Assembly: GCA_963833985.1 (NCBI GenBank)
Contig: CAWIAD010000001.1
Coordinates: 1,120,001-1,184,000 of the forward strand
Length of the DNA stretch: 64,000 nucleotides
DNA from: an uncultured Planctomycetaceae bacterium
GTDB taxonomy: Bacteria > Planctomycetota > Planctomycetia > Isosphaerales > Isosphaeraceae
Direction of reading: 5' to 3'
This document shows, piece after piece, positions 1-64,000 of this stretch. How positions within the stretch are numbered: position 1 is the first letter of the stretch; every line of letters begins with the position of its first letter. A model generated the notes under the pieces. The model did no database searches. It was not told the origin of the DNA and was given only the letters and a program-made list of their open reading frames with translations. The position numbers were made by a program, and so were the translations under genes.

Positions 1-1306
<1,306 letters not shown>

Positions 1307-1830
1307 TCACGCAGCCTTGCGTGCTCGGAGACGCGCCATGCCAGAACGATGAAGGTGCTGGGCTGGCTCCGTGTGCTTCATCGCATGTTGATCAACTTGT
1401 GGCATGAAAACAGCCCCGTACGCGCATCGCTTGTGGAAGCGTGCGTGGGGCTCTCGTCGCCAGCAAGGGCACTGCCCGCCATGAGCAGTGTTGTCGTAAC
1501 CTCTTAATTAACCGAGCAGCCGCGCGAAGTCAACGTGCAGCAGCCGCCAGTTCCGCCGCGCTGCGCCTGGAACGCCTGGAAAACGAGCCGCATTCGAACG
1601 CGTTGAATGGATCGGCGCGGCCGTCCTTCCTGTCCCGCGTCCCGGCGCGGCTGGCGAGCCGGGATCAGCGAACGGCTGAGCTGAGCGGAATTTCCTGGAG
1701 TCCTCCGGATCAATCGTGCTGGTCGGGCTGACGCCCGAGGTTGGGGGCCGCGCCCGTCCGAACCACGGCCTGACGACCGTGGTCACGGCTCCGCGGGCTG
1801 CCTCGAACCGAGCCGGCCGAACCGAGCCTG

Positions 1831-1915
1831 CGGTGGCCACGTCCATGAGGCATCGGTGACCCCGTCCACGAGGCATCGGTGACCCCGTCCGCCAGTCTGA
1901 TGACCACGTCCGTGA
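1831..1915. repeat. 23-bp imperfect tandem repeat (about 3.5 copies)
   Basis: CGGTGGCCACGTCCATGAGGCAT / CGGTGACCCCGTCCACGAGGCAT / CGGTGACCCCGTCCGCCAGTCTG / partial TGACCACGTCCGTGAG. Confidence 0.8.
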
Positions 1916-2121
1916 GCGCGTGGTTCAGACGGGCGCAGCCTCCAACCTCGCCCGTATGGGCGATCCGGTCGGTGGGTCGACGGAGGTTGGGAGACGCCCG
2001 CCCTCGCTGACAGGGGATTTCCTCCATGGAGGCCGTCGGCTTTCCCTGCGACAGGGTGCTCATTACAGTAGCTGGCGGCACCACAGGTGAGTGAAGTCAT
2101 ACGCTCCAGGGGAGTCCTTCC

Positions 2122-2713
2122 ATGGGCTGGCCAGTGATTCTCGTGGGTTCCCTCGTGCTGAGCGTGCTCGATGCCACTGGCCGCACGATCGCGGAGCTGG
2201 CCGGGAAGGCGTCCGCGCCGACGCCCGCGGCGGATGCCAGGGCGCAGGCCGAGGCGGTGAAGCCGTCGGTGCTCAGCCTCTACAGAGCGCTGCGGGAGAG
2301 GATGCCGGATACGGCCGAAGCTCATCGCGACCTTGGCCTCTGGTGCCGCCAGAACGGCCTGGCGATCGAGGCCGTCATTCAGGGCCGATTGCAGGTGGAG
2401 GCCCAGAAGAGGGAGCTGAGAACGCAGAAGAAGTGGCTCGGCGCTTGAGCGGCTGCGGATTCTCCAGCGGGCGGCCAACCAGCAGATCGTTCAGGTGCTC
2501 AACCAGGCGACCGGCGAGCCGCTGCCTGCCGACCGGAAAGCGTGCCTGACCTGGTGGTACCGGCAGCACGGCCGCACGTACGTGCCCCCGAGCGAGGGAC
2601 CGCGCCCGACGCTGACCCGCTTCGAACCCCTCGAGTACCAGCCCCGCGACGTCTCCGGCCTCGGCTTCCATCCGCTCCAGGGCTACTTCCTGCTCGTGCC
2701 CGCGGGCTGGTGA
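2122..2713 (+). pseudogene. Short or degenerate planctomycete hypothetical secreted protein, split into two ORFs
   Basis: Signal-like N-terminus and AEAHRDLGLWCRQNGL in ORF 2122-2448. VLNQATGEPLPADRKACLTWW in ORF 2495-2713. Both resemble segments of longer planctomycete proteins (from recall). Confidence 0.45.
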
Positions 2714-2800
2714 AGACGGGACGTCGGTCGGCGCATGCCGGGGCGTTTCCAGGGAACTGGCCGGCGCGGTGTGCCGGGTCGCGTGCGGCCAGGAATCAGC

Positions 2801-2941
2801 TCACTTGCGGCAGCGCACAGCGCTGGCGGCCACGATCGTGCCCATCAGCCCCACGCCCAGCAAGAGTCCGCTCGGCGGTTCGGGAACCACGGCGATGAGC
2901 CAGACGGGCGGGGGCCCGACGTTTGGTCCGATGTTGTCGAA
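2801..2941 (-). pseudogene. Orphan PEP-CTERM C-terminal tail remnant
   Basis: Manual translation: *FDNIGPNVGPPPVWLIAVVPEPPSGLLLGVGLMGTIVAASAVRCRK*. This is VPEP + TM + basic tail, with an in-frame stop just upstream. Confidence 0.6.
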
Positions 2942-3100
2942 TCAGGGATAAGACGGGCTGGCTCTTTGAGCCGATCAAGACGAATGCATTTCCGTATCGA
3001 AATTGCTTGCCACCTCAACCAGCATTCCCTATCTTCATGCAATTCCGACAGCGCCCAGGACCGCATCGGACCGTTGCAAGCGGCATGATGGGACCAGGAG

Positions 3101-6100
3101 ATGTTGGTCCCTTTGACCCCCTGGAGCGAGTCGAGTCGCGGCGCCTTGATTCACCATCTGACGATCAACAACGGGAAGAGCCGATCCATGGCAGAAACAG
3201 GCTGGCCCATGAGGCTGAAGTCCAGCTCTCGTTCCCGGTTGTCCGCCCGCCCCCGCCGGGCCAGGAGGTTGCAGGTGCTGGCGGGCGACTGGCAGCTCGA
3301 GGATCGCTGCCTGTTATCGACGAGCAGTTCGCCCGTCCCGTTTCCTTCAACCAACAGCTCCATCGACAAGGTGCTCTACAACGGGGTCACGGGCGCGTTT
3401 CAGAAGACTTTCACCATCACCAACAATAGCCCGACGCAGACGATCTACGCGTTCCTGGAGGGTGAGAACAGCCGGCAGGCGCCGTCGCCCTATGACGGCA
3501 CGGCGGCCTTTGATCCGTTCGACCCCTCGAACCAGGAATACCGCGGCTACATCGGCTACACCGACGGCACGAACGACTACGCGGGCCTGCCCCCGCTCTC
3601 CTCCATCACCATCACCGTTCCGCTCGCCTTCTGGGATTCCGGCCGCATCGTCTTCTCGACGGACGGCGCCGACCAGTTCTCGACCTACGGCGGATCCGCC
3701 AGCGGCTCGTCGCCGGGTGCCCCGTTTTATTTCCAGGATGTGAACACTCAAGCCACCTACTTCGCGTCGATTCCAGGCAAGGGCTCCAACCAGCTCCAGT
3801 TCACGCCCATCTACCAGAGCTTCGATCCGGCCAACGGCTACCAGCCAACGACCGCGACCTGGCAGTCGCCCGTGGCGTCGGGGCTGTTCGCGAACGGCCA
3901 GACGTACATTGTCACCGGGCCCGGTCTGCCCCAGGGCGGCTACACCGTGACGATCGATTCCAGCCACCCCGGCTACGTGACGCTCCCCGGCACGGACACC
4001 ACCCAGACCACGGCCGGGCAGTACATCTTCACGGCTGTCGGCAGCGAGACGCTCGGCCCCACGGCCCGGGCCATCGAGGACAAGTTCCCGCTCACCACGC
4101 AGGGCGGCAGCCCCACGAGCAACGGCCTGGTGATGTGGTACCATGCCCTGACCGCCCAGGCGCCGAACAACGACGCGCCTTCCCAGCTCACCGAGTTCAC
4201 GTTTCGCGGCACGTTCTACAACCCCACGATCAACCCCACGACCGGCTTCCAGTACCTCCTCGGCGCGCTGCTGCCCAGCGTCGATACGGATTCCGCCGAC
4301 TACGATATCTCGTTCGTGGACAGCATCAGCATGCCCGTCGCCATGGAGGCCGCCAACGTGCAGATTCCCGGCACGACGACCCAGGCGCCTTTCGGCTGGG
4401 TGGGCTCGAGCCAGAGTCTCGCCGCGTTTCAGCAGGCCGTCGCCGCCTTCACCGCGAGCAATTCCACAGGCGGCAGCAATGCCAATGACCTGGGGTCGTA
4501 CTTCGGCGGCAAGGGCTACCCGAGCTACGTGAGCATTGACCCGGGCAACATCAAGCTCCCTTCGGGACAGAACCTCTTCCTGGCAAGCCCGCTCGGCACC
4601 GCCGGCTCGGCCGATATTCATTTCTACATGAAGTTTTCGGACGGCTCGACCCTCAATGAACCGCTCTACGCGCTCTCGAGCGGAGGCACAGGGCCGTCGC
4701 AGCTTGGCATCGGCGGCGACCCGATCCACCCCAGCAGCGGAGACCTCCTGGGGCTGAACACCAGCAGCATGGCCAACCAGTACGCGCTTGACAACCTGAT
4801 CGCGCCGAATATTGAAAAAGGCTTCACCTACGTTGTCTCGGTGGGCAACCAGGTGATCGGCAATGCCGTGGGCATGTACCGCGACAAGAACGGCAACATC
4901 ATCGGGGTCAAGCTGGACACCACCGTGCCGCCGAACGCGGCCACGCTGTCGTACACGTTCTCGCTGGCTCAGAAAGACTACGCCGGCGGCGGCATCGCCA
5001 GCCTCTGGTACTCCTGGGCGAAGTACTACGCGGATAACGTGGCCGCGACGGCAGCCGACCTCACCGGCACGCTCTCCGGCAGCATCCTCACGCTCAGTAG
5101 CTCCGCGACCGGGCTGGTGCCAGGCATGGCCGTGACCGGCGCGGGCGTTCCGGCCGGCACCGTGGTCCTGTCGGTCGGCGCGGATCACAAGACCATCGAG
5201 CTCAGCCAGGTGCCCGCCCAGAGCGCCTCCAGCTTCCGCTTCGCCAGTCCCTCGTTCGCGTCGATCGCGGGCTACAGCCCCGCGAACACGCCCACGTTCG
5301 ACCTCACATTTCCGACCGCGCAGCAGGCGTACGCGCTGGCGTTCGCGCAAACGGTCTACGTGGTGATGAGCGCGTGGAGCACGACCGTACCGGCGGGCGG
5401 TCAGAACGGCTGGGTGCCGCTCCTGGCGAACATCGTCGGCGGCAACTTCGTGATGCCCAACCTGAACCAGGACATCGTGGTCGCGCTCACGAACCTGAGC
5501 AAGTCCGCGCTCCGCGGCGTGCCCGATTTCACAAGCCCGCTCTACTCCAACCCGGAGCAGTGGTATCCCGACCCGGCGCTGGCGGCCGGCGGCCAGACGT
5601 TCAACGTCTTCAACCTCGACCCGTTCGTCTGGTTCATCCACGACAAGCTGGGCCTCAGCGCCTACGCCTTCGCGCTCGATGACGACATCGGCAACGTCAA
5701 CGGCGGCGGCGCGAACCAGATCGACATCAGCATCGGCGGTCTCAACCGCCTGCCGAACCAGGACCCGTACACGGCGACCTCGCCCTGGGGCGTGGTGACC
5801 ACGCACGTCGCCACGGCCCAGATCCGGTCGAGCACGCTGACCGCGCTCTCGAATCCCGACGTGGTCCAGCAGATCGCCTCGTTCGATTACAACCAGAACA
5901 CGCCCGGAGCGCTTGTGAACGGTCCCGGCGTGCCGACCGGAACCACGGTCCAGTTCCGGCAGATCCCCGCGCAGATCGCCGGCTCCAATCTGATTCTCAG
6001 CAATCCGCTCACCGCGGCCTCCACGAACGGCTCATTCGCGTTCTTCGGCCCGCTCGTCTTCACGGGAACTGTCCTCGGCGCCGGCCAGCCCGCGGACACG

Positions 6101-7228
6101 ATCATCCTGAACAGCGCTGAGGCCTACAGCACGCTCCAGAAGCTCGGGCCGATCCAGAACCTCCAGGTCACCGGCGAGGGGATCGCCCCGGGAAGCGGCG
6201 TCCTCGTGAAGCAGATCTCCCAGGATCCGGCCACGGGAACCATCACGATCGCGCTGACGGGAAACCTCAACCCGAATCTGGTCTCGCAGCCCGGCGGGTT
6301 CTACGCGTACACCTTCGGCAGCCCGGTCGTCGGCCTCGTCCGCGATCCCGGCTTCGAGTGGGCCAACGTGCTGGGTTTGTCAGACAACTTCAACCATGGT
6401 GCCCAGCTCTCGCAGAACACAGTGGACTGGAGTTTCACCGACAGCAAGACCAGCGCTGCCTGGTTCGCCGGGATCGCCTACGACAACAACAGCCGCTACA
6501 CCACCAAGAACCTTCCCGCGCCGGGCGGGCTCCAGGTCGGCTTCGTGCAGGGAGACAGCAGCATCAGCCAGAAGGTCACGCTGGGGAGCGGCACGTACAC
6601 GCTGTCGCTCGTGGCCGCGCAGACGCGCCTCTTCCCGGGCTCGCAGTCGCTCAACGTGTTCGTCGATCAGACGCTCGTGGGGAACGTCCAGCCGGGCAGC
6701 ACAAATTACGACAAGTTCCTGTTCCAGTTCAACGTCGGCGCGGGCCTGCACACGATCACCTTCCAGGGAACGGAGACTTCCGCCAGCACCGTGCTGATTG
6801 ATAACGTGGCGCTCAAGGCCGGGCTCAACCTCACGGAAACGCCCCGGCAGAGGCATCCGGTGAAGGTGGAGTTCCTCTCCCAGCCGCTCCCGGCCGGCCC
6901 GGGAATGGACCTTGGTCCGTTACGCGTGGCCGTGCTCGACCGGTTCGGCCAGCTCTACAGCGGACTGACCGTCCGCGTGTCGCTGGTGCGGATGGGCACT
7001 CATTCCCGGGGCCACTTCGTGCGCGGCAGTGTGCTGCACGCCAGGACGGTCAACGGTGTGGCGACATTCGACCATCTGGCGATCAGTGCTCCCGGCCGAT
7101 ACGTGCTGCGCGCGGTCATCGGTCGCCAGCGAGCGTTCTCCCAGGTCTTCGAGGTCCGTTCAGGACAGGTGAACGAGTTGGGCCACGTCAGCCGGCGACC
7201 CTTCGCGGGGCGCGCTGGCACTCGGTGA
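3101..7228 (+). CDS. Large secreted protein (planctomycete LEDRxLLS signal) with a GH64/thaumatin-like domain and a C-terminal carbohydrate-binding-like domain; true start probably about 3188-3209
   Basis: RPRRARRLQV..QLEDRCLLS N-terminus. Motifs QLTEFTF, YDISFVDSISMP and FVWFIHDKLGLSAYAFALDDD. Repeated G.GVP.GT.V segments and a DPGFE..W.F..G domain. Confidence 0.75.
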   Translation: MLVPLTPWSESSRGALIHHLTINNGKSRSMAETGWPMRLKSSSRSRLSARPRRARRLQVLAGDWQLEDRCLLSTSSSPVPFPSTNSSIDKVLYNGVTGAFQKTFTITNNSPTQTIYAFLEGENSRQAPSPYDGTAAFDPFDPSNQEYRGYIGYTDGTNDYAGLPPLSSITITVPLAFWDSGRIVFSTDGADQFSTYGGSASGSSPGAPFYFQDVNTQATYFASIPGKGSNQLQFTPIYQSFDPANGYQPTTATWQSPVASGLFANGQTYIVTGPGLPQGGYTVTIDSSHPGYVTLPGTDTTQTTAGQYIFTAVGSETLGPTARAIEDKFPLTTQGGSPTSNGLVMWYHALTAQAPNNDAPSQLTEFTFRGTFYNPTINPTTGFQYLLGALLPSVDTDSADYDISFVDSISMPVAMEAANVQIPGTTTQAPFGWVGSSQSLAAFQQAVAAFTASNSTGGSNANDLGSYFGGKGYPSYVSIDPGNIKLPSGQNLFLASPLGTAGSADIHFYMKFSDGSTLNEPLYALSSGGTGPSQLGIGGDPIHPSSGDLLGLNTSSMANQYALDNLIAPNIEKGFTYVVSVGNQVIGNAVGMYRDKNGNIIGVKLDTTVPPNAATLSYTFSLAQKDYAGGGIASLWYSWAKYYADNVAATAADLTGTLSGSILTLSSSATGLVPGMAVTGAGVPAGTVVLSVGADHKTIELSQVPAQSASSFRFASPSFASIAGYSPANTPTFDLTFPTAQQAYALAFAQTVYVVMSAWSTTVPAGGQNGWVPLLANIVGGNFVMPNLNQDIVVALTNLSKSALRGVPDFTSPLYSNPEQWYPDPALAAGGQTFNVFNLDPFVWFIHDKLGLSAYAFALDDDIGNVNGGGANQIDISIGGLNRLPNQDPYTATSPWGVVTTHVATAQIRSSTLTALSNPDVVQQIASFDYNQNTPGALVNGPGVPTGTTVQFRQIPAQIAGSNLILSNPLTAASTNGSFAFFGPLVFTGTVLGAGQPADTIILNSAEAYSTLQKLGPIQNLQVTGEGIAPGSGVLVKQISQDPATGTITIALTGNLNPNLVSQPGGFYAYTFGSPVVGLVRDPGFEWANVLGLSDNFNHGAQLSQNTVDWSFTDSKTSAAWFAGIAYDNNSRYTTKNLPAPGGLQVGFVQGDSSISQKVTLGSGTYTLSLVAAQTRLFPGSQSLNVFVDQTLVGNVQPGSTNYDKFLFQFNVGAGLHTITFQGTETSASTVLIDNVALKAGLNLTETPRQRHPVKVEFLSQPLPAGPGMDLGPLRVAVLDRFGQLYSGLTVRVSLVRMGTHSRGHFVRGSVLHARTVNGVATFDHLAISAPGRYVLRAVIGRQRAFSQVFEVRSGQVNELGHVSRRPFAGRAGTR

Positions 7229-7272
7229 CACTCGGGGCCACCCATATTTCGAGACCCCGTGTGTGGGTGGCC

Positions 7273-7308
7273 CCTTCCTGACCCGCCTTCCTGACCCCTT
7301 CCTGACCA
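7273..7308. repeat. Short tandem CCTTCCTGACC x3
   Basis: ccttcctgacccgccttcctgaccccttcctgacc. Confidence 0.7.
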
Positions 7309-7402
7309 GGTCAGGCGCTCACACGGTCAGATGGTCAGGCTGTAGCCGTTGATCGTCTGATCGCCTGATAGCCTGATCGCCTGGGTGAGGATGGAAGCAT
7401 CT

Positions 7403-7576
7403 GTAGGGTGTGTCGAGCGCAGCGAGGCACACCGGGCCGCAGCTCCGTCTGACGTCGCAAGTTGCTTCTCTGTATGATCCTTACGGTGTGCCGTCGCTAC
7501 GCTGGGCACCCCCTACCAATCTGCATGCATGTTACAACCAACGCGGTGTGCCGTCGCTACGCTTGACACACCCTAC
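7403..7576. repeat. Three GTAG-type REP-like elements (one +, two -)
   Basis: 7403-7433 is GTAGGGTGTGTCGAGCGCAGCGAGGCACACC. 7485-7516 and 7545-7576 are reverse-complement copies (GTAGGGTGTGTCAAGCGTAGCGACGGCACACC) spaced 60 bp apart. Confidence 0.75.
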
Positions 7577-7628
7577 CAATGGGATTCCCAGATCACCCAG
7601 CGGGGATGGAAGTGAGGAGCTCACACGG

Positions 7629-7812
7629 TCAGGCTATCAGGCTATCAGGCGATCAGGCGATCAGGCGATCAGATGGTCAGACTGTCGGTCAGATGGTCAG
7701 GCTGTCAGGCTATCAGGCGATCAGGCTATCAGGCTATCAGGCTATCAGATGGTCAGACTGTCGGTCAGATGGTCAGGCTGTCAGGCTATCAGGCGATCAG
7801 GCGATCAGACTG
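7629..7812. repeat. 8-mer satellite (TCAGGCTA/TCAGGCGA/TCAGATGG/TCAGACTG) with a 76-bp higher-order period; related direct and inverted units at about 7326-7384
   Basis: Units were read directly. The block TCAGATGGTCAGACTGTCGGTCAGATGGTCAGGCTG occurs at 7669 and 7745. Confidence 0.9.
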
Positions 7813-7859
7813 CGTCAAGAGCCATACCGTTGAAATCGCGTTCACTCGAAGGGAAGAGT

Positions 7860-9471
7860 TCAGGAACCATTCTCCGAGGCCAGCGCAAGGATGCCCTGGA
7901 TCGGGATGCGCACCCAGTCCGGGCGGTTGTTCAGCTCGTAGGCGAGCTCGTAGAGTGCCTTGTCCAGCGTGAATGACCGCAGCAGCAGCCCGAAGTCGCG
8001 CGGATCCGCGGGGACAAAGTTCGCCGTGCCTGCGTCCGCCGTGCCGGCCGCGGTGCGATAGGCGTTCAGGAAGGCCGCCGAAACGCGCGCTGCCCAGTGC
8101 CGCGCCCAGGGGGCCAGCCGATCGAAGTCGTCCGGCTGCTCGCGGGTCCGCTCGAAGAGCGCGGCGTAGGCGGCGTAGTCGAACGAGCGGAGCATCCCGA
8201 CGACGTCCTTCATGGGTGTTTCCTTGCGCCTTCGGGCGTCCAGCGGCCGGGCGGGCTCGCCCTCGAAGTCGAGGATGACGAAGTCGTCGTCCACGCGCAG
8301 GACCTGGCCCAGGTGGTAGTCGCCGTGGCAGCGGATGCGCGTTGAGCCGGGCCGCGCCGAGCGCAGGGCGTCCAGCTCGGCCAGCAGTGCCGGCGCGTGC
8401 TCCAGCACCTGCCGGGCCTGCGTCTCCACCGGGCCGGAGAACCGCCCCTGGCCCAGGCTCTCCTGGAGCATTTCCAGGGACCGGGTGAACTGGTCGCCCA
8501 TACTCTCGCGCAGGAATTCCAGGTCGGCCGCCGTGAGCGGCTCCGGGGCGAAATCCGGGTCGGAGGCGTCGGACGCGAGCGCTCGGTGCAGCTCGGCCGT
8601 GCGCTGGCCGAGCAGGGCGGCCGCCTGCGGATAGGGACCGATGGAAGCCTCGGCGGCAGCCGGGTCGCCGGGCACGTCCAGGCCATCGACCTGCTCGTAA
8701 AAATCCCCGAGCGCAGCGAGCGCATGCTCCCAGCCGGTCCCCTGGTTGCGCACCAGGCTTTGCAGGAGTGCCAGCGTGGCAGGCGCTGCCGTTCGAGTGA
8801 TACTCGATGGTGCCGGCGGTCTGGGGGATGCGGTCGAAGCGGGTCTCCTCGGACAGGAACCGGCCGATCTCGAAGTCGGGGTTGATGCCGGGCTCGATCC
8901 GGCGGAAGACCTTCATCAGCAGGCGATGCTCGAACAGCACCACGGAGTTGCTCTGCTCGGCGGTCCTGGGAATGACCTCCAGGGGAGTGCCAACGGGCCC
9001 CCGGGCGCGGTCAAAGGCGGTCGTCCGCAGGGCCCGGAGCTCACCCCGGCCGGTGGGTGCCGAGCGGTTCGATTCGATCGCGGTGAGCAAGGCCCAGCAG
9101 GTGCCGTGATCGAGCAGGCCGTCATGGAGAGCGGCCGGTCCGTCGCTCGTTTCCAGGGTGGCGATGATCCGCTCTGGCGACTCGCGCTGGACGTGGCTGG
9201 CGTGCGGCCCGTGAGCGACGGCCAGGGGCAGGAAGTACAGCTCCGAGCCCCCGTCGTCGAACTCGGCGTTCACCAGCGCCAGGAAGCTCGATTCCGGAAA
9301 GCCCTCGGGCCGCGCCGCGTCGGCCAGGCGCACGGCGTTCAACTGCCGCGCCTTGCCGGCGAACCAGCGCTGCCGCCGGAGGAAGTCTGGCAGGGAGTCG
9401 CGTTCCATGCGCTCCCAGTCCGGCCCTTCGACGACGGCTTCCCAGACGGCACCGCGTTCGCCCACTGCCAT
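7860..9471 (-). CDS. Putative maltokinase (TreS C-terminal/Pep2-Mak type), frameshifted near 8770-8790
   Basis: LPDFLRRQRWFAGKAR, AEQSNS, EPGINPDFEIGRFL. C-terminal ORF 7860-8753 has RIRCHGDYHLGQVL, DFEGEP, DVVGMLRSFDYA and YELNNRPDW. Confidence 0.9.
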
Positions 9472-9899
9472 GGTTGAATGCTCCGGGACAGGATGGGCCC
9501 TGGCACTCGCCTGGCCCTTTCAAACGCGCCGCGGCAACGCACCGCCAGCATCCTGGCAGCAACTCTGGTGCCCGTGCCCCGGCAATCGCCGAAAGCCGGG
9601 TGAAGGGAGGGACATCATCCCGGCCGGCGTCAGCGCGCAGCACTGGAGAGATCACCGTCGTCCGGGACGGCCTGGCCGACGGTCGTCACAAACGCCTGTT
9701 TGAAGGTTCAAGTGTTTCGCGTGGGTGCAGGTGGAAGGGAGCACTGCGGTGCGGTTCCGGAGAACCTGGAGACTAGGCGGTTGTGGCCGCGGGTCCGGCT
9801 CGGATATTGTGATGGCATCAACCTTGACCCACCGTTTCGCCATGCAGGGATGGAACATACGCCGAGCCCGGATTGGCGGTCGCAGGGAGTTTTTCTGGT

Positions 9900-12891
9900 A
9901 TGGTCGGCCTCGCTGCCCGTTTGGTGCCGTATGCCCTGGCGTTCTTCAGCAGTCTTTGCATCATGGTCCTGGAACTGGTCTCCAGCCGCCTGGTGGCCCG
10001 TCACGTGGGGGCATCGCTGACGGTGTGGACCAGTGTCATCGGGGTGATCCTGGGCGGGATCTGCCTGGGCAACGTCCTGGGGGGCCGGCTGGCGGACAGG
10101 GTGCAACCGAGGCGGGCGGTCGGGCCGCTGCTGGCCCTGGGGTCGTTGCTGGTGCTCTGTTGCCTCTGGGTGAACGCCGAGGTGGGGCACCTGGTCCCCG
10201 CGCCGGAGTCGATCAACTGGGAGCTGCGCACCGTGCTGGTGGTGCTGCTGGACTTCCTGGTGCCCGCCACCGTGCTGGGGATGGTCGGGCCGGTGGTCGC
10301 GAAGATTGCCGTGGAGCAGGCGCAGCGGGCCGGTCAGCGCCATCGGCGACGTTTACTTCTGGGGCGCAGTGGGCTCGATCGCGGGCACGTTCCTGGCGGG
10401 GTTCGGGCTCATGTACCTCATCCCGTACTCGACGGTGGTGCAGGTCATCGCGGCTGCCCTGGCGCTGCTGGCCGCCGCCTTCTTCGGTCGCATGGGCGGG
10501 CTCGTGCTCGGGCTGCTCACGGCGGTACTGCTGGGGCTGGGCGCGATCAGCCCGCTGGTGCGCGCGATGGGGCTGGGCGGCCTGGACCTGGGCTCGTATC
10601 GCATCAACTACCTGTCACTGGGCGGAAATCTGACGGGACTGCTCCTCGGCGTCGTCGGGGCCGCGGGCCTGATTGCGGCGCGGAAGCAGGATGAGGGTCT
10701 GGAGGAGGCGACCAGCGAGAGCGCGGCTCGGCGGATCCGTCCGTGCCCCGGCGCAGCCTGTCTGACCTGGCCGTGCTGGCGTTCCTGGCGAGCCTGGGGT
10801 TCATGGCCCTGGAGATGGTGGCCGGGCGCATGGTGACGCGGCACCTGGGCTCCAGCATCTACGGCTGGACCAGCGTCATCGCGGTGTTGCTGGCGGGCCT
10901 GAGCGTGGGTAACTTCCTGGGCGGCCGCGCTGCCAACCGGATCAGAAGCGAGAAGCAGGCGAGCTGGCTGTTCCTGGTGGCTTCGATGCTGGTACTCAGC
11001 ATCCTGCTCCTGGAAGTGCCTCCCGGCTGGCTCCGGGAGTTCATCGATCCGGGTCCGCCCAAGAGCCTCTTGAGCGAGGCGATCACGTGGTCGGAGCTGA
11101 AGCTGCCGTTCCTGCCGGCCATCACCATGACGTGGCCCTACCGGGTCTTGCTCGTCACGACGCTGGTCTTCTTTCTTCCTTCGGTGTCCATGGGGACGGT
11201 CAGCCCGGTGGTGGCGAAGCTGGCCGTGGACCGGCTGAAGCGGTACAAGCGCACCGGTACGGCCATCGGCCAGGTGTACGCCTGGGGCATGGTCGGCAGC
11301 ATCCTGGGCACGTTCCTGACCGGGTTCGTGCTCATTGATGTGCTGGGAACCAAGGGGGTGCTGCTGGTTCTGGCAACCATCATGGCGTTCGCCGCCACGG
11401 TGCTGGGGTCGGTCTGGCACGCCGTCTGGGCGGGCGTTCCGCTCGGCCTCTGCGTGGTCGCCTTCATGCCGCTGGCCACGTTCCAGAAGATGGGCGAGGA
11501 CTGGGGAATTCGCGAGGTGAAGGGCGACCCGGCCATCCAGGACGAGGGCTTCGCCTGGATCGACGAGAGCAACTACTACTTCATCAAGGTGACCAACGAG
11601 CCCGAGGCCGACACCCAGCTCCAGCGCCGCACCCTGGTGCTCGACAACCTGATCCACGGCTACTTCGTGCTGGGCCATCCCGAGCGGCTGGACTATGACT
11701 ACGAGCATATCTATGCACTGGTGGCGTACCGGGCGGCCAAGGCGTCCGGCAGGATCACCCTGGCGCCGGATAGCCCCCCGACTACCCGCAAGGCGGCCGC
11801 CCGGGGCCGCGGCAGCCTTCCCGAGCAAGTGTTCGCCAGCGCCACCGAGACCCCGCAGAAACAATCACCCGAGCCCGTATCGAAGGACGCGGAGAACCCC
11901 AGGGGGAACGCCGGCGGGACCGATGGCGGGCAGGACAAGAAGCCGACCGATGGCGCAGGACAAGAAGCCGACCGACGGCGCGCAGGACAAGAAGCCGACC
12001 GATGGCGGGCAGGACAAGAAGCCAATCGTGAGCGACGACAGCGACGACGACGAATCGCCGATGTCGCCGGTGCTGCCGAAGGTCGAGCGGTCCACGCTCA
12101 GGACTCTCTTCCTGGGCGGCGGCGCCTACACCTTCCAGCGGCACATGCAATATGCCTACCCCGGCACCGAGGTCGACGTGGCCGAGATCGATCGGGCGGT
12201 CACCAACGCCAACTACCACGCGACGGGCCTGCCGCGTGATAACGCCACCATCAAGACCCACTGGGGTGACGCCCGGCAGTTCGTCGAGCGTAATCAGGAC
12301 GGCAAGCAGTACGACCTGATCTTCGGCGACGCGTTCAACGACTTCTCCGTCCCCTGGCACCTCACCACGCGTGAGTTCAATGACAAGATCGCCAAGATGA
12401 TGAGCCCGACCGGCGTGTACATGATCAACATCATCGACGTTTACGAATCCGACGGCGTGGCCCTGCGGAAGGCCGAGAAGCGCATCGAGAAGGAGAAGAT
12501 CACCGACCCGCAGGCACAGGAGCGGGTCCGCCGGCAGGAGCTGGCACGGGCGCACGGCTACGGCGGTTTCCTGGGCGCCTGGGCGAAGACCGCCGCACTC
12601 ACGTTCCCGCACCTGTACATCTTTGGCACCGACCGCGTGCCGGGCAACGGCATGCGCGAGACGTTCGTGGTGGTTGCCTCGCGCCAGCCTCTGGACCTTG
12701 CCGAGCTGGGCCGGCGCGACGACGACCCGCAGTTCTTCCACAACGACCGCCGCACCGAGCCAAAGCCCTACGATCCCGCGGACGAGAAGGCCATTTTCGA
12801 GAGCCGCTCCCGCGACATCATCCTGACGGATGATTACGCCCCGGTGGAAAACCTCCTCGCCCCGGTGGCCGAGACGCGGGCCGATGATTGA
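9900..12891 (+). CDS. Fused MFS-like membrane / spermidine synthase family protein (frameshifts near 10335, 10745, 11955)
   Basis: Two ELxxxRxxxxxxGxSxxxWTSVIxVxLxGxxxGNxLGG membrane repeats. LFLGGGAYT, EIDRAV, DARQF, YDLIFGDAF, HLTTREF, ILTDDYAPVE. Confidence 0.9.
11919..12024 (+). repeat. Coding 27-bp tandem repeat x4 (TDGGQDKKP); copy 2 lacks 2 nt
   Basis: ACCGATGGCGGGCAGGACAAGAAGCCG units start at 11919, 11946 (25 nt), 11971 and 11998. Confidence 0.9.
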
Positions 12892-12926
12892 ACCTCGAAC
12901 CAGCGAACTTCGCAGGGAAGTCAGCC

Positions 12927-13589
12927 ATGGCCGACACGAAACCGCCTGCCCACGGGAATGAGGCTGGCGAGCGCCCAGTGTTTCTGCCGCCAGAGGCGGT
13001 TGACGGAGGGGCCGGCCTTCCCAGGCCGAAGCCGGACCGGAGCTGGCTCTACATCGTCATCGCCTTCGTGGGCTTCTGGATCGTCTACCTCGCCTTCTTC
13101 GCGCCAGGGAACCGCCGGCCGCTGGAGAGCTCCGCCATCGACGTTCCGGCGGACTACGACTGGGCCGCGGAAGACCTCCACGGTCAGCCCGTGTCCTTTT
13201 CGCAGTTCAAGGGCAAGACCGTGTTCCTGAACATCTGGGCCACCTGGTGCGGCCCGTGCGTGGGCGAGATGCCGTCGATCGCCCGGCTGGCGGAGAACCC
13301 GCGGCTGAAGGACCGGAACATCGAGTTCGTATGCGTCTCCACCGACGACTCGACCGAGAAGGTGTCGCGGTTCGTGCGCGACAAGAACTGGGCGATGACC
13401 GTCCTGCGCTCCACGTCGTTCCCGCCGGTCTTCACCACCGAGGCCATCCCGGCCACGTTCATCATCTCGCCCGCTGGCCGCATCGTCGCGGCCGAGGTGG
13501 GTGCCAGCGACTGGGACACGCCCGAGACCCTGGCGTTCCTCGAGAAGACCGCCGCGGGCTCCGAGCCGGACAGGAACGCGAAACCATGA
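12927..13589 (+). CDS. TlpA-family disulfide reductase / redoxin
   Basis: N-terminal TM; KGKTVFLNIWATWCGPCVGEMP. Confidence 0.92.
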   Translation: MADTKPPAHGNEAGERPVFLPPEAVDGGAGLPRPKPDRSWLYIVIAFVGFWIVYLAFFAPGNRRPLESSAIDVPADYDWAAEDLHGQPVSFSQFKGKTVFLNIWATWCGPCVGEMPSIARLAENPRLKDRNIEFVCVSTDDSTEKVSRFVRDKNWAMTVLRSTSFPPVFTTEAIPATFIISPAGRIVAAEVGASDWDTPETLAFLEKTAAGSEPDRNAKP

Positions 13590-13666
13590 CGGGAGCCGGA
13601 CAGAACCGGTGAATCCGCCGGCCGGGGGAACCGCGGAGACAGTCCGCAGCCTCCGCGCCACGCGGT

Positions 13667-14991
13667 TCAGAGCAGGTGCCGCGCCTTGATTTCCAGGTAG
13701 CGGCTGACCAGGTCGCCGGTGAGGTCCTGGGGGAAGACGTCGAGCGTGAGCACGCCCCGCCTGCGCAGGCCGGCCATGACGCGCTCGCGCCAGTTCAGCA
13801 GGTCGGCGGCGGCGGCGCCACGGAACAGGCCCGGCCCCTGTTCCGGCGCGTCGTCGGCCATGGCGAAGAGATCCAGGTCACGCAGGAAGACGCCCAGGGG
13901 CAAGTGCCGGCCGGTCAGGTTTCCCAGGTATTCCGAGACGATCTGGGCGTTTACGTCATCGAACAGGTTGGTCAGCAGGACCACCAGCGACCGCTTGCGG
14001 CACCGCTCTTCAAGCTCGACGAACGCGCGATCGTAGCGCGGCTCCACGGGCTCGGGGAAGACGTTGTGCACCGCGTGCACCAGCCGCCGGATCCGCCGCG
14101 ATCCGCCCGCCGGCGGGATGTACGCGCGGGTGCGGTCGGAGAAGGCCAGCAGGCCGACCTGGTCGTTGCGGATGAGCGCGACATGGGCCAGCAGCAGCAT
14201 GGCGTTCAGCGCGTGGTCCAGCGGTGAGAGCCCGCCGCCGGTGTCTCCGGCCATCATCCTGCCGCAATCGATCAAAAAGATGATCCGCTGGCTCTGGTTG
14301 TGCTGGTGCGCGCGGACGGTGAGCTTGCGCCTCCGCGCGGTGGCCCGCCAGTCCAGGTGCCGAGGGTCGTCGCCCTCGATGTAGTCGCGCAGCCGCTCGA
14401 ACTCGTTATCCGTGCCCAGCCGGCGCGAGCCGCGCAGGCCCAGCACGCTGAGCCGGTCGCGCCGCGCCAGCATGGTGTAGCGGGCAATCTGACGCACGTC
14501 GGGGTAGACGCGCAGCACGGTGCGCGCCGGCAGCGAGATCGACCGCTGCCAGAGGCCCAGCCGGCTCTGCACCAGAGCGTCGACCTGCTCGAACGCATAC
14601 GTCCCGCGCCGGCCGGGGAGAATCCTGTACTCGATCTCGACATGGCTGCGGCCCGGCACCAGGATGTGGAACTCGCCGGGTTCGGCCGTGAAGCCGGCCG
14701 GCACGTCGTCGCGCAGCCGCAGCCGGCGGGCCCTGCGGGAAAGATTCTCGATGGCCAGCGTGACGTTCTGGGCCTCTCCCAGCGAGCAGGTCGTCTCGCA
14801 GCGTCGGTCGACCCGCACCCGGGCCCCCCCGCGCAGGCTGAGCAGGTCCACCGCCGCCACCAGGGCCACGGCGATGTCGAGCACCAGCACGACCGGCTGC
14901 ATCGCCTCGCTGGCGAAGACGCCCAGGGACAGCAAGGCGGGCAAGAGCAGCGCGCGGGGCAGTGCACGGCCCGGCCAGATCATTGGCAGCT

Positions 14992-14995
<4 letters not shown>
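13667..14995 (-). CDS. DUF58 (vWA-like) protein of a MoxR cluster
   Basis: EFERLRDYIEGDDPRHLDWRATARR, LIDCGRMM; directly downstream of MoxR. Confidence 0.92.
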
Positions 14996-15935
<940 letters not shown>

Positions 15936-16384
15936 GGCACTTTCCGCGGAAGCCGAAGCCGGTTCCGGCGCCGCTGCCGGATGGGCGTTCGCTGTGGCCG
16001 TATGGGGTTCCTCGGGCGCAGCGCCGCGCCTTCAGGCTCGGGTTCATTCATTGGCCGACAGACTCCTCAGGGCATGCGATGAGAACCAAACCCATAAGAT
16101 CAAATGCGATGGCTGAAGGGAAGCAAGCAGCGACGGAACGGGCCGGGCAGGGACGTGCGGGAAACGCCGGGCAAGCCGCGCGGCGACGCAGGGAAATCCT
16201 GCTCTGGCGCGAGGCGCTGAAACCGCCCACCGCGAGGTCCGCTTGCGCGGCTGGCAGCGGATGTAAGGCCCTGCAAGATCGCAAACAGGCATTTCCTGTG
16301 GCCGGGCGCGGCACCCGCGGCCGATGGAAAGACAGATCACCCTGGATCCGCACCCGAAGTCCGCGCAGCGACGAACAGCGAACC

Positions 16385-18236
16385 ATGACGCACAGCGCTT
16401 GCTCGACCAGGATTAGCTGGCCGGGCGTATCATCGTTCCTTCACGGCCGGGGCGCCGTGCCGGCTCGCCGCCGGGCCCTGAGGCGCCGGGTCCTCATCGT
16501 GGCTTGCGCCATGGCGCTCGGGGGCTGCCGGCAGACCGAGCCGCGCGTGGTTGCCGTGCTTCCCCGGCCCCTGGTGACCACCCGCGAATCGCGCTCGCTC
16601 CTGCCGCGCGCCCGCTCCGCGCTGGGCGCCGGGCACCGGCTGGAGCACCAGGGTTCGGATGCCAGCGTCGACGCGTATTATCGAGCAGCGGTCGACGCGT
16701 ATGCCGCCGTCACCGTGACGGCAGCGGTCGTGGGGACCAGTCATGGCGATTTCCGCGCAGCGCAGGAGATCTACAACGAGAGCCTGCGCGACTGTCTGCG
16801 CGCTGCGCAGCGGTTCGGCAGGATCGACGCCCGGTCGCAGCTCGTGATCAACACGCCTGCCGGCTCGCATGCCGTGCCCATCGTGCACCGCGGTTTCGTC
16901 TGGAAGCCCGAAGATTTCGGCCGTGTTGCCGACCCGACGCGGCTGGACCGCAACCCCAACGAGCACGGCGCGGACGCGAAGCGGCCAGGGCTTGGCGCCG
17001 ACGTGGCTGTCGGCCGCGTCAATCCGAACCTCTCGCCAGACGACCGCTTCCTGCCGCGCGAAGCCGCGTTCGACGCCACGGCCGTGCTCCGCCCCGACCT
17101 CGACGCCTGGCTCGACCCCCAGCTCCAGGGAACCAGGCCCCCCGCCGATGTCCTGGAGTTCCACGATCCGCTCCGCGTGCCGTCCGTCATCCTTGCTGGT
17201 CAGTCCATTGCTCTGGCCGCAAACCATGCCGCGGCGAACGCCCTGGCCCACCAGGTTGCCGCCGATCGCGGACCCTTCGCGCTGGCCGGCCTGGCTCGGC
17301 CCTCCACGGTCCTGGACAAGGCGGACATCCGCATGATCGAGCCCTACCAGCCAGGCAAGATCCCGGTTCTTCTGGTCCATGGCCTGGGCGACGACCCGTT
17401 CATGTTCAACGACATGATGGTGGCGCTGCGCCGCACGCCCGGCTTCCTGGAGCGATACCAGTTGTGGGTCTTTCGCTACCCGACAGGCATCACCTTCCTG
17501 CGCTCGGCCGCCATGCTGCGCTCGGAGCTGGGCGACATCAGCACCGCGCTGGACCCTCGCGGCAACGACCCGGCGCTGCGGAACATGGTGCTGGTGGGCT
17601 ACAGCATGGGCGGGCTGATCAGCAAGCTGCAAGTGACCAGCAGCGCAGACCGCCTCTGGGCCGAGGGTGCAAACCGGCCGCTGGAGAGCCTGGTCACTTC
17701 CGAACAGACACGCTCGTTCCTGCGCAAACTGTTCTTCTTCGAGCCCATGCCCATGGTCCGCCGCGTGATCTTCATCGCCACGCCGCACGACGGCTCGCCG
17801 GTCGCCAGCTCGATCGTGGGCAGGCTGGCCACCCGCCTGGTTCAGCGCCCCTCGGATGCCGAGGCGATGATCGACCAGATTCAGCGCGACAACCCCGGAG
17901 GCGCTCAAGCCCTTTCTGATGCGGCGGGTTCCCAGCAGTATCGACGTGCTGGATGTGGACAACCCGCTGCTCCCCGCCATGCGCCAGCTTCTCTTCAGTC
18001 CTGGCGTCACGCTACACACGATCGCCGGCTACGGGCCTCATTCCCCTGAAAGGGCGCGGGGCGACCTGGTCGTGCCGCTCTCCAGCGCGCATCTCGATCA
18101 GGCGGCCAGCGAGCTCTGGGTTCCCGCCATCCACACCAATATCTATTACCAGCCGGAAACCATTGCCGAGGTCCAGCGCATCCTCGCCGAGCACGCGGCG
18201 TCGAGTGGCCCGGTCGGCGGGACCGGGCCGCACTGA
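16385..18236 (+). CDS. Alpha/beta-hydrolase (esterase/lipase-like) lipoprotein, frameshift near 17905
   Basis: ALGGC lipobox-like, EPYQPGKIPVLLVHGL, GYSMGG nucleophile elbow, IATPHDGS. GDLVVPLSSAH..HT lies in ORF 17919-18236. Confidence 0.88.
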
Positions 18237-18265
18237 CCGTCCGGCCGCGGGCGCTCCGGGGCCAA

Positions 18266-18769
18266 TCACCGAAGGCTGGTCAGCACCAGCGGGAACGAGA
18301 CGTCCTGCCCATGCAGGGCGACCTTCACGCGGCCCGAGATGCGCTCGTCCGGCATCGGAAACGGCGGCGAGGCGAAGCGGGCGGACGGGGCAGGGTCGCC
18401 GGTCGCCGGCTCGCTCTTCAGCTCGTACGGTTGCATGTAATGGTTGGACAGCGTACCGGGCAGGCCCAGCTCGGCCACGACTTTTTCGGGAAGGGGGCTG
18501 AGCGGGCTCTGGCCGTCGGGTTCCACAAAGCAGATCACGATGCGAGCCATGCTTCCCTTCTTGAGACCCGCGGTCAGTCCGGCGCGCCGGTTCTTGCCCG
18601 CCGGCTCGGCTTTCGACTTCGCGACGGGCTCCAGCCGGGCCTCGCCGTAGCCGAGACCGCCGGGAATGGGAATTGCCGGAAGTCCGTGCGGTCCAAGTAC
18701 GGCGGGGCTGGCATTCCGCGGTCCGCTGCCGCAGCCAGCGGTCCAGAGGACAACCAGAACGAGCATCAC
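18266..18769 (-). CDS. Hypothetical lipoprotein downstream of the DUF1559 gene
   Basis: LVLVVLWTAGC lipobox; position typical of DUF1559 partner genes. Confidence 0.65.
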   Translation of the reverse strand: MMLVLVVLWTAGCGSGPRNASPAVLGPHGLPAIPIPGGLGYGEARLEPVAKSKAEPAGKNRRAGLTAGLKKGSMARIVICFVEPDGQSPLSPLPEKVVAELGLPGTLSNHYMQPYELKSEPATGDPAPSARFASPPFPMPDERISGRVKVALHGQDVSFPLVLTSLR

Positions 18770-18845
18770 GATCCGAGGCGCGGCGAGGTGGTCGCGACTG
18801 GCTCGCCGCCCGCCGCTGGCGGCGAGGGTCGTCGCCCTTGCGGAA

Positions 18846-19945
<1,100 letters not shown>

Positions 19946-20316
19946 TGCCGGCTCATGTTTTCCTCCGAAAAGTCGGCCGGAGCACCCGCCAGGAAAGGGA
20001 GGGAACGGATGCTCGCGGTCGTGCCACTCTCGCCGCGGCTTGCTTGGGTCCAGGCCGCGGGCGATCCAAAAACGGGTGGGTACGATCGGCTGCTCCGGCG
20101 GAGGCCCGTGCGGACCTGCGCGCCGAGGCGGACGCCCTGGGGCCATTCCTCGTGCCCCAGGGCAGATTAACCACGCGGCACGACGAAATCAAGCACTTGT
20201 TTCATGAAAGTTAAACTTTTTTCGATCATGCCGTATGGCCATTCGAGATCGCCGCGCGCAGGGGAGTGCGTCCGGATCGCCGCGTGGTGGTGACGACCGC
20301 GGTGAAGCTGGTCGTC

Positions 20317-21525
20317 TCACGGAGCGCTGGCCGGCTGCTGCTGGGGCCTGGCTTCGCCTGTTGCGCGTGTCCCCTCGTGGGGAGTTCGGGCGAAGCGCCA
20401 GCGGCGGTAGGTCTCCAGCAGCTCCTTGGCCGCGGCCGCTCCCCGGGTGCGCTGAAGCAGGGTTCCCAGGGCCTCGGCATGTGCGGCCGGGCGGTCGGCG
20501 TCGGACGGTGGGTCGGGCCGGGGTCGGCCCAGCCGCGGGGCGCGGGCCAGGCAGGCCAGCACGCCAAGCAGCGACAGGTGAATCGCCACCCAGCGGAAGG
20601 TCTTGATTTGCCTGATGAGGTCGATGAGTGTGGGGGGAGATTCCGCTTCCTCGAGCGGAAACGAGCCCTCCACGAAGGCCACGCGCCGGGCCTCGTCGCC
20701 AATCCACTCCAGCACGGCCTCCGCCAGCGGACGCCGCGCGCGGTTGACCAGCGGCAGGTTGAGCAGGAATGAGCCGTTGGCGATGGCCAGCACACGGCTT
20801 CCCCGATCCACTTCCCATTCCATGGCCAGAACGTCTCCGTCGCCGGTCAGGAGAACGACTTCCTGGGTCGGCTTGAGCGGCTCGTGAACCACCAGCGCCG
20901 CGGCTTCCGGGTCGATGTCCTCGGCCCAGGGGCCGCCCAGGGTCTTGCAGGTCCGGGGCGGGCTTGCTGGTTTGCCCACGGCGAACCAGGTTTCGGGGTC
21001 GGCCGGTGTCTCCTCTTTTCTGGGCAAGCGTGACGCCCATCCACCGGCCTTGTCCCGGTTCGCCTCGGCCAGCATACGGCGCTCCTGATCGCCCGCCTCG
21101 CCGAGTCGCTGCACCGCGAGCGACCAGTATTCCGCCTCGGCGTCGAAATCGCGCACCACGTACACCAGGGCCCGGTCTGGCCGGTCGGAGAGCCATTCCT
21201 CGTACCAGTCGGCCTCGTTCTCGCCGGGCGGGCCGGGGACGGCGGCAAAGCGGACGATCGCGTCGGCCCAGGTGGAAAGCTCGGGTGTCAATCGCCAGGC
21301 GGAGCGCACCTCGTGACCGCGGCTCTTCAGCAATTCCGCCAGCGTTCCGGTACCGTTGATACTGGCCCCGTGAGTGCCGCCGTAGCCGCGCTCCGGGCCC
21401 GAGGTGTTGCCCAGACCTTGCAGGACGGCCAGGCACACGAGGGCAAGGACCAGCGCGGCCGCGAGTCCCAGGGCGATGATGCCAATCCACGACCATCGTC
21501 CGCGGGCGGGAGAAACGGATGCCAT
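20317..21525 (-). CDS. DUF4350-like membrane protein of a MoxR-associated cluster
   Basis: N-terminal TM, YG..GASINGTGTLAELL, RLGRPR..AAHAEALGTLLQRT. Confidence 0.75.
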   Translation of the reverse strand: MASVSPARGRWSWIGIIALGLAAALVLALVCLAVLQGLGNTSGPERGYGGTHGASINGTGTLAELLKSRGHEVRSAWRLTPELSTWADAIVRFAAVPGPPGENEADWYEEWLSDRPDRALVYVVRDFDAEAEYWSLAVQRLGEAGDQERRMLAEANRDKAGGWASRLPRKEETPADPETWFAVGKPASPPRTCKTLGGPWAEDIDPEAAALVVHEPLKPTQEVVLLTGDGDVLAMEWEVDRGSRVLAIANGSFLLNLPLVNRARRPLAEAVLEWIGDEARRVAFVEGSFPLEEAESPPTLIDLIRQIKTFRWVAIHLSLLGVLACLARAPRLGRPRPDPPSDADRPAAHAEALGTLLQRTRGAAAAKELLETYRRWRFARTPHEGTRATGEARPQQQPASAP

Positions 21526-21529
21526 GGGC

Positions 21530-22308
21530 TCAGCTCACCTGGATGGTCTGGAGCCGGCGGCGGAACGCTTCGGCGCTGGCCCAGACGCGCTCGAACTCGT
21601 CCCGATCGGGACGCCGATGACCGTAATAGACATCTTCAAACACCTGGAGCGTTGCCCGCAGGCTGTTGCGCAGCAGTGTATCGTCGAGCCCGCCGGCGTA
21701 CTGCCGCGCCGTCCGGCCCGGCATCAGGCGAACCAGTCCCACCCTTTGCAGGCCCACAAGCTGGTCGAGGAAGAGCCAGACCACCGCGCCGGCGAGGTCT
21801 CCGTCCGCCCGGCGGCGCAGGGCTTCCGCCCAGGGGTCGATTCCCTCCGCCGCCATGCTCGCCGGCAGGCCGGCCGCTCGAACGGCGTCACCGATCCTCA
21901 CGGCGGGCTCGGTCGCCTCTGGCTCGGGACCGGCGCCCAGCCGCCAGAACCGCCAGAGCAACCAGAAAAAGAGGACTCCCGCGGCGATGAACAGCAGCGT
22001 CGCCAGAGCGCTGCCCAGCCCACTGGAACCGGGAGTCGACAGCCCGCGACGCTGGCCGAAGAGGTGGCCCAGCCAGTCGAAGAACGAATCGACGCGCTTG
22101 CCGATCCACACGCTCCATGTCGATGGATCCGGGAGCAGTGGTTTGACTCCATCGCTCTCGCTGTCGTACCAGGGATAGGCTTGCTGCTTGAGGGCCGCGC
22201 GGACCGGAGAGTCCAGCTCCGGCGCGAGCTCTGGCCCAGACCTTGAGCACCGGAGGCGACTGTCACGGTCCCGAGCCATATCACCACGAGCCCGACCCGC
22301 AGCCTCAC
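21530..22308 (-). CDS. DUF4129 domain protein (probable frameshift near 22230)
   Basis: YPWYD, a TM segment, and EALRRRADGDLAGAVVWLF..GRTARQY..FEDVYYG. Signal peptide is in another frame from GTG 22308. Confidence 0.8.
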
Positions 22309-23084
22309 GTTCGTCCCTCCTCCAGCTCTTTCCCCAGGTTCTGTAGCCGCAGCCGCAGCTCCCACCCTTCGGAGCGAATCCGCTGGTCGATGTAAATCAG
22401 GAACCGCGCCACAGCGAAGAAGGCGATCGCGATCCAGACCCCAAGCTGAAACCGCAGCCCGTCGAAATCCGTCGGCTCGGGCTCATACCAGGTGACCTCC
22501 GTCTCCATCAGGGCGGAGGTCACTGCACCGGTGCCCACCCAGAAGCAGGCCGCGAACACCGCCCCGAACGCGATCTGGCCGAGCCACTGGAGGAAGAATT
22601 GCCCCGTGCGCCCGGTCGAGAGCTGGCCGCAGCGCCGCACCGCCCGCCAGACCGGGGCTTTCTCCAGCAGGATCACCTCGTTGCAGAACCAGAGCTGCCC
22701 GGGGAGCAACGGAATCAAGAGAACTGTCATGCAGAGGAGACACCGGATGATCACATGGACGGTGAACAGCCAGGGGAGGGCGATGAGCGTCCTCCAGAGG
22801 ATGATGCGCAGCCGGGGAGGACGGTCGAACATCAGCCCCCCCAGCACCAGGGTCAGCGGCACGGTGGCCCAGGGTGCCTCGAAGAAGAGCAGCAGCAGCC
22901 AGAAGCCGGGGGGCGTCTCGGGGTCCGACATGAGCCAGGAGTTCAGCGCCGCGAACGGGGCGATTCCGGCTGCCGCGGCCAGCGCCAGCGTGACCGGCCT
23001 GTGGCGCACGACCAGGAGCGCCAGGTCCAGCAGGTCGAGGGGCGACCGCTCGCGGATCTGAACGAGTGTCCGATCATTGGCCAT
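22305..23084 (-). CDS. Conserved membrane protein of the DUF4129/DUF4350/MoxR cluster
   Basis: IRERSPLDLLDLAL..EVILLEK..YIDQRIRSEGWELRLRL; several TMs. Confidence 0.8.
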   Translation of the reverse strand: MANDRTLVQIRERSPLDLLDLALLVVRHRPVTLALAAAAGIAPFAALNSWLMSDPETPPGFWLLLLFFEAPWATVPLTLVLGGLMFDRPPRLRIILWRTLIALPWLFTVHVIIRCLLCMTVLLIPLLPGQLWFCNEVILLEKAPVWRAVRRCGQLSTGRTGQFFLQWLGQIAFGAVFAACFWVGTGAVTSALMETEVTWYEPEPTDFDGLRFQLGVWIAIAFFAVARFLIYIDQRIRSEGWELRLRLQNLGKELEEGRT

Positions 23085-23289
23085 AGCGCCGCCTGGAAGA
23101 TCCTCGAGTCGCTCGGTGGATCGCGGTTCCCGCAAGGCGATCGTAGAGCAATCGCCGCCAGGCGGCAAGCGGCTAACCAGCGAGTGGCGCGGCGCACCGC
23201 CCATGCGAAGCTGGCGATCGCAGGGGCCGGGCACGATCTCCGAGTCCCGGCGGGGAAGCTGAGTAAGATCGTGCCGGCCGACGTCTCTC

Positions 23290-26200
23290 TCAGTAGCGTG
23301 GAGCCCGCCGCAGCACGATTGCGCGCGGCCGCTCGAGATGATGGTGCTCGACGACGACGGTCACCACCCAGCGCTCCTCCCACGCTTCACGTACAAGGTC
23401 CTTGACCTCGTCCTCCTCGCTCCGGAACCGGAGCTCCTTGCCGGTCTCGGTACGCAGCAGGAACCCCTCGAAATCACCGAACCGGTCGAAGACCAGGCCG
23501 GCGATCTTGCCCGTGTACTCGTGCTCCGGACCGGTTCCAGGATGGCCGCCGCCGTGCTTGCCTCCCCCTCCTCCCGTGGAGGGCAGACCGCCGAGCGTGG
23601 GCGGGATCGAGCCGGGGTCGCCTCCCAGGCCGCCCACGCGGCCGCTGATCAGTCCCGTGTACCGCTGGAGTACCGGGTACCATCGGTACACCGGCAGCAT
23701 GTTCTCGAGCCGCCATTTCAGGACCGCCAGCGTATTCTCCTCTATAGGAAGCATGACCGCTCGAGTGGTGACCGGGATACGCACCTGGAAGGCCCCCGAG
23801 ACCTGACGCCAGATGATGACGTCTGATGGCGGCGGTACCTTGTGCATGGGCGGCACGTGTCCGGAATCGATCCCGCCCGCCGTATGGTGCTTGTGTATCG
23901 GCTTTGGGGGCGCGGCAGGGCGATGCGCCGGCACAGCCGCGATCTTCGGCGGCGGTTCCATTTCAACCTGGACCGTGGAAACGCGCCGCAGCACGATGTT
24001 GAACTCTTGCCCATTCCGCACGGACGTCGGCAGATCGATTGTCAGCAGCCCGGCGAAATTCACCCCGGTGGCCGGAGGGATCGGGACGTAGCTCACCCCT
24101 TTCGTGACCGTGCATTGCACCGTGTTCGCGTCAGCCGCCGAGAGCCGGTGTGAGGCGTAGATCTTTCCGGCCAGTGCCAGCACGTCCGCGGATTGAACCT
24201 GCGGCCAGTAAATGGTGGCCGTGCTACCCGGAGGCGTATTGCCCCAGTCGATCATGAGCTCGTCGGGCAGATCGAGCGGCGCCCCGGTGGACAGCACCGA
24301 AGGCGCACTGGGGCGGATGTCGAACGCCTGGGGGACAATATGCGTCGCCGGCGACTTGGGATTCTCGGATGAGGTGATCTGCAAGTTCCGCTGTGCGAGC
24401 TGGTCCCAGTTCGCCGGGCTTGGTGTCGTCCCGCCGGACGAGGTGGTGGGAATGGGAGCGCCGTCGTAGGCAATCTCGGCCACGATGCAGTGGTGCGTGC
24501 CGCCGAACTTCGAGTTGTTGGTCGCGTCGAAGACGTCAAGGAAGCAGCCGAAGTACGTCCACACCGAGTCTGCGGTCGCGGGTATCTGAATGTTCTGGAT
24601 GTTGCTGCTGGCGACCGTTCCGTCGTAATCGTGTGTTCCGGAGGCGTCCGTGGCAAAGAACGGGATGGTCTGAACTGTCTGGCCGCTGGGATCGACCAGT
24701 CCCGTGCCCGAGGGGAGTGGGAAGACCGGCAGATTGAGATCGGCCCCGCTGGTGCCGGGCGTGCTCTTGTAGGTGGTCGTCGGCTGGAAATCGGTGTCGC
24801 AGGACTGCGCCACGAAGAGCCGGAAGAAGACGCGGACATTCTGCGCCGAGGACCCGGAGGAGCCGCGCAGCCGCACGCGTGCCAGGGCAAAGTTGTAGTT
24901 CTGGTTGCCGGCGGAGTCCTTGGGCGTGACCGAGCTATCGCCCGTCTCGTAGCCGGTCTGTCCTGGCAACTGGTTCAGCGGGTCGGTGCCGGGGGGGACG
25001 GGCGTGGTGAACGACGAGCTGCCGTTCAGGTAGCCAATCAGGCTCTGAATCGAGCCGTAGGGATCGGTGGTGAAGGCCGGTGCTCCCATCAAGGGCGCGT
25101 TGCCGGCCGTCACCGAGAAGACGCGCAGGTCCTGGCTGAGGTAGAAGATATCTTTCTGGTTCGTCGGGTCGAGGTTGCTGAAATAGGGATCGGCGCCGCC
25201 AAGCAGCTCGAAGGTTGCCGAGGCCGTCGCCCCGGCCAGAGCGCTGCCGCCCACCTGCGCCGTGGCGCTGAGCTCTCCCAGCACCGGGTTCCCGCCCAGG
25301 CTCGGGAACGACGAGAGGTTGCTGAAGGTGACGTCGAAGGAGAAGCGGATGCGCTGCGGCGCCTTGGTGTTGCTCGGGTCCTCGAACTGCGGCAGGGCGC
25401 TCGGCGGAATGGGACCGCCCGGGGTGGCCGGCGTCGGTGTGACCGAGACCCCGCCGAGGCTCGCGAAGGTCCCTGTCGGCGTCGGCACTGAGATATTGAG
25501 CGTGTGGAAGGCGTCGCTGCTGAACCCTTCCAGCACCAGCCAGAATGCACTCGAGACCAGTCCGCCCTTGGTGTTGATCAGGTCCTGCGCCTCGTCTTTG
25601 CCGAAGGTGTTCTGGTCGGTCCAGAACGAGAGGATGCCCAGCGGGTAGGGATCATCGAAATTCGGACCGCTGTTGATGGTGGCCGTTCCGGGGAGGGCGT
25701 TGTTCAAGAGCCGCAGGAAGAACGGGAAGGGGTCGCCAGCGTCGCCGGTGAGGCTCGTATACACGTTCGCCAGCGTCTGCGCACCGCGTTGATGAGCGGC
25801 GCGAGGCCGAAGGTGAGCTGGTTGAAGAGATAGTACACAAAGAGCGTGGTGCAGCCGGTGGTGGCGTCCGGCGAGTTGTCGTCCGGGTTGTTGTTCACGA
25901 AGTCCGTCCGCGGGCTCGAGGAAAGCCAGTCGTTCGCCACGAAGAACGTCTGGCTCCCCTGCGTGAGCACCGTGGTGTCCAGGCTGTTATCGGCCAGGAA
26001 CTTGAACCCCAGGAAGCGCGAGAGGGCTTCCCCCTTGCTTCCCTCGTTACCGTCGCCAAAGCTGTAGCCCCAGCCGTTGGCCTTGGACTGCATGAACATC
26101 TCGACGACCTCGGAGACAAGCAGGTAGCGGAGGACGTCGAGCTTGGAGCCGTTGCCCGGCTGGAGCGTGATCGGCGGTCCCCACCCCGCCTTGGCATAGC

Positions 26201-26426
26201 TTCCGGGCATGATCTGCACCGACATCGGCGTGGAGAATGGCAGGGTGGCGCCTGGGAAGTTCGTGGTCATCCAGGAGAAGTCGCTCTCGCAGACGGCCAG
26301 CAGCGCGTTCGCTCGATCCTGCCCGTCGGCCGTGGAGAGCGAGTCGTCGTAGGTGATCGCATAGTGCGTCGTCACTCCCTTGCCAAGGCCGCCAGGATTG
26401 TTCAGGCCGTTGTTCGTCTGTGTCAT
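23290..26426 (-). CDS. Large hypothetical protein (about 1045 aa, frameshift near 25785) with a peptidase-like N-terminal region
   Basis: ORFs 25704-26426 and 23290-25764 join with consistent codon usage. Motifs LLVSEVVEMFM..GEALSRF, HHCIVAEI..QLAQRNL and GKIAGLVFDRFGDFEGF. Confidence 0.8.
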
Positions 26427-26635
26427 GAGCCGCGCTCCGGGTGGTTACGAGCGTGCAGGTCCGCCGCGCCCGGCAGGATGGCCGGACAGGGTCGCCCCGC
26501 GGCAGAAGTGAAAAGACTTGAAAGACTGGTGAACTGAATAACTCATCATCTCTTCCCGGCCTGGACCGAAGCAAAAAAACCAAGGGATTGGCTCCGTACC
26601 CTTGCTGCCGCCAGGCGCTCCGCTAGAATGTCGCC

Positions 26636-27595
26636 ATGCGACGACGTGACTTTCTGAACAGCGTGATTGGGGGTGCGTGCCTGTGCGGGCTCGATCAGGC
26701 CCCTGCGCAGGAGACGCAGGGGGGCGTCTTTGTCGAGCGGTCGGCCGCCGGCACGCCGCACCAGGGGAAGGTGCTGCTGGCCGTCCAGGCGCATTCCGAC
26801 GACGTGCCGCTGATGGCGGCTGGCACCGTGGCCAAGCTTGTTCGGGAAGGCTATACCGGTTACCTGATCCGCGCGACCAATGACGACATGGGAGACGCCC
26901 CCGGCCTTGGCACTGCCGGCACCGTTGGCGACCACGTGCTGGGTAACGAGCGCGACAACGACGAAGTCGCCAGGGCGCTGGGCCTGAGGCGCGTCTTCAA
27001 CCTGAACTATCGCAACCACCGCATGGGCGACGTCTCGCAGAACGAATTGCAGTGCCGGCTCATCTTCCTGATCCGCCTTCTGAAGGCCGACACCGTCGTC
27101 TGCTGGGACCCCTGGGCGCACGACGAGGAGAACCCCGATCACGCCGCGATCGCCCGGGGCCTCGAGGCGGCCTGCTGGATGGCCGGCCGCAACCACGACT
27201 ATCCCGAGCAGTTTGCCGCCGGACTGACGCCGCACGCGGTCCGCGAGAAGTACTACTACGCGCGCAGGCCGGAGGTCACACGCGTCGTCGACATCAGCGG
27301 CGTCGTGGACCGGAAGGTCGAGGCCAACCGCGCCAACCGGGCCAAGGGGCCGGCCGGGCAGCACGGCTCGCGCCTCCGCGCTGAGCTCGCCCGCAAGAAC
27401 CAGCGGCTGCCGCTTCTTGGCGACGACGACCTGACCGCCGATCGCAACTACATCAAGGAATTCGTTCTCGACCGCGACCGCACTCTCGGTCAGAAATACG
27501 GCGTGGAATACGCCGAGGCCTTTCATTACATCGGCCCGGAAGCCCCGTCCCGGGTCGAAGACTACGTCCGCCAGCACGCGCTGCCCGCCCGGTAA
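26636..27595 (+). CDS. PIG-L/LmbE-family deacetylase with Tat-like signal
   Basis: MRRRDFL; LAVQAHSDDV..GT; ENPDH; YAEAF. Confidence 0.9.
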   Translation: MRRRDFLNSVIGGACLCGLDQAPAQETQGGVFVERSAAGTPHQGKVLLAVQAHSDDVPLMAAGTVAKLVREGYTGYLIRATNDDMGDAPGLGTAGTVGDHVLGNERDNDEVARALGLRRVFNLNYRNHRMGDVSQNELQCRLIFLIRLLKADTVVCWDPWAHDEENPDHAAIARGLEAACWMAGRNHDYPEQFAAGLTPHAVREKYYYARRPEVTRVVDISGVVDRKVEANRANRAKGPAGQHGSRLRAELARKNQRLPLLGDDDLTADRNYIKEFVLDRDRTLGQKYGVEYAEAFHYIGPEAPSRVEDYVRQHALPAR

Positions 27596-27704
27596 ATCTT
27601 GTCCCACGGAAAACACCGGGCAGCCGTGGCCGTCCGCTCCGGGTGCTGAGAATTCGTAGGTCAGGACATGTGGCCGGGTCACGGCGGTGAAGCGAGATGC
27701 CAGC

Positions 27705-29044
27705 TCACAGGCTCATCGTCGCCATCCCTTCGGCGCGGTCCTGCCCGATGCCCAGCTCGCCGTCTTCCTGCCCGATGCCCAGCCAGAAGAAGGCGCCGAG
27801 CAGGCAGATGATGGCGCCCAGGGCGACGGCGTAGCCCCAGCCGTAATACTGTCCGACCCAGGGTGTGAGCACCGGTGCCAGCATGCCTCCCGCATTGCCG
27901 CCGGTGTTCAGGAGCCCCGCGGCGCTCCCCCCGCGGCGGGCGCCCAGCTCGATGGCCGTCACCCAGAACGGTCCTTCGGCCATCCCCACCGCCCCCAGCG
28001 CCAGCGCGAACCAGGTGACGATCCAGGCCGGATCACGCGCGGCGATCCCCAGGATGAGCAGCCCCGCGCCCGCCAGCATGCCTGCCATGGGGACGACCCT
28101 GCGCCGCGGTGCGCACCCAGCACCGTTTCCAGCCGATCCGTCAGCCAGCCGCCCAGCGGCATGCCCACCGCCATCGCCAGCGGCGGAATCGCCGCGTAAG
28201 CGCGGCTGCGGGCTTCGGGAAGAGCCAGCACGGTCTTGAAGTAGTAGTTCATCCAGTAAAAGAACAGGTACTGGAAGTATCCCACCGCGCCATAGCTCAG
28301 GGTGAGCAGCAGCAGGCCTCGATTCCTCAGCAGGCTCCACCAGGAGACGTGCCGGTGCGGAGATGTGGCAGGGCTCGCAATGCCTTGCTCGCCCGGCGGC
28401 TGGCGGCTGCTGCCTGTGGCAACGCAGGCGTGCCAGTGCCAGAACAGTGCCAGCACGAGCGTCAGCGCGGAAGCAATGAGGAAGGCTGCCGGCCAGTCGA
28501 ACCGGTCAATGAGCGCGCCGAAGAGCAGGGGCGTGATCGCCACCCCCACGAGCGCGGAACCGTTCACCAGCCCGTTGGCGCGCGACCGGCCGCCGGGCGG
28601 AACGTGACGCCCGATGGCCGCAGCGCACGCCGGGTAGAGCGGCGCCGAGACCGCCCCCATGAGCCCGCGCACGGCCAGCAGCGCAGGGAACGCGGCCGCG
28701 CCCGCCGTGATCGCCAGACCGATCACGCCCGTGAGCGCCACGAAGATGCTCGATACCGCCAGCACCGCCCGCAGCGCCGCACGGGGGCCCACGCGGTCGA
28801 TGTAGAGGCCGCCGGGAATCATCATCAGGGTGTAAGCCATCAGGAACGCGGAATAGACGGTGCCCATCCGCGTGGGCGAGTAATCGTACTGAGCCATGAT
28901 CCGCGTGTCGCCGGCCGTGGCAATGCTCACGCGATTGGCATAGCAGACCAGTGAGACCGCCATGAGCAACGGAACGATGACCCGGCTGATCCGGGGCGTG
29001 TCCGTTTCGTACTGCGGCCGGATAGGATGTGGTGTGCTCGGCAC
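27705..29044 (-). CDS. MFS transporter (ACS/sugar-acid type), frameshift near 28100
   Basis: CYANRVSI, MGTVYSAFLMAYTLMMIPGGLYIDRVGPR, GLLNTGGNAGG; many TMs. Confidence 0.9.
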
Positions 29045-29133
29045 GGCCGTTCCCCGGGACGTTCGGGCGTGGACCTGAGTGATTCGCCAGGGGCCTACAG
29101 TACAGAGTTCCCCCCAGCTTCGAGAATAGAGCA

Positions 29134-30288
29134 ATGAACACTTTTGAACGACCGGGCGTCATCAGCGACCTGAAGATCAAGGATGTCGAGGCCATCTACG
29201 TGCGTCTCCCGGAGGTGAAGTCTCAGTGTGACAGCGGTCAGGACGCACTGATCGTGAAGGTGACGACCGACGCCGGCATCGTCGGCTACGGCGAGGTGGA
29301 CTCCGCGCCCCTGGCCGTCAAGGGAGCCATCGAGGGGCCGTTCTCGCACACGGTCACCACCGGCCTGAAGCACCTGCTGATCGGCGCCGATCCGTTCCAG
29401 ACGGAATACCTCTGGCAGAGGATGTACCGGGCAAACATTTACTCCGGCCGGCGCGGGATCGCCATCCACGCGATGAGCGGCATCGACCTGGCGCTCTGGG
29501 ACATCAAGGGCAAGGCCCTGGGCCTGCCCGTCTGGAAGCTGCTCGGCGGCGGCTTCACGCGGACGCTGCGGCCGTACGCCAGCTCGCTCTTCGGCGCCAC
29601 GCCACATGAAACCGGTGAAAGGGCTCGCAGGTTTGCTGCGCAGGGTTTCACGGCGGTCAAGTTCGGCTGGGACCCGATGGGCCGCGACGCCGCCACCGAT
29701 GTGGCCCTGGTGTGCGAGGCCCGCACCGGGCTGGGACCCGAGCTCGACCTCATGATCGATGCCGGCCTGGCCTTTGATGCCAAGACGGCCATCCAGCGTG
29801 CCCGGGCTTTCGAGCCGTACAACCTGTTCTGGCTCGAGGAGCCGCTTGCCCCCGACGATTACCTTGGCTATGCCAGGCTGGCCGCGGCCACGGACCTGCG
29901 GATCGCGGCCGGCGAGGAGGAGAGCGAACGGCGCTCGTTCCAGCACCTCATGGATGTTGGAAAGATCGACGTGGTCCAGGTGGACCTGACGCGCTGCGGC
30001 GGGTTCACCGAAGCCATGAAGATCGCCTCACTGGCCGCGGACCGCGGCCTGCCGGTGGTCAACCACGGCTTCACCACCTATCTCAACGTCGCGGCCGCGC
30101 TCCATTTCCTGGCGAGCATTCCCAACACGCTGGGCCTGCTCGAGTTCGTCGCGCAGCAGGGGACGGACCTGCGCCACGAGATCAGCGAGCCGATCCGCGC
30201 CGTCGACGGCCGCGTCGCCGTTCTCGACGCGCCGGGCCTGGGAATCGAGGTCCACGAGGAGGGCCTTCAGAAGCTCCGGGTCGCCTGA
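29134..30288 (+). CDS. Mandelate racemase / muconate-lactonizing (enolase superfamily) enzyme, probable sugar-acid dehydratase
   Basis: SGIDLALWDIKGKALGLPVWKLLGG, AVKFG, LMIDAG, WLEEP, AAGEE, PGLGIE. Confidence 0.93.
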   Translation: MNTFERPGVISDLKIKDVEAIYVRLPEVKSQCDSGQDALIVKVTTDAGIVGYGEVDSAPLAVKGAIEGPFSHTVTTGLKHLLIGADPFQTEYLWQRMYRANIYSGRRGIAIHAMSGIDLALWDIKGKALGLPVWKLLGGGFTRTLRPYASSLFGATPHETGERARRFAAQGFTAVKFGWDPMGRDAATDVALVCEARTGLGPELDLMIDAGLAFDAKTAIQRARAFEPYNLFWLEEPLAPDDYLGYARLAAATDLRIAAGEEESERRSFQHLMDVGKIDVVQVDLTRCGGFTEAMKIASLAADRGLPVVNHGFTTYLNVAAALHFLASIPNTLGLLEFVAQQGTDLRHEISEPIRAVDGRVAVLDAPGLGIEVHEEGLQKLRVA

Positions 30289-30847
30289 ACCACGGAGAAG
30301 AATATGAAGCGAATCAAACAACTAGTGTATGAAAACCACGGTCAACACGCAGGAAGGAGCGCAAGAGAGCATGGTTCGACTCTCTTTCCGGGTGGTTCGC
30401 TCTGACAGAAAGGCTGCGGAGAGCCAGGGCAGCGATCAACGTTTGCGGGCGTGGGCGCGCTGGCCCAGACCGAGCCCGATGCCGCTCACGCCCGGGAAGA
30501 GCTCGGCACCCGAGCCGACCGGGCCGCGGTGTTCGGCCAGGTACTCCGTCGGGGAAAGCACCGGCTCGAGCCCGAGCCGCTGGCGCTGGCGCGGCGGTCG
30601 TAGAGGACGATGTTGACAGTTCCGGCAGGCTCGGTGTCGCCACGAACGGTGAGGTGGTCCGTCCTGTGTGCGGGATCCGCTCCTCGACGCCGGTGTGCCG
30701 ATCGGCAGGCTCGCCAAGGCACCTCGCAACCAAAGCGTGCTCGCGAGATAATTGTCGCTCGGAGCTGCCGGGGACGGAGACGAACGCAGCGCCCGGGTCG
30801 CTCGGAAGGAGAACCACTTACGATCAACCTCGAAACGACACGATGCG

Positions 30848-32537
30848 ATGAACCCAATCGCCGATGACGTGACACCAGTCCAGCCGACGATCGACTATTC
30901 CACTGCACCGCCCGCCCAACCGCCGTGGCCGGCTGCGACTCCCCGATCTCTGGGCTCCGGGGAGAGTGCTGGATTGCCGCGGGTGGAAGTCGTGGCCGGC
31001 AGCGGCGTCCACATGTCCGAAGGGACGCGCTCGCTGCTGCACGTCCGCCTCCGTGCCGTTGCGCTGGCCATGTCGTGTGCCTTCGGCGCGTTCCTCGTGC
31101 GCGGCATCTGGATCGCCGGCCATTACCTGGACCCGTTCATCCTGTGCTTCCATGTGGCCGTCGTCACCGCCTTCGTCGCCAGTTTCATCGGCTTATCGGG
31201 CCAGCGACCCATCAGCCTGGGATCGCTGCGCACGCTGGAGCTGTTCCTGTTCGGTATGACGATCGCGTTCTTCGTGACGATCCACTATCGTCTGGTCCAG
31301 CTCCGCGCCGTCCAGGGTGACAGCGTCATGCTCATGGCGACCATCAAGAACACCGTCCTCTTCGTTTTCGCCATGATCGTCCTCTATGGCATGTTCATAC
31401 CGAATACCTGGCCGCGGGCCGCGGCCGTCGTCAGTACGATGCTCGCGGCGACACTTCTGAGCCCGCTTGCGCTGCGGGTCTTTCACCCCTCACTCTTCCA
31501 GTTCGCTGCCCCACTGCTGACGTTCGAGGTCGTCAGCGAGAACGTCCTGATGCTGGCGATCGGGGCCGGGGTGACGGTCTACGCCAGCCGCATCATTCAT
31601 TCGCTGCGCCTCGAGGTTTTTCAAGCCCGCCAGCTCAATCAGTACCAGCTCAAGGGACGGCTCGGCGCCGGGGGAATGGGCGTGGTTTACCTGGCCGAGC
31701 ACCAGTTGCTGAAGCGCCCCTGCGCCATCAAGCTCATCGCCGCTGACCGCGCTGGTGACCCGAAGGCCCTTGCCAGGTTCGAGCGCGAGGTGCGCACGAC
31801 GGCCCGGCTGTCACACCCCAACACCGTCGAGATTTACGATTACGGGCGAACCGACGACGGCACCTTCTATTACGTCATGGAGCTTCTCGACGGCCTGAAC
31901 CTGGCCGACCTTGTGGAACGCCACGGGCCGCTGCCGCCCGGCCGAGCCATCTTCCTGCTTCGCCAGGCGTGCGGTGCGCTGGGCGAGGCTCATGCCGCCG
32001 GGTTGGTGCACCGCGACCTGAAGCCTGCGAATCTCTTCGCCGCTCGCCGTGGCAACCTGTACGACTTCACCAAGGTTCTCGACTTCGGTCTCGTGTTGTC
32101 CCCGCCCAACCAGTCGACAGCCGAGTCCAGCCGCGAAAGTGACATCGCCGGCTCGCCCCTCTACATGGCACCAGAGCAGGCCACCGGCGCCTGCGCGGCC
32201 CGATGCTCGGGCCGACGTCTACGGGCTGGGCGCAATCGCCTATTACCTGCTGACCGGCCGCGCCCCGTTTGCCGGGCCAACCGCGATGGCCGTGATGATT
32301 GTCGTGGCGCGCGACCCTGTCGAGCCTCCATCCCGTCACCGGCCTGGGCTTCCGTCCGACCTGGAACGCATCATCCTGCGCTGCCTGGCCAAATCCCCCG
32401 AGGAACGCTATCCGGACGTTGCTGCCCTGGACCACGAACTCGCCGGCTGCGCCGCCGCCGGCGAGTGGAGCTTCGACCGCGCCGCCGCCTGGTGGAAGGC
32501 TCAGGGTGGCATGACTGCCAGATGCAGGGGCGGGTGA
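30848..32537 (+). CDS. Membrane-anchored Ser/Thr protein kinase (frameshift near 32190)
   Basis: N-terminal TMs; LGAGGMGVVY, AIKLI, HRDLKPAN, DFG, YMAPEQ. DVYGLG..ERY lies in ORF 32049-32537. Confidence 0.93.
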
Positions 32538-33014
32538 TTCGGGGCTGGAAGAGATCGCATGATGGGCCGTGGAGTGCGAACGTCCCGCGGCGCGGCCACG
32601 ACCATGCCGAGCCAGAAACCTGGGATGATGCGATGGCGCTGGCCGAACCAGTCTGTCTGGCCAGAAGTTGCGGCCGGCGGACCTGCACCACTCCCTGCGT
32701 GAGGGATCCTTGGTGTAATTCCGCCTGTCAGGCGGCCAGGGCGAGGCATTACCATAAGCCGCAAGTGTTCAGCACTTGCGGCATTCCTCAGCTCCCGGCG
32801 ACGCGGGAGTCGAGCGGACCGGGATCCGATGAACCGCAATTAATTCACGATGCCTTGACTCCCAAGCGGACTTGACTTAAAAATGATACGATGCAGCAGA
32901 CGGCGCAAGATTAAGATCCGTTAACGATTGTCATGGATTGGCAGTTCCTATCATTCTCTGGCGAATGCGATTCATGGGGATGATCATTGACGGAGCGTTG
33001 TTTTCCGTAGAGGA

Positions 33015-33383
33015 ATGGGCGTGATCAGACGGCTCGTAGTGTCCTGGAAAGACGCGTCCTTTGCGCTCGTCGCTGCGATCGTGTGGTTGTCCACAGGGCT
33101 CGTGAGTTCCTCGGGTGTCAGCCCCGATTCCGTGACGATGGCTCGTTTCAAGATGAGCGCGGCGGTGCCGGAGCTGGTGCCGATCATGGATTTGATCGAG
33201 GTCAAGGATCACGAATCTCAAGAGGACGACGATCGCGAATCTCGGGAAGAAGATCCTGACCCTTCCGGGCTGCCGGGTACGTGGCTCTTTTCGGCTCTAT
33301 CCGTCCCTTTCTCTCAAATCGCACCGTTCCGCCGTGTCCCTTTCCCGGTTGTCGCACCTTCGAGCCGCCCGCTCCGTTGCTGA
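33015..33383 (+). CDS. Hypothetical small protein upstream of the RND operon
   Basis: AGAGGA RBS-like sequence before the ATG; hydrophobic N-terminus and an acidic stretch. Confidence 0.4.
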   Translation: MGVIRRLVVSWKDASFALVAAIVWLSTGLVSSSGVSPDSVTMARFKMSAAVPELVPIMDLIEVKDHESQEDDDRESREEDPDPSGLPGTWLFSALSVPFSQIAPFRRVPFPVVAPSSRPLRC

Positions 33384-33574
33384 CGAAAGTGCCCTCCCCT
33401 TTCGCCGAGCCATGAGTGCCTTTCTCCCGGGAAAAGGCCGGGCTGGGCTGTAGCGGGTTATTCCCCCGCAAGTCATCTCTGCGAACAACGCCTGCGCGAT
33501 CGCGTGAGCGCCTGTTCTGTTCGATGCCGAATACGAACCTTTAGCCCGCCACACCTCAAGTGGGAGTTTGCGCG

Positions 33575-34823
33575 ATGAATCCGATCAAGTTCGCCAGGCG
33601 ACGACCCGTCACGACTCTCATACTCATCGCCGTGCTGACAAGTGGTGGCTTCCTGGGATTGTCCAAGATGCGGGCCGATACCTTTCCGGAACCCAGTTCG
33701 CCTCAAATCCACAGCTATCTCGACTCTTTTGGCATGTACGCCAGGCGGGTGAAAAACTACGCCGCTCGCCAGTATGCGTCCTACTCCCAGGGGCACGAGA
33801 AGGTGCACCAGGAGGAGGAACGTAAGATCGTGGTCACCAGCCCGAAAGTAATGGACGTCACCGTCACCCAGCCGTTTGTCTGCCAGATCCATTTCGAAGC
33901 AGCACATCGATGTTTGTGCGATGGAGAATGGTTATCTCCTGGAGATCCCGGTGAGTGAGGGCCAGATGGTCAAGAAGGGCGACTTGATGTTCAAGCTCCT
34001 ACCGGTTGTGTACACGGCAAAACTGGACGCCGAGCTGGCCGAAGCCCGGCTGGCAGAGCTGGAATACAAGAACACCGAGAGTTTGTTCAGGAAACAGGCA
34101 GTCGTCTCTCAGAATGAGGTGCTCTTGTTCAAGGCCAAGCTGGACAGGGCGAGGGCCAAGGCAGACCTGGCACGGGCCGAATTGGCCTTCACGGAGGTCA
34201 GAGCACCTTTCGAGGGTATTGTCGACCGCAGGCATGAGCAGCTCGGTAGCCTCATCAAGGAGGGGGACATACTCACGACCCTGTCGGACAACAGTGTGAT
34301 GTGGGTCTATTTCAACGTCACCGAGGCGCAGTACCTCGAATACAAGGGCCTCCCGGATCAGGACAAGAAGGATCAGAAGATCAAGCTCAAACTGGCGAAC
34401 GGGACCATCTTCCCGGTCACCGGCGCAATCGGTGCGATCGAGGCTCAGTTCAACAACCAGACCGGGAACATCGCGTTCCGGGCGGATTTTGCGAACCCGG
34501 AGCGTCTGCTGCGCCACGGTCAGACGGGCACCATTCTCATCAGCAGGACGCTCAAGGATGCACTGGTGATCCCGCAACGGGCGACGTTCGAGATCCTCGA
34601 CAAGCGATACGCCTGGGTCGTCGGCGAGGACGACGTGGTCCATCAGAGCCTGATCACCATCAAGCACGTGCTGGACGATATCTTCGTCATCGACAGCGGA
34701 CTCGAAGTGAAAGACAGGATCGTGCTGGAAGGAGTTCGAGAGGTTCATGACGGCGAGAAGGTGAAATACGAGATTCGTGAGCCGGACGAGGCCCTCAAGA
34801 ACCAGAAGTTTCACGCGGAATAG
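33575..34823 (+). CDS. RND efflux periplasmic adaptor (MFP), frameshift near 33895
   Basis: GYLLEIPVSEGQMVKKGDLMF, TEVRAPFEGIV, TGNIAFRADFANPERLLRHGQTG. Confidence 0.93.
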
Positions 34824-34876
34824 CTTTTTCTTACGGGTATTCTCGCCACCGACCTCGACGAGCCAGTTCCCGAACC

Positions 34877-37800
34877 ATGTTCACAAGAATCCTCCACCGG
34901 CCGGCGTTTGCGATCGTTCTTTCGATCATCATCCTCTTCCTGGGAGTGATGGGGATCAAGACTCTGCCGATCGCGCAGTTCCCCGACATCGCACCGCCCA
35001 CCGTGATGGTTTCCATTTCTTATCCCGGCGCCAGTGCCAATGTGCTGGTGGAATCGGTTCTGATTCCGCTGGAGCAATCCATCAACGGCGTCCAGAACAT
35101 GCGCTATATCTCGTCTTCCGCGACGAGTGCCGGCGAGGCGGCGATCATCATCTACTTCGAGCCGGGCACAGATCCAAATATCAACGTGGTTAACGTACAG
35201 AACCGGGTGAACATCGTCCTCTTTCAGCTTCCACCCCTGGTGGTGCGGGAGGGGATCCTTGTCAGCCAGGTCGTTCCTAGTATGCTCATGTACGTGAATA
35301 TCTACAGCACGGATCCAAACGCCGATCAGAAGGACCTCTTCAACTTTGCCAACGTCTACGTCATGCCCCGGCTGAAGCGCATCAAGGGGATGGGCATCCC
35401 CAGGAATCTCGGCAACCGCATCTTCGCGATGCGGGTCTGGCTGAATCCGGATCGCATGCGCGCCTACAGCCTTTCCTCCGACGATGTCATGAAGGCGCTG
35501 TCAGAGCAAAGCATCATAGGTTCGCCCGGTCGACTCGGCCAGGCCACGGGGAAAACGTCTCAATCCAAGGAATACGTGCTGACCTACATCGGACGCTTCA
35601 ACAAGCCAGAGCAGTACGGAAATATCATTCTGAAAGCGAATCCCGACGGGGAGATCCTGCGAATCAAGGACGTCGGTGAAGTGGAGCTGGGGCCTCAATT
35701 CTTCGACATTTACTCGGATATCAACGGGCACCCCGCGGCGTCCGTCGTGCTCAAGCAGGCTCCCGGTTCCAACGCCGCCGAGGTGATCGAGGCGATCAAG
35801 ACGGAGCTTGAGCTGATCAAGAAGGAATCGTTCCCCACCGGCATGGACTACGAATTCGCCTACGACGTCTCCAAGTTCCTCGACGCCTCGATCGAAAAGG
35901 TGCTGCACACCTTGCTCGAGGCGTTCATACTTGTGTCGCTCGTTGTCTATATGTTCCTCGGGGATATACGATCCACGTTGATCCCGACGCTCGCGGTTCC
36001 GGTGTCCCTGGTCGGGACCTTCTTCGTCCTGCAACTCATGGGCCTGTCGATCAACTTGATCACGCTTTTTGCGATGGTTCTGGCGATCGGTGTGGTGGTC
36101 GACGATGCCATTGTGGTGGTCGAGGCCGTGCATGCCAAGATGGCCCAGAAGCACTTGTCTCCCTACCGGGCGACCATGGAGGTTGTGCACGAGATCTCTG
36201 GCGCCATCATTGCCATCACCCTCGTGATGACGTCCGTTTTCGTACCGGTGACGTTCATTCCCGGCGCAGTGGGCACATTCTACCGCCAGTTCGGGATCAC
36301 GATGGCCACCTCAATCATCCTGTCCGGACTGGTGGCCCTGACGCTGACGCCGGTCCTCTGTGCGATGATTCTCAAGCCCCACCCGCACACGGGCAATGGC
36401 AATGGCAATGGCAATGGCGACCACACCGACACCGATGAGCACACGATCACTGACAACGGCGTCAGCCACGAAGAAAAGCCGCACGGAATGGGACTCAAGG
36501 TGCTCTTTGCTCTGGGAGGGTTGCTTGTCCTGGGAGGAGTCACATACGTAGCCTACGAACTGTGGGGACCGATCGGATTTCTGCTCATTCTCCTGCCGTT
36601 CGTGCAGCGTCCTTTCGACCGCGCCGTGGAGAGGGTCACGGGCGGTTATGCCGCGATTGTGCGGGGGATCGCCACGCGACGCGTGTTCACCATGGCCGTC
36701 GTCGCGGCCTTTGCCGCCGGCATCGTCCTTGTCAACACGAAGCTCGCGACAGGCTTTATCCCCGGCGAGGACCAGGGCATCATCTACGCCGTGCTTCAAA
36801 CGCCTCCAGGCTCGACACTCGAGTACACCAACGACAAGTCCCAAAAACTCGAAACCATCGCCAAGCAGATCCCCGAAGTCACCTCGGTCACCTCACTGGC
36901 CGGTTACGAGGTCCTGACCGAGGGCCGCGGCTCGAACTCGGGAACCTGTATCATCAACCTGAAAACCTGGTCCGACCGAAAGCGGACCGCACGCCAGATC
37001 ATCATGGATCTCGAGGAAAAATCCCGTGAGATCAGCAACGTGAAACTCGAGTTCTTTGAGCCACCCGCCGTTCCCGGCTTCGGCACTGCCGGCGGTATCT
37101 CGATGCTCGTGCTGGACAAGACCTTCTCCGCGGATTACGTACGGCTCGGAGAAGTGACCGAGAAATTCATGGCCGCACTGAAAAAGCGCAAGGAGGTGAC
37201 GAACCTGTTCACCTTCTACGCCGCAAACTACCCGCAGTACGAACTGATCATCAACAACGACGTCGCCATGCAGAAGGGCGTGTCGATCAAGACCGCGATG
37301 GACAACCTCAACATCCTCATTGGCAGTACCTGGGAGCAGGGATTCATTCGCTTCAACCAGTTCTTCAAGGTATTCGTCCAGGCCAAGCCGGAGTTCCGAC
37401 GCTATCCGGAAGATCTGGACACCCTGTTCGTCAAGAACGACAAGGGGGAGATGGTGCCCTACTCGGCGTTCATGACGCGCGTCAAGAAACAGGGCCTGAA
37501 TGAGATCACCCGGTACAACCTCTACACTTCGGCCGCAATTCAGCTTGCACCGGCTCCGGGCTTCAGCACCGGGCAGGCAATCCAGGCAATCAAGGAAGTG
37601 GGCGCCCAGACGCTGCCTCGTGGTTTCGACGTCGGCTGGTCCGGCCTTTCTTACGATGAGTCAAAGAAGGGGAATGAGGCTGTTTACATTTTCCTCATAG
37701 TCATCGCCTTCGTCTATCTCGTGCTGATTGCCCAGTACGAGAGCTTCATCCTGCCTCTCGCCGTGATCCTTTCACTTCCGGTCGGGCTCTTCGGCTCCTT

Positions 37801-38263
37801 CCTCTGCTTGCAGGCCATGGGCCTCGCGAACGATGTCTATGCCCAGATTGGTCTGGTCATGCTGGTGGGTCTGCTGGGTAAGAACGCCATCCTGATCGTG
37901 GAATTCGCGGTCCAGAGACGACGGGAGGGGGTGTCTCTCTGGGATGCGGCGGTGGAAGGCGGAAAGTTGCGTTTCCGGCCGATTCAGATGACCTCCTTCG
38001 CCTTCATCGCCGGCCTCCTTCCGCTGGTCGTGGCCACCGGCGCCGGGGCGATCGGCAATCGAACCATCGGCACCACGGGAGCCGGCGGCATGCTCGTCGG
38101 CACGGTCTTCGGTGTCCTGATCATCCCGGGCCTCTACTACCTGTTCGGCCAGCTTGACGGCGGGCGCAAACTTCTCAAAGACGAGACCACTGAACCTCTC
38201 ACCGAGCGTTTCGGACACCACGAACACGTCGAGCACCACGAGCACCACGAAAACCACGAGTGA
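34877..38263 (+). CDS. RND efflux permease (HAE1/AcrB-like)
   Basis: RPAFAIVLSIII, QFPDIAPPTV, GVVVDDAIVVVE, GLLGKNAILIVEFA, RFRPIQMTS. Confidence 0.97.
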   Translation: MFTRILHRPAFAIVLSIIILFLGVMGIKTLPIAQFPDIAPPTVMVSISYPGASANVLVESVLIPLEQSINGVQNMRYISSSATSAGEAAIIIYFEPGTDPNINVVNVQNRVNIVLFQLPPLVVREGILVSQVVPSMLMYVNIYSTDPNADQKDLFNFANVYVMPRLKRIKGMGIPRNLGNRIFAMRVWLNPDRMRAYSLSSDDVMKALSEQSIIGSPGRLGQATGKTSQSKEYVLTYIGRFNKPEQYGNIILKANPDGEILRIKDVGEVELGPQFFDIYSDINGHPAASVVLKQAPGSNAAEVIEAIKTELELIKKESFPTGMDYEFAYDVSKFLDASIEKVLHTLLEAFILVSLVVYMFLGDIRSTLIPTLAVPVSLVGTFFVLQLMGLSINLITLFAMVLAIGVVVDDAIVVVEAVHAKMAQKHLSPYRATMEVVHEISGAIIAITLVMTSVFVPVTFIPGAVGTFYRQFGITMATSIILSGLVALTLTPVLCAMILKPHPHTGNGNGNGNGDHTDTDEHTITDNGVSHEEKPHGMGLKVLFALGGLLVLGGVTYVAYELWGPIGFLLILLPFVQRPFDRAVERVTGGYAAIVRGIATRRVFTMAVVAAFAAGIVLVNTKLATGFIPGEDQGIIYAVLQTPPGSTLEYTNDKSQKLETIAKQIPEVTSVTSLAGYEVLTEGRGSNSGTCIINLKTWSDRKRTARQIIMDLEEKSREISNVKLEFFEPPAVPGFGTAGGISMLVLDKTFSADYVRLGEVTEKFMAALKKRKEVTNLFTFYAANYPQYELIINNDVAMQKGVSIKTAMDNLNILIGSTWEQGFIRFNQFFKVFVQAKPEFRRYPEDLDTLFVKNDKGEMVPYSAFMTRVKKQGLNEITRYNLYTSAAIQLAPAPGFSTGQAIQAIKEVGAQTLPRGFDVGWSGLSYDESKKGNEAVYIFLIVIAFVYLVLIAQYESFILPLAVILSLPVGLFGSFLCLQAMGLANDVYAQIGLVMLVGLLGKNAILIVEFAVQRRREGVSLWDAAVEGGKLRFRPIQMTSFAFIAGLLPLVVATGAGAIGNRTIGTTGAGGMLVGTVFGVLIIPGLYYLFGQLDGGRKLLKDETTEPLTERFGHHEHVEHHEHHENHE

Positions 38264-38752
38264 CAGACATGCGAAGCGGTTGATGGCAATGCTGGTTGGC
38301 AGACACCGGCATTATCATATGAAGACGCAGTTGTGCATGCATATCTAAACGTTCATGACGGGATTTCACAGTGCCGGTCTCGCTGAGTCGCGCGACTTCC
38401 GTCGCTGGATTTCGCGCCGTTCTCCAATCCTTCTGTTCGTTCGCGCGGATTCTCGGACTTATCGGTACAACCGGTAAAGTTCTCCCCCCCTATCGGTCGA
38501 ATGTAGAGACTGGATCGTTCGCGCGGGACGTGCTGTTCGTCGTGCCGTCCAGCGTCGATTCTTCTTTCCCTCACGCGGGGCTGGAACCAGAGTTGCCGGT
38601 ATCCTGCGACGGAGCGAGGGGCCTGGAAAACTGATTTTCAGCCCGGGAGAGAAGAGTTTTCAAGGACCGGATGCGAACGCAATTGCCCAATTGTACACCG
38701 GTTGGCAAACGAACGCTGCTGATCCTGGTCCGGGACCTCAAGGACGAGGTTT

Positions 38753-40642
38753 ATGATCTTGCAGGAAGGCTGGTTACGCACGAAGCAGTTGAGGCGGGTC
38801 TCTACGATCGGCATCGTTTGCGGCTTTCTGCTGGTTTTGCCGTCGTGTGGAATCCCCGGGCTACGCCCTGCGGCTCCGTTACCAGCTCTACCGCAAGACT
38901 TTAACGGAGCGGCCAGCGAGGAGAACTCATCCCAGGTTCGGATCGAGGAGTTCTTCGATGATCCACTGCTGACACGTCTGATCAGCCAGGCCCTGGCAGG
39001 CAGCCAGGAGTTAAGAATCCTGAATGAGGACATCCAGATTGCCAATAACGAGGTTTTGGGTCGGTCGGGTGCGTATCTTCCCTTCGCTGGACTCGGAGGC
39101 AGCGCGGGACTGGAGAAGCTCAGCGGATTCACTCCTCTGGGAGCCGCTGAGCGGCAACTCGATTATCTTCCTGGCAAAGGATTTCCCGACTGGTCGGGCA
39201 ATTTTCTTCTGGCCGCCAACATTTCCTGGCAAGTGGACATCTGGAGGCAATTGCGGAATGCCCGGGACGCGGCGAAGCTGCGCTACTTTGCCACCAGTGA
39301 GGGGCGGAACTACACGGTGACCCGGCTCGTCGCGGAGGTCGCCGAAAATTATTATATGCTGATCGCACTCGATAAACGACTTGAAAACCTGGATAACATC
39401 ATTGCCCTTCAAACAAAAAGTCTCGAGATTGCCAGGGCGAAGAAGGAAGCAGCGCGCGGCAGCCAGCTGCCTGTCCTCCGCTTTCAGGCCGAGGTCGCCA
39501 GAAACCAGAGTGAAAAGCTCATCGTCAGTCAGGACATCGTCCAGGTAGAGAACCGTATCAACTTCCTCGTTGGTCGCTTCCCGCAGGCTGTCGAACGCTA
39601 CAAGGGGGATTTCATCAATCTGAACTTGCGTGCCCTGAGCGTTGGGCTCCCCATGCAATTGCTCCATAACAGGCCCGATATCCGTCAAGCCGAGCGTGAG
39701 CTGGCGGCGACCGGGCTCGACGTGAAGGTTGCCCGTGCCCGCTTCTTTCCGCAACTGGCCGTTGCGGGCCCCATTGGCCCCGCCGGGCCGTACAGCCCCA
39801 TCGGCTTCCAGGCTTTTAACCCGAGATATCTTTTCTTCACTCCAGAATCATTCCTCGCCAGTGTTGCTTTTGACTTTGTCGGCCCAGTCATCAACAGGAG
39901 GGCCATCCAGGCCGACTACCTGAGCGCGAACGCGCGGCAACTCCAGGCCGTTTACAATTACCAGCGCGTCATCCTGAACGCCTTTGCCGAGGTGATCAAC
40001 CGCATCTCGAAGGTGCAGAAGTACGGTAGGAGTATCGAGATCAGGAAGCAGCAGGTGCAATCGCTCGTGGCATCCGTCGAAGCCGCGAGCGACCTTTTTC
40101 AGAACCCCCGCGCCGGATTAGAGGTCGACTACCTGGACGTGCTCACCGCCCAGCGCGACCTCTGGGATGCCAGAAGGGTACTGATCGACACCAAGCAGGA
40201 GCAACTGTCTGCTGTCGTGAATGCCTATCAGGCGCTCGGCGGAGGCGGCTACCTGTTGCCGACGCCTCCTCCGAAACCGGTACACGGTCATCATTGGCGA
40301 AGCTACTGGGGGATCCCAAAACTGGGACATGCGGCTGCACCTCATCCGGGACCGCTCCCACCTCCGCCGCCGAACGGTCCAGCACCGCCTCCCGCATCGA
40401 CGCCGCCAGTTAATCCGGGACCGCTTCCCGTACCAGCACCGGCACCGCCCAGCGGTCCCGGACCATTTCCACCGGGGGCGCCATCAGGCGGTCCGGAGCC
40501 GCCTCCCGCGCCGGCTGCGGAAAAGCTTCCGGAACCGCTTGCAGCTCCGGAAAACGGAACAGGGGCAGCAGGAGGAACAGGCGCAGGAGCAGCAGGAACG
40601 GGGGCAGGAACCGTTCCAAATGGAGGTCAACCTCCGCGTTGA
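38753..40642 (+). CDS. TolC/NodT-family outer-membrane efflux lipoprotein with a Pro-rich tail
   Basis: LLVLPSC lipobox, FFDDPLLTRLI, SWQVDIW, NRPDIRQAE, YQALGGG. Confidence 0.93.
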   Translation: MILQEGWLRTKQLRRVSTIGIVCGFLLVLPSCGIPGLRPAAPLPALPQDFNGAASEENSSQVRIEEFFDDPLLTRLISQALAGSQELRILNEDIQIANNEVLGRSGAYLPFAGLGGSAGLEKLSGFTPLGAAERQLDYLPGKGFPDWSGNFLLAANISWQVDIWRQLRNARDAAKLRYFATSEGRNYTVTRLVAEVAENYYMLIALDKRLENLDNIIALQTKSLEIARAKKEAARGSQLPVLRFQAEVARNQSEKLIVSQDIVQVENRINFLVGRFPQAVERYKGDFINLNLRALSVGLPMQLLHNRPDIRQAERELAATGLDVKVARARFFPQLAVAGPIGPAGPYSPIGFQAFNPRYLFFTPESFLASVAFDFVGPVINRRAIQADYLSANARQLQAVYNYQRVILNAFAEVINRISKVQKYGRSIEIRKQQVQSLVASVEAASDLFQNPRAGLEVDYLDVLTAQRDLWDARRVLIDTKQEQLSAVVNAYQALGGGGYLLPTPPPKPVHGHHWRSYWGIPKLGHAAAPHPGPLPPPPPNGPAPPPASTPPVNPGPLPVPAPAPPSGPGPFPPGAPSGGPEPPPAPAAEKLPEPLAAPENGTGAAGGTGAGAAGTGAGTVPNGGQPPR

Positions 40643-40811
40643 TCACCCGTCGATGAGCGTTTTCTGCCTTCCGGTGGTGAGGCACGACGCTGATCTCACG
40701 CGCGTGCGATTGGTCCAACGGGGACTGCGGTCAGCTCGGCGGACGAGACTCGCAGTGGAATCTCAGGAGGCCGCGGAGGCAGTGGAGATCCACCAGCCTG
40801 CGCGAAGAAGA

Positions 40812-41390
40812 ATGGCACGCGAAGAATTGAATATAAGTAGATGTACCGTAACGTTGCACGTCGTGTCAAGTCTTGATGGCTTCATTGCCAGGCACGACAA
40901 CAGCATCTCGTGGCTCGACAATTCCGGAGACGTCTACGACGACGGGATTTCTGAAGCGAGTGCTGAAGGAATCGTCGAGGCTATCGACTGCTATGTGCTG
41001 GGATCGCGCACGTATGAGCACGCCCTTCAGCTCGGCTGGCCCTATGGTGATACTCCGACCGTGGTGGTCACCAGTAGAGAACTGCCGTCCACGAGGAAGA
41101 GCGTGGAGTTCTATTCGGGCGATCTCAAACGTCTGGTTGAGGACATACTCGCCCCCCGATATAGAAGCATCTGGCTTGTCGGAGGGGCCATGCTGTGCCA
41201 GAGTTTTCTCAGGCTGGACCTGGTGGATGAAATCAGATTGGCGGTCATGCCGGTCTTGCTGGGCGACGGCCTGCGCCTGTTCGGTCATTCCAGCACGGAA
41301 AGGCGATGGCGCCTGAAGGACGTCATCGCTTTCAAGACCGGAATCGTTGAGTTGGCGTATGGGCGCGAAACAAGCAGTTGCTCACCCTGA
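40812..41390 (+). CDS. Dihydrofolate reductase / RibD C-terminal family protein
   Basis: VSSLDGFIA, LGSRTYE, IWLVGGA, LVDEIRLAVMPVLLGDGLRLF. Confidence 0.92.
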   Translation: MAREELNISRCTVTLHVVSSLDGFIARHDNSISWLDNSGDVYDDGISEASAEGIVEAIDCYVLGSRTYEHALQLGWPYGDTPTVVVTSRELPSTRKSVEFYSGDLKRLVEDILAPRYRSIWLVGGAMLCQSFLRLDLVDEIRLAVMPVLLGDGLRLFGHSSTERRWRLKDVIAFKTGIVELAYGRETSSCSP

Positions 41391-41492
41391 AAGACGGCTG
41401 AGACCGCCGGCAGGCACGTTTCCGGCCGGGTGGCGCCAGGGGATGGGATTGCTCCTCTGGGCTCCCATGGATTGGTACTCGGATGCGGCCGA

Positions 41493-42493
41493 TCATGGTG
41501 CATCACCGGGTGGCCGTTCGGGATTCGGCGTGGGAACGAAGCTGCGACGCACGGCCGGGGAGAAGCCAAGGCCGGTGGTCAGCGAGATGGCCACCGTGGC
41601 CGTCTCGACCTTCTCGGGCACGGTCATCCGGAGAGTGCAGGTCTCGAGCTTGCTGGCAAGCTGGTAATACGTCTGGTGCAGCGACCCGCTCGAGCCCGAC
41701 CCGCTCTGTCTCGCCTGGACTGGCTTCCCGTCAGTCCCGAGGAAAGCGATGTCTCTCACCCCCATCAACGGACCCTGATGGAACAGGACAACCTGTGTTC
41801 CCTCTTGCGCGCCTTGCCGCAGGCCCATCATCTCGTCTTCATCGGACAGACTGGCGATGATCATGGGAAACGGACTCGTGGTGATCTTGTCCAGCTTGAG
41901 ATTCACGTTCTTCTGCTCCACCTGCTTTTCACCCTGAAGATACGCCAGAACCAGGCTGGCCTCGATGCGAATCGTGTTTGCGCCGCTTGCCGGTAACTGG
42001 GCCGAATGTATTGTGACGGTCGCGCGATGGCCTCCAGGATCGACGTCCGCCTCGAAAGTCGGTTCCATCACCCCGGGCGGCAGCAGGCCATTTCCCTGTG
42101 CAGCGTCCAGGTTCTCGAGCAGGTTGGTGCCCCGGTCGTCGGTCAGCCGTGTGAGCCGGCATTCTTTGGTCCGGACGCTCTGGATCAGCCGATTCGGCTC
42201 GTCCACCAGGAAGGTGAGAGTCGTGCCTTCTCTCGGCACAGCCTGGTTCCCGAAGCCCATGGGCGCGGAAACCTGGCTCGAGGACCTGTGTGCGGAGGCT
42301 CCGGCTTGACCAGGTGCAGACGCAGGAGCGTGACCCGGGGCGGGCCCTTGAGGCTCCGGGAATCCCCGGCCTCGGCCGGCGGTTCCGGATGCGATTTCGA
42401 GAGCTGGGCCTCGAGGACCGGCGACATCGTAGCCAGCCAGGCCGCCACTCCGGTCACGATTCCAGGTGCGCACCAGCGTGCTGAATGGCTCAT
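41493..42493 (-). CDS. Hypothetical secreted protein (frameshift near 42295)
   Basis: Signal-like MSHSARWCAPGIVTGVAAWLA in one frame; body LTRLTDDRGTNLL..ISLTTGLGF in ORF 41493-42575. Confidence 0.65.
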
Positions 42494-42897
42494 GTTCACT
42501 CCCGCCTTGATTGTGCACGTTCCGGGCGATGTCTGCCGCAGCCACCACAGACATCGCTGAGTATACCCGGCGCATCCCGTCGCAACTTCAGGAGATTCTC
42601 GAGCAGATGAGGACCAAGGCGAGTTTCGGGGACACCCGACGTGCTTGCTCATCGCCAGGGTCCGCTCAAGATCTCGCGAACAGGCGCTCGGAGAAACTGC
42701 GGCACAGGCGCTCCAGCTCCAGATCGCTGAGTGTTAGCTCGGCGAGGTGGCGGACAGCGGGAGCCCAACCACGGGACACACAGAAGGTACGGATCAAAGC
42801 AGACAGTGCGATACGAGTGCTTAATAGTGGATCTTTGATGGGCGTATAGAACGCACCTATACTGAGTCATTGACTCTCGGTCTTGTCGGATCGGGAC

Positions 42898-43018
42898 AAC
42901 CACAAAGGGCACGAAGAACACAAAGAAAGAGCAAACGCAAGAAAGAGCAAACACCAGGGACACTCCGACACCTTGAGGTATCCTGGTTTTCTTGGTGACC
43001 TTCGTGTCCTTGGTGGTT
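42898..43018. repeat. Imperfect inverted repeat with 9-bp periodic arms
   Basis: AACCACAAAGGGCACGAAGAACACAAAGAA (42898-42927) vs the reverse complement of 42989-43018, AACCACCAAGGACACGAAGGTCACCAAGAA. Confidence 0.8.
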
Positions 43019-43057
43019 CCAATTTCCTTCTGCTGTGGATGTGTCCCATGCCCCGGT

Positions 43058-43420
43058 TCACGCGCGGACGAACTGGTGTCGTGGCAATCTTCGCACCAGG
43101 CGCTTCGGCTCCAGGACGCGGAGAGTTAGCTCGGCGGGATGACGGACGGGGGTCTCGTCGGGGGCGGTGTGGAGCTCGCGGACCAGGGGGCCAAGCTCTT
43201 CGAGGATGTCGTCCACCGTTTCGACGAGCCTGCCACCGTCACGGATGAGGCGATGGCAGCCGCGACTCGTGATGCTGTCGACGGGGCCCGGGACGGTGAA
43301 GACCTCGCGGTTCTGCTCCATGGCGTGGTGCGCGGTGGAGAGCGAGCCGCTCTTCGGGGCGGCCTTACCGTGATTACGCAAATACCGAAGCATAACGTAT
43401 GAAGTTTACGCTGCGGAAAC
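43058..43420 (-). pseudogene. dprA: dprA 3' fragment, copy C (degenerate 5' part, internal in-frame deletion)
   Basis: [60 protein letters not shown]; degenerate FPQR..LCFG upstream. Confidence 0.92.
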
Positions 43421-44134
43421 TGGCCAGACTTGCTATGGACGGGATTCGAATCCCGATTTGAATCGGGAAAGTCGCCGGTGGTTCACCCGCTCAGGAGTTT
43501 GTCGATGCTGGCGGGCACGTTAAGTCGAAGCGGTGAATCCGTGGCTTCCAATCGACCACCACGAATTCGTGAGCCGCTTCATGATCGTTCAACACCAGCG
43601 TACAGGGGTTGTCCAACTTGAACGAGATAAGTACCTCATCGCGTCGTATGGTGCACCGGACCAGAGGACACCTGTGCAAGGATTTGTCCTCGGTATTCGC
43701 TCCGGGTTGTGATTGACCCCATGCCGCGAGACTCAGGCGGACCACATACCGCGATGCGGAGATAGGTAGGATGTCTCAGCAAATCGGCGGCACCAGCCAC
43801 CGGCCGGTCAACCGCATGTCGTTTTGACAGTTCCGGTCGACGCGATCGGTGTCGCGTTAAAGCCACGGTGTAGCCAAAAAACAACCTGAACCAGCCATCC
43901 GGCCCTCAGAGTGCGAAAAAACGCGTGAATGCCTGGAATGAATCACCGCCCATCGCTAAGCTTCCTGGGTCTACATGCCTCAACTCAGATTAAGTGCGAC
44001 TCGCATAGCCGTCAGATCAAGTCATGGTGCCCTACGCCCTCCCTGTCATTGGGACATGGTAAGCGGAGACAGAGCGCGATCCAACTGTCGAATCCCCAGC
44101 AGAGGGGGATGTTGCAAAATGTGAGAGGTATCTC

Positions 44135-44770
44135 ATGAAACGGTCAGTGTTGTGGGCGGCGGTTCTGCTCATCGGAGCACTGGAGGAATCAAAGGCGGGG
44201 GAGATCTACTGGCCCGTGACAGGTCAGTCGTATCCTACACCCACGGGCCCCTTTCTTACCGTTCCGTATGACGCGACACTTTTCTTGCAGCCAGTCGGCG
44301 GCAGCGCGGGTGCCATTACTGAGTTTGGAATTGGCACGTCAATTCAGGACCATATTGCTTACTTCACTGGCTTGCCCTTCAATCCGAGCCCACCCGGCGC
44401 AGTCGAGGTGGGTTATGTCACTGCGGGAACCAGCCTCAATTTTTACGAGAAGTCAGACTGGCTGGGCGGCACGTACTGGGCGTTCTCCAACCAGTATGCG
44501 ACGGACCTTGCTTCCTTCATTGCATTCTGGGATCCGACCCTGAGTTTTAGTTCCACCGGGAGTATTGTCCAGCAAACCAGCCCCACGACGTGGGTGCTGC
44601 ACCTGGATGATGCCGCGTCCTTTCTTGTAGATGATAATAACTACGACGTGTTGATGCAGGTGACTCTGATCCCCGCTGCCGTACCCGAACCCTCGTCCCT
44701 GAATATGTTCATCGTCTCGCTTCTCGGATCGATCGGTTTTGCCTGGCGACGTCGGAAGCAGCTTGCTTGA
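44135..44770 (+). CDS. PEP-CTERM surface protein
   Basis: GAGAGG RBS, signal peptide, AVPEPSSLNMFIVSLLGSIGFAWRRRK. Confidence 0.9.
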   Translation: MKRSVLWAAVLLIGALEESKAGEIYWPVTGQSYPTPTGPFLTVPYDATLFLQPVGGSAGAITEFGIGTSIQDHIAYFTGLPFNPSPPGAVEVGYVTAGTSLNFYEKSDWLGGTYWAFSNQYATDLASFIAFWDPTLSFSSTGSIVQQTSPTTWVLHLDDAASFLVDDNNYDVLMQVTLIPAAVPEPSSLNMFIVSLLGSIGFAWRRRKQLA

Positions 44771-45234
44771 AACCGAATGGTCGGAGTGACCAGGACTGCC
44801 AGTGTCAATCAACTTTCACAGTGGCGTTTTCTGCCGTCCAGTGAGAAACGGTACGGACGTCAGTGAATCGCAACGGAGGTCACTGGGTGTGACGACGGCC
44901 TGCATTCGTTCCTGGTTTAATGTAGACGGGGACATTGCATTGCGGGTGTCTGGGTGTGGGGGATGCCAGTTCGTTGTTTTGGTTGCAACTTGCATTTGGA
45001 AAAGGCACCGAGGTACTCGGCGGAGTGCCGCGGCGGCGCCACCTTGCACCTGCAAAAAACCTCGCCGTCGCGTGAGCCAACGCCCGGCGGAGTATTGTTG
45101 ACCGTAGTGAGGGCCATGAATGCTCGATCGACAAACTTGCACAGTTTGTCGCGACCAGGACCGAACATCGCTCGGGTCCGGCTCTGGCGTGTTCCGGGGA
45201 CGCTTTGGAAAAATCAAAGCCCGGCCTGCGGAGG

Positions 45235-45705
45235 TCATGCTCGCACGAATTGGTGGCCGGGAAGCCGGCGCACCAGGCGTTTGAGCTCCAGGACGCTCAA
45301 TGTCGCCATGACCTGCGAGGCGGTGAGTCTGGTGGCCGAGATCAGCTCGTCCACCCCGACAGGATGGTTGTCGAGCTGGCCCAGCAGCGACCGCTCCTGA
45401 TCGCTGAGAGCGAGCTCGGCGGGATGACGGACGGGGGTCTCATCGGGGGCGGTGTGGAGCTCGCGGACCAGGGGGCCAAGCTCTTCGAGGATGTCGTCCA
45501 CCGTTTCGACAAGGCGCGCGCCGTCGCGGATGAGGCGATGGCAGCCGCGGCTGGCGATGCTGTCGACGGGTCCGGGGACGGCGAAGACCTCGCGATTCTG
45601 CTCCATGGCATGATGAGCCGTGGAGAGCGAGCCGCTCCGCGGGGCGGCCTCGACCACGACCACACCAAGACATAAGCCGGAAATGATGCGGTTGCGCTGG
45701 GGAAA
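45235..45705 (-). pseudogene. dprA: dprA 3' fragment, copy B (156 uninterrupted codons from FPQRNRII to the stop)
   Basis: About 15 aa differences from the C-terminal 156 aa of the intact DprA (manual count); the 5' half of the gene is absent. Confidence 0.95.
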
Positions 45706-45862
45706 CCGGCCAGACTTACTAGTGGTGCATGTGCCCGGCTGAGTGTACCGATGTTGCCAGTAGCGGGCGCGGCGGCGACCGCTGGGGAAGCGGGTCTACG
45801 TGGCGCGAGGGTGCCGCTGGCGATGCAGCCACTACCCCAGGCGCCAGGCTGATGTCCAAGCC

Positions 45863-45922
45863 TAGGGAGTTGCATATAGTATCCCCGGAACATAGGGAGT
45901 TGCGTATGGTGTTTCCGGAACT
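45863..45922 (+). repeat. Two tandem 30-bp copies of the GTATGGTGTCCCCGGAAC-type motif
   Basis: TAGGGAGTTGCATATAGTATCCCCGGAACA / TAGGGAGTTGCGTATGGTGTTTCCGGAACT. Confidence 0.85.
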
Positions 45923-46223
45923 TCCGGAACATCTCGAGGAGATCGGAGGGCTTGGTAGCGAGAACCGGTGTACGATTCCCATTTGTTGCTTGGCTGATAA
46001 CAGAGATTCCGATATAATTTAGTGGGCCAGCGTGCTCCGGTACTGTCCTCCGTGCCCCTGCTGTTCAGCTTGCCATCTTCCAACCAAGAGATCGGGCACC
46101 TCTCATGTCGCAGCCGATTGGGGGAGCGATTCGCGGCGGCAACGGCTCCGCTCCAGCCGACGCTTCCCCATCCCGTGGTGAAGCCGCTTCGTCCAAGGAA
46201 GTGCATTTCTAAGGGGACCGACC

Positions 46224-47318
46224 ATGGACATTTCTTATGCGATGGCGATCGGAATCATCGTCGCCTCAGTATTTGGGCCAGGTGAAGATCTCTCGACAGA
46301 GGCAAAGAAAGCCCGCGAGAAGGACTATCACGAGTTTCTTCTCACGTACTTCAACCGTACTGGAGGAGAACAACGGGGCTGGACATCTTACGCGCCGCGC
46401 TTCCTTGAATTTGCTGAACGCGTCCCTGAGGACGAAGTCGGGTTTGACGCGTCGCAATGGATCGTCAGGTGGGATCCCGTAGGGAACGGGAGATCTGAAA
46501 GGGCTCTGTCTCTGCTAGCAAAGCATCATTATAGTTGCAGCCACAGAGACCTAATTCGACTCCTCGTCTCCCCGAAGTTCTTTGGAGTTGGTTCAGATAA
46601 TGTGGTCCATGTGCTTCGGTCGATTGCTGGTGCTGACCGAAAGAACAAACAAGTCACTGCCGAGGCCTCTCTGGCCATTGCTCAGTTCCTTTTCAACCGA
46701 GCCGAACTTGTTCGCCTAGTAAAAGCAGATCCCGGCGGCTCCCTCGCTCGCAGCCTTGAGGGCTGGTATGGAACATCTTATGTGGCCGACCTTCGGTCTC
46801 GCGACCCCAATGCCGAGAAAGCCAGCGGGCAATCGTGCTTTGAGCAAGCGCGAAAACGATTCCCGGAATTCATCAAGAGCCACTGCAGCTATGGAGACTC
46901 GTCGAAACACACGGTGGGACTGGACATCGATGGAAAGATTCTAAAGCTTGCCGATTACGACGACAGAGTCGTGGTGATTTGCTTTTGGGGGCAATCATGC
47001 CCGCCCTGCAGGGAGATGATTCCTTCGGAAAAAAAGCTCGTAGCTCGCATGAAGGACAAGCCATTCACCTTGCTTGGCGTGGCCTGCGATGCCGACATGC
47101 AGAGCACCAAGACGTACATCATAAAAAACGGAATTACATGGAAAACATGGTGGGACGGCGGCCCCACTCATCCAATCCTCGAAGAGTGGGATGTCCGCGA
47201 GCTTCCAACTGTGATCGTGATGGACAGTCAGCACGTGATCCGATATCGGGACATTCGAGGCGAGGAGCTTGAAGCGGCCGTCGTCTCATTGCTGGAAGAG
47301 GCCAAACTCCCGCATTAG
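46224..47318 (+). CDS. TlpA-family thioredoxin-like protein with N-terminal helical extension (lower GC)
   Basis: GLDIDGKILKLADYDDRVVVICFWGQSCPPCREMIP..WDVRELPT; AAGGGG RBS. Confidence 0.9.
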   Translation: MDISYAMAIGIIVASVFGPGEDLSTEAKKAREKDYHEFLLTYFNRTGGEQRGWTSYAPRFLEFAERVPEDEVGFDASQWIVRWDPVGNGRSERALSLLAKHHYSCSHRDLIRLLVSPKFFGVGSDNVVHVLRSIAGADRKNKQVTAEASLAIAQFLFNRAELVRLVKADPGGSLARSLEGWYGTSYVADLRSRDPNAEKASGQSCFEQARKRFPEFIKSHCSYGDSSKHTVGLDIDGKILKLADYDDRVVVICFWGQSCPPCREMIPSEKKLVARMKDKPFTLLGVACDADMQSTKTYIIKNGITWKTWWDGGPTHPILEEWDVRELPTVIVMDSQHVIRYRDIRGEELEAAVVSLLEEAKLPH

Positions 47319-47376
47319 TTATTTTAGCGTCATAGAACACGCCGACCGAATCGCGGTTTGCCTCGCGCAGCTGATG

Positions 47377-47747
47377 TCAACTGCCCTTGCGGTTAACCCG
47401 GATCGAGAGGTATCTGAAAACACCACCGGCCGCCAGGGCAGTCATGGCACCAAGAAAGGACCAATACGACATCGGCGATAATGACGACGAGCTCTGATCG
47501 CTTCGGATTTCCGGCAGTCCGAAGGAGGCGAGTGTGAATCGTGCCTGGTCGGGCGAGCGTAGTTCGTCAAAATCGAGGAAGTTGAAGGTATGAAGACCGT
47601 CAGGGGAATCTATAGTGGCAGTTACTGGGCGAGGTATTGATCCGTCGTGTGGGTGCTGGAATTCGGTCACCCCATGAATGGTCTTGCCCTTGAAGGTCCG
47701 GGACAGATTGCTCTCATACTCCTTGATCACCCAAGCCTGATCGGCGA
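47377..47747 (-). pseudogene. 5'-truncated C-terminal fragment of a membrane-anchored protein
   Basis: Open frame ADQAWVIKEYE..FTLASFGLPE..YWSFLGAMTALAAGGVFRYLSIR* begins exactly at the repeat motif. Confidence 0.7.
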
Positions 47748-47772
47748 GTTCCGGGGACACCATACTCAATTC
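47748..47772 (-). repeat. Inverted copy of the GTATGGTGTCCCCGGAAC motif
   Basis: + strand GTTCCGGGGACACCATACTCAATTC; 21/25 match to the reverse complement of 45897-45921. Confidence 0.85.
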
Positions 47773-47789
47773 TTGCCGCCATAGGGAGG

Positions 47790-47960
47790 TCACGCCCGCA
47801 CAAACTGATGCCCCCGGCAATCGTCGGACCAGGCGTTTTAGCTCCAGCACGCTGAGCGTCGCCAGGACCTGCGAGGCGGTCAGTCCGGTGCGGACGATCA
47901 GCTCGTCGAGGCAGAAGGGTGCACTTGCAAGCGGGCCCAGGAGCGAGGCTCCTGATCGCC
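47790..47960 (-). pseudogene. dprA: dprA 3' fragment, copy A (last ~56 codons, degenerate)
   Basis: [45 protein letters not shown], then HQFVRA* in a shifted frame. Confidence 0.9.
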
Positions 47961-48193
47961 GGGGAGCCGATACGACGACGAAGCGAGATTCAACATCGAC
48001 TCGCCCCCGTTGCTGCATCCTGTTTAAAACTAGAAATGATGTGATATGCAGAACAGAAGATAGTAGTATGTACATGCGATGCTGTTAGCCAGACTGTCTG
48101 AGTACTCCCGATAGATGCATGCAAGCATTTTGTGGTTCATACTCTACACTTTCGAAAACCCCGCTTGGGCGGGAATCGGTCTGGGTGGCGATT

Positions 48194-49390
48194 CTACGCC
48201 CGGATGAACTGGTGGCCGGGGAGGCGGCGGACCAGGCGCTTGAGCTCGAGTACGGAAAGGGTTGCCAGGACCTGAGATGCAGTGAGCCCCGTGCGGACGA
48301 TCAGCTCGTCGACGCCGGAGGGTGCACTTTCAAGCTGGCCCAGGAGCGACCGTTCCTGATCGCTGAGGGCCAGCTCGGCGGGATGGCGGACAGCGGGCTC
48401 ATCGGGGGCGGTGTGGACCTCGCGCACCAGCGGTCCCAGCTCTTCGAGGATGTCGTCGACGGTTTCCACGAGCCGTGCACCGTCGCGGATCAGGCGATGG
48501 CAGCCGCGGCTGCACAGGCTGTCGACCGGGCCGGGGACGGCGAAGACCTCGCGGTTCTGTTCCATCGCGTGGTTGGCCGTGGAAAGCGAGCCGCTCCGGG
48601 GCGCCGCCTCGACCACGACGACGCCAAGACATAAACCGGAAATAATGCGATTGCGCTGCGGGAAGAGGCCGGCGATGGGGCCCTGGCGCATCGGCAGCTC
48701 GGAGAGGACGGCGCCGCGGGCGGCAACCTCGTTGGCCAGCTCGCCGTGCTCGGAGGGGTAAACCTGCTCCAGGCCGTTGGCCAGCACCGCGATCGTCCGG
48801 CCGCCGGCCTTCAGCGCGCCGCGGTGCGCGGCCGCGTCGATGCCGCGAGCCAGGCCAGAGACGATCGTGAAGCCGGTCCGCGCCAGCGACGCGGCCAGCT
48901 TCTCCGCGATGCGCAGGCCGTACGGGGTGCATCGCCGCGAGCCCACCAGGGCGATGGCAAGCTGGTCGCGCGGCTCGAGCGTGCCGCGCACGTAGAGCAG
49001 GGCGGGCGGGTCGGGGATCTCCAGCAGGGGAGGCGGATAGGGCGGATCGCCACGCGGGAGCAGATCGACGCCGTGCTGGCGGCAGAGCGCGATCTCGACC
49101 GCGGCGTCCAGCTCCTTGCGGGCCTGATGGACCTTCTCGGCCACTTTCGGGCCGATACCGGCCACGCCCCGGAGCGCGGAGAGCGAGGCGTCGAGAACCC
49201 GGCCGGCCGTTCCGAATCGCTCCAGCAGGGCACCAAAGAGGTGCGGACCCACGCCGGGCACGAGCGTGAGCAGGATCAGGTCACTCAGGTCGTCGGGTGT
49301 TGCAGGCCGATCCAAGTCACGCTCCGGTCGTGGAGTACAGTGGTCGTCAGGTCCGGCGATCGACGGAGATCGAGGAGATCGACTGGTCAC
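48194..49390 (-). CDS. dprA: DNA-processing protein DprA (intact)
   Basis: ALVGSRRCTPYG, IVSGLARGIDAAAHRGAL, FPQRNRIISGL, VVEAAPRSGSL, C-terminal winged helix. Confidence 0.98.
   Translation of the reverse strand: MTSRSPRSPSIAGPDDHCTPRPERDLDRPATPDDLSDLILLTLVPGVGPHLFGALLERFGTAGRVLDASLSALRGVAGIGPKVAEKVHQARKELDAAVEIALCRQHGVDLLPRGDPPYPPPLLEIPDPPALLYVRGTLEPRDQLAIALVGSRRCTPYGLRIAEKLAASLARTGFTIVSGLARGIDAAAHRGALKAGGRTIAVLANGLEQVYPSEHGELANEVAARGAVLSELPMRQGPIAGLFPQRNRIISGLCLGVVVVEAAPRSGSLSTANHAMEQNREVFAVPGPVDSLCSRGCHRLIRDGARLVETVDDILEELGPLVREVHTAPDEPAVRHPAELALSDQERSLLGQLESAPSGVDELIVRTGLTASQVLATLSVLELKRLVRRLPGHQFIRA
48624..48653 (-). other. Candidate tyrosine-recombinase core (att/dif-like) site inside dprA
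   Basis: Minus strand CAATCGCATTA-TTTCCGGT-TTATGTCTTGG. AT-rich codon run in a GC-rich gene, coinciding with the start of copy B (45665-45694). Confidence 0.55.
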
Positions 49391-50526
49391 CTGGATACGG
49401 CGTCGAGCACCGCCCGGACGTCTTCGGGTCTGGCGGCGTCGGTCAGCTCGACGTGCCCGAGGGCCCTCGGCAGCACAAACCGCACCTTGCCGCGCTGGTT
49501 CTTCTTGTCTCGGCCCATGGCCTCAAGCAGGCCCTCGAGATCGAGACCGGCGATCGTGACCGGCAGCCCGAATCGCTCCAGCAGCCCGCGCACGCGCGCG
49601 GTGACCGCGGAGCTGATCCAGCCCAGGCGTTCGGCCAGCAGGCACTCGGCCACCATGCCGGCCGACACGGCCTCGCCATGCTGGAAGGCGCCGCCGTAGC
49701 CGGCAACCGCCTCGATGGCGTGAGCCACGGTATGGCCGAAGTTGAGCACGGCTCGCACGCCGGTCTGCTCGCACTCGTCACGGGCGACCACGTCGGCCTT
49801 CAGCTCGCAGCAACGGGCGATGATGGATCGCAGGCTCGCGCTGTCGCGGGCGAGGATCGCCCCGGCGCTGGTTTCGAGCATCGTGAAGAATGCCGCGTCG
49901 AGGATGACCCCGTACTTGACCACCTCGGCCAGGCCGCAGCGGAGCTCGCGGTCGGGGAGCGTGGCCAGGGTGTCCGTGTCGATCCAGACCCCGACCGGCT
50001 GGTGGAAGGCACCGATGACGTTCTTGGCCCGGGGGTGGTTGACGCCCACCTTGCCGCCGACGGAGCTGTCGACCTGGGCCAGCAGGGTGGTCGGCAGCAT
50101 GAGCAGGGGGAGCCCGCGCGTGAAGGTGGCGGCGACGAAGCCGGCGAGGTCGCCGATGACACCTCCGCCCAGCGCCACCACCAGGGTATGGCGGTCGGCC
50201 TGCATGGCGACCAGCTCGTCGTAGAGGGCGACGGCGTGCGCCACGGACTTGGTCGGCTCGCCGGGGGGGAGCACCGCCAGGCGGCAGCCGACCCCGGCCG
50301 ATGCGAGCGCGTCCCGGCAAAGCGGGAGGGCCGGCAGTCCGGCCACATTGTCGTCGGTGACCAGAAGTGCGGACCGGCAGGCCTTGCCGGCCCAGGTGGC
50401 ATCGAGCGCCGCGCGGGCGAAACGGCCAAGCCCTGCGGGATCGTCACTGCTGATCCGGACCTCGTAGGCGCGCGGACCCAGCGGCACGGCCACCTGGATC
50501 TCGGGTCCGGGATAGGTCACTGGCAT
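49387..50526 (-). CDS. aroB: 3-dehydroquinate synthase
   Basis: ALGGGVIGDLAGF, PTTLLAQVDSSVGGKVGVN, LNFGHTVAHAIE, HGEAV, RDKK. Confidence 0.98.
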   Translation of the reverse strand: MPVTYPGPEIQVAVPLGPRAYEVRISSDDPAGLGRFARAALDATWAGKACRSALLVTDDNVAGLPALPLCRDALASAGVGCRLAVLPPGEPTKSVAHAVALYDELVAMQADRHTLVVALGGGVIGDLAGFVAATFTRGLPLLMLPTTLLAQVDSSVGGKVGVNHPRAKNVIGAFHQPVGVWIDTDTLATLPDRELRCGLAEVVKYGVILDAAFFTMLETSAGAILARDSASLRSIIARCCELKADVVARDECEQTGVRAVLNFGHTVAHAIEAVAGYGGAFQHGEAVSAGMVAECLLAERLGWISSAVTARVRGLLERFGLPVTIAGLDLEGLLEAMGRDKKNQRGKVRFVLPRALGHVELTDAARPEDVRAVLDAVSR

Positions 50527-50734
50527 GCGGAATGCTAACTCCTGAGGAAGAACGTCGAGAAATCCTCGCCGTCGGGTCAAGTCAGTTTAACATGCGCGCG
50601 GCGATCGCCTGAAGAGCGTGCAGCTCGGACCCGGACACGGCTGGTCGCGTTGCCTCCCCGTAACGATATGGATAGGATATGGTAGCAAGGTCGTGTCCCG
50701 AGTGGCGATTGTTACCCACTTCGAGTGGCCCACC

Positions 50735-51817
50735 ATGAGCGATCCTCTGACGTGGTCCCCGATCCGTCTGGGCCGCTGGTTCGGAACGACGGTCAAGGTT
50801 CACATCTTCCTGATCCTGTTCGTCGCCACCGAACTCTTGATGGCCCTGCTGGCCACCAAGGCGGAGGACGGCTTTCGCCGCCTGCCCCAGACCGCGTGCT
50901 GGCTCTCGCTGCTCTTGCTGGCCCTGGCCATCCATGAGCTGGGCCATGCCCTCGTCGCCTACTGGCTGGACTGCGAGCAGGATGACGTTCACCTCTGGCC
51001 GCTGGGGAACCTGGTCGGGCCGTCGCTGTCGCCACGCTCCAGCGAGCACTTTCTGGTGGCGCTGGCGGGGCCGGTGGCCAGCGGGTCACTCTGCCTGGGC
51101 ATCGCCGTGGCGCTGAACCTGTTCACCGGCGCTCGCTTTGTCTGGAACCCGTTCGGTCAGCCCACGGACTCCGGCGCGCCGATGCTGGCCAGCGGCACCC
51201 TGGCCGTGCCGCTCTCGCCGGTCTGGGTCATCGGCTGGTTCGGCTACCTGAACTATCTCCTGTTCCTGGTGAACCTGCTGCCGGCCTTGCCGTTCGACGG
51301 CGGCCGGATGTTCCGAGCCTACCTCTCCAGCACGTCGCTGGTGTCCGCCCGGGACAGCAATTACGCTCCCTGGACGGCACGCGCCACGGCGGCCATCCTG
51401 TTCCTGACCGGGCTGGTGCGGCTGCTGGTGAAGTGGCGGGCGGACGGCATCACGGTCATCATGCTCGCGCTCTTGATCGAGCTCCTGGTGAGGACCGAGT
51501 CGCGGATGCTCGAGGACGGCGGTTATTTCGAGGATGGCGTCTTCGGCTACGATTTCTCGGAGGGTTACACCAGCCTGGAAAACAGTGCCGCCAAGGTCCG
51601 GCCGTACAAGGAAAGCGCGCTGCGGCGCTGGCGGCGGCGGCGCTCCGAGCTGCGCCGGCAAAGGCGTCTGGTGCGCGAGGCTGCCGAGGAACGGCGCATG
51701 GACGAGATCCTTGACAAGCTGCATCGCGAAGGCCGCACAGCGCTGACCGACGAGGAGCACCGCTTCCTGGTGCGCGTCAGCACGCGCTATCGCAACCGCC
51801 AGAAGACCCGGGAATGA
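50735..51817 (+). CDS. Site-2 (M50) intramembrane metalloprotease with C-terminal helical extension
   Basis: HELGH, ALAGP, NLLPALPFDGGR, MDEILDKLHREG..LTDEE. Confidence 0.92.
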   Translation: MSDPLTWSPIRLGRWFGTTVKVHIFLILFVATELLMALLATKAEDGFRRLPQTACWLSLLLLALAIHELGHALVAYWLDCEQDDVHLWPLGNLVGPSLSPRSSEHFLVALAGPVASGSLCLGIAVALNLFTGARFVWNPFGQPTDSGAPMLASGTLAVPLSPVWVIGWFGYLNYLLFLVNLLPALPFDGGRMFRAYLSSTSLVSARDSNYAPWTARATAAILFLTGLVRLLVKWRADGITVIMLALLIELLVRTESRMLEDGGYFEDGVFGYDFSEGYTSLENSAAKVRPYKESALRRWRRRRSELRRQRRLVREAAEERRMDEILDKLHREGRTALTDEEHRFLVRVSTRYRNRQKTRE

Positions 51818-51886
51818 CGAATCGCTGGCCCTCTGTCGTTTCCTCCCTCCCTCGCGTCCATTCTGGACCGCTCCGGAAACCCACGC

Positions 51887-52357
51887 ATGACGACCCGATC
51901 GCAGGCCGCGCGGCCGAAGCAGCCAGGCCGATCCGAGCTCAAGCCGGGACAGTGCCTGTGCGATTTCTGCACCGGCAAGTGCTGCCGCTACTTTTCGCTG
52001 CCCATCGACACCCCGAACACCTGGGACGACTACGATTCGATCCGCTGGTACCTGGCCCACGGCCAGACCCTGGTGTACGTGGTGAAGGAGCAGTGGTACC
52101 TGCTGGTCAAGACCCGCTGCCAGTACCTGGCCCCGGACAACCGTTGCCGCATCTACCTGAGCCGCCCCAAGATCTGCCGCGAGTACACGACCGACGATTG
52201 CGAGTATGACGAGGGCTGGTCGTTCACCAAGGTGTTCGAGACCCCCGAGCAGATCTGGGAGTACGCCGAAGCCGTGCTTCCCCCTCGCCGGCGGCGCAAG
52301 CCCGCCCCGGGCGGCGGCCTGCCAATTCTCCAGCCCGCGGGTGGTCGCGCCCGTTGA
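51887..52357 (+). CDS. YkgJ-family Zn/Fe-chelating cysteine-cluster protein
   Basis: CDFCTGKCC..CQYL..NRCRIYLSRPKICREY. Confidence 0.92.
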   Translation: MTTRSQAARPKQPGRSELKPGQCLCDFCTGKCCRYFSLPIDTPNTWDDYDSIRWYLAHGQTLVYVVKEQWYLLVKTRCQYLAPDNRCRIYLSRPKICREYTTDDCEYDEGWSFTKVFETPEQIWEYAEAVLPPRRRRKPAPGGGLPILQPAGGRAR

Positions 52358-52460
52358 CCGCGGACGGGAAAACTGCATGATAGAGTCCAAGTGGTTGGCT
52401 CTTCGCGGCTTGCGGATCTGCCGGAAGGCCCGGTCCGACCACGGCGCTGGCAGTTCGACA

Positions 52461-53081
52461 ATGGCCATACGGTCAAACCACTACGAAGCTGCCTTCGAGG
52501 CCTACATTCGCGGCTTGCGAGTGCCGTGCGTGGCCGTCGACGAGGCCCGGCGCGCCATCTTCGGCGAGGACGGGCTGAAGAACCCCGATTTTCTGCTCTA
52601 TCCCCGGTTCGCCACGAACCTGGTGGTGGAAGTGAAAGGGAAACGAGGCAAGAATGCAAGGGGCCGGCGTGACTGGGAAAACTGGGTGACCACCGATGAT
52701 CTCGACGGCCTGGTGCGCTGGCAGGCCATGTTCGGACCCGGGTTCCGCTCGCTGCTGGCGTTCGTGTACGCGGAGTCACCGCAAGCCTTTCCGCTTCCCC
52801 GGGACAGTGGCGCCTTTGAGTTCCGCGGGCTCGAATACCGCTTCTGGGGGGTGGGCCTGGATGATTACGTGGCTCACCTCAGGTCCCGCGGGCCGGCCTG
52901 GAAAGCCGTCGCCATGGCGCGCGCGGCATTCCGCCGCCGGGTCCGCCCGCTCCATGAATGGCTGCCGATGGCCGCGACTGCTCCCCGTAAACCCAAACCC
53001 GTCAAGGAAACTGAACGATGCGGCAGAACCGACCTTCCTGGATCTCCAGGTTTGCGGCCGCGGTACTGGCGGTGGGCCTGA
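52461..53081 (+). CDS. HYExAFE family protein (PD-(D/E)xK nuclease-like)
   Basis: SNHYEAAFEAYIR..VAVDEARR..KNPDFLL..VEVKGKR..ENWVTTDD. Confidence 0.85.
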   Translation: MAIRSNHYEAAFEAYIRGLRVPCVAVDEARRAIFGEDGLKNPDFLLYPRFATNLVVEVKGKRGKNARGRRDWENWVTTDDLDGLVRWQAMFGPGFRSLLAFVYAESPQAFPLPRDSGAFEFRGLEYRFWGVGLDDYVAHLRSRGPAWKAVAMARAAFRRRVRPLHEWLPMAATAPRKPKPVKETERCGRTDLPGSPGLRPRYWRWA

Positions 53082-53224
53082 TCATGGCCCCGGCCGCCAG
53101 GGCGCAGGTTGAGGAAAGCACCGGGGGCGGCGATTCCAAGGGCCGCCCGCTGGACGGCTACATCGCCACCGGCATGCTCTGCGGGCTGGCCCTGTTCATC
53201 ATCGCCAAGTCGGCCCGGCGCTGA
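53018..53224 (+). CDS. Small membrane protein
   Basis: Signal peptide plus C-terminal TM ending in KSARR; AAGGA RBS. Confidence 0.7.
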   Translation: MRQNRPSWISRFAAAVLAVGLIMAPAARAQVEESTGGGDSKGRPLDGYIATGMLCGLALFIIAKSARR

Positions 53225-53283
53225 AGGCCAACGCTCAGGGCGCACCGGCTCATGTTTCCTCGTGGCAGCCAGGGAGGCCGGCC

Positions 53284-54432
53284 ATGTCTCCGGACTGGGA
53301 TGCGCTGCGTGCCGCCGAGTTCCCCGTCGCGCTGCGCTGGGCGTATTTCGACCACGCCGCCGTGGCGCCCCTGCCGCACCGCTCCGCGGAGATGCTCCGC
53401 GCCTGGGCGCAGGACCAGGAGCAGAACGGCGTCGTGGACTGGCCGGTCTGGGGAGATCGCCTCGAGGCCGTGCGCGACCGCATCGCCCGCTTGATCGGCG
53501 CCAGCCGCGACGAGATCGCCTTCGTGAGTTCGACGACCCAGGGGATCGGCCTGGTGGCCGAGGGGTTCCCCTGGAACCACGGCGACAGCGTGGTGATTCC
53601 GGCCGAGGAATACCCGTCGAACATCTACCCCTGGATGAACCTTGCCAGCCGGGGAGTCTCGGTGCGTCTGGTCCCCGGCCGGGACGGGCGGATCTGGCCG
53701 GAAGACCTGGCCGCGGCGATGGACCGGACGACGCGAGTGCTGGCGGTCAGCCACGTGGAGTTTTCTTCCGGCTTCCGCAACGACCTCGATGAGCTGGGGG
53801 AAATCTGCCGGGTGCGCGGTGTGGCGCTGTTCGTGGACGCAATTCAGGGGCTAGGCCCGCTCCTTGTGGACGTCGGCCGCACGCCCATCGATTTCCTGGC
53901 CGCCGACGGCCACAAGTGGCTGCTCGGGCCCGAGGGCGCGGGGCTGCTTTACATTCGCGGCCACTGGATCGATCGGCTGCGACCGATCGGAGTCGGCTGG
54001 CACAGCGTCGTCGGGTCGTACAACTCGCCGGAAATCGACTTCCAGTTGAAGCCCAGCGCCCAGAGGTGGGAAGGGGGGTCGTTCAACATGGCCGGCTTGC
54101 AGGCGCTGGGGGCGAGCCTCAGCCTGTTCGAGGAGATCGGCGTCCCGGCGGTCTCGGCGCGGATCCTCGAGCGTGCCGAGGCGGTCCGCGAGCTGGCGGC
54201 CCGTGCCGGGTGGCGGCTCTTCGGCTCCAGCCGGCCTGCCGATCACGCGGGCATCGTCGCCCTCGAGCATGACGATCTGCCCGCCGAGCAGGCCGCTCGC
54301 GCCCTCAAGGAACGCGGGATCGTGGTGGCCGCTCGCCGCGGTAAGCTGCGCATCAGCCCGCACATTTACAACTCGGATGACGATCTTGAGCGTCTCGAAG
54401 CGGCACTGGTAGAGTGTCGCCGTCTTGTCTGA
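53284..54432 (+). CDS. Aminotransferase class V / cysteine desulfurase-like PLP enzyme
   Basis: YFDHAAVAP, VDAIQGLG, ADGHKWLLGPEGAG, LRISPHIYN. Confidence 0.93.
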   Translation: MSPDWDALRAAEFPVALRWAYFDHAAVAPLPHRSAEMLRAWAQDQEQNGVVDWPVWGDRLEAVRDRIARLIGASRDEIAFVSSTTQGIGLVAEGFPWNHGDSVVIPAEEYPSNIYPWMNLASRGVSVRLVPGRDGRIWPEDLAAAMDRTTRVLAVSHVEFSSGFRNDLDELGEICRVRGVALFVDAIQGLGPLLVDVGRTPIDFLAADGHKWLLGPEGAGLLYIRGHWIDRLRPIGVGWHSVVGSYNSPEIDFQLKPSAQRWEGGSFNMAGLQALGASLSLFEEIGVPAVSARILERAEAVRELAARAGWRLFGSSRPADHAGIVALEHDDLPAEQAARALKERGIVVAARRGKLRISPHIYNSDDDLERLEAALVECRRLV

Positions 54433-54476
54433 GCCCATCACGGTCGCACTCGGCCGCAGATACGACGAGGTCAGCC

Positions 54477-55013
54477 ATGGTCCAGCGCAGTACCGACCCG
54501 TTCCGCACCGCGGTGTTCGCGGGCACGTTCGACCCGCTCACTCTCGGCCACCTCGACGTGATTCGCCGCGGCCGGGTACTTTTCGACCATCTCGTGGTCG
54601 GCATCGGCGTGAACCCGGGCAAGTCCTCGCTGTTCAGCGTGGACGAGCGGATTGCCCTGGCCACCGCAGTGGTTGAGCCCTTTCGCAACGTCTCGGTCGA
54701 CCGTTTCGACGAGCTGACCGTGCAGTACGTACGGCGGATCGGCGCCCGGGTGATCCTCCGCGGCCTGCGCACACTGACCGACATGGAGTATGAGTTCGGC
54801 ATGACGCTCACGAACCACCGGCTCGATCCTGAGATCGAGACGGTCTTCCTCATGGCCGACGGCGAGTACTCGCACATCTCCAGCTCGCTGATCAAGCAGG
54901 TGGCCCGGTTCGGCGGTGCCGATGCGCTCCAGCGGTTCGTGCCGGAGGCGCTGATCGAGCCGATCCTGAACAAGATGAACACGCCCGATGCAGCCGAGCT
55001 GGCCCGCTGGTAG
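54477..55013 (+). CDS. coaD: Phosphopantetheine adenylyltransferase
   Basis: AVFAGTFDPLTLGHLDVI, RGLR..DMEYE, ISSSLIKQVA. Confidence 0.97.
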   Translation: MVQRSTDPFRTAVFAGTFDPLTLGHLDVIRRGRVLFDHLVVGIGVNPGKSSLFSVDERIALATAVVEPFRNVSVDRFDELTVQYVRRIGARVILRGLRTLTDMEYEFGMTLTNHRLDPEIETVFLMADGEYSHISSSLIKQVARFGGADALQRFVPEALIEPILNKMNTPDAAELARW

Positions 55014-55052
55014 GCCGCTGCCGCGGCGTCGCAGGCAAGCCGCACCGGCTGG

Positions 55053-55784
55053 TCAGGCGGGCTCGTTCCCGCCCCAGCCCTTGGGAATGAAGAGGTCCCG
55101 TGACCACTGGCGCAGACCGAGGCCGCGCGAACGGACCGCGTCGTGGAGGCACTTCAGCGCCTTCCAGGAACGGTCGAAGCTGGAATAGCTGAGCCATCCG
55201 GCGAACTCGTCGTCGTCGGAGTGCGAGCGTGAGGTGATGACGCGGCTGGAAACGACCATGTGGTCGAAGACGTCGTTGAGATCGGCGACGATGGCAGCCG
55301 CCTCCTTGACGCCCGCGGCTCCGAGGGCGCGGCCGAGGGCCGGGTCCGGCCAGCTCAGGTTCAGGCTACAGCTCAGGAACCGATCCTCATCGGGTTGCTT
55401 CCGGCTCAGCCAGAGATAGGCGGCTTCATCCCAGAGGTAGCGGACGCAGAGGTGTTCGACCCCGATGATACGGTGTGCGGGGAGGTCCTGGTCGTGGATA
55501 CCTCCGCGGACGGTCTCGGCGCTGGGCTCATGCGGCCGGCCGGTGCCGGCAGGCGGGGCCGCCTGATTGCGGGGCGGCTCGGCCCGGGTGGCGCGGAGCA
55601 CGCGGGCCGTGCTGAGCATCTCGTAAGACTGGACCAGTACGCGGAAGGCCCATTCGTCTCCCCCGGCGTCGGGGTGGAAGGTCTTGGCCTTGCGGCGGTA
55701 GGCGTCGCGAATCTGCTCCAGCGTGGCATCGGCCGGCACGCCGAGCACCGCGAGCGGGTCGATCTCGAAGCTGAAGGAAGCCAA
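55053..55784 (-). CDS. J-domain (DnaJ-like) protein with uncharacterised C-terminus
   Basis: DPLAVLGV..IRDAYRRKAKTFHPDAGG. Confidence 0.88.
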   Translation of the reverse strand: MASFSFEIDPLAVLGVPADATLEQIRDAYRRKAKTFHPDAGGDEWAFRVLVQSYEMLSTARVLRATRAEPPRNQAAPPAGTGRPHEPSAETVRGGIHDQDLPAHRIIGVEHLCVRYLWDEAAYLWLSRKQPDEDRFLSCSLNLSWPDPALGRALGAAGVKEAAAIVADLNDVFDHMVVSSRVITSRSHSDDDEFAGWLSYSSFDRSWKALKCLHDAVRSRGLGLRQWSRDLFIPKGWGGNEPA

Positions 55785-55931
55785 GGAGAAGCCCTCACCC
55801 GTCCTGTTCGTTTGGATCGCGCTGTGTCACTCTACCATGGAACGTGGCGCGGCCCTCGTCAATGGCGTGGCCGTGCCGCCTCGCTCGTGCCGCGCCCGTC
55901 CGCTCTGGCACCGCCTGGCCGTGCGGGCCGG

Positions 55932-56999
55932 TCAGGAGTCTCCCGCGGTCATCCGGCCGTTTCCAAGTCGGCTACGCAAATACGTGGCACGGGCGACGTT
56001 GCGCTCTTCAACCCCGAGCTCCGAGCCGCGCAGCTTCTGGAGGAAGGCGGGCTGGGTCTGAATGAACAGTTCGTTCACCGTGGCGATGGAGAGATCGTCG
56101 ATGAGGCCGAGGTTGATGCCCATGCGCACGCTCGAGAGCAGCAGCATGGTCTCCTCGCTGGAAATCGTCTGGGCGGTCTTGAGCACGCCGTAGGCGCGGC
56201 TGACCTGGTCGTGCAGGTGCTGCCGGCGCTCGGTGACCAGCGTTTGCCGGGCCTGCCGCTCGTAGAGCAGCACCTGGGGAACCACGTCGTTGAGAATGCG
56301 GATCAGCTCCTGCTCGCTCTTGCCCAGGGTTTGCTGATTGGAGATCTGGTAGAAGTCACCGAAGGCCTGGCTCCCCTCGCCGTAGAGCCCGCGTACCGCC
56401 AGGTTGATCTTCTGGAGGGCGCGGAAGACCTTGTCGATCTGCTTGGTCTGCACCAGACCCGGCAGATGGAGCATGACGCCCACGCGGATCCCGGTGCCCA
56501 CGTTGGTCGGGCAGGCGGTCAGGTATCCGAGCGCGGGGTTGAACGCGAAGGCGAGGTTCTCCTCGAGCTGGTCGTCCAGCGAGTTGATCTCATCCCAGAC
56601 CTCGTGGAGCCGGAACCCGGAGAGCATGTACTGGATGCGCAGGTGGTCTTCCTCGTTGACCATGATGGCGACGTTTTCCTGCGAGCTGATGGCCACGCCG
56701 CGCGGCCCCTCGTTGCTGGAGAGCTCGCGGGAGATGATCTGCCGCTCCACCAGGAACTGCCGGTCCAGCGGGGACAGGCCGTTCACGTCCAGGTAGTCCA
56801 GCTCGAGCTTGGCCGAGGTGATGGCCGAGCGGAAGTGCGATTCGATCTCCACTTTTTCCGACCGGCTGCCGCGGTTGGTGAACGGGAAGTCGGCGAGGTT
56901 CCGCGCCAGCCGGATCCGCGAGCACATCACGATATCGCTTTCCGGTCCCGTGCCGCGGAGCCATTCGCCCGAGGTTCTCGTCAGGTCGTCCAGAGTCAT
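55932..56999 (-). CDS. mcsB: Protein arginine kinase
   Basis: SRIRLARN, MVNEEDHLRIQ, GYLTACPTNVGTG, VRGLYGEGS, YQISNQQTLG. Confidence 0.96.
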   Translation of the reverse strand: MTLDDLTRTSGEWLRGTGPESDIVMCSRIRLARNLADFPFTNRGSRSEKVEIESHFRSAITSAKLELDYLDVNGLSPLDRQFLVERQIISRELSSNEGPRGVAISSQENVAIMVNEEDHLRIQYMLSGFRLHEVWDEINSLDDQLEENLAFAFNPALGYLTACPTNVGTGIRVGVMLHLPGLVQTKQIDKVFRALQKINLAVRGLYGEGSQAFGDFYQISNQQTLGKSEQELIRILNDVVPQVLLYERQARQTLVTERRQHLHDQVSRAYGVLKTAQTISSEETMLLLSSVRMGINLGLIDDLSIATVNELFIQTQPAFLQKLRGSELGVEERNVARATYLRSRLGNGRMTAGDS

Positions 57000-57481
57000 G
57001 CGTGGGTGTCCTTGAGGCGAAGCTGGTCCCGCAGCCGCGCGGCTTCTTCGTAATCCTCGCGGGCGATGGCTTCGCGAAGCTGGGACCTGAGTCGGAGCCG
57101 CTCGATCGCGCCGGGGCGCTTGCGGGCCCCTTTGCCGACATGCCGGGTGGCGCCGTGCACCCGCTGAAGGAGCGGCAGCAGCCCGCGGCCGAAGATCTGG
57201 TAGTCCTGCGGGCAGCCCAGCCGGCCCTGCGCCCGGAACTCCATGTACTTCAGTCCGCAGACCGGGCAGGAGAGCTCCGCGAGCTCGCCCACCAGCTCGC
57301 CGACGTTGGCGAGAATGAGGTTTTGCACGACCGCGTCCAGCGCCAGGTTCGGTGGCGCATCGGGGAACGCCAGGCCCGCCTTCTTGGCACAGGAAAGACA
57401 GAGGTAAAGCTCCTGGCGCTTGCCCCCTTTTCTCTCCGTCAGGTGGACCGACGCTTCGTTCTTGCACCGCTGGCAAATCAT
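56996..57481 (-). CDS. mcsA: McsA-like UvrB/UvrC-motif protein (second copy)
   Basis: CQRC..LCLSC..CPVCG..GRLGCPQDY..HVGK..EDYEEAARLRD. Confidence 0.92.
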   Translation of the reverse strand: MICQRCKNEASVHLTERKGGKRQELYLCLSCAKKAGLAFPDAPPNLALDAVVQNLILANVGELVGELAELSCPVCGLKYMEFRAQGRLGCPQDYQIFGRGLLPLLQRVHGATRHVGKGARKRPGAIERLRLRSQLREAIAREDYEEAARLRDQLRLKDTHA

Positions 57482-57539
57482 GAGCGCGCGACTTTCTGGA
57501 GGAAACCGGCAGACCATGGCAAGCGAAAATATTTTGAAA

Positions 57540-58047
57540 TCAACGGACCTGGTCCTGCTCGATCGACCTGATCTTGTCCCGCAGCCGGGCCGCCGTCTCG
57601 TAGTCCTCGGCGGCCACGGCGCGATTCGAGCTCGTTGCGCAACTGGATGAGGGTGGTCTGCTGCTGGGTATTCCGCGGCGCCCGCCGGGGCACCTTGCCG
57701 GAGTGCCGGGTCTCGCCGTGGATGCTCTCCAGCAGTGGCATGAGCTGGTCGTGGAAGATCTCGTAGTCGAACGGGCAGCCCAGCCTGCCCGAGGTCCGGA
57801 ATTCGAGGAACGTGATCTGGCAGACCGGACACACCTCCTTGTCCGCGGGCGAGGGCTCGCGCAGGGGAGGCTTCTCGATCAGCTTCTTCGCCAGGCCGCC
57901 GATGGACGGGGGATCCAGCGTGTCGTCGGGGGGTGCCAGGTGCTGGCGGGCGTGCTCGTCGCAGAAGTGATATTCCTTGTGCTTACCCTTCTCGATAATG
58001 TCAGTGATGTGAAAGGTTGCAGGTTTCGCACATTTTTGACATTTCAT
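57540..58047 (-). CDS. mcsA: McsA-like UvrB/UvrC-motif protein (first copy; frameshift near 57625)
   Basis: CQKC..FCDEH..CPVC..GRLGCPFDY..HSGKVP; tail AEDYETAARLRDKI in a shifted frame. Confidence 0.9.
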
Positions 58048-58081
58048 GAAAACACTCCGCCCGCCCCGTGCGATACCCGCA

Positions 58082-58150
58082 GAAAAAAAAGCTCACCCCA
58101 GCACGATCCGCCGAACCCGTTCGAGACCACGATCGAGTGCCGGGTGCCGG
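58082..58150 (-). terminator. Terminator-like hairpin followed by T8 in the mcsA leader
   Basis: Minus strand GCACCCGGCACTCGATC...GATCGTGCTGGGGTGAGC-TTTTTTTT (imperfect stem). Confidence 0.5.
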
Positions 58151-58169
58151 GAAGCAAGTCGATAATTCA

Positions 58170-58197
58170 ATTGTAATTACCCCCCCCGGGGTGTCAA
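58170..58197 (-). promoter_or_regulatory. Sigma70-type promoter for the mcsA-mcsA-mcsB operon
   Basis: Minus strand TTGACA (58197-58192), N16, TACAAT (58175-58170). Confidence 0.75.
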
Positions 58198-58290
58198 GAA
58201 ACGCGAGTCGTCGCCTTGCCCGCCCGGAGCCGGGCTGGTAATGTCCTGGATGTTGCATTCTGGCCGCCCGAGACGACGGTGACCGCCCCG

Positions 58291-59790
<1,500 letters not shown>

Positions 59791-59819
59791 ACGCCCGCCC
59801 GGCAGCTCTCCGGCCCGGG

Positions 59820-62100
59820 TCACCGCTGGTTCCGTTCCTCCTGGGCAAGCGCCGGCGCGATCGTCACGGACCCGTGAATGTCGACGGGGTTGGGCCCGGC
59901 ATGGATCGAGAGCTGGAACGAGATCGTCCGACCGGGCGGTACGCCGGGTACTGGAGACTTGCTGGAAGCGGTGTTTCCGGGCTCGGAGCGATCCGCGACT
60001 GAGACCTGCGCGCCGCAGGCAGTGGTCGGCGGCGGTGAGGCAGCCGGCACTGCCGGAATAGGCGTGGCCGGCTGCCACGTCGTGTCCCCGTGCGGCTCAA
60101 CCACGGTGATCCTCTCATAGTCCAGCAGCGTCCCCCTGGCTTCCTCGAGGGCAACGATCGAGATGTTGTAGGTGGATTTGAACTGTGCCTCCTGGGCCAC
60201 GGCCTGGGCATACTGGGCCACGGCGTCGAGGTGGCGGTCGAGCGTGATCCGCCCGTGATCGTAGGCTCCGCGCTGGGCTTCGACCCCCTGCGCCGCGGCG
60301 TTGCGGAGCCGCTTCGCGACCTGGTACTGCTTGTAATTGGCGTCAAGCTCGAGGAAGAACCGGGCCAACGAGTGTGTCGCCTGGTGGGTGACCTGCGTCA
60401 AGGCCTGTGAATCGAGCACGTTCAGTTGCCGCGGTGCGGGGCTGGTGTTCCGGGTTTTCGACGCCGGGTCAACCGCATCCGGCAGGAAGCTGTGCAGGAC
60501 CGCCTCGGAGATGGCCCCTGTTGTCGAGTTTTCGGCCTCCGTCCTGGTCTGGACGACGTCCGGCTGCTTCTGGAGCATCAATGCGAGACTGCGATCCCAG
60601 TCCGGCTCGAGCTTCTCCTCCGCGGGAACGCTCACCGGCACGATGCGGCGTGTGTCGGCAGTTGGCAGCTTCATGACATCTCGAAGTCGCCGCTCCACGG
60701 TCAGCACATCGGACACTTTCATGACCAGATCGAGACGGAACTGCTCCAGCCGCTGGCTGGCCTCCGCAACTTCGGCGACGGTTCCACGCTGGGCGGTGAG
60801 TTTCTGTTGCTCGGGCTTGAGGACGTCTTCTGTGAGCCGGACGGCCTGCTCGGCGGCCCAGAGAGCGACGAGCTGCTGGCACAGCATCCAGTATTGCTGC
60901 TCGATGGAGCGCACCAGCGCCATGACCTCGGACCGGAACCTCTGGGTGCTGGCCTTGCCGTCCGCGGGCTGAACGGTGCAATCCGCCGCGCGGGGCCTGG
61001 CCGGAGAGTCTTGCTCGCGTGTCGGCTCCGGCGAATCGGGTGCCTGCCCGCCGGTGCCGCTCACGTGGATTGTGTGTGAGTTCTCCAGCCCAATGCGAAT
61101 CGCCTCACGCAGCGAGAGCGGCCAGGCGTTCGCGCCGAATTTCTCCGGCTCGTGAAAGGGCGCAGGCGGCGCGGCCGCTGATCGGACCGGCCCATCGTGA
61201 GCCGCCGTGCCCGGCCTTTTCGGGTCCCCGGCCGCAACCCACGCGGCCGTGCCCAGGCCCGTCGCGAGCACGAGGACGGCGCACACCAGGGCTGCCGCGG
61301 TTTTCAGCTTGCTCAGAATCATCACCTGGAACACTCCTTTGACGAGGGCACGGACCGGCGCCGGGAACGACCCGGCCACGAGACCATCCTCAAGCGCACG
61401 GGTCGCCTGCGCAATCTCCAGCGCGTGACCGACGTTCCCCGTGACCTCACCCGCGAGGGTCACGCCGGACAGGCCCGGTGGCGCCAGGCCGGCACGGACG
61501 AGACGCCGGCGCAGCCGCTCACGGCCGCGGGCGCGCCAGCATTTGACGGTTCCCACCGGCCGGCCGATCCGCCGCGCCACCTCCTCACAGGTCAGTCCTT
61601 GAAGATCGCAGAGCACGATCACGGCGCGGTAGCGTTCGGGCAGGCGGTCGATCTCCGCGTGCAGAGTTTGCTCCCATCCTTCATCGGCTGGCGGAGGGAC
61701 CGCCTCGTGGACGTCGGCCCGCTCGGCCGCCCTTTGTTCCGCGCGCCGTCTGCGCACGGAAGCGGCCCGGGCGCACGCGGCAGTGCGGAGGGCCACCTGG
61801 TGCAGCCAGGGCCCCAGGGAATCGCGCACCCAGAGCCCGCGCAACTTGCGGATCAACACCAGGAACGTCGCCTGGAAGGCGTCGAGCGCCTCGTGCGGGT
61901 CCGCGAGCCGTGATCGGCAAACGCGCGAGCACCATCGCACCGTGCCGCTCCACGAGCGCCGCGAAGGCCAGCTCCGCGGCCTCGCGCTCACCGGTGGCAT
62001 ACCGCTCCAGCAACTGGCCGTCGCTGAGATCGCAGACGACCCCGATCTGAAACAAGGTACTGATCTGTCGCCGGACCGTCCTGTCCACCGTCGTCGCCAC
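59820..62100 (-). CDS. Planctomycete-type ECF sigma factor with TM and TolC-like C-terminal extension (frameshift near 61930)
   Basis: LSDGQLLERY..AFAALVERHGAMV / DAFQATFLVL..LPERYRAVIVLCDLQG..GTVK, then a TM. Downstream WPLSLREAIRIGLENS..VEQQYW-like helices, ending YNISIVALEEARGTLL. Confidence 0.88.
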
Positions 62101-62829
62101 GGGTGCAGTCCTCAGCCCCGAGAAGGTCGATTCAACGTGAGTAATGTTCCCACGACGAGTGCAGGTTGCAAGTTTTCTCGGAAAAGACCCGGGCGACGCC
62201 TGCGTGATCAGCGGCAAGTCTACAGTCCGGAAGGAAATACGTCGATCCGGCTGACAACGATTCCTGGCTGGCGATCTGGTTACTTTTTTCACCCATCCCG
62301 GAGCCGGGCGCGGATCGCCGGCTGGCTCCGGTCGCGCAGGAGTCGGGGAGGATCATCTCCGGAGGCCGGAGGCCACCTCACATCGGGGCGTCGTATCGTA
62401 TCCGGCCGAGCGCGCCATGCCGAGGCAGCTCGGACATGCCTGTAGATCTCGGCACGGCCCAGTCCGGCGGAGGGGAGGATGTAGTCTCGGTAAGTCCAGG
62501 ATGCCGCTTTCGCGCAGGAAGACGCAGGAGGCGGAATGACCAGGGGCATATGACAGGTTTCCTCGCCGAGCGATGCTTCGGTCGGCCAGCCTTCCCGGTG
62601 CTCAATGGCTTTCATGGATTCTTAACGCTATGCCGAATTCGCGAACTTGACGTTCCCGGATTGCATTGTTGGAACTGACCCGGGATGTGACAATTGGAGC
62701 ACGGGCATGGCCAATCGCGCGACCGCTTCCCGCGATCGGATTCCGCCATCGCTGTTGAAGGAGCCCGCGCCGGCGCGGCCGAACCGCCAGCGACGCCGGC
62801 GGCTAAATAGCTCCCCGTAAGAGGGAAAG

Positions 62830-62883
62830 TGTGGAACGGTCGCCCTCGGCCGTCCTAAGCCAGCCGAGGGCGGCTGGCCCACA
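62830..62883. repeat. REP-like inverted doublet (GTGG type)
   Basis: TGTGGAACGGTCGCCCTCGGCCG ... CAGCCGAGGGCGGCTGGCCCACA. Confidence 0.65.
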
Positions 62884-62933
62884 TTCCAAGAGGCGAGGAT
62901 CCATTTAGCCGCGTCAAGCCGGGAGAACAATCC

Positions 62934-64000
62934 ATGGGCGTTCCGGAACCCACCGACGGCCCGACCATGCCGGGCGCTCGGACGACCACGACCGCCGGAA
63001 GCGATGGCTCGTCGCGCACCGCAGGTCCTGGCCCGCCCGGGCTCGTACGGACTGAGCGCCGGGAGATGTCGGAGGGGGCTCCCCAGGCGCCCCCCTCGGG
63101 AGCGCCGACGATCGACCTGTCCGATCCCGCCGCTACGACGGTACGAAGCGGCTCACCGGCCGTGGCGGGGCCGCCCGCCCCGCGGGGGGCTGAGCTCGGT
63201 CCAGCACTCGAAGGAACTCTCACGGTCGCCAGGCCGGGTGAACCCCGGGAAGTACTGACCGTCGCGAAACCGGCCGGTGGACCGCCGCCGGCTGCCCGGG
63301 ACAGACCTCTGCCGACGATCGAAGGCTACCAGATCCTGGGCGAGCTCGGGCGCGGGGGCATGGGCGTGGTCTACCTCGCCCAACAGGTCCAACTGAACCG
63401 CCCGTGTGCCCTGAAGATGATCCTGGCCGGGGCCCATGCCGGCGACCTCGCCACCTCCCGCTTCCTGGCCGAGGCGCAGGCCGTCGCCCGCTTGCAGCAC
63501 CCCAACATCGTGCAGATCCACCACATCAGCGAGGCCGACGGGCTCCCCTACTTCGAGCTGGAGTACGTCGAGGGGGGCAGCCTGCGGAAGCAGCTTGACG
63601 GCACTCCCTGGCCGGCCCTGCGGGCGGCGGGGCTCGTCGAAGTCCTGGCGCGGGGCGTCGCCGAGGCGCACCGGATCGGCATCGTCCACCGCGATTTGAA
63701 GCCGGACAACGTCCTGCTGGCGGCCGATGGCACGCCCAAGATCACTGACTTCGGCCTGGCCAAGTCGCTGGAGGGCGACAGCGGCCTGACGGCGACCGAC
63801 TCGATCATGGGCTCGCCCAGCTACATGGCGCCCGAACAGGCCGAGGGGAAGGCCAAGCAGGTCGGGCCGAGCGCCGACATCTATGCCCTGGGGGCAATCC
63901 TGTACGAGCTCCTGACCGGCCGGCCGCCGTTTCGGGCCGCGACGGTCCTGGAGACGTTGGAGCAGGTCAGGGCGACCGAGCCGGTGCCGCCGTCGCGGCT
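62934..64000 (+). CDS. Ser/Thr protein kinase (runs off window end)
   Basis: YQILGELGRGGMGVVY, ALKMI, HRDLKPDN, KITDFGLAK, GSPSYMAPEQ, DIYALG. Confidence 0.95.
   Translation, partial: MGVPEPTDGPTMPGARTTTTAGSDGSSRTAGPGPPGLVRTERREMSEGAPQAPPSGAPTIDLSDPAATTVRSGSPAVAGPPAPRGAELGPALEGTLTVARPGEPREVLTVAKPAGGPPPAARDRPLPTIEGYQILGELGRGGMGVVYLAQQVQLNRPCALKMILAGAHAGDLATSRFLAEAQAVARLQHPNIVQIHHISEADGLPYFELEYVEGGSLRKQLDGTPWPALRAAGLVEVLARGVAEAHRIGIVHRDLKPDNVLLAADGTPKITDFGLAKSLEGDSGLTATDSIMGSPSYMAPEQAEGKAKQVGPSADIYALGAILYELLTGRPPFRAATVLETLEQVRATEPVPPSR

Follow-up and report, generated by a model that had tools for sequence, protein, structure and literature searches.

Displaced dprA 3′ ends stacked behind an intact dprA in an Isosphaeraceae genome and their possible origin from target-specific IS1-type transposons

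The dprA locus

The window, i.e. the whole stretch of 64,000 nt that was analysed, contains an intact dprA gene separated from its ancestral downstream neighbour (~23084) by ~25 kb of DNA that holds five or more displaced 3′ ends of dprA. The gene, these remnants, the short non-dprA motifs adjoining some of them (arms) and the inserted genes are listed below.

48194–49390, minus strand: intact dprA, 398 aa (PF02481 and PF17782)
48652–48659, minus strand: putative target 8-mer, gene nt 732–739, codons P243–N246, where displaced ends start (placed by junction alignment and a breakpoint between two relatives, from which the exact boundary is deduced)
48086–48105, minus strand: weak arm trace upstream of A, 14/21 bases as in arm C
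47790–47964, minus strand: remnant A, gene nt ~1023 to end, frameshifted, 80% nt identity
47745–47773, minus strand: TIRYT-like repeat, the genome's best copy, inverted to the pair at 45866–45924
47377–47766, minus strand: cargo ORF, 129 aa, no Pfam match
46224–47318, plus strand: cargo, TlpA-like redoxin (PF00578/PF08534)
45866–45924, plus strand: two TIRYT-like repeats that close the redoxin cassette
45701–45725, plus strand: arm B, conserved non-dprA end motif, read as a probable relic transposon right end
45235–45700 (alignment to 45711), minus strand: remnant B, open frame, gene nt ~721 to end, 82.5% nt and 89% aa identity
44135–44770, plus strand: cargo, PEP-CTERM protein
43415–43438, plus strand: arm C
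43058–43414 (alignment to 43425), minus strand: remnant C, gene nt ~721 to end, internal deletion ~1026–1128
42669–42761, minus strand: remnant D, same internal deletion as C
41493–42575, minus strand: cargo, 360-aa protein, no Pfam match
40752–41390, plus strand: cargo, RibD_C-family protein
33876–40642, plus strand: cargo, RND efflux system
32643–32664, plus strand: arm E, decayed
32554–32642 (alignment to 32648), minus strand: remnant E, gene nt ~733–827, decayed, start as in B and C (E 2e-11)
30752–32875, plus strand: Ser/Thr kinase ORF between E and E′
30617–30718, minus strand: remnant E′, gene nt ~1048–1149 (E 4e-8)
23290–30288: older inserted genes (enolase-superfamily protein, MFS transporter, PIG-L deacetylase, two unknowns), GC host-like
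22305–23084, minus strand: ancestral downstream neighbour of dprA, directly after dprA in G002 and G012

Alignment and nhmmer searches confirmed the intact gene and the same-strand partial copies A, B and C described in an initial annotation of this DNA, with similarities to dprA far above chance (E 1e-138 to 1e-34). Remnants D, E and E′ had been missed, and the insertion reaches to ~23084; E′ either belongs to E or is an older end. B and C both begin at the F-P-Q-R codons, as had been noted, with the first ~50 nt of C being scrambled, and the spacers are indeed more AT-rich (GC 0.52–0.60 vs 0.68–0.75 within and upstream of dprA). The 9-mer GAAATGATG, previously taken as a trace of the site above A, is present at 48033–48041 and 45680–45688 and is a weak sign; a better one is the arm trace at 48086–48105, which resembles arm C at a shuffle p of 0.012, a level reached by one of the four arms tried. 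Remnant B has a dN/dS of 0.10 against the intact gene. Remnant C is the sister of B, and the intact dprA of the window genome (G000) is not sister to these two.

Displaced dprA ends in related genomes

In seven genomes and one metagenome contig, 11 dprA remnants start at gene nt ~732 behind a conserved non-dprA arm of ~25 nt. Arm identity across genomes at these junctions was 0.50, compared with a mean of 0.28 and a maximum of 0.33 in 10,000 shuffles. Many dprA remnants begin elsewhere, at nt ~920–1130, and units can be as small as ~0.5–0.65 kb. The start at nt ~732 also emerged from the intact dprA genes of G003 and G006, which have 1 difference in 164 sites up to nt 731 and 25 in 256 sites from nt 732 onwards (Fisher p 4e-5), with 96–98% identity in the DNA upstream of dprA; this breakpoint comes from one pair only, and in 136 scanned pairs the breakpoints were scattered and confounded.

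Five well-preserved remnants gave dN/dS values of 0.06–0.14 against the host gene, like orthologs at 0.05–0.17; by these ratios, the remnants evolved as working genes. A copy that never functioned would not show a dN/dS of ~0.1, and a long target duplication of the host’s own dprA was rejected on the basis of dN/dS. Four remnants grouped with the dprA of their own host (support 97–100), and related tandem units occur in G005, G008 and G031. Across relatives, cargo and unit number vary and empty sites occur, rather than the fixed arrangement without cargo variation that the initial annotation had named among the observations that would count against the stack; none of these observations spoke against it. 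The proposal, made with that annotation, of successive gene-restoring events at one dprA site is supported.

Pfam and profile searches of all fetched dprA and comEC arrays were negative for tyrosine recombinases, and the 13 matches in the window genome all lie far from dprA. This agrees with the earlier suggestion that the units are non-autonomous or eroded, and it speaks against the e14/icd-type tyrosine-integrase mechanism put forward with it. No cognate integrase-bearing ICE or IME was found for the conserved arm in genome, metagenome, phage and plasmid searches, and no element bearing a dprA end was found in viral, phage and plasmid collections. One of seven matches in a metagenome scan for junctions was genuine. 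A phylum-wide DprA_WH search (401 genomes), from which 10 multi-hit genomes were followed up, yielded no tandem array; three of five class-level candidates were paralogs, and gene splits in G063 and G087 were contig breaks. That the arm is a dispersed repeat was rejected: 11 pattern matches in 121 genomes included no further true copy; a 14-mer of it was as frequent as the control, and the top match of the arm matrix sits inside a response-regulator gene. The AT-rich codons at the site were also considered as a dif/Xer sequence, an idea that was dropped since their spacing, judged by eye against the consensus, did not fit and GC skew showed no terminus.

comEC stacks and an IS1-family transposon

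The system is not specific to dprA, and comEC bears larger stacks. The counts for the comEC stacks were 2 in the window genome and 4 in G011, with 16 matches in G010, 6 in G008 and 5 in G009. In these five genomes, 17 comEC junctions start within 13 nt of one another behind a conserved arm (8.85, shuffle maximum 3.29). Synonymous counts for comEC tails were uninformative. The dprA and comEC arms of the window’s genus differ, and their ends resemble the native bases just upstream of each site. No IS1-like transposase was found in 30 comEC loci, and an IS1-like copy adjoining comEC in G011 proved to be an ordinary multicopy IS with other ends.

A link to transposons came from G261, a genome of another family with four dprA ends behind a related arm; its five congeners had one dprA match each. 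The arm of this array led to four loci in the GTDB collection, two of which are comEC arrays. In G859, comEC is cut by an intact element of 6,428 bp, which belongs to the IS1 family by its transposase (PF03400), inverted repeats (14/14) and 8-bp target duplication; the transposase reads in two frames in that assembly. Older units follow, each consisting of a right end and a comEC 3′ end. In G860, comEC is intact and is followed by two units before the same neighbour as in G859. IS1-like transposase tails, 75–80% identical to the enzyme of G859, persist in two units of G261. The sole intact element encountered at a site of this kind was a DDE transposon of the IS1 family; it disrupts the gene, and the replacement 3′ end assumed initially is not part of it. 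The IS1 origin was demonstrated for two other genomes and is extrapolated to the window locus, because no IS1-like transposase occurs in the window and the window genome has just one N-terminal piece.

Comparison of the window arms with the IS1 ends of G859 and G261 gave p values of 0.003 for arm B and 0.017 for arm C, and arm E showed no resemblance. Taken one by one, just 4 of the 11 arms are similar to the IS1 ends at p<0.05. The mean score of all 11 arms was 7.08 (maximum 7.16 in 20,000 null draws), a pooled test that overstates the likeness because the arms are kin; a looser test gave scores equal to that of arm B for 2 of 24 unrelated junctions. In its outer part, the comEC arm of the genus does not match the G859 end; the shared sequence is limited to a C(C/T)ACT box (5/11, 14/17 and 7/12 vs 1–2% background), a motif picked after viewing the data. 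The window arms represent one end only: neither a partner end nor the left junction needed to see a target duplication was found at the locus, and the window’s family yielded no left end or disrupted dprA.

Origin of the stacks

We hypothesize, with a probability of roughly 55%, that target-specific IS1-type elements cut competence genes, that recombination restores these genes, and that units of 3′ end, cargo and right end pile up as a result. An IS1-family cargo transposon would enter a fixed site near the 3′ end and split the gene, as seen in comEC of G859. Recombination with DNA of a close relative would then supply a functional 3′ end in place of the element’s left end and transposase, while the cargo, the right end and the old 3′ end, now displaced, would stay behind; that this restoration would have to take place in a cell lacking DprA or ComEC counts against the scheme. 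Direct repeats of the gene end would flank the resulting unit. It could be copied, spread among relatives and insert again, either through homologous recombination or through a transposase reaction that uses a single end, at the end/target junction, with the gene always left whole. The arms before B, C and E would be relic right ends of such elements, and TIRYT-type repeats and other mobile DNA would have brought further cargo secondarily. As no transposase is left in the window genome, the stack is presumably passive now.

An extended version must be regarded as tentative, being possible rather than probable: an IS1-related lineage may be programmed through its variable outer end to hit dprA or comEC, its right ends serving as a transposase-free gene-capture platform. 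Units with the 3′ end of a competence gene would move between species, insert at the site and restore the gene, making uptake genes integron-like landing pads.

Other explanations were weighed against this transposon origin. The arrays could require no dedicated element if displaced 3′ ends arise throughout the genome by general homology-anchored illegitimate recombination and one old dprA junction was inherited and multiplied by unequal recombination. Single downstream 3′-end copies do exist at 43 of 5,525 rough ORFs of the window genome, the remnants track host phylogeny, and the kinship of the tandem units agrees with such a history, as does the lack of the dprA arm at all 24 other junctions inspected. 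We nevertheless consider it unlikely, since dprA and comEC, two genes with linked functions, share this design of a fixed site with its own arm, which is seen in more than one family, since an intact transposon occupies such a site, and since a copy without function from the outset would not reach a dN/dS near 0.1. A chimeric assembly joining the dprA alleles of several strains might be suspected from the 3.9% contamination of the window genome; it is hardly credible given copies that are 12–20% apart, unequally decayed, joined to non-dprA arms and recurrent in independent short- and long-contig assemblies.

Another site-specific recombinase, host-encoded or RNA-guided, might use the arms, with IS1 likeness confined to G261, G859 and G860 and the Isosphaeraceae arrays being convergent. 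Arms that differ between dprA and comEC and end in native-like upstream bases are what core homology or a guide predicts, and no IS1 is left in the arrays of the window’s family. The inner box and GG terminus are, however, shared with IS1-type ends and no candidate enzyme was found, which makes this reading improbable in our view. Decayed tyrosine-integrase islands would match in other respects: a restored gene, a displaced 3′ fragment, a fixed site, once-functional fragments and crossover at the site are their described signature (PMC4383910), and tandem members without integrase are known (PMC3146451, PMC5704250). A history in which islands bringing along a replacement 3′ end eroded into cis-mobilisable elements and piled up by accretion is nonetheless quite improbable, given arrays devoid of tyrosine recombinases, phage and plasmid records devoid of dprA ends and a DDE transposon as the sole intact element.

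Comparison with known systems

The proposed elements resemble IS1 transposons with passengers in their PF03400 DDE enzyme, GG-initial inverted repeats, 8-bp duplication and passenger genes (G859 and four elements of the window’s family); we take this single-ORF type to be the ISMhu11 subgroup. Classical IS1 has low target specificity. Here, by contrast, one competence-gene site is reused, and the right-end piles are each tied to a once-functional gene end.

Arrays of unique segments divided by directly oriented IS-derived sequence also recall the translocatable units of IS26, in which such segments lie between directly oriented IS copies, insertion is targeted and conservative, and intact transposase genes are required for high frequency (PMC4196232, PMC7986276). 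The units described here hold one ~25-nt end (at most a transposase tail) instead of a complete IS, and they contain the end of a host gene, which restores the target. Integrase islands and CIME accretion have in common with them that an entire gene precedes 3′ fragments displaced downstream in its own orientation, and that tandem members can lack an integrase; here, no member has an integrase, units go down to ~0.5–0.65 kb and the repeats measure 150–470 nt, compared with the 8–60 bp stated for IMEs (PMC4383910, PMC5704250, PMC3146451). AbaR transposons likewise aim at the natural-transformation machinery, breaking comM, for which rescue by recombination is discussed (PMC11472951). The present stacks differ from that case in their targets (dprA and comEC), an IS1-like instead of a Tn7-like enzyme, and repeated restoration leading to a layered record.

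Our literature search, which left island-finder target lists aside, found no report of such stacks at dprA or comEC and no paper joining Planctomycetes with natural transformation, dprA and competence. If the proposed origin holds, the loci would preserve, in datable layers, the conflict of mobile DNA with natural transformation. The repeated rebuilding of dprA and comEC argues that both matter in this group. The proposal also offers a candidate enzyme and site, namely a transposase of the IS1 family that appears to choose its target by sequence, and suggests a route to cassette arrays that integrase-requiring island finders would overlook.

Cargo and TIRYT-like repeats

Some of the cargo has relatives in other arrays. 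The 360-aa protein has a 66% homolog before the last dprA remnant of G011, and the RND efflux system has a 76–78% paralog in the comEC stack of the window genome (C2:3090092-3094402). The redoxin cassette is bracketed by inverted repeats with the consensus GGGG[AT][CG]A[CG], which is that of TIRYT repeats (bioRxiv 10.1101/279083). Its content is the redoxin and the 129-aa unknown protein, with no Y1 transposase between the repeats; in G003, such a repeat is adjoined by a Y1 transposase gene. The TIRYT-like repeats form a separate dispersed family nested in the stack and do not mark the dprA junction, so their interpretation as att sites was rejected. They occur in 30 of 121 genomes, with up to 86 copies.

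Structure of the dprA stack

The dprA stack is real: the intact gene and the three partial 3' copies A, B and C described in the initial annotation were confirmed in the window, and a profile built from 29 family dprA ends located three further remnants.

48194-49390, minus strand: intact dprA
42669-42761: remnant D
32554-32648: remnant E
30617-30718: remnant E'

The gene directly 3' of dprA in two congeners (G002 and G012) has its counterpart in the source genome, G000, at window position ~23084, and about 25 kb has therefore been gained behind G000 dprA. The cargo of the stack, which is unrelated to mobility, comprises genes for a redoxin, a PEP-CTERM protein, a RibD-family protein, an RND pump and a kinase, together with metabolic genes. 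No integrase was found within any array, in line with the earlier statement that the window's array encodes none; all 13 PF00589 matches in G000 lie outside the dprA array. The same profile detected a decayed ectopic dprA piece (L051, contig C2, 3951370-3951532) that begins at about the same gene position as the displaced ends; two Y1 transposase ORFs in tandem lie 3.3 kb away.

Eleven remnants from seven genomes and one metagenome contig, chosen because of this start, begin at gene nt ~720-733 behind an arm, a ~25-nt non-dprA sequence abutting the remnant; in the window, B, C and E each carry one. Cross-genome identity of the arms is 0.50, versus 0.28 for shuffles (maximum 0.33) and 0.29 for native upstream sequence, and 5 of the 11 start with GGAAAC. 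Other remnants have their start at nt ~920-1130; erosion or a different origin may explain these.

In remnant C, the initial ~45 nt (window 43370-43410) are swapped for an unrelated AT-rich stretch of nearly equal length, and several other remnants likewise show the worst damage immediately past the junction. Between C and D (42900-43050) lie short, imperfect repeats, presumably of a kind widespread in these genomes. Directly past the dprA stop (48170-48193), 12 nt identical to the arm of another family genome (G023) are followed by a small hairpin; the match is possibly a further eroded arm, or chance. Repeats resembling TIRYT, the inverted repeat family bracketing the redoxin cargo, occur at 45866-45924 and 47745-47773. 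Such repeats are present in 30 of 121 family genomes (0-86 copies per genome), often as divergent pairs, and in G010 (L151, C32, 481-486 kb) they recur every 1-2 kb, resembling a train of cassettes.

Past function and variation among relatives

The displaced dprA ends were formerly functional. dN/dS is 0.10 between remnant B and the intact G000 gene, 0.14, 0.06, 0.10 and 0.09 between four more remnants and their host's intact gene (dS 0.24-0.75 for these five), and 0.21-0.28 for the decayed remnant C and the G007 remnant. Remnants of G007, G008, G011 and G031 group with their own intact gene; B groups with C and not with intact G000 dprA. One crossover at the nt-732 site is demonstrated for a single pair, G003 and G006: in the part preceding nt 732, 1 of 164 sites varies between their intact genes, compared with 25 of 256 in the part after it, and the DNA upstream is 96-98% identical. 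A breakpoint scan of 136 pairs is confounded by the generally more conserved 3' half of dprA.

The 3' part of dprA was matched in 112 of 120 family genomes. Extra 3' ends occur in six of 11 dprA-bearing congeners (G001, G003, G005, G007, G008, G011) and empty sites in two (G002, G012); the other three (G006, G009, G010) have cargo, with no remnant detected within the fetched DNA. Three of 34 other family genomes with fetched dprA surroundings carry remnants (G023, G024, G031). Both cargo and unit number differ between genomes, as the initial annotation had proposed to check, and part of the cargo is common to different species. Where the contig reaches it, the last remnant usually adjoins the ancestral neighbour (G001, G003, G005, G011, G024, G031), but not in G000. 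A minimal unit in G008 (L039, 7056-7240) has only ~175 nt from a dprA stop to the next arm. An arm with exactly the sequence of the G011 arm, together with the beginning of the dprA end, is interrupted on a metagenome contig (L116, 1-1486) by an element that we take to be IS630-like.

Proposed relation to IS1-type transposons

From a survey of 401 class genomes, five outside the family were followed up. G261 carries four tandem dprA ends of ~150 nt and G289 one. Every G261 end is preceded by a conserved arm, and the ends are 92, 86, 88 and 84% identical to the intact gene with mostly synonymous changes; two units contain a DDE transposase tail that shares 75-80% identity with the G859 enzyme. 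Searching the GTDB collection for exact matches to the G261 arm returned four loci. Two of them, in planctomycete assemblies, consist of displaced comEC 3' ends in an array; no dprA was seen at the other two.

Targeted disruption of comEC is evident in G859, where a 6,428-bp element interrupts the gene at codon 768 (of 833). This element has inverted repeats that match at 14/14 positions, encodes a PF03400 transposase and is flanked by an 8-bp duplication. Downstream lie four clear comEC remnants and a decayed fifth. Units 1 and 3 each retain sequence homologous to the right-hand portion of the intact element, and they have one junction in common; units were therefore also copied as units. In G860, comEC is whole, followed by two units and then the same downstream neighbour as in G859. 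The G859 array is thus of IS1 origin, which is strongly implied also for the G260-type arrays of G261 and G860. Complete IS1-family cargo elements of 2.7-3.4 kb, with GGTAGTG-type ends and 8-bp duplications, were seen in four family genomes (L228, L230, L232, L233); as far as checked, none of them lies at dprA or comEC.

With genomic 27-mers as the background, arm B resembles G261/G859-type right ends at p 0.003, arm C does so less (p 0.017) and arm E does not. Because G000 has no G859/G261-type transposase, and neither a disrupted dprA nor a left end was found in it or in the 15 genomes searched, an IS1 origin of the window's stack is something we infer rather than observe. A restored gene with stacked units is seen in both G860 and the window. 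Repair of the cut gene with loss of the element's left end would produce this state, units may have been transferred between relatives, and the enzyme of the window's family would be IS1-type. The stack would belong with IS1 cargo transposons and accretion arrays, as a variant of these. We found no paper on elements hitting dprA or comEC in this way; the TIGER target lists, outside the search, could include either gene. PMC5704250 and PMC12884075 contain no mention of dprA; further comparison literature was PMC4383910, PMC3146451, bioRxiv 10.1101/279083, PMC11472951, PMC7986276 and PMC4196232.

comEC stacks in the genus

The low-GC DNA behind G000 comEC (C2, ending at 3101871) contains two displaced ends as well as a paralog of the window's RND pump. 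Within this region (C2, 3091000-3102000; L196, L243), an ORF for a Y1 (RAYT-like) transposase is surrounded by tandem repeats, and there is a toxin-antitoxin-like pair, named by eye. The comEC PF03772 match is split over two frames, reflecting assembly error or real damage. G011 comEC has four displaced ends; none were found in the stretches examined of G002 and G031. Among 22 family genomes, comEC-tail matches number 16 in G010, six in G008, five in G009 and two each in G005, G006 and G012, with at most one in each of the 13 genomes outside the genus. A conserved arm precedes seventeen junctions from five genomes, all of which begin at the PHHG codons, within 13 nt of each other. This arm is unlike the dprA arm; an inner C(C/T)ACT box, picked after the fact, is all that it has in common with the dprA arm and with the IS1 ends.

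Genome-wide control

A rough screen of G000 found downstream 3'-end copies at 43 of 5,525 ORF calls, a number that includes spurious ORFs and internal repeats; displaced 3' ends by themselves are therefore ordinary in this genome. Many ends at one site behind a common arm, at two transformation genes, are what is distinctive. We inspected 25 of the 43, dprA among them: the dprA arm is absent from all 24 non-dprA cases, two of which score as high as arm B against IS1 ends. comEC, foretold from other genomes, was later recovered among the 43 (0.8% of ORF calls). The gene-end duplications have no end motif in common genome-wide and would represent a general way of gaining genes through duplication of gene ends. 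In dozens of cases, a G000 gene has 0.3-5 kb of additional DNA behind it and, beyond this, a second copy of its 3' end, often at 85-100% identity (e.g., C2:375239, C2:834325 and C2:258243).
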